Source: an uncultured Deinococcales bacterium (lineage in GTDB: Bacteria > Deinococcota > Deinococci > Deinococcales > JAAFIG01). From it: a stretch of 27,146 bases of DNA. The stretch is taken from contig CAXTTL010000037.1 in assembly GCA_964247135.1 (NCBI GenBank), positions 1-27,146 of the forward strand. The letters are read 5' to 3'. Below are positions 1 to 27,146 of this stretch, piece by piece. The position numbers were made by a program, and so were the translations under genes. Under the pieces are notes generated by a model, which worked only from the letters and a program-made list of their open reading frames with translations, was not told where the DNA came from and did no database searches. The number at the start of each line of letters is the position of its first letter. The first letter of the stretch is position 1.

Positions 1-50
1 GCTGTGGGCGCTTGATCTGGATCGTAGCGGTCTAAACTTGGAGAAGCCAT
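1..50 (-). CDS. 5' start of a further gene of the respiratory operon, truncated by the window edge (MASPSLDRYDPDQAPT...)
   Basis: ATG at 50-48 directly follows the TAA (53-51) of the upstream ORF. RBS-like AAAGGGGG lies just upstream and the frame is open to the edge. Confidence 0.6.
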   Translation of the reverse strand, partial: MASPSLDRYDPDQAPT

Positions 51-368
51 TTACGCCCCCTTTCTGCTGCCCGGACGGGCAATGGTGCTGGCTCGAGTAT
101 CGGACACGAGCGCGGCAGCCAAAGCGGTCAACAGCACGGTGATGCCCATGTAGGCAAAGCCACGGTTCATGGGCATGGTTGGGTCACTCGAGCGCAAAGA
201 AGCAGGCAAGAGGTTGGCGGCGATGTCCTCGATGCTGCGCAAAAGCGCGACCCCAGGAATTGGGGCGTCAGGGTTGGCGTGGGCAAACGCGCCCAAGGTC
301 AGAACGATGAACACCATTCCGAGTCCGACCAGTGCGAGTGCGATGAATCCTTTGATGGCTTGGTTCAC
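51..368 (-). CDS. Small membrane protein (105 aa, about 2 TM helices), probable accessory subunit of the respiratory complex
   Basis: Hydrophobic segments at the N- and C-termini. The GTG start overlaps the upstream TGA (GTGA, 365-368), indicating translational coupling. Confidence 0.7.
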   Translation of the reverse strand: MNQAIKGFIALALVGLGMVFIVLTLGAFAHANPDAPIPGVALLRSIEDIAANLLPASLRSSDPTMPMNRGFAYMGITVLLTALAAALVSDTRASTIARPGSRKGA

Positions 369-673
369 TTGCTTGTCTCCTTTGGCGCTTCTGCTTTTGG
401 TGTTGGTAAAACCGCATCTTTGTCATAACCAAGCAAGCGTTCAAACAGGTGGTTCTTGACTTTCACATTGCCGTTCTTGCGTTCCGTGCCGTACATGATA
501 AAGCCCATGACAGACAGTAAAAACAGCAAAATAATCAGGTAAAACATGATTGAGAATAAACCTGCGGTGGTCGGTAACTTGAAAAATGCCATTAACGCCG
601 CATAACCCCTCGAGAACACCGAGATCGCAGCAAAAAACGTGATACCCGTGAACAACCACATGCTGCCTTTCAT
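365..673 (-). CDS. Small membrane protein (102 aa, 2 TM helices), probable accessory subunit
   Basis: RBS GAGGAG precedes the ATG. Two hydrophobic helices and a charged tail. Lies 26 nt downstream of cytochrome b. Confidence 0.75.
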   Translation of the reverse strand: MKGSMWLFTGITFFAAISVFSRGYAALMAFFKLPTTAGLFSIMFYLIILLFLLSVMGFIMYGTERKNGNVKVKNHLFERLLGYDKDAVLPTPKAEAPKETSK

Positions 674-699
674 TGCGTTCTCCTCATCATCCCTCGAGA

Positions 700-2007
700 T
701 TAGGCTTTATCGGCGGCGATTGCGGCGGTTTGGGCTTTGGCAGCCTCGAGCGCTTTTTGTTCACGACGGTTTCTGGCGCGTTGCACCAAATGCCAGATCG
801 CACCGCCGCCAAGCATGATCATGCTGACCAAGTACACATACGGCGGGTCGCGGTGAATGTCGGCGATGGAGAGGATGATCAAAATGCTGAAGCCCAACCA
901 GGCGACCAGCCCGTAAATGCCGACCAGCGTCCAGAATGGGCGCTTCCAGGGGTTGCGCTCTGGGCTGTAATCCAAAAAGACCACAATGAACGCGATCAGT
1001 GGAATCAGCACGGTTTGCAAGGTGGCGCTGGCTGGCTTCCAGAGTTTCATCATTTGGTACAAGCCCAAGAAGTACCAGTCGGAAAGGATTGGGTTTGGCG
1101 TGACGCTGTAATTGGCGGGCGAACCAGTCTCGACTGGCACAAAAATCGAGATGGCGACCAGAATAATCAAGAACGCCACCACCGAATACCAGGGCAGGTT
1201 GATGCGTGGCACGCGACCCGCACCGCCGACGCCCTTGTCGCCTTTACCTTTGCGGGCAAAATAAGCCTCGACCAAAATAATGGTCAAAATGCTGAGCATA
1301 AAGTGGGCGCTGTAAAAACGCGTTAAGGTTGCAGGACCAATCGAAAGTCCTGAAAGCATGTAATTTGCCATGATGTGACCAATTTGGGCAACGCCCAAGG
1401 TGGCTTTCAGAATTTGTGGAACTATCGGCAAGGCTGCAATGGTCGGAATGTCCTGGAAGTTATCGACAAAAGTTGGGAAGGTCGCAAAGACCTTGGTTGC
1501 CCAGAGCGCACGTTGATTCCAGATCAGCAAGTAACCCGTCAGACCCGAGAACATCGACAGGATCAAGCCAATCACGGTCAAGATGTAGGAAAGTTGATTG
1601 TAAGATTTGAACTCGCCGCGAAAGTACATGCGGTAAATGCGCAGGGTCAACGCCACAATCAAGGCATCCGCGCCGTACTTGTGCAATTGACGCGTCAGGT
1701 AAATGACCCAGCCCGATTGTCCCTCGAGAATGTTTTTGACCGAGAGCCATGACTGGTAAATGGGTCCAGTCGCGTCAGGAACGTAATAGAACATCAAAAC
1801 GGTGCCTGTGACAATAGTGATGTACCAGAACATCAATGCCATACCACCCAGCATGAACCACGGGTCGGTTTTGACTTTCTCCCTCGAGTTCTCGTCGAAC
1901 AGGTCTAGGTTTTTGGCGCTTTTGGTCCACCAGATTGCAATTTTTTGTCCGACGCTTGGACCGGCTTTTTTGGTTGCTGCCGCGCTTGGAATTGTTGGTG
2001 CTGCCAT
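700..2007 (-). CDS. qcrB: Cytochrome b of a Rieske/cyt b complex (unsplit b6+subunit IV, about 8 TM), atypical in lacking the heme bH ligands
   Basis: Motifs LGG...TG..LMFYYVP, RQLHKYGA, TGYLLIWNQ, TLTRFYSAH, PANYSVTPNPILSDWYF (PEWY equivalent) and RNPWKRP. Start placed at ATG 2007 after AAAGGGGG rather than at TTG 2046. Confidence 0.9.
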   Translation of the reverse strand: MAAPTIPSAAATKKAGPSVGQKIAIWWTKSAKNLDLFDENSREKVKTDPWFMLGGMALMFWYITIVTGTVLMFYYVPDATGPIYQSWLSVKNILEGQSGWVIYLTRQLHKYGADALIVALTLRIYRMYFRGEFKSYNQLSYILTVIGLILSMFSGLTGYLLIWNQRALWATKVFATFPTFVDNFQDIPTIAALPIVPQILKATLGVAQIGHIMANYMLSGLSIGPATLTRFYSAHFMLSILTIILVEAYFARKGKGDKGVGGAGRVPRINLPWYSVVAFLIILVAISIFVPVETGSPANYSVTPNPILSDWYFLGLYQMMKLWKPASATLQTVLIPLIAFIVVFLDYSPERNPWKRPFWTLVGIYGLVAWLGFSILIILSIADIHRDPPYVYLVSMIMLGGGAIWHLVQRARNRREQKALEAAKAQTAAIAADKA

Positions 2008-2054
2008 TGGCGATCCCCCTTTAAAATGAGTGTCTTGATTTGTCAATCTCGAGT

Positions 2055-2720
2055 TTAACCGTAACCTTTAATCACCACATTGCCACTCTCAAGCACAAAT
2101 CGAAATGGGAACGGGGTGCGCGGTGCTGGACCAGAAACCACATGACCCACGCGCATCACGCCAGCCACATCTTGGACTTCGACTGGATTGTACACGCTCA
2201 GGTGGCAAGGGCAACTGAACAGTGGGTGTCCTTTTGGACCCGTTTCGCCGCAGTAATTGAAACCGCTACAAACCTCGTCGCCAGTGTGGTACTGAAAAAT
2301 ACAGCCCAAATGGGCGCAGATTCTCGAGACGACCACCATCGAGTATTTTTCGCCTTTGTGATCGGCTTCGCCGTAACCTTCGCGCAAATCGCCGCCGATG
2401 TTGCCAATTTTGGTTGGGTCAAGCACCGGGACTTTGGGAACGCGCAAAATATAACCGGGAATATCGGTTTGTTGCGTGCCTTTGCTCGAGTATTCTGGGG
2501 TGATTTGGGTGAACACAAATTCTTTGACGTCCCACTCTTTGGGAAATTCGTCGAGCGAGGCGGCGATCAAGTCTTTGTTTTGTGGAATTTCGGCGGTGGG
2601 AATCGAGAGTGGTTTGAGGTCGGGCTTTAAAAAGCTTAACAGTGCCGAACCCACACCTCCCAAAACCGCCAGAATTGGAATGGCGGTGATGCCTTTGAGG
2701 ATGGTGCGACGGTCAATCAT
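2055..2720 (-). CDS. qcrA: Rieske [2Fe-2S] protein of the bc-type complex
   Basis: Tat-like DRRTILKG plus TM anchor. Box1 CAHLGC, box2 CPCHLSVY, C-terminal GPAPR. ATGA overlap with the upstream cytochrome c gene. Confidence 0.92.
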   Translation of the reverse strand: MIDRRTILKGITAIPILAVLGGVGSALLSFLKPDLKPLSIPTAEIPQNKDLIAASLDEFPKEWDVKEFVFTQITPEYSSKGTQQTDIPGYILRVPKVPVLDPTKIGNIGGDLREGYGEADHKGEKYSMVVVSRICAHLGCIFQYHTGDEVCSGFNYCGETGPKGHPLFSCPCHLSVYNPVEVQDVAGVMRVGHVVSGPAPRTPFPFRFVLESGNVVIKGYG

Positions 2721-3727
2721 GGCTTGACTCCTTCTGGTGGCTTGACACTGGCAATTGGTGGATCAACACTGTAACTAAACGAACGGATATACGCCACCAC
2801 ATGGTTGATTTCGGCATCGCTGAGTCTGTCCACCCATTGCGGCATTGCCGAACCGTAAATACCATTTTTTAAAGCCGTGCGCAGTTTGTTTTCCGAACGG
2901 TTGAACAAACGCCGTGGCTCGTGAAAATTGGCTGGCGGTGGTTGCAGCATCGCGCCCGAGTGACCCTTGCCCCAACCGTCTGCGCCGTGGCACATGTTGC
3001 AGTTACCAAAAATGCCTCGACCATCTTTTTGCTTGGATTTGTTGGCAATGCTGGTCGGATCAAGCTTGAGCGGCACAGTCTCTTTGAGGTTTGGCTCGAG
3101 CTTGACGTAAAGCGCCATCGCCAAACTCCACAGGGCTTCTTTGTCTAAAGTCACCGGTTGTTGAACTGGCACTGGTTTGCGCTCAACCTTAGCCGTCGCA
3201 GGGTCTTTGACTTCGACAAAGGCGTTCATGGTGACATCCACGGGACTTGGCTCGCTTTTTAAACCGTCTTGCAGTTTCAAAAAGGCTTGGAATGGGCTGT
3301 CGTCCAAGGTTGGCAGCATTGCGGGCGTAATCTTGTCTTTTAAAACATCGAACAACAAATTGCCCAGAACCAAATTTGGATTGCCCACAGGCAGAAGCTT
3401 GACATCTTCGCCCTCGATCCACTTGCCCGCATAAGAGCCGTTCTCGGCAAGCTCGCGTCCGTTGAGGTAATCGGTTTTTTGACCGTCTTCATTGGTACGC
3501 TCGAGCGGATTGACTTTGTACTGCTCTGGGTATTTGGGGTAATTCCATTTGTAAGCCACCTCGTCGGCGGTTACATTTGCCGCGCCAGGCAGTTTAATAT
3601 CACCCTTCAGCGAGACATCGCCGCCAATTTTGCTCGAGTCGGCTTTGATGCTGCACGCCCCCAAAAACAGTGCCAGCGTGATTGAAGTGCTGATTGCAAA
3701 AAATGGCTTCATTAAAACCTGCTTCAT
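2717..3727 (-). CDS. Lipoprotein monoheme cytochrome c (long N-terminal region plus C-terminal class I c domain)
   Basis: Lipobox LFLGA-C. Heme site CNMCH with distal Met in GSAMPQW. ATG 3727 overlaps the upstream TAA (TAATG). Confidence 0.85.
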   Translation of the reverse strand: MKQVLMKPFFAISTSITLALFLGACSIKADSSKIGGDVSLKGDIKLPGAANVTADEVAYKWNYPKYPEQYKVNPLERTNEDGQKTDYLNGRELAENGSYAGKWIEGEDVKLLPVGNPNLVLGNLLFDVLKDKITPAMLPTLDDSPFQAFLKLQDGLKSEPSPVDVTMNAFVEVKDPATAKVERKPVPVQQPVTLDKEALWSLAMALYVKLEPNLKETVPLKLDPTSIANKSKQKDGRGIFGNCNMCHGADGWGKGHSGAMLQPPPANFHEPRRLFNRSENKLRTALKNGIYGSAMPQWVDRLSDAEINHVVAYIRSFSYSVDPPIASVKPPEGVKP

Positions 3728-3924
3728 TAAAACCCCTGTGCCGGAATCCAAGAAATTCCGAGGGCGATAAAAATAATAAACAAAAACACCGCGATAGCCG
3801 AGGCTGGAACGTTGCGTTCGCCCACCCGAATCCCAGCGATTTCGTGGGTGTGATCGCCGTGAATGTCCTGAAAATTGCTGGCGAGTTCAGTTTCGGTTTC
3901 GGTGCTGGGCGTTTCGAGACTCAT
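3727..3924 (-). CDS. 65-aa single-TM protein resembling the N-terminal anchor of CcoP/FixP
   Basis: RBS GGAGG precedes ATG 3924. HEIAGIRVGERNVP followed by a TM helix parallels the CcoP pattern H(E/V)xDGI.E.DNPLP followed by a TM helix. Confidence 0.6.
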   Translation of the reverse strand: MSLETPSTETETELASNFQDIHGDHTHEIAGIRVGERNVPASAIAVFLFIIFIALGISWIPAQGF

Positions 3925-3969
3925 TGGTTCCTCCGATGTGAGCGAGACGCTCGAGATCACTTTATTGGT

Positions 3970-4263
3970 TTAATTTGCTTCTGGCTCTGGGCGTTCGATG
4001 CTTGGGGCACGACCATAGAGAAAATCGTTGTCCGGTTCGATCAAATTAAATTTGACGCGTTCGGCGTTGTGAAATTGACCATCCAAATACGCCCAAAGCG
4101 CCGACAAGACCAGCAGTGAAAAAATCACACCCACCGCAATCAGAACCACCCAAGTGCCTTTGTAATCCAAACCGACCGCCGGCACGTGGTCTGCCAGGGC
4201 ACTCGAGCCGAGCAAAAACACCAGCAATACGATTGATTTTTGAAAACTCGAGCGGTTGATCAT
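3970..4263 (-). CDS. ccoS: CcoS/FixS-like cbb3 oxidase maturation protein with an extra N-terminal signal-like segment
   Basis: A TM helix followed by LWAYLDGQFHN..R...LI matches the CcoS pattern W..KSGQFDD. Starts 3 nt after the ccoO stop. Confidence 0.65.
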   Translation of the reverse strand: MINRSSFQKSIVLLVFLLGSSALADHVPAVGLDYKGTWVVLIAVGVIFSLLVLSALWAYLDGQFHNAERVKFNLIEPDNDFLYGRAPSIERPEPEAN

Positions 4264-4266
4264 GAT

Positions 4267-5184
4267 TTAGTGTCCTTTGGTGGCTTTCGGTGCTCCTGGA
4301 TACTCGCGCTCGACGTTGCCTGGTTGCAAGGTTTTGGCATCGTAATACTTTTCGCGTCCTGGTTTGGCGGTCAAATCTTGATCGGCAGCCAATGATTTGA
4401 GGTATTCGACCACGTACCAGATTTGCTCTTCGTTTAAAGTTTGATCCCAGCGCGGCATACGCGTGCCTGGAACACCTCGAGCGACCTTGTTAAACCAGTG
4501 TCCATCGGTGAAGTCTTTGTAGCGCGGCAAGTGGAAGTTGGCGGCTGGCTTGGGGTAGAACATTTTTGCCAACGGCACATCGGCACGACCCTCGTAACCG
4601 TGGCAGGGGGCGCAGTTTTGGTTGAAGATACCGCGTCCAGAGCCGGCGTTTGCCGCACTGAAAGGCGATTTGAGGTTGCGGTATTTTTCGGGCACATTCA
4701 CATCTTTGGTTTCCCAAGCCCTGGTGTTGCGCGTACCGAGCGACTGAATAAACGCCACCAAATACCGAATGTCGGTGTCGTTCAAGTAACTGTAGCTGGG
4801 CATGAACGAACCAGGCAGGTAGGAACGTGGCGATTTGAGGTGACCGATGTGCCACTCGTCGGGGTAAAGACCGCCCTCGTAAGTTAAATCTGGACCGTTG
4901 CGCAGCGTCCCCAGAAGGTTCACACGGTCATAGGCAAAGTCGCCAGCCTGCGAGGTTGGACCCGTGCCCTCGTCTTGGAAGCGCACAAATTGACTGTGGC
5001 AAACATAGCAGTTCTCGCGTTGGAAAATCGCGCGACCCTTTAATTCCATTGCCGTGTATGGACGCAAACCTGGGGTGGGTTCTGGGTTAAAACTTGCCGC
5101 CGGAACAATCACCACCAATGAGGTCACGCCGCAAACGAGCAGCAGGAAAGCCAGTCCAATAATAAAATTTCTTGCATTCAACAT
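4267..5184 (-). CDS. ccoO: cbb3-type oxidase subunit II fused to a second cytochrome c domain (diheme)
   Basis: The CcoO part has LRPYT..EL.GR.IF.RENCYVCHSQFVR, GTLRNGPDL and SFMPSY. The second domain has CAPCH and GTRMPRW. RBS AAAGGAGG. Confidence 0.9.
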   Translation of the reverse strand: MLNARNFIIGLAFLLLVCGVTSLVVIVPAASFNPEPTPGLRPYTAMELKGRAIFQRENCYVCHSQFVRFQDEGTGPTSQAGDFAYDRVNLLGTLRNGPDLTYEGGLYPDEWHIGHLKSPRSYLPGSFMPSYSYLNDTDIRYLVAFIQSLGTRNTRAWETKDVNVPEKYRNLKSPFSAANAGSGRGIFNQNCAPCHGYEGRADVPLAKMFYPKPAANFHLPRYKDFTDGHWFNKVARGVPGTRMPRWDQTLNEEQIWYVVEYLKSLAADQDLTAKPGREKYYDAKTLQPGNVEREYPGAPKATKGH

Positions 5185-5201
5185 CTTCTGACCTCCTTTG
5201 T

Positions 5202-6635
5202 TTAATCGTCTGCCGCAGCAGCAGTTAGGGCGGGGGCGACGCTCGAGCCTCGAGAGACTTCTTGGCGCCTGGCAGAACGCACGGTTTGCACGGCGTTATA
5301 GGCGAAAATATAAACGCCGAAAATCATCACCGTGGCAGCCATCCAACGCACCATGACAAACGGTTTTAAGAAGGGCACGGTTTGTTGGACATTGATGCCC
5401 ATGTTCCAACTGGCGGCTTGAATAAAGCCCATGGTGGTCCAGGTGATAAAGAACATGATAAAACCGACCGAGAAGGTCCAAAAGTGAACCACGACCAGTT
5501 TTTTGGAGTACCACTCGACTTTGTAAAGGCGCGGCACGGTGTAATAAATTGCCGAGAACAGCACCATGCTAAAACCGCCAAGCATTGCCAAGTGCGCGTG
5601 GGCACTGACGATGCCCGTGAAGTGCTGATACCAGTTGATGCTGCGAACAGCCTGCAAAGAACCCTGAAAGCTGGCAAGGGCGTACATGATCCAACCGAAG
5701 GTCATGAAACGAAGCGGTAAATTCCAAGCCAGGTTGTCCCAACGCCCTTGGGTGGACAAGAAGAAATTTGCGCTGGCAGAGTACACCGGAATGCTCATTA
5801 AAACGCTCGAGCCGATGGCGAAGGCTTTTAGCCATTCTGGGACGGGCGACTGAATAATATGGTGCGCCCCGATGCCGGTGTAAAAGGCAAAGTTGCCCCA
5901 GAAGCCGATGAGTGAAAGTTTGTGCGAAAAGATTGGGTTGCCAGGTTCGCCTTTTTTACCGACCGTTAATTTGGGCAGCAAAAAGTAAATGATGCCGATG
6001 CCCATGGTCGTGATCCAAAGCCCGAGCACGTCGTGGGCGTAAAACCAGTTGGCGATGGCGTCGTTTAAGCCGTCCAAGGGTACGAAGGTGCGGTTGCCGA
6101 CAATCCAAACCATGCTCATGCCGATAAACGAACCCATCCAGTACCAGACCGAAACATAAAGTTGCGGTTCGGTGCGGCGGGCGACGGTCATGAAAACATT
6201 GACGGCGCTTAAGACCAGCAAGATCAGCATGAACCAATCCATTGGCGGAATCAACTCTGCCCATTCACGACCCTCAGAAAAACCGTTTAAAAGCGTGAGC
6301 GGAATCAATGCGGCAAAAATATTCCAGAGCCAGCCCGTCATGGTGCCCAGACGTTCAGAATAGAGCGGGGCTTTCACCAGGCGCGGCAGCATGTAAAAGC
6401 AAGCGCCGATGCTCGCCATCGACACCCAAGACATGACCACCGTGTTGACGTGCGAGGGACGAATGCGGCTAAAAGACAACCACGGCACACCCTTGGTGAT
6501 GTCAGGAAACATAAACTGCGTTGCCATGAACACACCAAATGTCATGCCAATCACGCCCCAGACGATGGCAGAAGTCAACCACAACTTCGCGCTCGAATCG
6601 GGAGTGTCCGGAAAGAACCGATCTAATAACGTCAT
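5202..6635 (-). CDS. ccoN: C-family (cbb3-type) heme-copper oxidase subunit I
   Basis: RIRPSHVN (heme b His), GREWAE, LYVSVWY, WFYAHDVLG (CuB His), FYTGIGAHH (helix VII Tyr plus CuB His pair), FQGS, AHAH (b3/b ligands). About 12 TM helices. Confidence 0.93.
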   Translation of the reverse strand: MTLLDRFFPDTPDSSAKLWLTSAIVWGVIGMTFGVFMATQFMFPDITKGVPWLSFSRIRPSHVNTVVMSWVSMASIGACFYMLPRLVKAPLYSERLGTMTGWLWNIFAALIPLTLLNGFSEGREWAELIPPMDWFMLILLVLSAVNVFMTVARRTEPQLYVSVWYWMGSFIGMSMVWIVGNRTFVPLDGLNDAIANWFYAHDVLGLWITTMGIGIIYFLLPKLTVGKKGEPGNPIFSHKLSLIGFWGNFAFYTGIGAHHIIQSPVPEWLKAFAIGSSVLMSIPVYSASANFFLSTQGRWDNLAWNLPLRFMTFGWIMYALASFQGSLQAVRSINWYQHFTGIVSAHAHLAMLGGFSMVLFSAIYYTVPRLYKVEWYSKKLVVVHFWTFSVGFIMFFITWTTMGFIQAASWNMGINVQQTVPFLKPFVMVRWMAATVMIFGVYIFAYNAVQTVRSARRQEVSRGSSVAPALTAAAADD

Positions 6636-6907
6636 CCCATCACCCCAAACCTCTCAAGAATCACAAGCTGAACAACCTCGAGCGAAAACAATTGAAATTG
6701 AAACAAATCTGTCATGTCACGCTCCCTCAAAACCCCCCTGATAATTTCACTGGAACTTCACGACCTCGAGTTACACGAGATGCAAGATAGATTCCCCACA
6801 ATACCCAAATACATCCCGCGAATGCGACTGAGAATTGTCCCAAGCGAACTCGAGACATGGGGCAATTTTTACATATTTCAGGGCGAATCGCAAAACCCAG
6901 ACCAATT

Positions 6908-7921
6908 TTATTTTGAACCCAGCGTATCATTGCGCTTTAAGAACTTCTCGAACAAGCCAGGTTTTCGGGGTTTCAAGGCTTTGGGTTCCAAGCCCAGCGC
7001 TTCGCGCAGAGCTGGAATGATTTTGCGGGTTTGTTCCATGCCAACCTCGAACAGCTCGCGGCTAAGCTCAAAATCAAACACGCCCGAAGGCACCTCCTGA
7101 CCGACATGCAAGACCATGTCCGCCTGATTCATGTGATAACGCTCGAGGTGGTCGCGGCTGATGCTGGCAGCCCGCAAGATCACCTCGATGGCGGTTTTGG
7201 GGACAGTCGTGGGCGCATCGAAGCCAACATCGACCGCCAATACAAACGCGTCCGTCAGCAAGTCCCGCGCCACACTGACCGGAACGTTGTTGACCACGTG
7301 CCCATCTGCCAAATGACGACCATTTAACAAGACCGGCGGGAAAACACCAGGGATCGCGCAGGAGGCGATGGCAGACTCGAGCAACAAACCCGTCTTTAAA
7401 ACCACCTCTTCGCCGGCGATCAAATCGGTGGCGACAAACGCCAACGCCAGGTTTAAATCTTCAAAACGCACGCCGCCCACCAGCGGCTGCAAACTCTGAC
7501 GGAGCGGCTCGAGGCTGGCAATCCCAGGACCGGACACGCCAGATAAAATCACTTTTTGCCAACCCGAGAGCGTTTTTAAGGCGTCAATCAAATCAAAACC
7601 CTTGCTGGGCTTGTTCGACAAGACCTGACGCAAATGCGCGTAGCCGCTCGAGCCGATGGCTTCGATCAGGCGGTAAATCTCGGTTCTCGAGCGCGACTCA
7701 AAGGCATTGGTTTGCGTGCCTGGGGCTTCGTCCTCGCGTCTGAAACCTGCCGTCTCGAGCGCGAACAACATGCCAGCCAAAGCGCCCGAGCTGCTGCCCG
7801 CGATGGCGCCGACTTCGATATCGGCTTGTTGCAATGCCCGCAAGACCCCCAAATGCGCCGCGCCGCGCACACCGCCACCACCCAAAGCCAAAGCCAATTT
7901 GCGCCCACGTTGATCCTTCAT
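6908..7921 (-). CDS. Patatin-like phospholipase
   Basis: GGGGVRG oxyanion loop, GSSSG nucleophile elbow, ASCAIPGVFPP, and DGH in place of DGG. Leaderless start with TAGGGT at 7933-7928. Confidence 0.9.
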   Translation of the reverse strand: MKDQRGRKLALALGGGGVRGAAHLGVLRALQQADIEVGAIAGSSSGALAGMLFALETAGFRREDEAPGTQTNAFESRSRTEIYRLIEAIGSSGYAHLRQVLSNKPSKGFDLIDALKTLSGWQKVILSGVSGPGIASLEPLRQSLQPLVGGVRFEDLNLALAFVATDLIAGEEVVLKTGLLLESAIASCAIPGVFPPVLLNGRHLADGHVVNNVPVSVARDLLTDAFVLAVDVGFDAPTTVPKTAIEVILRAASISRDHLERYHMNQADMVLHVGQEVPSGVFDFELSRELFEVGMEQTRKIIPALREALGLEPKALKPRKPGLFEKFLKRNDTLGSK

Positions 7922-8131
7922 GCCTTCACCCTACTCAGATTGGTGCTCTGGTATCAAGTTTAAGCTGGCTGCGAAATGATCTTTGGCAATTGCAAAGACA
8001 TCGGTCAGCCTCAATATTTTGCGGGCAGAACACCCCACAAAAGACCTTGCGAGACGCAATACAAATGACTTGTCGAGTTTAAAACCTGTTTTGTGCGCCA
8101 AATTGCGATCTGAAATGCTAAGATGAGGTTC

Positions 8132-9730
8132 GTGAAGCTTTTTGTGCGCGTATCCCTTATCTGGCTTGTGCTGATCGGCACCGCCTTTGGTCAGGCAATC
8201 AACTCCAAAGCCCAAGATCAATACAACAAATGCGCCGAGTTTTTTCAACAAAAACTCTACGATGCCGCCGACAATGCTTGTCGGCTTGCCGAAATTCAAC
8301 AACTGAATTATTCTGACTCGTTGCGCCTTCACGCTCGGGTGGCACTGCGCATGAACAATATTGCTGCCGCGCAAAGTTTTGTCGATCAAGCCCGCCAAGC
8401 CGACCCGAGCAGTCCACAAAACGATGTGATCGGCGCGGAAATCGTGCTGCAAAATGGCAAATTCGATGAAGCCTACCAACTCGCACAAAGCGCCCTGCAA
8501 AACCCCAGGCTGTCGTTAAAATCCAAAGTCTTGGCGTACAAAATCACCGCCCAGACCAGTCAACTGGCGGGCAACGAGTCTGAGGGCATCAACGCCTACC
8601 GCGAAGCCCTCAACCTCGACTCGAGCGACACCGAAGCCCGTTTGGCGCTGGCGCAGATCATGGTCAGAAGCGACCCCAAAGCTGCCGCCAACTTGCTGCG
8701 CAGCTCGCCCAACCGTCCACCCGAAATTCAAGCCGAATACGGACGCACCCAGTGGATTGCCGGAAATTTACCTGGCGCGATTCAAACCTTGGAGCAAGTC
8801 GCCGGTAACCCGGGCGCGTTCGCTCGAGATCGGGCATTGTATCAACGCGCCCTTGGAGCGCTGGCTTACGCCTATTACGGCATGGGCAATCTTTCTGAAG
8901 GCTCGAGGGTCCTGACCCAAACCAGCAATTCCAACAATGTTTTTGCCCTGGTGATCGGCAAAACCCTGCCCTGGTTGATCGCCGTGGTGGCATTACTGGT
9001 CGCGCATTTGGTCGGCGAATCTCAGATCGAACCGCTCTCAACCATCGAGATTCAAGAGGGTCCGCGCCCCTGGACGGTTGCCAACGTTTACTCGCATTTG
9101 ATTGTCTCGGTGCTGGTGGGTGGCGTTTCCGCGCTGCTGGGCGGCAAAATGTTGTACGGCAATTACTTGGCGCTGTTCACCCCGGTTCAGGGCGATGTCG
9201 CCAGGGATTTGTTCTTTGGCTTTTTTGCCATTACCTTGATCGGCTTAAGCTGGTACACCACCCAAAGAAACGGTTGGAAACCAGCGCAATTGTTGATCGG
9301 CAAATTTTCGCCGAGCCAAATTGTTGAGGGCATCATTCTGGGTGCGGTGATTACGATATTGACCCTGGCGTACCAATACGCCGCCAAAACCTTGCACTTC
9401 ACAGGCTTTTACTTGCACCTCGAGTATTGGCGCTTGTCTGCGCTGCTGCCGATTCTGTTGCTGCCGCTGACCGAGATTTTCTTCAGGGCTTTTGCGGTCT
9501 TCCCAATCGAAAAACGCTACGGTCAAACCCTCGGCGCGGTCGTGCTGGTCTTGCTGTTCGCCGTGACTTTCGCCATGCCCGTGATCTTGCTGGCATTGAT
9601 TGGCGCTGGCGTGCTGTATTACACCAACCGCGAAAAAAGCGTCATCCCAGCCATCATTGGGCAATTGGTGTTTTACCTGGCGCTCTTGGGCTTGCTGTCC
9701 GTGCCCATCGTGCGCACCTGGTTTTCGTAA
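8132..9730 (+). CDS. Exported TPR-repeat protein fused to a multi-TM CPBP/Abi-like membrane domain
   Basis: Signal peptide, then TPR-like helices (A...Y..AL.LD, EARLALA), then about 8-9 TM helices with TEIFFRA resembling EExxFRG. Start is either ATG 8123 or GTG 8132; the latter lies 7 nt after the extended -10 TGcTAAGAT. Confidence 0.75.
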   Translation: MKLFVRVSLIWLVLIGTAFGQAINSKAQDQYNKCAEFFQQKLYDAADNACRLAEIQQLNYSDSLRLHARVALRMNNIAAAQSFVDQARQADPSSPQNDVIGAEIVLQNGKFDEAYQLAQSALQNPRLSLKSKVLAYKITAQTSQLAGNESEGINAYREALNLDSSDTEARLALAQIMVRSDPKAAANLLRSSPNRPPEIQAEYGRTQWIAGNLPGAIQTLEQVAGNPGAFARDRALYQRALGALAYAYYGMGNLSEGSRVLTQTSNSNNVFALVIGKTLPWLIAVVALLVAHLVGESQIEPLSTIEIQEGPRPWTVANVYSHLIVSVLVGGVSALLGGKMLYGNYLALFTPVQGDVARDLFFGFFAITLIGLSWYTTQRNGWKPAQLLIGKFSPSQIVEGIILGAVITILTLAYQYAAKTLHFTGFYLHLEYWRLSALLPILLLPLTEIFFRAFAVFPIEKRYGQTLGAVVLVLLFAVTFAMPVILLALIGAGVLYYTNREKSVIPAIIGQLVFYLALLGLLSVPIVRTWFS

Positions 9731-11098
9731 TCAGCCTGTAGGTTTGACCAACTGACCCTGGGTGGGTGGGGACGAAGCACGCCTCGCCCCCACAACATTG
9801 TCAAGAAACACCGTCCGACCTCGAGACAGGGTGTGCTTGACCACACCTTTAAATTCTTGTCCCAAGTACGGGCTTTGTTTGTGGCGGTACTCGAGCATTT
9901 GAGCATTCAAGACAAAACTGGCGTTTAAGTCCAGCAAGACCAAATCGGCGTCAAAACCAAGCTCGAGTTTGCCTTTTTTGGGAAGTTTAAAACGTTTTGC
10001 GGGGTTGGCGGACACCAAGCTCGAGATTTGCGACAAACTCAAGCCTCGAGCTTGAAAACCTTGCGTCAGGAGCACGCTCAGGCTGCTTTGCACCCCAGAG
10101 ATGCCGCCCCAAATCGCAAAAAAATTATCGGATGTTTTCAGGCTGGGCGGGGCAGGCGAGTGGTCGCTGCCGATCATATCAATATTGTTTTTCAAAACTT
10201 GCTGCCATAACAATTCTTGCTCGAGGTTTGACCGCAGCGGCGGGGCGCATTTTGCAGGAGTGCCCAAACGCTTCAAGTCTTCTTCGGTGAATGCCAGATA
10301 ATGCGGGCAAGTTTCAATGGTCACGTTCGCACCGCGTGCCTTGGCTTCAGACGCCAGAACCACACCGCGACCCGAGGAGACATGAACGAGATGCAGCGCA
10401 CAGCCAGTTTCCTCGGCAAACAAAATTGCCCTGGAAATCGCCTCGAGTTCGGCAATCACGGGTCTAGACTCGAGGTAATCTTGAATGCCGGTTTTGCCCA
10501 GTGCCTGCAAACGATTCGAGAGCGAACCGGTGATTGCGTCCGATTCGGCATGAACTGCCACGGGCAAACCCAAGCTGGCGGATACCCGCATTCCCTCGAG
10601 CAACGTTAAATCGTCAGCCGCGCCAAATTCTTCCAGTCCGGAATTGCTCATGAAGGCTTTAAAACCGATCACGCCGCACGCCGCCAATTCGGGCAATGCT
10701 TCCAAATTACCAGGCACAAGCCCACCCCAAAGCGCAAAATCGGTGAGGCTGGAGCACTGCATCGCCTCGAGCTTTTGGTTAAAACTTTTGGCGTCGGTGG
10801 TGACGGGCGAAGAATTCAGCGGCATGTCAAAAAACAGCGTCCCGCCGCCCGCCGCGAGTGCCGCCGAACCCGTGGCGATGCCCTCCCAATCGGCTCTCCC
10901 TGGCTCGTTAAAATGCACGTGGACATCGATCATGCCAGCCATGACATGCAACCCTCGAGCATCGATTTCGGTGGTGCTCGAGCTTGAAATTTCTGACTCG
11001 AGCGTCACGATTTTGCCGTCCGAAATTCCGATGTCCAGAATCTCGAGCGAATCACGCACCACAGTCGCGCCGCGAACGATCAAATCCAATTCAGCCAT
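9731..11098 (-). CDS. allB: Allantoinase (amidohydrolase superfamily)
   Basis: DVHVHFNEPGR, AAGG.T.FFDMPLNS, GFKAF (carbamylated Lys), VHAE, HLVHVSS, ETCPHY, KCAPPLR, SDHSP, WGGISG. Leaderless ATG 11098. Confidence 0.9.
   Translation of the reverse strand: MAELDLIVRGATVVRDSLEILDIGISDGKIVTLESEISSSSTTEIDARGLHVMAGMIDVHVHFNEPGRADWEGIATGSAALAAGGGTLFFDMPLNSSPVTTDAKSFNQKLEAMQCSSLTDFALWGGLVPGNLEALPELAACGVIGFKAFMSNSGLEEFGAADDLTLLEGMRVSASLGLPVAVHAESDAITGSLSNRLQALGKTGIQDYLESRPVIAELEAISRAILFAEETGCALHLVHVSSGRGVVLASEAKARGANVTIETCPHYLAFTEEDLKRLGTPAKCAPPLRSNLEQELLWQQVLKNNIDMIGSDHSPAPPSLKTSDNFFAIWGGISGVQSSLSVLLTQGFQARGLSLSQISSLVSANPAKRFKLPKKGKLELGFDADLVLLDLNASFVLNAQMLEYRHKQSPYLGQEFKGVVKHTLSRGRTVFLDNVVGARRASSPPTQGQLVKPTG
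9766..9793 (-). repeat. REP-like hairpin embedded in-frame in the 3' end of allB
   Basis: Minus strand reads GTGGGGGCGAGGC-GT-GCTTCGTCCCCAC, fully paired when two G-U pairs are allowed. It encodes VGARRASSP. Confidence 0.65.
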
Positions 11099-11166
11099 GA
11101 CCAAAGCATACGGCTTTCCTAGGGTTGAAGTTTTGTCTGCAAACCTGCAAAGCGTAGAATTCCCTG
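11099..11166. promoter_or_regulatory. Divergent leaderless promoters for allB and hisF
   Basis: TATGCT (minus, 11110-11105) lies 6 nt before the allB ATG. TAGAAT (11155-11160) lies 6 nt before the hisF GTG. Neither gene has an SD. Confidence 0.7.
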
Positions 11167-11940
11167 GTGATTTTTAAACGCATCATCCCCTGCCTCGACG
11201 TTGACCGTGGACGCGTGACCCGAGGGGTGCAATTTCAGAACGTTCGTGAAATCGGCGACCCAGTGCAGTACGCCCAAAAGTATGATCTCGAGGGGGCGGA
11301 CGAACTGGTGTTTTATGATATTACGGCTTCCAGCGACGGGCGCGACCTCGAGATGAACTGGGCGAGGGACGTTGCCGAAACTGTTTTCATGCCCCTGACC
11401 ATCGGCGGCGGTGTGCGGACGCTCAAAGATTGCCGGCGTTTGCATCTGGCGGGGGCGGACAAGATCAGCATTGACTCTGGCGCGGTGGCAAACCCCAACA
11501 TCATTCGTGAAGCCTCAGATCACTTTGGGGCGCAGTGCGTGGTGCTCTCCATGCAGGTCAAACGCCGCGAAAATGGCTTGGGCTGGGAGACGTTTGTCAA
11601 CGGTGGACGCAAAGCCACGGGTTTGGACGCGATTGAGTGGGCGGTGCGCGGGCAAGAACTTGGTGCGGGCGAACTGGTCTTGAACAGCATCGACGGCGAC
11701 GGCACAAAGGCGGGTTACGATCTCGAGTTGTGTGCCACCGTCAAAGCCAACGTCGATATTCCGATCATCGCGTCTGGTGGTGCGGGAACGCTCGAGGATT
11801 TTTATGAGGTGCTGACCAAAGGACGTGCCGATGCTGCGCTTGCCGCCAGCGTCTTTCACTTTGGAACCTACAGCGTACAAGAGGTCAAACAATACCTATC
11901 AAGTCGCGGCGTTTCGGTCCGACTCGAGCCTTCAACTTAA
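11167..11940 (+). CDS. hisF: Imidazole glycerol phosphate synthase cyclase subunit
   Basis: [70 protein letters not shown]. Confidence 0.97.
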
Positions 11941-11949
11941 GGGGAATTT

Positions 11950-12594
11950 ATGCCAAGCGATATTCAAGCACCATTTTCAATCTCGAGCATTACTTTTGAC
12001 GCGAACGGACTGGTGCCAGTGATTGCCCAGGAGGCGGGCAGCATGAGGGTTTTGATGCTGGCGTATGCCACCAAAGAAGCCATCGCGCAAACCCTGGAGA
12101 CGGGTCGCGCCACGTACTTTTCACGGTCAAAAAACGCCATTTGGGTCAAGGGCGAAGAGTCGGGACATCTGCAAAACATGGTTTCGGTCACGCTCGACTG
12201 CGACGGCGATGCGGTTTTGTATACGGTCGAACAGGTCGGGGCGGCGTGTCACAAAAACGAGGACTCGTGCTTTCACAACGCCTTGTCCGGCAACCTGCCA
12301 GGCTCGGGTTTCGGCGCGGTGGTCGGGCGGGTCTACGCGACCATACTGGACCGCATTCGCAACCAACCCGAAGGCTCTTACGTGGCAAAACTGCATCGGC
12401 AGGGCATCGACCGCATCTTAAAAAAAATTGGCGAAGAGGCTGGCGAGGTGATTATTGCCGCCAAGAACAACTCCAAGCCAGAGTTGCAACTCGAGGTCAG
12501 CGATTTGCTGTTTCACTCGTTGCTGGTCATGGCGGAGGTCGGCGTGAATTTAGAGGACATTGCGGGTGAACTCGAGGCGCGTCACACCAAGTAA
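11950..12594 (+). CDS. hisIE: Bifunctional phosphoribosyl-AMP cyclohydrolase / phosphoribosyl-ATP pyrophosphatase
   Basis: [24 protein letters not shown]...SCF. C-terminal SY..KL...[18 protein letters not shown] and DLLFH. RBS AGGGGA. Confidence 0.95.
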
Positions 12595-12762
12595 ATCCAT
12601 TTCAAACTCGAGTCTTGATGCCAGGGCAAAATGTTGAACTTTGTTCAGAAAGGTTTTTGTACTTCGGTGCTGGTTTTTGACATGTATTATGGGATAAATT
12701 GAAAATGAAAGCACAGTTGAGCAAACAACCCACTCGAGCAAATTGGACCACGCGATTGGAAC

Positions 12763-15546
12763 ATGGCAAATCTTTTTGAAATCATCTCGAGCTTGGTGGC
12801 AGGATTAATCCTGCTTGGGCTTCACATCAACCGTGAACGCTGGGGATTTTTGCCAATTCTGGGGTTCTTGATGTGCACCACCTTGGCGATTTTTGTTTTT
12901 GATTTCACACCATTTGCCTCGGCGTCCTCGAGTGCCTTGTACCTCACCCAATTTGGCTTGGCAGTGATCCTGATTTTTGATGGTTCCAAACGCTGGCGCT
13001 CGAGTTTGATCCTGATTCTGGGCGTTGCGATTCTTGCCAGCATTTTGTTAAACCTCTCGGGCGTTTGGAATTCCGAAGCCAGTCGGTACGCCATTGTCAA
13101 CACGTTGTCGTTGCTGGTTGCGGGCTTTTTGATGTGGATTTTGTTCTCGCAACTTCAAAGCACGGGATTGCTTCAAATGTATGCCATGTTTGCCGTTGCC
13201 GGAGCGAGCGATGTCGTCCTGAAAAAATTACTGATTCCAAACGGTTTTGATTTGCTCGAGACTCGCTTGCTGTTGATGGTCTTGATCGGACCCGCCTTTG
13301 CCTGGTATTTGGAACGCACCAATTTAGAACTTCAAACCAGCTCCAACACGGCGCTCAACAACGCCACCTACAAGGCACTGATGGGAACGCTGGCGGTCAT
13401 TGCCCACGGTAAACCGAGAGCCTCGAGCAAAGATGCCGTCACGACCTTTTTTGATACCGCCGAGGTGCTCGCCCGAGGCAGCGAAGACGACCTGTACCCA
13501 AAACTCTTGGACAGCGCCCTGTCCTTGATCCCGGGCGCTCAGGCGGGAAGTTTGCGCTTGCGAACGGGTGACACGTTTCGTTGGGTGGCACAACGTGGAC
13601 ACGACGACCTGATCCTCAACCTCGAGATCGACATGTCCCAGGCGCTCGAGTTTCATGGTGACCCCTTGGGTTGGTACCGTGGAACGCCTGTCATTCGGGT
13701 GCGACCCGCCTTTGACCCGCAGGTGAATGCCAAACTTCCAACCTCGCGCCAAAGCGTCAAAAGCGTGCTGGTGTTACCGATTTTGGTCGGGCATGAAATC
13801 GTTGCCGAAATCAGCCTCGACAGTTTCAAATCCGAAAAAGCCTTCTCGGACGAATCGGTGTCCGCCGCCCGACAATTTGCCCTGCAAGCCGCCGCATTGA
13901 TCGCCGCCAAGCGCGAACAATTCAACCTCGAGTCCAGGTTGCGCGAGTTTGAAGTGCTCGAAAGTGTCACCAGCGCCCTGCACAACGCCCACAGCTTGGA
14001 AGACATTTGCGAACGCGTGATGCTCGAGACGGTGCGTTTGATCGGCTCGCAACACGCCACAGTCTTGTTAATTTCAGACGATACCAGAAGTTTAAATGTT
14101 CAAAGCGCCTGGGGTTTGTTCAAATTTTTGCTTCATAAAGGCGTCCCTCGCGGCAATGGTTTGTCATGGTCTGCGATTGAAACCCGCCGCATGATTGAAA
14201 CTGTCGATACCCAACGCGACCCACGCAATTACGCCCCCCACGTCAGCACGCCGCTGCCGCCGCATTCTCAACTGACCACGCCACTTTTTGATTCCAACGG
14301 CACGGCTCTCGGCGTCCTGTTGTGCGCCAGAAATTTACCCGATCAATTCAGCGAACTCGACAAGCGCCTGGTCAATGTGATCGCCAAAGTCACCGCCAGC
14401 GCCCTCGAGCGGGTTCGGGTGACCGATGACTTGGAGCGCCGGGTCATGGAAAGCCAAACCCTGCTGGCACTCTCGCACCTGCTCGAGAGCACCGACCCGC
14501 AATTGGTGCACGTTGCCCTGAAACGCATCATGGAACTTGGCGGCGCAGATGTTGGCATTGTTGGGGTCATGCGCGACGGTGTGCTGCGCATGGAAACCCA
14601 CACGGGTAAAATCTCGGATGAGTTGATGGCAAGCCTGCAACAAGGCTCGAGCGCCGAAGAGGTTTCGTTTGTCAACCTCAAAGCCCAGCAAGGTTTGGAC
14701 ATTCGGCTCTCAGAGTTGCAACAATTTGGCGGTCTGAACAACGCCGGCTTAAAACGCGCCTTTATTTTCGGACTCGAGACCGAAGGTGCGCCCAGAATCA
14801 TTGGTTTGTTCCGCCATACTGACATGCCCTGGACGCCCAACGAACGCAACCTGATCGAATCGGGCACAAAGACTTTGGGGGCGTTGCTGAGCCGCCTCGA
14901 GCGCGTCGCCACCCTGGAGGCAGCCTACGAGGGCGCACTGCTCGCCGTCGGCAAAGCCCTGGAAGCCCGCGACCTCGAGACTTCAGACCACACCGAACGC
15001 GTGGCGCAACTCGCCGAACGCATGGCGAAAGCCTTACACCTGCCCGACAACGAAATCCGTGCGATTCGTTGGGGCGCGTACCTTCACGATGTCGGCAAGT
15101 TTTCGATCCCAGACACAATCTTGCACAAGCAAGGCGCACTGACCTTAGAGGAACGCAACTTCATTCAAACCCATCCTTTTGTCGGTTACAACCTGATTCG
15201 CACCATTCCATTCCTGCCCGAAAGTAGCCGCAGCATTGTCTTGCACCATCACGAACGCTGGGACGGACGCGGCTATCCGAACGGGCTGAAAACCGAAAGC
15301 ATTCCGCTCGCCGCGCGAATCTTTGCCGTTTGCGACGTATTTGACGCCCTCAGCCACAAAAGGATTTATAAAGAAGCCATGAGCCTGCAAGACACCATGC
15401 TCGAGTTACGCGCCAGCGCCGAAAATGGTCACTTGGAAGCCAGGTTGGTGCAGTTGCTTGAGGATTTGATTGTCTCTGACTTGCAATTGCGCGATTTTGT
15501 GATGTCCAACTCGAGGTTGAACACCAACGACTCGAGGTTGAATTAG
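12763..15546 (+). CDS. Membrane-anchored GAF-domain HD-GYP cyclic dinucleotide phosphodiesterase
   Basis: About 6 N-terminal TM helices, two clear GAF domains and a probable third. HD-GYP motifs EARD..T..HTERV, LHDVGK, HP, HHHERWDGRGYP, DVFDAL and RIYK. Confidence 0.88.
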   Translation: MANLFEIISSLVAGLILLGLHINRERWGFLPILGFLMCTTLAIFVFDFTPFASASSSALYLTQFGLAVILIFDGSKRWRSSLILILGVAILASILLNLSGVWNSEASRYAIVNTLSLLVAGFLMWILFSQLQSTGLLQMYAMFAVAGASDVVLKKLLIPNGFDLLETRLLLMVLIGPAFAWYLERTNLELQTSSNTALNNATYKALMGTLAVIAHGKPRASSKDAVTTFFDTAEVLARGSEDDLYPKLLDSALSLIPGAQAGSLRLRTGDTFRWVAQRGHDDLILNLEIDMSQALEFHGDPLGWYRGTPVIRVRPAFDPQVNAKLPTSRQSVKSVLVLPILVGHEIVAEISLDSFKSEKAFSDESVSAARQFALQAAALIAAKREQFNLESRLREFEVLESVTSALHNAHSLEDICERVMLETVRLIGSQHATVLLISDDTRSLNVQSAWGLFKFLLHKGVPRGNGLSWSAIETRRMIETVDTQRDPRNYAPHVSTPLPPHSQLTTPLFDSNGTALGVLLCARNLPDQFSELDKRLVNVIAKVTASALERVRVTDDLERRVMESQTLLALSHLLESTDPQLVHVALKRIMELGGADVGIVGVMRDGVLRMETHTGKISDELMASLQQGSSAEEVSFVNLKAQQGLDIRLSELQQFGGLNNAGLKRAFIFGLETEGAPRIIGLFRHTDMPWTPNERNLIESGTKTLGALLSRLERVATLEAAYEGALLAVGKALEARDLETSDHTERVAQLAERMAKALHLPDNEIRAIRWGAYLHDVGKFSIPDTILHKQGALTLEERNFIQTHPFVGYNLIRTIPFLPESSRSIVLHHHERWDGRGYPNGLKTESIPLAARIFAVCDVFDALSHKRIYKEAMSLQDTMLELRASAENGHLEARLVQLLEDLIVSDLQLRDFVMSNSRLNTNDSRLN

Positions 15547-15573
15547 GGCAGGGTCAAGAAGCGGCGCCCCTAC
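15546..15573. repeat. Degenerate REP-like element ending in GGCGCCCCTAC
   Basis: Reverse complement begins GTAGGGGCGCC, the same GTAG-type end as the element at 20791. Lies right after the HD-GYP stop. Confidence 0.4.
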
Positions 15574-15608
15574 GAGAAATATCAAATTAAGCTCCCATCA
15601 AGCTCAAG

Positions 15609-15640
15609 TCGAGTGACAGGAAATAAATCCCATCACTCGA
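15609..15640. terminator. Inverted repeat between convergent genes, possible terminator
   Basis: TCGAGTGA...TCACTCGA with inner GGA/TCC pairing, followed by GATTTTAAAT. Confidence 0.4.
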
Positions 15641-15650
15641 GATTTTAAAT

Positions 15651-16994
15651 TTACAATCCAGCCTCAAACGCCGTGATGCCGGAGTCCAGAGCCTCGAGTG
15701 CAAAATCGAGTTCCTCGCGGGTGGTGGTCAGGGGCGGCGTGACCATGCTGCAATTGAACTTGCCAAAGGTGTAGACGCCACGTTTTTTGAGTTCCGCGTA
15801 CAGGTTTTTCATCACGCCAGGACCGTCGCCGTGCCAGGCAACCAGCGGTTCGCGGGTGATCTTGTCTTTGACAAACTCGAGCGCCCAGAAAGCCCCAATG
15901 CCCCGAGCCTCACCGATGCTCGAGTGCTTACTTTCCAGTTCTTTTAGACCAGCCTCGAGCCAACCGCCCAAGACTTTGGCTTGATCGAAAATGCCTTCCT
16001 CCTGGTAAATCTTGATCGTTGCCAAACCGGTCGCCACGCACAGCGGATGACCCGCGTAGGTGTGACCCACGGGCAGCACGTTCGTGTCCCAATGTTGTGC
16101 CAGACTTTCGCGCACCAAAACGCCACCGAGCGGAATGTAGGCGCTCGTGACGCCCTTGGCGAAGGTGATGAAGTCGGGTTGAACGTTAAAAGTTTCAGCC
16201 GCGAACGCTGTGCCAGTGCGACCAAAACCGGTCATGACCTCATCGAAAATCAAAATAATACCGTGCTGTTCTGTGATGCGGCGCACCCCAGCCAAATAGC
16301 CTTCGGGGTAGACAATCACACCGTTAGAACCCACAATCGGCTCGAGAATGATCGCCGCGATTTTCTTCGGGTTTTCAAACACCAGCGTCCGCTCGAGGTG
16401 ATCCAGGGCGCGTGCGGTTTCCTCGGCGGGATCGCTGGTGTAAAACGGGCTGCGGTACGGGTACGGCGCGAAAAAATGCACAATCCCTGGCGCGGTGGCG
16501 GGTTCGCTGCCCCAACGCCGGTCCTCGCCCGTCAGTTGAATACTGGTGCCCGTGCTGCCGTGATAGCTGCGGTAGGTTGCCATGACCTTAAAACGCCCCG
16601 TCAACGCCCTCGCCATCCGAATCGCATCGTCGTTGGCTTCCGCGCCCCCCGTCGTGAAGAACGCCCTCGAGCCTTCCTGCCACGGTGAAAGCTTGGACAG
16701 CGCCTCGCCCAGTTCGGCGCGTTTGTCATTAAAATACGTGGTTGGGCTGTAACACAGCGTTGCCGCCTGATCCTGAATGGCTTTGACCAACTTCGGATGC
16801 GAATGCCCCAGGTTGGTGCTGACCAAACCCGACGCCAGATCAAAGAACTTGTTGCCATCCAGATCAAAAAAATGCCGACCCTCGCCCCGCGCAATCACCG
16901 GCGCGGCGAGCGCACCCTGCGCCGACCAACTCGAGAGCACGTACTTCTTGTGTTTGGCGGCGAGTTCATCTTGTTTGCTAACAGCCTGCGTCAT
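15651..16994 (-). CDS. Class III PLP aminotransferase (omega-amino acid:pyruvate type; substrate uncertain)
   Basis: NLGH, FTTGGAEAND, YRSYHGST, IAAIILEP, FDEVMTGFGRTG, TFAKG (PLP Lys), GHTYAGHP. Confidence 0.9.
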   Translation of the reverse strand: MTQAVSKQDELAAKHKKYVLSSWSAQGALAAPVIARGEGRHFFDLDGNKFFDLASGLVSTNLGHSHPKLVKAIQDQAATLCYSPTTYFNDKRAELGEALSKLSPWQEGSRAFFTTGGAEANDDAIRMARALTGRFKVMATYRSYHGSTGTSIQLTGEDRRWGSEPATAPGIVHFFAPYPYRSPFYTSDPAEETARALDHLERTLVFENPKKIAAIILEPIVGSNGVIVYPEGYLAGVRRITEQHGIILIFDEVMTGFGRTGTAFAAETFNVQPDFITFAKGVTSAYIPLGGVLVRESLAQHWDTNVLPVGHTYAGHPLCVATGLATIKIYQEEGIFDQAKVLGGWLEAGLKELESKHSSIGEARGIGAFWALEFVKDKITREPLVAWHGDGPGVMKNLYAELKKRGVYTFGKFNCSMVTPPLTTTREELDFALEALDSGITAFEAGL

Positions 16995-17138
16995 AAAAAC
17001 CCCTCTTCTCGAGCGCGAAAAGTCTGGAAGCTCGAGCTTGAAAGCGCCTTAACACGGCTCGAGCGACGAATTGAGAGCACCATTCTAGCGTGTTTTGCTC
17101 GAAAGCAACCGTGGCGATTCTTGCCGTAGACTACACCC

Positions 17139-17555
17139 ATGCAAACCATTCAAAGCCTTGGTCACACCGACGCCCAAAAAGCCATTTCTGCCATTCAAAG
17201 CGAACTCGAACGACGTGGGAAAGCTGCTGTGATTGCCGTTGCCGATGTGAACGGCGAACTGATTGCGCTCTTAAAATTGGACGGCGCAGCCCAAGCCTCG
17301 ATTCTGATTGCCAGCAACAAAGCCTGGACGGCAGCCCGTGAGCGCAAACCCAGCCGTGAGATTGGGCAGGCGGCTCGAGATGCCAGGGACGGTTTTGACC
17401 TGGCTTATTTTGGCGACAAACGTTACATCGGTTGGGGCGGCGGCTTGCCCGTAACGGTCAACGGAACCGTGGTTGGCGCGGTGGCGGTCAGCGGTTTGCC
17501 CGAACTCGAGGATATTGAGCTGGCAGAGATTGGCGTGAAAGCCATCACGGGTTAA
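17139..17555 (+). CDS. GlcG/HbpS family heme-binding protein
   Basis: IAVAD..G, LDGA, NKAWTA, GGGLP, GAVAVSG, D.E.A. Leaderless, with TAGACT at 17127-17132. Confidence 0.88.
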   Translation: MQTIQSLGHTDAQKAISAIQSELERRGKAAVIAVADVNGELIALLKLDGAAQASILIASNKAWTAARERKPSREIGQAARDARDGFDLAYFGDKRYIGWGGGLPVTVNGTVVGAVAVSGLPELEDIELAEIGVKAITG

Positions 17556-18636
17556 TAACGGCTCGAGTTTGCTGCTCGAGAATCATGAACCTCGAGCGTT
17601 TGGGTCTGACAAACTTTTGATTATTGCAGGGTGGAAGAAAAATCGGCGCTTTTGGTACCATTGCTCAGCTTGACCGAAACGGAGGTGGTTGAGCTTCCGC
17701 TGACCACGGCGGTTGAGCCGTCGGCGCCGGTCATCGTCACCAGGCTGCCGCTGCCCAACGTCCCCGCGCTGTTCCAACCCCAAGAATTGTATTGAAAGCT
17801 GCTTTGCCCCGCGCTGCCTGCCAAACTTGTGGTCACGGTAAAAGCCTTGTTAAACCCGCCGCCGCCCGAATACTTGTATTTGAGCTGAAAGGCTGGGAAA
17901 TCAAACTGACAGGCTGGCACATCAAAAAAACCCACCTGTTCGCAGGTCGCCGTGCCCTGAATCGGTCCAGAACCCAGATAGGACTGATCGAAGACCAGGT
18001 TGTAGGTGAATGAAACTTTATAATCGCTCTCGCTGACATACCTGAGCACCAGAAAATCAAGTGAGCCATTGAACTTGGTTTTGACCACCGCCTTGGAGTT
18101 GTCTGGGTTGGTGTATGAATTTCCTCCGTAGTCAAAATTGGCATAGACAATGTGCTGCGTGTAACCGACGCCGACGGTTCCGACCGAACTGACCGTGTAA
18201 CTTCCGGTGCAGGTCAGGTGTCGGGCTGGGTCGGCGCAGTCCACGGTTTCGTTGACGGCTGTAAAAGGATTGAGTTGGGTCGCCGGAGTTGCTCCGACCA
18301 TCGCTCGAGAGGCAAAATACAAACGCGTGGCTTTCATGGCTGCCGCCGCAACCGAATCTGCCTGAACTTGGGTAAAACCTGAAGGCTCTGGCGTCGAGCC
18401 GCCACAAGCAGTCAGGAGAGAACAAACCAGAAAATACGCAAGGATCAAACTGAAACGCGCCATGTTAAAACCCCCAATTCCATCTCAATATAGCAGGAGT
18501 TTCAGATGGGTTTAATGTCGTATTGGTAAAGTACCGTGACTCAAATGCCGTTTTGCTCGAGGTATTTGCGCGTGGTTTGGTCTGACGGGATGATATTCAA
18601 TTGGCAGAAATTGGCGTGAGGGCAATCACGGGTTAA
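17511..18636 (+). repeat. Diverged direct repeat of the GlcG gene 3' end (17511-17555 and 18592-18636) flanking a lipoprotein gene
   Basis: 38 of 45 nt are identical by hand alignment. The copies encode DIELAEIGVKAITG* and DIQLAEIGVRAITG*. Confidence 0.85.
17621..18463 (-). CDS. Hypothetical lipoprotein, Ser/Thr/Gly-rich and beta-rich
   Basis: Lipobox LLTA-C followed by GGS. Four further Cys. RBS GGGGG. Confidence 0.8.
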   Translation of the reverse strand: MARFSLILAYFLVCSLLTACGGSTPEPSGFTQVQADSVAAAAMKATRLYFASRAMVGATPATQLNPFTAVNETVDCADPARHLTCTGSYTVSSVGTVGVGYTQHIVYANFDYGGNSYTNPDNSKAVVKTKFNGSLDFLVLRYVSESDYKVSFTYNLVFDQSYLGSGPIQGTATCEQVGFFDVPACQFDFPAFQLKYKYSGGGGFNKAFTVTTSLAGSAGQSSFQYNSWGWNSAGTLGSGSLVTMTGADGSTAVVSGSSTTSVSVKLSNGTKSADFSSTLQ

Positions 18637-19739
18637 GGATTTGCTCGAGATTTGTTGTCAAAAACCATCATGAACATAAACCCGATGACCAACACAATGA
18701 TTTGCGTAAAACCACCAAAATAAAGTCCAATCGGAATCGTGGCAAATGCCATCAGTGCCGCCAGGAACCTCGAGTGGTTCGGGGCAATGCCAACAATCTG
18801 ACGAAACCAAGTTTGACCCAGCAGGTACAAGCCAATACCAAGACCCAAACTCCAGGCGGCGGCTTGCGAGTTGCTGTGCAGTTGCTCGATTACTTTTTTG
18901 ATGCCAGCCGCCGAGATCACGATGCCCAGAATCAAGACCAGATGCGCGTAACCATAACCGAGCAAGGCAATTCGTGCTCGAGTTAACGCGTCGGCTCGAG
19001 ACAGCGCCCGCTCGCCCCTGGCATCGTCTTGGTTAAAATAGACCCACCACAGACAGGCGCTCAAGGTCAGCCCCAGCAGGCACGCCAGAATCAAAGGCAG
19101 ACCGATGGGTTCTTGTTTGGCACCGACCCCAATACCCACCACCGATTCGCCGAGCGCAATCAAAATCACCAAACCGTGACGTTCGGCAAAATGACTGGCT
19201 TGCAAGGTGAAACCGCGCTCTCGACGAAAAAAGCTCGAAGAGATCAAAATCAAAAACGCCAACAGCCACAGCAAAATTCTGAATGGATTCTCGAGCAGCG
19301 AGGCGGCAAGCAAACACGCGCAGGCGCTCAAATTGAACGGCGCGATGTCCCAAATGGCTTGGGCTGAAGAATTGTTCGCCTGGGTGAACAAGCCCAAATG
19401 AATTAAAATGACCAACAGGTATGCCAGAGCGAACGCCAAGCCAGCCGTTTGAAAGGCGAGCGGTATTGCCAGCGCGATGATGAGAAAACCCGCCATCGCC
19501 AATAAAATGAGCACTCGAGGTTTGAAGAGTTGCATGTTGGTGTTGTTGGTCAGCCAAACATAACCCGAATACATCCACCAGATGATCGCCAAGATGAGCG
19601 GAATTTCCAACCACTCGAGAATTGTGTGCGCCCCGAGCACCAGTTCGGTCAGTTGCGTGATGGTGAAAACAAAAATCAGATCAAAAAACAACTCGAGCGT
19701 GCTGACTTTAACGGGTTCGCTCGAGGTCTCCGAGTGCAT
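18633..19739 (-). CDS. ltrA: Low temperature requirement protein A family membrane protein
   Basis: VSTLELFFDLIFV, WW, HFAERHGL..LIALGES, WW.YF, Y.H. Leaderless, with TAGAAT at 19751-19746. Confidence 0.9.
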   Translation of the reverse strand: MHSETSSEPVKVSTLELFFDLIFVFTITQLTELVLGAHTILEWLEIPLILAIIWWMYSGYVWLTNNTNMQLFKPRVLILLAMAGFLIIALAIPLAFQTAGLAFALAYLLVILIHLGLFTQANNSSAQAIWDIAPFNLSACACLLAASLLENPFRILLWLLAFLILISSSFFRRERGFTLQASHFAERHGLVILIALGESVVGIGVGAKQEPIGLPLILACLLGLTLSACLWWVYFNQDDARGERALSRADALTRARIALLGYGYAHLVLILGIVISAAGIKKVIEQLHSNSQAAAWSLGLGIGLYLLGQTWFRQIVGIAPNHSRFLAALMAFATIPIGLYFGGFTQIIVLVIGFMFMMVFDNKSRANP

Positions 19740-19771
19740 GGTTTTATTCTACGTCGGATGCCCAGGAGGAC

Positions 19772-20752
19772 TTAATTGACTTCAGGAAAAGTTCTGACAG
19801 TGTGCGGCTGATAGTACACGGCAGCCCCAGGTGTCAGCGCTCCCTCGAGTTGTGCTTTACCGATCTCGATCTCGATGGGGGCGGACACGCTGTCGTCTTC
19901 AATTTCGAGCCGGGCGTTCGCGCCGACCAGACGCATGAATTTGAGGGTCCCCTCGCGGTAACCTGGGCGCGGGACGCTCGAGACATGAAACTCGTGCGGA
20001 CGCACCAGACCGTCCGGCAGGGCGTTGGAGCGTCCCAGAAAGTGATAGACAAACCCCGAGGCTGGATGGTCATACACCGCCTCCGGCGTGCCGAGCTGTT
20101 CGATCCTGCCCGCGTTGAAAACCGCCACGCGATCCGCAATCTCGAGCGCCTCGTCCTGATCGTGGGTGACAAACACGCTGGTCAAATGAATCTCGTCGTG
20201 CAGGCGGCGCAACCAGTCGCGCAACTCTTCGCGCACCTTGGCATCGAGCGCCCCAAAAGGTTCATCGAGCAGGAGCACGTTCGGTTCGACCGCCAGCGCT
20301 CGAGCCAGCGCGATGCGTTGACGTTGCCCGCCCGAAAGTTGCCAGGGGTGACGGCGTTCGGCAAAATCGAGTTGCACCAGTTTTAGAAGTTCGCGCACGC
20401 GTTTCTCGATCTCGAGCCTGCTCGGACGCGTTTCCCTGGGGCGCACCCGCAAGCCGAAAGCGACGTTTTCAAACACGGTCATGTGCTTGAACAGCGCGTA
20501 ATGTTGAAACACAAAACCCACGCCGCGCTCGCCCGGGGCGCGTTCGGTGGCGTCGATACCGTCAAACAGAATGCGTCCCGAATCTGGCGCTTCAAGACCC
20601 GCTATCGCCCGCAGCAGCGTGGTCTTTCCCGAACCGCTCGGTCCGAGCAGCGCCACCAGTTCGCCGCTCTCGACGTTCAGGTTAACGTTCTCGAGCGCGG
20701 CGGTTTTGCTCGCGCCAAAGTGCTTGGAGACATTCTCGACTGTTATGTTCAT
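19772..20752 (-). CDS. cysA: Sulfate/thiosulfate ABC transporter ATP-binding subunit
   Basis: [48 protein letters not shown]. Start set at ATG 20752 after GAGG. Confidence 0.95.
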
Positions 20753-20790
20753 GCTCGTAACCTCGTGGGAATATTCATGCTTGGGATTTT

Positions 20791-20846
20791 GTAGGGTGCG
20801 CTCCGCGCACCGTTGCATCAATGATGGTGCGCAAGGCGCACCCTAC
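20791..20846. repeat. Inverted REP doublet (REPIN-like) between cysW and cysA
   Basis: GTAGGGTGCGCTCCGCGCACC (20791-20811) and its inverted partner GGTGCGCAAGGCGCACCCTAC (20826-20846). Each is a GTAG-tailed hairpin. Confidence 0.8.
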
Positions 20847-20894
20847 GCAACTGCTTTTATAGTGTGACAATCCACTCGTAACCTCAAAAGAATT

Positions 20895-21776
20895 TCATAC
20901 TTGGGATTTCGCCTCGAGCTTGCCGCGCCACTCGAGCAGGGCTTTGACGACCAGCGTCACCAGTGCCAGCGCCGCCAGCAAACTGGCAATGGCAAAGGCG
21001 GAAACCGTGTTGTACTCGTTGTAAAGCATCTCGATTTGTAACGGCACGGTGGCGGTCAAACCACGAATCTTGCCGCTGACCACGCTGACCGCACCAAATT
21101 CGCCCATCGCTCGGGCGTTGCACATGATGATGCCGTACAGCAAACCCCATTTGACATTTGGTAGGGTTACAAACCTGAAAACCTGCCACCCCCGAGCGCC
21201 CAAGGTCACGGCAGCCTCCTCCTCCTCGCGCCCCTGGGATTGCATGACCGGAATCAACTCTCGGGCGACAAACGAGAAGGTCACAAACGTGGTGGCGAGC
21301 GCGATGCCTGGGGTGGCGAAAATGATTTTGATGTTTTGCGCCTCGAGCCACGGTCCCAGCACGCCCTGACGCCCGAACAGCAGCACGTAAATCAAGCCCG
21401 CAATCACGGGGGAAACAGCCAGCGGTAGGTCAATCAATGAGATCAGCAGGCTGCGCCCTGGAAAACGAAACTTGGCGATCAACCACGCGGCAGCCACCCC
21501 AAACAGCGTGTTGAGCGGCACGGCAATGGCAATCACACCCAGCGTTAGTCCAATCGCCTTGAGCGCGTCGGGGTCAGTGACCGAAGCGCCGTAACGCGAA
21601 ATCCCAGCCCGCAACGCCTCGCAAAACACGGTCACGAGCGGCAGCACCAACAGCACCAGCACAAAAAAGAGCGCCAAACCGATCAGCAGCGCCCGCACCC
21701 ACAAGGGTTCAGCTCGAGAATGGGCTTTGCGCCTCGAGACTGGTGGTGTGCGGGGCAGGGTAATGGCGGGTCTCAT
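20895..21776 (-). CDS. cysW: Sulfate ABC transporter permease CysW
   Basis: DLPLAVSPVIAGL, VARELIPVMQSQG..EEEAA, LPNVKWGLLYG, NARAMGEFGAVSVVSG. ATGA overlap with cysT. Confidence 0.95.
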   Translation of the reverse strand: MRPAITLPRTPPVSRRKAHSRAEPLWVRALLIGLALFFVLVLLVLPLVTVFCEALRAGISRYGASVTDPDALKAIGLTLGVIAIAVPLNTLFGVAAAWLIAKFRFPGRSLLISLIDLPLAVSPVIAGLIYVLLFGRQGVLGPWLEAQNIKIIFATPGIALATTFVTFSFVARELIPVMQSQGREEEEAAVTLGARGWQVFRFVTLPNVKWGLLYGIIMCNARAMGEFGAVSVVSGKIRGLTATVPLQIEMLYNEYNTVSAFAIASLLAALALVTLVVKALLEWRGKLEAKSQV

Positions 21777-22630
21777 TCGCCCACCACCTTGGACGCCCTG
21801 GCTTGGGCGAGGTTGGCGAGCAAGAGCAGGATGAGTGACAGCCCGAGCATCAGCACCGCAATCGCGGCTGCGCCGGCGTAATTGTAAGACTCGAGTTGCG
21901 CCACGATCAGCAGGGGAGCAATTTCGGTTTTGAACGGCAAGTTACCGGAAATAAAAATCACGCTGCCGTACTCGCCGACGGTTCGCGCAAACGCCAAGGT
22001 GAAGCCCGCCAGAATCGCGGGCAGCAGTTGCGGCAAGACCACCCGCGCAAAGGTTTGCCCCCAAGATGCCCCCAGGCTGAGCGCCGCCTCTTCGACCTCT
22101 GAGCCGAGTCCCTCGAGCACCGGTTGAACGCTGCGAACGGCAAATGGCAAGCCGATGAACACCAGCGCCAGCACAATGCCCAGTTGGGTGTACGCCACCC
22201 GAATCCCGAGCGGCTCGAGCAGCCCGCCGACCCAGCCCGTCTTGGCAAAAAGTGTGGTCAAGGTGATGCCCGCCACGGCGGTCGGCAGTGCGAAGGGCAA
22301 GTCAATGAGCGCATCGATCAGGCGCTTGCCTGGAAACTCGTAACGCACCAGCACCCAGGCGATCAACAAGCCAATCGGAACGTTGAGTAAGGATGCGACC
22401 AGCGCCGAACCGAACGAGACGCGCAAGCCGGACAGCACCCGAGGGGACGTGGCGATTGTGAAGAACTCGAGCAGTGAAAGCCCGAAGGCTTTGACCACCA
22501 GCGCCGCCAGCGGAACAAGCACAATAAACGAGAGGTAAAAAACCGTGTAACCGAGCGACAAACCAAAGCCCGGCAGAATCTGCCGAGCGCGAGAACGCGA
22601 AGGACGTTGAACCGGCAAGGCTCGAGTCAC
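21773..22630 (-). CDS. cysT: Sulfate ABC transporter permease CysT (CysU)
   Basis: LPGFGLSLG, DLPFALPTAVAG, LPFAVRSVQPVL, EEAA.SLGA, GEYGSVIFISGN. Exact start is uncertain. Confidence 0.93.
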   Translation of the reverse strand: MTRALPVQRPSRSRARQILPGFGLSLGYTVFYLSFIVLVPLAALVVKAFGLSLLEFFTIATSPRVLSGLRVSFGSALVASLLNVPIGLLIAWVLVRYEFPGKRLIDALIDLPFALPTAVAGITLTTLFAKTGWVGGLLEPLGIRVAYTQLGIVLALVFIGLPFAVRSVQPVLEGLGSEVEEAALSLGASWGQTFARVVLPQLLPAILAGFTLAFARTVGEYGSVIFISGNLPFKTEIAPLLIVAQLESYNYAGAAAIAVLMLGLSLILLLLANLAQARASKVVGE

Positions 22631-22739
22631 CAGAGGACCGATTTTTTGAAGCTCGAGAATGGATGGTTTGGCATGGAATTCCTTAAAACGTATCTATGAA
22701 TTCGATTGGAACGAAGACATGACGAAGGTTTGTTGTGCT

Positions 22740-22801
22740 GGCGATAAGCTCCAAGGAACAGAGGTTTTTGGTTTAAAGCTTATCGCTTGGAGCTTATCGC
22801 C
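22740..22801. repeat. Perfect 16-bp inverted repeat between sbp and cysT
   Basis: GGCGATAAGCTCCAAG (22740-22755) pairs with CTTGGAGCTTATCGCC (22786-22801). An extra AGCTTATCGC copy lies at 22777-22786. Confidence 0.75.
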
Positions 22802-22841
22802 TTGCTGCCTGTCACTCTCGAGACACCTTCATCAACACCCT

Positions 22842-23843
22842 CTAACGCGGTTGATAAATTTGATCGAACACGCCGTTGTCATTAAAGAATTTCTTTTGGG
22901 TGTCGCGCCAACTGCCAAAGGTTGAGCGCAGCGTAAAGAGTTTGAGTTTTGGGAACTGTGCCGCGTACTTTTTTGCAACGCTCGAGTTGCGCGGACGGTA
23001 GTAATTTTTGGCGATGATCTCTTGCCCTTCCGGCGTGTACAAGAATTGCAGATAGGCTTTGGCGACCTCGGTCGTGCCGTGCTTGGCAGCGTTCTTTTCA
23101 ACCACGGCGACAGGTGGCTCTGCCAGGATGCTGGTGGGCGGGGCGACAATCTCGAACTGGTTTTTCTGCTCGCGGATTGCCAGAATCGCCTCGTTCTCCC
23201 AGGCGAGCAGCACGTCACCGATGCCGCGCTCGACGAAGGTGGTGGTCGAACCTCGAGCGCCAGAGTCGAGCACGGGGACGTTCTGGTAGAGCTTGCCGAC
23301 GAAGGCTTTTGCGCCAGCCTCAGTGCCGGTTTTTTTCAGGGCGTGACCCCATGCCGCCAGAAAATTCCAGCGTGCGCCACCCGAGGTTTTGGGGTTTGGC
23401 GTGATGACCTGCACGCCAGGTTTGACCAGGTCGTCCCAGTCTTTGATGCCTTTGGGATTGCCTTTGCGCACCAAAAACACGATGGTCGAAGTGTACGGAC
23501 TCGAGTTGTTAGCGAGCAGATACTGCCAGTCTTTGCCGAGCAAACCCTTGTCGGCAATCGCGTCGATGTCCCATGCCAGCGCCAGGGTCACGACATCCGC
23601 CTCAAGACCATCGATCACGGCTCAAGCTTGAGCGCCCGAACCGCCGTGCGATTGGTTGATGGTCACGGTCTTGCCCGTTTTGGCGGCGTAAGCCTTGGAA
23701 AAGGCAGGGTTGATGGCTTGGTACAACTCTCGGGTTGGGTCATAGGAAACGTTTAAAAGCGTGACGGTATTCGATTGCGTCAGGGCGCTCGAGGTGATGG
23801 CGGCGGCAAGTGAGGCGGTCAACAAGGTTGGAAGAAATTTCAT
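22842..23843 (-). pseudogene. sbp: Sulfate-binding periplasmic protein interrupted by an in-frame TGA at codon 74
   Basis: ORFs 23622-23843 and 22842-23618 share one frame and read [13 protein letters not shown]...[18 protein letters not shown]...[10 protein letters not shown], where * replaces a conserved Arg. RBS AGGAG and a signal peptide are present. Confidence 0.85.
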
Positions 23844-24023
23844 GAGACTCCTAAAAACGTTTTGAAGGGGTTTGGAAACGAGGTGATGAATTTTTCAATA
23901 GCCTCAACATCGCCGAGGACAAATTTGACCGATAAATAACATCGGACACCCGCTTTCTCGAGCTTGGGAATCAAGTGATTCTTTGCTTGGCGTGTGGTGT
24001 GGGTTTTGGTTTTTAAAAGAATT

Positions 24024-24089
24024 TCAGAACGCCGAACAACAACCCGACATTCGGGTGGGACACATTCGCTGATTTATCTTTTTGGTCAT
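24024..24089 (-). CDS. Putative Cys/Met-rich leader peptide (MTKKINQRMCPTRMSGCCSAF)
   Basis: RBS GAGGA precedes the ATG. Six of 21 residues are Cys or Met. Ends 180 nt upstream of sbp on the same strand. Confidence 0.7.
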   Translation of the reverse strand: MTKKINQRMCPTRMSGCCSAF

Positions 24090-24141
24090 GGTTTCCTCGA
24101 GTGAATGTTTGAGGTGATTGCCGAAGCCGGCTTCTCAACTT

Positions 24142-24169
24142 TACTAATAGTTTATAAAACTTGTAAGTA
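24142..24169. promoter_or_regulatory. AT-rich imperfect palindrome, candidate operator/promoter of the sulfate operon
   Basis: TACTAATAGTTTATAAAACTTGTAAGTA with core AGTTT-ATA-AAACT. A minus-strand TAAAGT -10 candidate abuts it. Confidence 0.4.
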
Positions 24170-24348
24170 TTTGGGATTACATTGACTCAAGACTTTCAGC
24201 ACCATCAGCACCGACCGTTAATGTTGCTGGCTCGAGCCTCCTAGAAATTTCAAAAGCAACTGTCTGTCAGCGCTTGAATCTGTCCTCAAAATGGCTTTGA
24301 GAATGAAGGCTGTACAATGCAAAAGTGTTCCCAATGAAAGGAATCCTG

Positions 24349-25161
24349 ATGCAAAAAAACTTTGGTTTTATCAGTGCCATGCTGCTTACCGCCTCCATGC
24401 TGGCGTGTGCGCCCGCACCCAGTCAACCGCCCGCGCCCGCGCCTGCAAAACCAGTGGCAACCAGCCAACCCGTATCGCCAACGTCACCGAGCGAACCCGC
24501 ACCGCCATTGATGACCGAACCCACGCCGCCTGCCAACACCAATCCAACACCGGCAATGCCGCCTGCCAGCGCCGAACCTGTCCCTCCAACGCCACCAGTC
24601 ACCCCAGTGCCTCCAACCACCGACCCCATGACCGCCACCCCACCCACACCACCCGCAAGCACCGAACCCACACCGCCAACCGCCACTGAACCGACCCCGC
24701 CAACATCACCAACCTCGAGCATCCCGGTCAACGTTTTGCCCGTTTCTTACACCGCCACGGCTGGCGACAAAACGTACCTCGATGAGACAGGCAAGCAACT
24801 GACCGACACGGTTTTGGGCGGCGATCTGTTCAACGCCAAGATCACGGGCATTGCCGCCTACGAATGGGTCGGATGGGCAAACAAAGACGCCAGCCTGGGC
24901 TTTGAATTTGGTCAAGAACGCAAATTCTCCAAGGTCAGAATTGGTTTTAACCACAACGAAACCGCCGGAATCTTGCTGCCCAAGAACGTCACCATCAACG
25001 ATCAGGTTTTCCCACTCAAGGGCAACGAGGTGCCAAACCTCAAACGCGGATTTGTGACTTTTGACGTGAATTTCAGTTCCAGCACCGTCAGCATCAAACT
25101 TGAGCGCAACCCCAGCCGTCAATGGATGATGGTGGACGAAGTGCGTTTTGAAGCCAGGTAA
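24349..25161 (+). CDS. Lipoprotein with a Pro/Thr-rich stalk and a C-terminal discoidin-like beta-sandwich domain
   Basis: RBS AAAGGA. Lipobox MLA-C. About 100 aa of P/T/S-rich sequence with TEPTPP x3, then QLTD...WVGW...FEFG..RKF..V.I...WMMVDEVRF. TACAAT -10 at 24313-24318; GTG 24325 is an alternative start. Confidence 0.8.
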   Translation: MQKNFGFISAMLLTASMLACAPAPSQPPAPAPAKPVATSQPVSPTSPSEPAPPLMTEPTPPANTNPTPAMPPASAEPVPPTPPVTPVPPTTDPMTATPPTPPASTEPTPPTATEPTPPTSPTSSIPVNVLPVSYTATAGDKTYLDETGKQLTDTVLGGDLFNAKITGIAAYEWVGWANKDASLGFEFGQERKFSKVRIGFNHNETAGILLPKNVTINDQVFPLKGNEVPNLKRGFVTFDVNFSSSTVSIKLERNPSRQWMMVDEVRFEAR

Positions 25162-25230
25162 ACACGGTTCAGTAAGAACAGAAACTTGATGTATAATCTC
25201 CTTGAAACGTAATATCTCGAGGAGGTTTTG

Positions 25231-25692
25231 ATGAATACTGCACCAACCCCATCTCAGAAAAAGGCGCAAATGCTCGAGATTGTCAATACCTTTATCCAAA
25301 TCGCACCCGATAGCACCGCAACCAGAGCCATCATTCCCGAAGCTCGAGGTGAAAACAAAACGATTCAGGTCATTCAGTACGAATTGCTCAGCGCACAACC
25401 GTATGCGCTGACCTTAAACGAATTGATCTTTGAGGTGTTTGTGAAGCGCAACAACATCTCGAGCACCGACCTCGAGTTGCACAAAACCACGATCTGGACA
25501 GAATTGTTTTCCAAAGATCATCCGTGTATGCGAGCCTCGATGCTGCCCAAAAAATACGGTTGGGGTGTGCATTACAACGCGATTGGCAAAATTGGTTTGT
25601 ACGCCATCGAATCCAAGATGTACCAGCACCTGGCGGCTTTTGGTGATGGTGTGCAAAAAGTCGAATTTGCCATGCGCAGCAAGCGAGCATGA
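25231..25692 (+). CDS. DUF6157 family protein
   Basis: NTFIQIAPDS, QYELL..QPY, FSK..PCMRAS.LPKKYGWGVH, AMRSKR. RBS GAGGAGG and upstream TATAAT. Confidence 0.75.
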   Translation: MNTAPTPSQKKAQMLEIVNTFIQIAPDSTATRAIIPEARGENKTIQVIQYELLSAQPYALTLNELIFEVFVKRNNISSTDLELHKTTIWTELFSKDHPCMRASMLPKKYGWGVHYNAIGKIGLYAIESKMYQHLAAFGDGVQKVEFAMRSKRA

Positions 25693-25710
25693 GCCAAACA
25701 GGAGAAAATC

Positions 25711-26145
25711 ATGAGCCAAATTTTTACCGAAGTCATTCAAGCCCTGCTGACCGAAGCTTTTGAAGGCTCGAGCCAAGTTTGGTTTTCAGACCGCGACACG
25801 GGTTTGTTCTCGAGCGTCCAAGATTTAACCGCCGAACAGGTTTCCAAAACTGGCATCGCCGCACATGTTGAACACTTGCGTTGGTCGCTTTCCAAGGTCA
25901 ACGCCATGATGCGTGGCGAACGTCCCGCAATGGACTGGGCGCAAAGTTGGAGACTCAAAACCGTTTCAGAACCCGAGTGGCAAAGTTTGCTCGGGCAATT
26001 GCGACTCGAGTATCAAACGCTGCAAACCAACATGCCAGCCAACCCAGATTTGAATGATCGGATGTTTGTCACCAGTGGCGTCGCGCTCGTGGCTCATGCG
26101 GCGTATCACTTGGGAGCGATACGGCAAATGATGCTGGTTCAGTAA
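25711..26145 (+). CDS. DinB/YfiT-like four-helix bundle protein
   Basis: IAAHVEHL and HAAYHLGAIRQ His motifs. RBS AGGAG. Confidence 0.85.
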   Translation: MSQIFTEVIQALLTEAFEGSSQVWFSDRDTGLFSSVQDLTAEQVSKTGIAAHVEHLRWSLSKVNAMMRGERPAMDWAQSWRLKTVSEPEWQSLLGQLRLEYQTLQTNMPANPDLNDRMFVTSGVALVAHAAYHLGAIRQMMLVQ

Positions 26146-26765
26146 GCTGGCAAAAATATTTTGCCCGAAGCGCTGGCAACTTGACCACCAAAATAACTGC
26201 CACCCACAAAGTACCAATCGAGTTTCTCGAGGGTCGAAATTGCACTTTCAACGGTCAAGCTCGAGAATTGTTCAGAGCTGACGGCTCCCAGATACCAGCG
26301 TCCAGAATCTGTGAACGCCTCGTTTTCATAAAAATACTTCAACCAATACTGAGTGCATTGTCGGCAGATCAGCACAGAGACTTGGGCAAAATGCCGATCC
26401 AAACCCAGCTCCCGCAACACAGACAAATGACTGTGAGGGACTGTAAAACAATCGCAAACCTCGAGTGAATCTTGGGCATACACTTGCAGCATTGCCATAT
26501 CAAAACGATCTGCAAGCTCGAGAAATTCATCACCCCAACCGCTGTTGACGCCGACGGTTTGCATCGGACCTGTCGGCAAGAACAGCGTCTCTAAACTGCC
26601 GCGCCGAGGGCGTTTCCCAGCCTGGAGTGGCAGCAACAAACCGTCAATTTCGGCAATTGCCTGTTTTGCGTTTTGCCACGATGACCAGGGAAAGTCGTTC
26701 TCGGGTCGTGCGATCAGCACTCGAGCTTCTAAAAGCACTGCAATGAGGTTTGAGAGGTTTTCCAA
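26139..26765 (-). CDS. Hypothetical two-domain protein (helical N-half; C-half with CxC and CxxC)
   Basis: 208-aa ORF with TTG start after AGGGA. Motifs WSSW, LFLPTGPMQ...SGWG.EF, then CDC, CRQC and EAFTDSGRWY. Confidence 0.7.
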   Translation of the reverse strand: MENLSNLIAVLLEARVLIARPENDFPWSSWQNAKQAIAEIDGLLLPLQAGKRPRRGSLETLFLPTGPMQTVGVNSGWGDEFLELADRFDMAMLQVYAQDSLEVCDCFTVPHSHLSVLRELGLDRHFAQVSVLICRQCTQYWLKYFYENEAFTDSGRWYLGAVSSEQFSSLTVESAISTLEKLDWYFVGGSYFGGQVASASGKIFLPAY

Positions 26766-26840
26766 AATCCCTGTTCCCCAGCAAAACCAGTTTTCTTCGC
26801 TCGAGTATAGTCGAACATTTCAAACCTTCGCTCGATCCCT

Positions 26841-26877
26841 AAAACAAAAACCCGAGCCTCAAATCGCAAGGCTCGAG
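26841..26877 (-). terminator. Intrinsic terminator after fba
   Basis: Minus strand CTCGAGCCT-TGCGATTTG-AGGCTCGGG followed by TTTTTGTTTT, 18 nt after the stop. Confidence 0.8.
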
Positions 26878-26895
26878 CCAACTGCTATTTGCTTC

Positions 26896-27146
26896 TTACG
26901 CCTTGCCCGCCGAACCCAAAACCTTCATGCGGTGCGAGGCAATTTCTTTCATGAGGTCGCGGCTTGGTCCAAGAATTTTGCGCGGGTCAAATTCTTTGGG
27001 GCTGGCGTTCAAAACCTCGCGCACGGCGGTGGTGAATGCCAGGCGCAAATCGGTGTCGATGTTGACCTTGCCGATGCCGTTCTGGGTTGACCTCGAGACA
27101 TCCTCGTCGTGGATTCCGGCGGCATCACCGATTTCGCCACCGGCGG
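26896..27146 (-). CDS. fba: 3' end of class II fructose-1,6-bisphosphate aldolase (partial; not in the ORF track)
   Basis: Manual translation gives AGGEIGDAAGIHDED...GIGKVNIDTDLRLAF...PKEFDPRKILGP...LGSAGKA*, closely resembling the Thermus-type enzyme. Confidence 0.93.
   Translation of the reverse strand, partial: AGGEIGDAAGIHDEDVSRSTQNGIGKVNIDTDLRLAFTTAVREVLNASPKEFDPRKILGPSRDLMKEIASHRMKVLGSAGKA

Follow-up and report, generated by a model that had tools for sequence, protein, structure and literature searches.

Ten genes, all on the minus strand, are packed into positions 1-6635 of the window (the whole stretch of 27,146 nucleotides that was analysed). The features are as follows.

6636..6907, no strand: upstream intergenic region, 272 nt, 5′ of ccoN
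5202..6635, minus strand: ccoN, 477 aa (PF00115)
4267..5184, minus strand: ccoO fused at its C-terminus to a class I cytochrome c domain (ccoO-c), 305 aa (FixO and Cytochrom_C)
3970..4263, minus strand: probable CcoS/FixS-like small membrane protein, 97 aa (FixS matches at the same position in related loci)
3727..3960, minus strand: small single-TM protein, 77 aa (GTG at 3960) or 65 aa (ATG at 3924)
2717..3751, minus strand: cytochrome c, 344 aa (TTG at 3751) or 336 aa (ATG at 3727), with Cytochrom_C
2055..2720, minus strand: Rieske [2Fe-2S] protein, 221 aa, with CxHxGC...CxCH
700..2046, minus strand: cytochrome b, 448 aa (PF00033 and PF00032)
365..673, minus strand: small membrane protein, 102 aa, without family
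51..368, minus strand: small two-TM protein, 105 aa, without family
1..50, minus strand: initial 16 codons of a second cytochrome b, by identity with a gene start in the related locus L001; the remainder lies outside the window

The intergenic distances range from -25 to +26 nt; from ccoN on, the successive gaps are 17, 3, 9, -25 (-1 if the ATG start is used), -4, 8, 26, -4, and 0 nt. The ORF list and a recount of the gaps contain all ten same-strand genes and the four junctions quoted in the initial annotation, namely TAATG (3729-3725), ATGA (2720-2717), GTGA (368-365), and a TAA directly abutting an ATG (53-48). A C-family oxidase and a Rieske/cytochrome b module are indeed combined in one tightly packed gene string. 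The initial annotation had this string as a single ten-gene operon closing with a further gene. The tight string and the tenth gene are there, but the unit runs past position 1. The translation of positions 3-50 on the minus strand, MASPSLDRYDPDQAPT, is identical to the start of L001:16578-17783, which encodes a second cytochrome b. Beyond the window edge follow, in order, this dihaem cytochrome b fused to a 2x[4Fe-4S] domain, a four-Cys protein resembling MvhD, and a small protein with a TM segment. The operon is a conserved respiratory unit, in an uncultured Deinococcales bacterium, of 13 genes and about 8.5 kb, and positions 1-6635 hold its first ten genes. The 272-nt stretch upstream of ccoN is the sole long gap in the gene string and is probably the promoter region. 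No sigma-70-like or FNR-like sites were found in these 272 nt (6636..6907). In line with an operon, terminator-like sites were not above chance (17 observed versus 12.7 ± 3.5 in shuffles).

Is this arrangement found elsewhere? The best 80 of 270 CcoN-related loci were examined, 19 of them being too short for scoring. The synteny check that had been proposed (ccoN near Rieske and cytochrome b genes) found the order ccoN-ccoO-c-Rieske-cytochrome b on a single strand in 61 of 61 loci that offered 6.1 kb or more, which is far beyond chance expectation. The second cytochrome b and MvhD-like genes are also kept in 57 of the 58 loci that extend over 8.7 kb or more; the exception, L051, has the oxidase and Rieske/cytochrome b genes with no second cytochrome b or MvhD-like gene downstream. 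The hosts are Deinococcales, Melainabacteria (Vampirovibrio and Obscuribacter), and Fimbriimonadaceae, and the loci include those of V. chlorellavorus (L065) and O. phosphatis (L080). Up to 16.6 kb of the window itself is collinear with L001, L015, and L002, at 85-87% nucleotide identity. Since the gene order is conserved across the three host groups, the operon is the Melainabacterial 'complex III-IV' operon, now in Deinococcales. The accessible text of PMC6349859 reports such an operon fusion in Melainabacteria and attributes it to Soo et al. The kinship that had been suspected is supported by the gene-for-gene order match together with that report.

CcoN matches PF00115 (E 3e-72), and its residues 22-463 align with the solved cbb3 CcoN chains 9g6b_A (E 9.5e-64) and 3mk7_A. 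Residues H62, H201, Y252, H258, H259, H346, and H348 are invariant (n = 31 sequences). The TIGR00780 score of 257.8 bits lies far under the 583-bit cut-off, indicating that this CcoN represents a divergent subfamily; CcoO, the Rieske protein, and cytochrome b are also under their NCBIfam equivalog cut-offs. CcoO-c consists of FixO at residues 11-140 (E 2.6e-36) and Cytochrom_C at 183-265 (E 1.6e-18), with CxxCH motifs at residues 59 and 191; two CxxCH motifs are present in 71 of 71 orthologues. The ccoP profile TIGR00782 covers only the last haem domain (E 1.3e-9), and BLASTP against R. tropici CcoP gave an E of 7e-7. Pfam and NCBIfam profile searches of the window revealed no recognisable c1, separate CcoP, or CcoQ, as initially annotated. 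In summary, ccoN, ccoO-c, and the CcoS-like factor encode a C-family (cbb3-like) O2 reductase, a type of oxidase for low oxygen. An oxidase of this type had been called unexpected in this host, which fits the 2022 review PMC9075580, whose accessible part lists Deinococcales among the orders without cbb3.

The small membrane proteins had been regarded as novel subunits. This does not hold for the 97-aa protein. Its own match to FixS (PF03597) has an E of 0.04, while of the 40 proteins that occupy its place in related loci, 30 reach E ≤ 0.01 against FixS, which makes the label 'ccoS' plausible. A TM-WAxxxGxF..E..K motif is common to the 97-aa protein and its FixS-like relatives. By these resemblances, it is likely a CcoS/FixS-like cbb3 maturation factor. 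At the position of the 77-aa protein, 61 loci encode a protein with the conserved pattern (R/E)(I/V)GE..P-TM-SWIP..G(Y/F). FixP_N matches are weak among these counterparts (E 0.0016 and 0.14 in 2 of the 8 that were tested), and hhalign placed the 77-aa protein in register with R. tropici CcoP residues 17-45 without statistical support (probability 1.6%, E 0.032). Judging from this resemblance, the 77-aa protein is possibly a counterpart of the CcoP N-terminal anchor. The 102-aa and 105-aa proteins are still without family in Pfam and NCBIfam, the former having no match of note there. Sequence relatives of the 102-aa protein were found in Deinococcales loci and L019, and small TM ORFs lie at its position in L065, L022, L019, and L036; for the 105-aa protein, sequence relatives came from Deinococcales loci alone.

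The cytochrome c subunit has a Cytochrom_C domain at residues 242-324 (E 3e-11) and a lipobox-like LGAC. It carries one CxxCH motif, as do 9 of 9 Deinococcales orthologues, whereas 50 of 50 other orthologues have two. In an alignment, the first c domain of the dihaem forms corresponds to the N-terminal half of this subunit, where the CxxCH segment is deleted. The subunit is predicted to be a membrane-anchored monohaem class I protein that occupies the place of c1. The Rieske protein has an RR-containing N-terminus and, from residue 135, CAHLGC ... CPCH; this motif pair, whose spacer is long (25-33 residues), recurs in 63 of 63 orthologues. All its family matches are sub-threshold (TIGR01416, E 6.3e-7; PF00355, E 0.15). 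As read from these sequences, the operon encodes a quinol oxidase of the Rieske/cytochrome b type, together with a cytochrome c anchored in the membrane.

The cytochrome b linked to this Rieske protein is a b6-like part (PF00033, E 3.6e-23) fused to a subunit-IV-like part (PF00032). Its haem bL histidines are kept (H122 and H248, each in 63 of 63 orthologues). In contrast, alignment to b6 of 1vf5_A revealed that R136 and Y262 occupy the haem bn histidine positions and that Met lies at the haem ci cysteine position. Arg is present at the former site in 62 of 63 orthologues (Lys in one) and Tyr at the latter in 62 of 63 (His in one), and no other invariant His was found in the 42-row alignment. 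The Qo motif S322-D323-W324-Y325 is invariant (n = 42 sequences). Among the best 150 representatives from 1.84 billion proteins, 26 have Arg or Lys at the helix-B site and 20 have SDWY; the remaining full-length members have His at the helix-B site. Thus, by its sequence, this is not a standard dihaem cytochrome b, the bH histidine pair being absent from the members examined. G67, which makes room for haem bn in other cytochrome b proteins, is invariant, and R136, E260, and Y262 are conserved; given these residues, the former bH site may hold a cofactor in a non-canonical manner.

The second cytochrome b, as encoded in L001, is a 401-aa protein (PF00033, E 7.3e-31) with C-terminal Fer4 domains at residues 328-382. 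All four haem histidines are present in 59 of 59 orthologues, and eight Cys residues are conserved in its 2x[4Fe-4S] domain, which is presumably on the cytoplasmic side by homology with b6f and bc1. The MvhD/FlpD-like gene (PF02662, E 2.8e-21) comes after it, and four Cys residues are invariant in the orthologues (n = 24). Among the 105 relatives listed, 32 have cytochrome b, Fer4, and FlpD on one chain and 23 are cytochrome b-2Fe2S-FAD-NAD fusions. The 32 single chains and the four invariant Cys residues speak for the second cytochrome b and the MvhD-like protein belonging together. An alignment of the profiles of the two cytochrome b proteins spans 284 columns and reaches through helix F (probability 100%, E 5.8e-41). 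The ef-loop motif of the second one is D(W/V)F(Y/F). Since a Qo-like motif is thus present in both, the second cytochrome b could be an independent quinol/quinone site.

We consider that the conserved 13-gene operon, combining a cbb3-like oxidase, a one-haem Rieske/cytochrome b pair, and a second cytochrome b/Fe-S module, encodes a (mena)quinol-to-O2 chain (probability about 0.62), and that its proteins would suffice for this chain. Quinol would be oxidised at the Qo site with the SDWY motif. The first electron would pass from the Rieske protein via the anchored c haems to CcoO, CcoN, and O2. A Q cycle within the first cytochrome b would not be possible, and the most likely route of the second electron would lead from haem bL to the second cytochrome b (bL′ and bH′). 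The latter may either complete quinone reduction in trans or join a cytoplasmic Fe-S/MvhD chain. The parts may form a stable III-IV supercomplex. Solved bc1-cbb3 supercomplexes are a precedent, and 6xkw and 8smr were among the structure matches in the cytochrome b and CcoN searches.

It is also conceivable, albeit unlikely, that the genes are co-transcribed but encode separate machines: an ordinary cbb3-type oxidase, a Rieske/cytochrome b complex, and an independent second cytochrome b loop. Both quinol electrons would then pass successively to the Rieske protein and cytochrome c with no Q cycle, haem bL being a transient store, and the second cytochrome b/Fe-S/MvhD module would be a NarI-like loop from the quinone pool to a cytoplasmic redox partner. 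The ef-loop motif and helices E-F kept by the second cytochrome b fit this, as do the stand-alone fusions among the relatives listed, fusions of this kind being described in clusters without a Rieske protein in the accessible text of PMC4122944 (Kao and Hunte 2014), and L051, which does without the module downstream. Yet 57 of the 58 loci of sufficient length retain the module in the same operon, the first cytochrome b has lost its bH ligands family-wide, which coincides with a dihaem paralogue in the adjacent gene, and no soluble electron carrier is encoded between the modules, every c haem being on an anchored protein. These points speak against separate machines.

It had been supposed that the operon was probably acquired laterally. 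Its spread over three phyla is patchy and suggests an old lateral transfer. A recent transfer from Melainabacteria to Deinococcales is very improbable. The nearest non-Deinococcales relatives of CcoN are in Melainabacteria and Fimbriimonadaceae (40-47% identity), and the listing of Deinococcales without cbb3 in the accessible part of PMC9075580 would favour such an event. However, every subunit is only 36-47% identical to any Melainabacterial copy, while the operon is present in all 17 Deinococcales/Deinococcota loci with 65-97% internal identity. Deinococcales form one deep clade that is not nested in Melainabacteria, both in the CcoN tree (16 rows, support 100, stem 1.57) and in the cytochrome b tree (12 rows, support 100, stem 1.74), whose roots depend on very long outgroup branches and a 'quick' method. 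This monophyly in both trees suggests that the operon was inherited as a unit. The host CTCGAG signature is already in the operon, at 3.0 per kb versus a median of 0.08 per kb in 63 non-Deinococcales loci (about 35-fold). The density is about half of that in the flanks in every Deinococcales locus, and GC3 is somewhat lower (0.56-0.72 in the operon genes, leaving out the cytochrome c gene, versus 0.61-0.74 in the flanks), as a recent transfer might predict; the lower CTCGAG density could reflect later arrival or plain coding constraints. From the CTCGAG signature and the GC3 values, we infer that the operon has long been resident in the Deinococcales lineage.

The standard Pfam families that name the subunits might suggest a conventional bc1/b6f-type complex next to a conventional cbb3 oxidase, or Melainabacterial DNA that was mis-binned or mis-assembled. 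The chance of this is negligible, and it was rejected as far as sequence can tell. Both bH histidines are absent, and the scores of CcoN, CcoO, the Rieske protein, and cytochrome b against the equivalog cut-offs also speak against ordinary complexes. As for an artefact, the host-specific CTCGAG excess extends into the operon, housekeeping genes (allantoinase, hisF, hisIE, and cysPTWA) flank it, contigs from several independent assemblies are collinear, and L017, one of the Deinococcales loci, is part of a 5.09-Mb chromosome record.

As in proteobacterial CcoNOQP (3mk7; R. tropici fixNOQP, L081), CcoN has its full set of haem and CuB histidines here as well as the tyrosine of helix VII, and a monohaem subunit resembling CcoO is encoded along with a CcoS-like factor. 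In contrast, the identity to canonical CcoN is only 26-28%, a single c domain fused to CcoO is found instead of a separate dihaem CcoP, CcoQ is absent, and the oxidase shares its operon with a quinol-oxidising module. With b6f, bc1, and the actinobacterial bcc (of the aa3 supercomplex), the locus shares the Rieske motifs and a b6-like plus subunit-IV-like cytochrome b. Unlike those, this cytochrome b lacks the bH/bn histidine pair and the haem ci cysteine, and the Deinococcales form lacks c1, f, and dihaem QcrC. At the Qo site, SDWY takes the place of PEWY or PDWY; the Asp of this motif is as in menaquinol-using lineages according to PMC4122944, in the accessible text of which 'SDWY' was not found. 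The same text describes a 'PDWF-FeS' clade of cytochrome b with 4Fe-4S and MvhD (Magnetospirillum magneticum AMB-1 as well as Turneriella parva). The second cytochrome b resembles it in the four haem His, D(W/V)F(Y/F), the 2x[4Fe-4S] domain, and the MvhD-like partner, but MvhD is a separate gene here, and the operon has a Rieske protein, another cytochrome b, and an oxidase. The cyanobacterial 'subfamily K', as described in the accessible part of PMC5600118 (Dibrova et al. 2017), is a precedent for the loss of a haem-ligating histidine of helix 2 in a cytochrome b homologue. Its members are described there as short, with Glu or Gln at the site, without the accommodating glycine, and unlinked to Rieske or oxidase genes, whereas the cytochrome b studied here has Arg at the site, keeps the glycine, and is Rieske-linked.

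The closest system is the operon of aerobic Melainabacteria/Vampirovibrionia (Obscuribacter phosphatis and Vampirovibrio chlorellavorus), which has the same gene order from ccoN to the MvhD-like gene on one strand, 36-47% identity to the Deinococcales large subunits, the same Arg/Tyr replacement in cytochrome b, and the same SDWY. The Deinococcales form differs in having one rather than two cytochrome c haem motifs (9/9 versus 50/50), a cytochrome b of 435-460 aa (up to about 660 aa in the Melainabacterial operon), and a signal-peptide-like rather than CPxC N-terminus of the FixS-like protein. No mention of the missing bH ligands, the second cytochrome b, or the MvhD-like gene was found in the accessible text of PMC6349859, 10.1101/531145, and PMC4040986. 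Thus, relative to this literature, the one-haem Rieske-linked cytochrome b and the second cytochrome b with its 2x[4Fe-4S]/MvhD-like module are new, although Soo et al. 2017 may describe both. The operon itself is already known from Melainabacteria, as the accessible part of PMC6349859 indicates, and a Deinococcales host in the Deinococcota is now added.

As had been claimed in the initial annotation, positions 1 to 6635 of the window carry a tight string of genes on the minus strand. Nine full ORFs and the first part of a tenth follow one another head to tail, with neighbor distances of 17, 3, 9, -25 (-1 with the ATG start of the cytochrome c gene), -4, 8, 26, -4, and 0 nt. All four of the coupled junctions quoted earlier were located in the sequence (TAATG at 3729-3725, ATGA at 2720-2717, GTGA at 368-365, and TAA directly followed by ATG at 53-48). 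The only long gap of the string is the 272 nt upstream of ccoN. Starting from ccoN, the gene products are as follows.

5202-6635, minus strand: CcoN, 477 aa, C-family haem-copper oxidase subunit I (PF00115, E = 3e-72)
Second gene, minus strand: CcoO-c, 305 aa, a FixO domain at residues 11-140 (E = 2.6e-36) with CxxCH at residue 59, plus a C-terminal class I cytochrome c domain
3970-4263, minus strand: CcoS/FixS-like protein, 97 aa; the window copy reaches only E = 0.04 against FixS
Fourth gene, minus strand: 77-aa protein, conserved in nearly all related loci
Fifth gene, minus strand: cytochrome c subunit, 344 aa, a lipobox-like LGAC plus a single c-type haem domain at the C-terminus
Sixth gene, minus strand: Rieske protein, 221 aa, CAHLGC...CPCH motifs with an unusually long spacer
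700-2046, minus strand: first (Rieske-linked) cytochrome b, 448 aa, a b6-like half and a subunit-IV-like half
Eighth and ninth genes, minus strand: membrane proteins of 102 and 105 aa, with no family match in Pfam or NCBIfam
From position 50, minus strand: second cytochrome b, 401 aa in the related contig L001 (PF00033, E = 7.3e-31), with a 2x[4Fe-4S] ferredoxin domain at its C-terminus; only the first 50 nt of the gene are inside the window

The tenth gene starts at position 50. Its first 16 codons match exactly the start of the 401-aa gene of L001, a contig of a Deinococcales MAG that runs collinear with the window (86-87% nucleotide identity). Since L001 continues past the window edge with the second cytochrome b gene, a gene for an MvhD/FlpD-like protein (PF02662, E = 2.8e-21) and then one for a 60-aa membrane protein, the operon has 13 genes in about 8.5 kb. 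The unit is thus larger than the ten genes of the initial annotation and runs past position 1. Consensus scans of the window gave 6 promoter-like sites (4.9 ± 1.8 in shuffles) and 17 terminator-like sites (12.7 ± 3.5 in shuffles), neither above chance, and 14 matches to an FNR/CRP-like box (12.2 ± 3.6 expected), none of which lies upstream of ccoN. No Rfam family or tRNA was detected in the window. The next gene upstream of ccoN on this strand, after a gap of 272 nt, encodes a patatin-like phospholipase (6908-7921, minus strand). Its position is kept only in the closest relatives (L001, L002, L004, and L015), which places it outside the conserved unit. A 927-aa HD-GYP/HDIG response-regulator-like protein is encoded 6 kb upstream of ccoN (12763-15546, plus strand), and relatives of its HD-GYP part (26-33% identity) also precede ccoN, at a distance of about 4-6 kb, in 23 non-Deinococcales loci, most of which are labelled Obscuribacterales or Melainabacteria (e.g., 5294-5986 of the Obscuribacter phosphatis locus L080). 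It may be a conserved regulatory neighbor; alternatively, the domain is a common one and may match by chance.

Is this operon common? Loci with a CcoN relative were scanned with one genome per species, and the best 80 of 270 such loci were retained. Among these best 80, 17 are Deinococcales/Deinococcota MAGs with a CcoN identity of 81-97%. The other 63 have a CcoN identity of 40-47% and belong mostly to Melainabacteria (Obscuribacterales, Vampirovibrionales with Vampirovibrio chlorellavorus L065, and O. phosphatis L080), with a few Fimbriimonadaceae. Apart from 19 of the 80 loci that are too short for synteny scoring, the proposed search for ccoN together with Rieske and cytochrome b genes gave a uniform result: ccoN, ccoO-c, Rieske, and cytochrome b genes stand in this order on one strand in all 61 loci with at least 6.1 kb past the ccoN start. 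The second cytochrome b and MvhD-like genes also follow in 57 of the 58 loci with at least 8.7 kb. The exception is a Vampirovibrionales MAG (L051, 15994-21317), in which the two small ORFs are followed by opposite-strand genes. The V. chlorellavorus and O. phosphatis loci have the identical gene order on one strand, and the operon thus belongs with the melainabacterial complex III-IV operons. Eight loci (L034, L042, L048, L049, L059, L061, L062, and L071) have record titles that name Gammaproteobacteria, Chloroflexota, Oculatellaceae, Proteobacteria, Coleofasciculaceae, Planktothrix, or Anaerolineae. In the CcoN tree, their sequences fall inside clades of Melainabacteria (one groundwater-type clade, Vampirovibrionales, and Obscuribacterales) or of Fimbriimonadaceae. 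These may be mislabelled bins or carriers of a recently transferred operon.

The cytochrome b core of this Rieske/cytochrome b-oxidase system departs from a defining feature of its family. In an alignment to b6 of PDB 1vf5, H122 and H248 of the first cytochrome b occupy the haem bp/bL positions (first His of helices B and D), and R136 and Y262 occupy the haem bn/bH positions (second His of each helix). Only one of the two His pairs therefore remains. The haem ci cysteine position of b6 is occupied by Met. All 63 sequences (the window and 62 loci) have H122 and H248. At position 136, 62 of them carry Arg and one carries Lys; at position 262, 62 carry Tyr and one, L036, carries His. No His was found in the columns adjoining these two positions. 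These ORF-based counts include L059, which was left out of a 42-row alignment (the window plus 41 hand-chosen of 54 valid loci) due to a stop in its coordinates. In the 42-row alignment, no further His is invariant, E260 is invariant, and the Qo motif of the ef loop is SDWY in every sequence. A profile search of 1.84 billion representatives yielded 6291 cytochrome b relatives. Among the best 150 of the 6291, the helix-B position for bH is Arg or Lys in 26 (four-ligand patterns HRHY in 9, HR-- in 6, HRHH in 5, HRHR in 3, and HKHY, HRHF, and HRHW in 1 each), and SDWY occurs in 20; the remaining full-length matches carry His at the helix-B position. From these counts and those of the 63 sequences, it follows that the loss of the bH ligands is a trait of the whole clade and not a single-sequence error. 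The first cytochrome b cannot bind haem bH in the canonical bis-His way. Another cofactor at the old bH site is possible, because the haem-accommodating glycine is kept in the 42-row alignment; the accessible text of PMC5600118 describes how this glycine of cytochrome b makes room for haem. The Obscuribacterales forms have a C-terminal extension of about 150-200 residues with extra predicted transmembrane segments, which is absent in Deinococcales (e.g., 633 aa for L080 14319-16220 vs. 448 aa for the window protein).

The Rieske partner keeps its CxH...CxxH cluster ligands in the window and in all orthologues (63/63), and its weak family scores are due to the unusually long motif spacer. The third core subunit is different. 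The initial annotation had recognized no cytochrome c1, canonical CcoP, or CcoQ, and family searches of the window proteins bore this out: there was no match to c1 or cytochrome f, nor was a dihaem QcrC found, and the position of c1 is taken by the lipoprotein-like class I monohaem cytochrome c. This subunit has one CxxCH in the window and in 9 of 9 Deinococcales orthologues, vs. two in 50 of 50 others. An alignment revealed that the first c domain is still recognizable and that its haem-binding segment has been deleted.

The second cytochrome b has the four haem ligands that a dihaem protein needs (H104, H118, H209, and H223), and all four His are present in 59 of 59 orthologues. Its eight cysteines (C329, C332, C335, C339, C367, C370, C373, and C377) form two CxxCxxCxxxC motifs. 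Together with the FlpD domain encoded by the next gene, the set of a dihaem cytochrome b, 2x[4Fe-4S], and MvhD/FlpD is complete, and the MvhD-like protein has four invariant Cys in 24 orthologues. The alignment of the second cytochrome b was made from 36 hand-chosen of 39 valid loci. Stops lie in the coordinates of seven loci (L028, L058, L059, L065, L069, L074, and L075), all of which were kept in the ORF-based counts of 59 orthologues. An apparent second cytochrome b of L002 was rejected as a cross-match to its own first cytochrome b. In a profile-profile comparison, the two cytochromes b align over 284 columns with a probability of 100%. The alignment spans helix E, the ef loop, and helix F, and the D(W/V)F(Y/F) of the second protein stands at SDWY of the first. 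The ferredoxin domain, which comes after helix F, is predicted to be cytoplasmic by homology with b6f and bc1, whose topology is known. Among 105 relatives of the second cytochrome b, 32 are single chains of cytochrome b, Fer4, and FlpD, and 23 are cytochromes b fused to a 2Fe-2S/FAD/NAD reductase. From these fusions, it follows that the cytochrome b, Fe-S domain, and MvhD act as one module joining membrane haems to cytoplasmic redox chemistry. One further relative, P0219, was considered as a cytochrome b-FixO fusion and rejected: the domain that follows its cytochrome b at the C-terminus is a class I c domain, and the FixO match spans 46 residues only.

The oxidase itself belongs to the C family. 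CcoN residues 22-463 align to solved cbb3 CcoN chains, including 9g6b_A, and H62, H201, Y252, H258, H259, H346, and H348 are invariant in 31 sequences and match their counterparts in 9g6b_A. These are the six His ligands of haem b, haem b3, and CuB and the cross-link Tyr of helix VII; the residues are matched to their cofactors as in the 3mk7 literature. A monohaem CcoO is also present, whereas domain searches of the window proteins found no gene for a separate dihaem CcoP or a small CcoQ. The c domain of the CcoO fusion resembles only the last haem domain of CcoP (TIGR00782, E = 1.3e-9). All large subunits fall short of the curated NCBIfam equivalog cut-offs (CcoN, 257.8 bits vs. 583.15 for TIGR00780; CcoO, 123.4 bits vs. 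200.65 for TIGR00781), and thus represent a divergent branch of each family. The ccoS label of the 97-aa gene is plausible, since 30 of the 40 proteins encoded at its position in related loci match FixS, while 1 of the 40 matches FixQ (E = 0.0035). The FixS-like N-termini are MCP(N/S)C in Melainabacteria and YCDC in Fimbriimonadaceae (e.g., L080 12390-12638, L065 12456-12623, and L022 12863-13042), whereas the proteins of Deinococcales and of L036 begin in the manner of a signal peptide, with ADHVP (in L036, ADRPP) coming next. The N-terminal Cys pair is a possible metal-binding site. The 77-aa protein can be aligned, in register, to the CcoP N-terminal anchor at an hhalign probability of 1.6%, which is without statistical support, and 2 of 8 tested proteins of this type match Pfam FixP_N weakly (E = 0.0016 and 0.14). 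A variant C-family subunit I encoded on some proteobacterial megaplasmids (e.g., 8710-12985 of the Ralstonia solanacearum plasmid locus L082) is closer to the window CcoN than canonical ccoN/fixN products are (32-36% vs. 26-28% identity). The L082 gene adjoins genes for a CcoO-like protein, a cytochrome c, and an SCO protein, and Rieske and cytochrome b genes are absent there.

How long has the operon resided in Deinococcales? The window is chromosomal: the operon is flanked by genes for allantoinase, hisF, hisIE, an aminotransferase, and cysPTWA, and three related assemblies are collinear. The proposed phylogenies recovered a distinct Deinococcales clade in both trees, with a support of 100 and a stem of 1.57 for CcoN (16 rows) and a support of 100 and a stem of 1.74 for cytochrome b (12 rows, unrooted). 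In the CcoN tree, the branching among Deinococcales, Fimbriimonadaceae (3 rows), and Melainabacteria (60 rows) is an unresolved trichotomy, in which Deinococcales are not nested in Melainabacteria; the root is unsafe because the outgroup branches (Rhizobium tropici CcoN and the Ralstonia variant) are very long and a "quick" method was used. With three phyla carrying the operon, lateral transfer at some depth is implied. In GC3, the operon genes (0.56-0.72, leaving out the cytochrome c gene) lie slightly below the flanks (0.61-0.74). A stronger marker of residence is CTCGAG, with 145 copies in the window (5.3 per kb) vs. 4.8 ± 2.0 expected from shuffles and 19 copies of the runner-up 6-mer palindrome. 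All 17 Deinococcales loci have a density of 2.3-6.1 per kb, and for the remaining 63 loci the median is 0.08 per kb. No extended consensus was found in its flanks, and the CTC-GAG phase is favored inside genes (50, 11, and 28 across the three phases). CTCGAG is a highly iterated palindrome, like the cyanobacterial HIP1. At 3.0 per kb in the operon and 6.1 per kb in the remainder of the window, the operon has resided in Deinococcales long enough to gain the host signature, although its saturation is below that of the sequence around it.

How might such a system work? Quinol would be oxidized at a Qo site built by the Rieske protein and the first cytochrome b, and the Asp of SDWY suggests menaquinol as the substrate, by the correlation in the accessible text of Kao and Hunte. 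The first electron would pass from the Rieske cluster through anchored c haems (one in the lipoprotein, one in the CcoO extension, and one in CcoO) to CcoN and O2. The second electron would reach haem bL of the first cytochrome b, from which an onward step to bH in the same subunit would not be possible. The most economical exit would be the dihaem second cytochrome b, encoded four genes downstream. It could reduce quinone on the n side, so that the Q cycle is completed in trans, or could trade electrons with its own Fe-S/MvhD chain.

In its boldest form, this would be a rebuilt Q cycle. The one-haem cytochrome b, with Qo and bL only, would pair with the dihaem one, and the low-potential electron from Qo would cross the membrane to 2x[4Fe-4S] and the [2Fe-2S] of the MvhD-like protein. 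The attached cbb3-type oxidase, by reducing O2, would power the reduction of a low-potential cytoplasmic acceptor, a quinol-based bifurcation in one III-IV particle, or else the Fe-S chain would feed the n-side quinone site, much like the external donor of Mitchell's original Q-cycle scheme. I regard this reading as a long shot, with a probability of roughly 15%. That the modules for quinol oxidation and O2 reduction are physically associated is likewise putative, being indicated indirectly by the obligate co-operonic linkage and the anchored c haems. Alternatively, the first cytochrome b may pass both electrons to the high-potential chain, the second cytochrome b module being an independent redox loop that is simply co-transcribed. 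Fusions like the module are known from Magnetospirillum and Turneriella as the "PDWF-FeS" clade, which has no Rieske partner and no assigned role in the accessible text of Kao and Hunte 2014 (PMC4122944). In contrast to those forms, the module of this operon sits beside a Rieske protein, the first cytochrome b, and an oxidase.

The operon fusion as such is already known in Melainabacteria as the "complex III-IV" operon (accessible text of PMC6349859 and of 10.1101/531145, citing Soo et al. 2017); the literature search found prior reports only in these two and in the preprint of PMC6349859 (10.1101/328856). With subscription papers and supplements outside its reach, the search found no cbb3/Rieske operon in Deinococcales. 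A 2022 review (PMC9075580) names Deinococcales, in its accessible text, among the groups without cbb3; the operon contradicts that list. SDWY is not among the Qo motif variants in the accessible text of PMC4122944. Neither this motif, nor the loss of the bH ligands, nor the constant cytochrome b-Fe-S-MvhD partnership was found in the searchable literature, including the accessible text of PMC6349859, PMC4040986, PMC5600118, and PMC4122944; Soo et al. 2017 and supplements were not covered, and priority is uncertain.

A C-family oxidase is now placed in Deinococcales. The "complex III-IV" operon has until now figured in discussions of how aerobic respiration arose among relatives of Cyanobacteria, and it is seen here in three phyla. 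The family-wide loss of the bH ligands would mean that the hosts, including the cultivable predator V. chlorellavorus, oxidize quinol without a classical Q cycle or finish it through the second cytochrome b. Either route would depart from the textbook mechanism in a direct and testable way. The cytochrome b-Fe-S-MvhD fusions, a curiosity since 2014, gain a defined context here, beside a Qo site and an oxidase. Even if the modules are only co-regulated separate complexes, the finding usefully corrects the annotation and adds a phyletic record. The known supercomplexes for comparison are bcc-aa3 of Actinobacteria and bc1-cbb3 of Rhodobacter capsulatus and Pseudomonas aeruginosa.

What the first reader, a model, noticed from the sequence alone, without database searches (positions are those of the whole stretch)
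700..2007. Cytochrome b lacking the whole heme bH/Qi half: a candidate complex III without a Q-cycle
Seen (numbering from the 448-aa ORF): helix B has H122 (1681-1683) but Arg at +14 (R136, CGC, 1639-1641). Helix D has H248 (1303-1305) but Tyr at +14 (Y262, TAT, 1261-1263). Established: the first His of each pair ligates heme bL and the second ligates heme bH. Other N-side features are also gone: the heme ci Cys position of b6 (YCLGG) reads FMLGG, the helix C W..G that packs on bH reads YILT, and the D-E loop is a Gly/Lys linker without the Qi-site His/Asp pattern. The P-side parts remain (bL glycines in VTG and TGY, WNQ, ef loop). Inference: this concerted loss on one side is not random decay. 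The enzyme may oxidise quinol at Qo and pass both electrons to the Rieske/cyt c chain with no transmembrane transfer, working as a linear quinol oxidase module for the cbb3 enzyme.
Basis: partly seen in the sequence, partly recalled or inferred. Interest (0 to 1): 0.92.

Follow-up and report, generated by a model that had tools for sequence, protein, structure and literature searches.

The report
Cytochrome b missing its inner heme
This respiratory cytochrome b has truly lost both anchors for its inner heme, but its operon also encodes a second, complete cytochrome b wired to iron-sulfur proteins, so the missing half is probably supplied by a partner and not simply abandoned.

Summary
In the cytochrome b at 700-2007(-), here "b1", the two heme bL histidines (H122, H248) are present. 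The two heme bH positions read R136 and Y262. This is not an error or decay. Among 119 relatives, position 136 is R in 99 and K in 20, never His, and it is encoded by eight different codons across 81 loci.

The clade spans MAGs labelled Deinococcales, Melainabacteria/Vampirovibrionales, Holophagaceae, Armatimonadetes and others. It always sits in a ccoN-ccoO/P-cyt c-Rieske-b1 operon.

Window bases 50-1(-) are the first codons of a second cytochrome b, "b2". It is b6-like, keeps all four His, and is fused to a 2x[4Fe-4S] ferredoxin domain. An MvhD-like protein follows it. b2 is adjacent in 64 of 66 testable loci and elsewhere in the genome in the other two.

Best reading (inferred, about 0.45): b1 oxidises menaquinol at Qo. 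Its low-potential electron crosses from bL to bL into b2, then passes through bH to cytoplasmic Fe-S centres. That is a natural version of the engineered "cross-inactivated" bc1. A linear, non-transmembrane enzyme is a weaker rival. I found no description of this in print.

The parts
5202..6635 (-). CcoN-like catalytic subunit of a C-family (cbb3-type) heme-copper oxidase
   Evidence: PF00115 COX1, E 3e-72. It is the only PF00115 match in the own genome.
4267..5184 (-). CcoO fused to a second c-type cytochrome domain (CcoO/P-like, two CxxCH)
   Evidence: PF02433 FixO E 2.6e-36 plus PF00034/PF13442.
3970..4263 (-). Small membrane protein (sm97), 97 aa
   Evidence: ORF; no Pfam family. Found at this position in the Deinococcales-type loci that reach it. 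A weak homologue lies downstream of MvhD in the Holophagaceae-type loci.
2717..3751 (-). Monoheme c-type cytochrome with a lipoprotein-like N-terminus
   Evidence: PF00034 E 3e-11 at residues 242-324. A c-type cytochrome gene sits between ccoO/P and the Rieske gene in nearly all loci.
2055..2720 (-). Divergent Rieske iron-sulfur protein with a twin-arginine signal (RRTILK), CAHLGC and CPCHLSVY boxes
   Evidence: Sequence; no Pfam hit; weak match to the b6f ISP at both boxes. Box II CPCH[LF]S.[YF] is present in 79 of 79 locus homologues and box I in 77 of 79.
700..2007 (-). Cytochrome b1: full-length (b + subunit IV type) cytochrome b with bL ligands and Qo site but no bH ligands. An alternative TTG start lies at 2046.
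   Evidence: PF00033, PF13631, PF00032; alignments.
1681..1683 (-). H122, heme bL ligand on helix B
   Evidence: 119/119 conserved.
1639..1641 (-). R136 (CGC) at the helix B heme bH ligand position
   Evidence: R 99 / K 20 / His 0 of 119; eight different codons in 81 loci.
1303..1305 (-). H248, heme bL ligand on helix D
   Evidence: 119/119.
1267..1269 (-). E260, family-invariant intramembrane glutamate two residues before the lost ligand
   Evidence: 119/119; 81/81 loci with both GAA and GAG.
1261..1263 (-). Y262 (TAT) at the helix D heme bH ligand position
   Evidence: Y 93, R 18, H 6, W 1, F 1 of 119.
1072..1083 (-). Qo-site motif S322-D323-W324-Y325 (equivalent of PEWY)
   Evidence: hhalign aligns it with PEWY; each residue is at least 95% conserved; D323 is 81/81.
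365..673 (-). Small two-helix membrane protein (sm102)
   Evidence: ORF. Conserved between b1 and b2 in Deinococcales-type loci and weakly in three Melainabacteria-type loci.
51..368 (-). Small two-helix membrane protein (sm105)
   Evidence: ORF. Conserved in Deinococcales-type loci.
1..50 (-). Start codon and first 16 codons of cytochrome b2 (four-His b6-like cytochrome b fused to a 2x[4Fe-4S] ferredoxin domain), cut by the contig end
   Evidence: Window 50-1(-) reads MASPSLDRYDPDQAPT, as in L004 11965 onward. The gene continues on own-genome contig C326. A relative's contig in two public runs bridges this point into the b2 sequence (table 7).

Best explanation
The ORF encodes a working cytochrome b (b1) that keeps only the outer half of the usual machinery: the quinol-oxidising Qo site and heme bL. 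It is one of two different cytochromes b in a single respiratory supercomplex operon: ccoN, ccoO/P, small protein, cytochrome c, Rieske, b1, two small proteins, b2-ferredoxin, MvhD. Proposed mechanism: menaquinol is oxidised at Qo of b1. The first electron goes Rieske -> cytochrome c -> CcoO/P -> CcoN -> O2. The second goes to heme bL of b1. b1 has no heme bH, so the electron hops sideways to heme bL of b2 across a b1/b2 heterodimer interface. It then crosses the membrane to heme bH of b2 and enters the two [4Fe-4S] clusters of the b2 tail and the [2Fe-2S] of MvhD in the cytoplasm. The final acceptor is unknown. It could be a cytoplasmic redox carrier, which would make this quinol-based electron bifurcation that exports reducing power. 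It could also be menaquinone at an N-side site, which would make it a Q-cycle run in trans. Shown: the ligand loss, its conservation, the operon, the cofactor motifs and the co-occurrence of b1 with b2. Inferred: absence of heme bH, physical b1-b2 pairing, direction of flow and the acceptor.
For: b1 lacks both bH ligands by three alignment methods. No conserved substitute ligand exists: R/K at 136 and variable Y/R/H/W/F at 262. b1 keeps the bL ligands, the bL-side glycines and a highly conserved Qo region (helix C P-half mean identity 0.97, ef loop 0.82). b2 aligns end to end with solved cytochrome b6 (E 1e-34) with all four His, and these are invariant in 25 and in 68 family members. Its six helices end on the cytoplasmic side in PRKKHRY, followed by two CxxCxxCxxxC motifs. 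b2 follows b1 in 64 of 66 loci with at least 2500 nt downstream, and the other two genomes carry b2 elsewhere (548 and 546 bits). MvhD/FlpD follows 65 of 68 complete b2 genes. Cytochrome b-Fer4-FlpD single-chain fusions exist, linking the b2-ferredoxin and MvhD parts. ccoN lies upstream in 58 of 59 loci with at least 5 kb of upstream sequence. This genome has NuoF and futalosine-pathway menaquinone genes but no other heme-copper oxidase and no cytochrome bd in the 84% assembled, so this operon must oxidise quinol. Precedent: an engineered bc1 with heme bH knocked out in one half (H212N) and Qo knocked out in the other (G158W) turns over through bL-bL transfer (PMC4330944, passages). The Rieske keeps the Ser (79/79) and mostly the Tyr (67/79) of box II. 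From recall, these residues raise the cluster potential. A high-potential Rieske with menaquinol would give a very low-potential second electron, as argued for anammox complexes (PMC12954380, passages).
Against: There is no structural or biochemical evidence that b1 and b2 touch. b1 and b2 are not sister paralogues: in a quick tree b2 groups with cytochromes b that carry cytoplasmic redox domains, and b1 groups with canonical ones. b2-type modules also occur without b1 or Rieske, as triple fusions beside ba3-like oxidase genes, so they can work independently. Their relatives fused to FNR-like domains would by analogy carry electrons outward from NAD(P)H, which is the opposite direction. b2 keeps a Qo-like TGYLLVWD motif whose role this model does not explain. 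No acceptor gene is conserved beyond MvhD. No b1-b2 fusion was found (weak evidence).
Confidence: 0.45

Rival explanations
1. One reading: b1 with Rieske is a linear quinol:cytochrome c/cbb3 module. Both electrons of the quinol leave through the Rieske centre, with heme bL at most a transient store. There is no transmembrane electron transfer and no Q-cycle. b2-ferredoxin-MvhD does something separate.
For: b1 lacks bH ligands and Qi-type residues. b2-type modules function elsewhere without b1. Protons released on the P side would still conserve some energy.
Against: Strict co-occurrence of b1 with b2 across phyla. The heme bL ligands are invariant (119/119), which is hard to explain if bL were a dead end. 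In bc1 a bH knockout does not sustain normal turnover (PMC4330944, passages). The N side of b1 is conserved, not decayed.
Confidence: 0.15
2. b2-ferredoxin-MvhD is an electron INPUT wire. A cytoplasmic low-potential donor feeds electrons outward through the b2 hemes. They go either to a quinone site or through heme bL and the Qo quinone of b1 to the Rieske/cbb3 chain, giving a cytoplasmic-reductant:O2 oxidoreductase or a ferredoxin-assisted Q-cycle.
For: Relatives of b2 are fused to Fer2-FAD-NAD(P) (FNR-like) modules, which normally oxidise NAD(P)H. Triple-fusion relatives sit beside a CuA-containing ba3-like oxidase with no cytochrome c or Rieske gene among the seven ORFs scanned in the one locus read, L141, and none by similarity to this window's own cytochrome c or Rieske in 79 of 80 loci. 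Outward electron flow is favoured by the membrane potential.
Against: It leaves b1 without an outlet for its own second electron while the genome needs a menaquinol oxidase. The fully conserved Qo acid and proton-exit motif argues for real quinol oxidation. No donor enzyme is conserved nearby.
Confidence: 0.2
3. b1 still binds a second heme or another cofactor in the old bH pocket through unconventional ligands such as Lys/Tyr/Glu or a residue from a small subunit.
For: K occurs at 136 in 20 of 119, and Y or H at 262 in 99 of 119. The helix A 'LGG' glycine that makes room for bH is kept (G67). E260 is invariant.
Against: Arg, a poor heme ligand, is the majority residue at 136 (99 of 119). Position 262 varies among Y, R, H, W and F, and Holophagaceae-type members have Arg at both positions. 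The helix C glycine is replaced.
Confidence: 0.05
4. Sequencing or assembly error, or a decaying pseudogene.
For: Each of the two codons is one base from a His codon.
Against: An intact 435-aa frame. 0 of 119 relatives and 0 of 81 locus genes have His at 136, and there is synonymous codon turnover. Strong purifying conservation throughout.
Confidence: 0.01

Closest known systems
Canonical Rieske/cytochrome b complexes (bc1, b6f)
   Same: Cytochrome b fold with both Pfam domains; heme bL ligands; Qo region with a PEWY-type motif; an adjacent Rieske protein with both cluster boxes; a c-type cytochrome acceptor.
   Different: No heme bH ligands, no heme ci cysteine and no recognisable Qi residues in b1. 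A second, non-identical cytochrome b with an Fe-S tail is in the same operon. The Rieske is too divergent for PF00355.
Engineered cross-inactivated bc1 (cytochrome b-b fusions; H212N in one half, G158W in the other)
   Same: One half has Qo and bL but no bH, and the other half supplies bL and bH. Turnover relies on bL-bL electron transfer (PMC4330944, passages).
   Different: That system is man-made and ends at a Qi site. Here the two halves are natural, separately encoded and of different evolutionary origin. The second half ends in Fe-S clusters, and pairing is inferred, not shown.
'Complex III/IV' operon reported in aerobic Melainabacteria
   Same: petB/petC-like genes beside a C-family oxygen reductase (PMC6349859, passages). 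My homologous loci include many MAGs labelled Melainabacteria, Vampirovibrionales or Obscuribacterales.
   Different: The passages I read annotate it as b6f-like and do not mention the missing bH ligands, the second cytochrome b, the ferredoxin domain or MvhD. Its Supplementary Note 6 was not visible to me.
Anammox Rieske/cytochrome b complexes with a cytoplasmic NAD(P) oxidoreductase subunit
   Same: A Rieske/cyt b core coupled to a cytoplasmic redox module. These have been proposed to use Qo bifurcation to make a low-potential reductant, with a high-potential Rieske in a menaquinone organism (PMC12954380, passages).
   Different: The cytoplasmic module there is a flavoprotein. Here it is 2x[4Fe-4S] plus MvhD attached to a second cytochrome b, and the high-potential branch is a cbb3 oxidase.
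Natural cytochromes b already noted to lack one bH ligand (Pyrobaculum; cyanobacterial subfamily K)
   Same: Loss of a heme bH (bn) ligand, taken to suggest loss of that heme (PMC4122944; PMC5600118).
   Different: Those lack one ligand (the fourth His, or helix 2 His to E/Q). They are restricted to one genus or to some cyanobacteria, and their function is called obscure. This clade lacks both ligands, spans several phyla and has a fixed partner set.
Diheme cytochrome b plus Fe-S wires of redox loops (NarI-NarH, HdrE-HdrD, QmoC with the MvhD domain of QmoB) - recalled, not tested
   Same: A transmembrane diheme b connected to cytoplasmic [4Fe-4S] centres; MvhD as a [2Fe-2S] connector.
   Different: Those use the NarI/HdrE fold, not the b6 fold. 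None is combined with a Rieske/Qo subunit.

Membership tests
Cytochrome b of Rieske/cyt b complexes (PF00033 + PF00032) | N-terminal four-helix and C-terminal (subunit IV-like) domains | tested here: met
   PF00033 E 3.6e-23, PF13631 E 1.4e-17, PF00032 E 6.4e-05, all over the curated cut-offs.
Cytochrome b of Rieske/cyt b complexes | Four axial histidines (two for heme bL, two for heme bH) | tested here: not met
   Only the two bL histidines are present. R136 and Y262 stand at the bH positions. A published survey treats the four His as invariable and discarded sequences lacking any (PMC4122944).
Cytochrome b of Rieske/cyt b complexes | Qo-site motif (PEWY and variants) and cd-loop quinol-site residues | tested here: met
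   SDWY aligns with PEWY, and TGYLLIWNQRA is at least 95% conserved.
Cytochrome b of Rieske/cyt b complexes | Adjacent Rieske protein with CxHxGC and CxCH boxes | tested here: met
   CAHLGC and CPCHLSVY in the upstream gene. Box II is in 79 of 79 homologues and box I in 77 of 79. PF00355 itself does not hit.
Cytochrome b of Rieske/cyt b complexes | Qi (quinone reduction) site and Q-cycle activity | not testable with these tools
   No bH ligand and no His/Asp pattern after helix D in b1. Function needs biochemistry.
Cytochrome b6 (b6f type) | CxGG motif binding heme ci; split b6 + subunit IV | tested here: not met
   b1 reads FMLGG and is unsplit. The b2 consensus reads YYHGA, also without Cys.
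cbb3-type (C-family) cytochrome oxidase operon | CcoN (COX1 family) followed by CcoO (FixO) | tested here: met
   PF00115 E 3e-72 and PF02433 E 2.6e-36. C-family assignment rests on the FixO partner, not on a tree.
MvhD/FlpD [2Fe-2S] electron-transfer protein (operon partner) | PF02662 domain with conserved cysteines | tested here: met
   PF02662 E 2.8e-21 in L004. It is the only match in the own genome, on contig C326. Four Cys are visible in the C326 ORF. Cluster type is recalled, not tested.
Heterodimeric b1/b2 cytochrome b core (my proposal) | Physical contact placing the two bL hemes within electron-transfer distance | not tested
Only co-occurrence supports it.

The most novel reading that the evidence does not exclude
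A widespread natural class of respiratory supercomplex in which a heme-bH-less Rieske-type cytochrome b hands its low-potential electron, heme bL to heme bL, to a second b6-like cytochrome b fused to ferredoxin and partnered with MvhD. Menaquinol oxidation by O2 through cbb3 would then drive reduction of a low-potential cytoplasmic acceptor. That is quinone-based electron bifurcation exporting reducing power in place of a Q-cycle. Earlier cytochrome b surveys missed it because they discarded sequences lacking any of the four histidines.
Probability: 0.3. Interest if true: 0.92.

Novelty: new variant of a known kind. Interest (0 to 1): 0.8.

Why it matters
The four histidines of cytochrome b are treated as invariable, and the Q-cycle as universal for Rieske/cyt b complexes. 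One major survey removed any sequence lacking a His before analysis (PMC4122944). Here a whole multi-phylum clade breaks that rule under clear selection. In this genome it is the only route found from menaquinol to oxygen.

If the two-cytochrome-b model holds, nature has built the "cross-inactivated" dimer that was engineered to prove bL-bL electron transfer. It would then have coupled that dimer to cytoplasmic Fe-S chemistry. That would make several questions directly testable:
- whether inter-monomer transfer is physiologically used
- whether Qo bifurcation can feed cytoplasmic reductants, as long proposed for anammox complexes
- what the aerobic chain of Melainabacteria, used in arguments about the origin of respiration, really does

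It also warns that annotating these genes as "bc1" or "b6f" overstates what is known.

Tried and rejected
1. Complex prediction of b1 (A2, residues 25-425) with b2 (A3, 1-382) and three hemes. The tool gave 'no usable answer'. There is no verdict.

So there is no model, no fold search and no view of the old bH pocket.

4. Public reads. The best runs held at most 0.08 of the sampled words, and no RNA holder was listed. The laid contigs were relatives at 88-99% identity. The R136 codon (1639-1641) had no cover. The piece over 1211-1365 covers Y262, but the table of differences was cut. One contig does bridge window base 4 into b2 sequence.

5. The MAFFT alignment of 239 proteins put the canonical helix D His on E260. 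I rejected this in favour of Y262 after phmmer and hhalign agreed.

6. Search for a b1-b2 fusion or other long forms of b1: none at E <= 1e-30 among 8000 scored. The tool itself calls this weak evidence.

7. Search for a conserved acceptor or donor gene beyond MvhD or upstream of ccoN. Only lineage-specific neighbours turned up, for example ribosomal protein S16 and ORFs without a Pfam family.

8. Heme ci, b6f identity and the pseudogene reading were all rejected.

9. Literature. Eight counted searches found no description of a Rieske-linked cytochrome b lacking both bH ligands, and none of the b1/b2-ferredoxin/MvhD operon. Dibrova et al. 2017 mention a clade G' of long cytochromes b 'in large conserved operons ... 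of an unknown function' (PMC5600118, section 8). I could not see their figures or supplements, so I cannot say whether that is this clade.
Full report
WHAT IS THERE

The minus strand of window 1-6635 carries one tightly packed gene row. Pfam names the parts:
- a CcoN-type oxidase subunit (5202-6635, PF00115, E 3e-72)
- a CcoO fused to a second c-type domain (4267-5184, FixO, E 2.6e-36)
- a 97-aa membrane protein (3970-4263)
- a monoheme cytochrome c with a lipoprotein-like start (2717-3751)
- a 221-aa protein with a twin-arginine signal and the two Rieske boxes CAHLGC and CPCHLSVY (2055-2720; no Pfam hit)
- the cytochrome b of the finding (700-2007, or 2046 from an upstream TTG; PF00033, PF13631, PF00032)
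- two small two-helix proteins (365-673 and 51-368)

I call the cytochrome b of the finding b1. The rest of the window holds ordinary housekeeping genes.

The codons are as stated: H122 CAC, R136 CGC, H248 CAC, Y262 TAT.

- phmmer against solved structures puts cytochrome b6 first (1vf5_A, E 2.2e-20). It aligns H122 and H248 with the heme bL ligands and R136 and Y262 with the heme bH ligands.
- A profile-profile alignment of 33 family members against 70 canonical cytochromes b gives the same register at probability 100. It also aligns SDWY with the PEWY Qo motif.
- One large MAFFT run placed the canonical helix D histidine on E260. I treat that as a mis-register.
- The Gly/Lys D-E linker is an insertion peculiar to the Deinococcales-type sequences.

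IT IS A CLADE, NOT AN ACCIDENT

A word-indexed search found 838 proteins at E <= 1e-5 among 7999 scored. An exhaustive search of cluster representatives showed a sharp score break. About 15 full-length representatives score above 240 bits, and ordinary cytochromes b score below 160.

In 119 of the 120 best hits (those of 300 aa or more):

| Position | Residues |
|---|---|
| 136 | R 99, K 20, His 0 |
| 262 | Y 93, R 18, H 6, W 1, F 1 |
| E260, H122, H248 | 119 of 119 each |

Of the other 119 representatives in the same alignment, 105 have His at 136.

Across 81 genes read from loci, R136 is spelled with six Arg codons or replaced by Lys (two codons). Y262 uses both Tyr codons. That excludes sequencing error and shows purifying selection.

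The N side of b1 is not decayed. It has its own residues conserved at 95% or more (D48, F50, D51, E52, Y138, R139, K147, E260, R281, D359, R369). The N-side half of helix B is as conserved (mean identity 0.75) as its P-side half (0.74).

WHO HAS IT AND IN WHAT CONTEXT

A scan of one genome per species found 280 relatives among 304 candidate stretches, and 80 loci were kept.
- The closest (71-98% identity) are MAGs labelled Deinococcales or Deinococcota.
- The rest (37-44%) are labelled Vampirovibrionales, Melainabacteria, Obscuribacterales, Holophagaceae, Solibacteraceae, Fimbriimonadaceae, Armatimonadetes, Anaerolineae, Symbiobacterium thermophilum and others.

Using the window's proteins as queries against all ORFs of these loci:
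- ccoN lies upstream in 58 of the 59 loci with at least 5 kb of upstream sequence. L082 is the exception.
- A Rieske gene with box II CPCH[LF]S.[YF] precedes b1 in 79 of 79 cases where sequence exists.

The other four families carry none at comparable score.

In almost every locus a second cytochrome b lies downstream. In L004, the 98%-identical record, it is a 401-aa protein. It carries PF00033 (E 7e-31) and a C-terminal two-cluster ferredoxin domain. A PF02662 (MvhD/FlpD) protein follows it. I call this second cytochrome b b2.

The window itself holds the start of b2. Bases 50-1 on the minus strand read ATG plus 16 codons, matching L004. The gene then runs off the contig. It continues, after about 7 missing bases, on own-genome contig C326, where the MvhD gene follows. 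A relative's contig in two public runs bridges this junction.

Features of b2:
- It aligns end to end with solved b6 (E 1e-34) with all four histidines. These are invariant in the family.
- Its sixth helix ends in PRKKHRY, so the Fe-S domain is cytoplasmic. This is my reading of the sequence.

Co-occurrence:
- Complete b2 genes with two CxxCxxCxxxC motifs are present in 68 of 80 loci.
- Of the 66 loci with at least 2500 nt beyond b1, 64 have b2 in place.
- The two without it (L067, L081) hold a b2 orthologue elsewhere in the genome (548 and 546 bits).
- MvhD follows 65 of the 68 complete b2 genes.
- Nothing further is conserved across phyla.

ORIGIN OF THE TWO CYTOCHROMES

This comes from a quick maximum-likelihood tree of the four-helix region with 74 rows. 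The careful search did not finish, and the canonical rows were taken from b1's own hit list. The tree separates (b2 + cytochrome b-Fer4-FlpD triple fusions + cytochrome b-Fer2-FAD-NAD fusions) from (b1 + canonical) by a branch with support 100. b1 is monophyletic at 97.

So b1 is a derived ordinary Rieske-type cytochrome b. b2 comes from a lineage of cytochromes b that carry cytoplasmic redox modules. The triple fusions tie b2-ferredoxin and MvhD together as one unit.

PHYSIOLOGICAL SETTING

The own genome is 84% complete. It has NuoF and two futalosine-pathway (menaquinone) genes. It has no cytochrome bd, no other heme-copper oxidase, and no cytochrome b other than b1 and b2. Within what is assembled, this operon is the only path from menaquinol to oxygen. 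b1 must therefore be a real quinol-oxidising subunit.

MECHANISM

Qo chemistry puts one electron on the Rieske centre and one on heme bL. b1 has no heme bH ligands and no conserved replacement ligand, so I infer that heme bH is absent. Heme bL, which is invariant, then needs an outlet.

The simplest outlet is heme bL of b2 across a heterodimer interface equivalent to the bc1 dimer interface. From there the path runs through bH of b2, the two [4Fe-4S] clusters and MvhD.

The engineered counterpart exists. A bc1 with H212N (no bH) in one half and G158W (no Qo) in the other turns over through bL-bL transfer, whereas a double bH knockout does not (PMC4330944, passages).

The end acceptor is open. 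It could be a soluble low-potential carrier, which would be true bifurcation as proposed for anammox complexes with a cytoplasmic NAD(P) oxidoreductase. Rieske potentials there of +303 and +335 mV in a menaquinone organism imply a bL as low as -475 mV (PMC12954380, passages). It could instead be menaquinone on the N side. The box II Ser (79/79) and Tyr (67/79) of the Rieske are, from recall, the hydrogen-bond donors of high-potential Rieske centres. That would fit the first option.

I give the two-cytochrome wire model 0.45.

RESULTS THAT CUT AGAINST IT

- There is no structural evidence.
- b2-type modules work without b1. In 80 metagenome loci the triple fusion is not next to a Rieske or b1 gene. 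A UbiA-family gene lies upstream in 72 of 80, a COX2-like gene in 50 of 80 and a hemerythrin in 60 of 80. In L141 the order is COX2-like with a CuA motif, COX1, UbiA, triple fusion, an unassigned ORF, hemerythrin.
- The relatives fused to FNR-like modules suggest by analogy outward electron flow from NAD(P)H.
- b2 keeps a Qo-like TGYLLVWD motif that my model leaves unexplained.
- No b1-b2 fusion was found.

COMPARISON WITH PRINT

- Kao and Hunte treated the four histidines as invariable and removed sequences lacking any. They noted only Pyrobaculum as lacking the fourth (PMC4122944, passages).
- Dibrova et al. noted a cyanobacterial subfamily K with the helix 2 ligand replaced by E/Q, a clade G' in 'large conserved operons ... 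of an unknown function', and a subfamily H of large proteins with cytochrome b domains (PMC5600118, section 8 and passages). I could not see their figures or supplements, so overlap with this clade is possible.
- Matheus Carnevali et al. describe petB/petC next to a type C oxidase in Melainabacteria as a 'complex III/IV combination' and read it as b6f-like (PMC6349859, passages).
- None of the passages read, and none of eight full-text searches, describes the double ligand loss or the b2-ferredoxin-MvhD partner.
- No solved structure matches either protein beyond canonical cytochromes b.

VERDICT

The subunit has lost its heme bH half, but the enzyme very probably has not lost a transmembrane low-potential path, because a dedicated second cytochrome b is always co-encoded. 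I class it as a new variant of a known kind, with interest 0.8.

Noticed in passing
window 1-50 (-) and own-genome contig C326 (L001 982-2130): The operon is split by an assembly break of about 7 bases. The window ends 16 codons into cytochrome b2. The rest of b2 and the MvhD-like gene lie on a 4-kb contig.
   Followed up: yes
L098-L177, e.g. L141 3991-10443: Single-chain cytochrome b-2x[4Fe-4S]-MvhD fusions sit in a different oxidase operon: CuA-type COX2, COX1, UbiA-family (heme O synthase-like), the fusion, an unassigned ORF, hemerythrin. UbiA is upstream in 72 of 80 loci and hemerythrin downstream in 60 of 80. So b2-type modules accompany two different families of heme-copper oxidase.
   Followed up: partly
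P0334-P0360: Relatives of b2 of about 640 aa are fused to Fer2 + FAD_binding_6 + NAD_binding_1 (FNR-like) domains. Some are labelled Accumulibacter. They look like transmembrane NAD(P)H-linked cytochromes b of unknown role.
   Followed up: no
P0361: A 463-aa protein combines cytochrome b N- and C-domains with FixO and cytochrome c domains. This is a direct fusion of complex III and cbb3 parts.
   Followed up: no
window 2055-2720 (-): The Rieske protein escapes PF00355 and has 24-37 residues between its two cluster boxes across the family. Thirteen other Rieske-domain matches exist elsewhere in the genome.
   Followed up: partly
window 1192-1248 (-), residues 267-285 of the 448-aa ORF: A Gly/Lys-rich insertion in the D-E loop (KGKGDKGVGGAG) occurs only in the Deinococcales-type b1 sequences. 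Other phyla have a short loop here but a C-terminal extension with two more hydrophobic segments.
   Followed up: no
P0169, P0257, P0146, P0129: A few other cytochrome b cluster representatives outside this clade also lack His at the helix B bH position (R, R, F, Y). Further bH-less lineages may exist.
   Followed up: no
L082 (record labelled Bacillati bacterium ANGP1): This is the only locus with more than 5 kb upstream of b1 and no ccoN/ccoO hit there. It still has cytochrome c, Rieske, b1, b2 and MvhD.
   Followed up: no
window 6908-7921 (-), 12763-15546 (+), 18633-19739 (-): A patatin-like phospholipase lies directly upstream of ccoN on the same strand. Further on are a GAF + HD-GYP-type (HD_5) signalling protein and an LtrA-family protein. 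Nothing links them to the finding.
   Followed up: no
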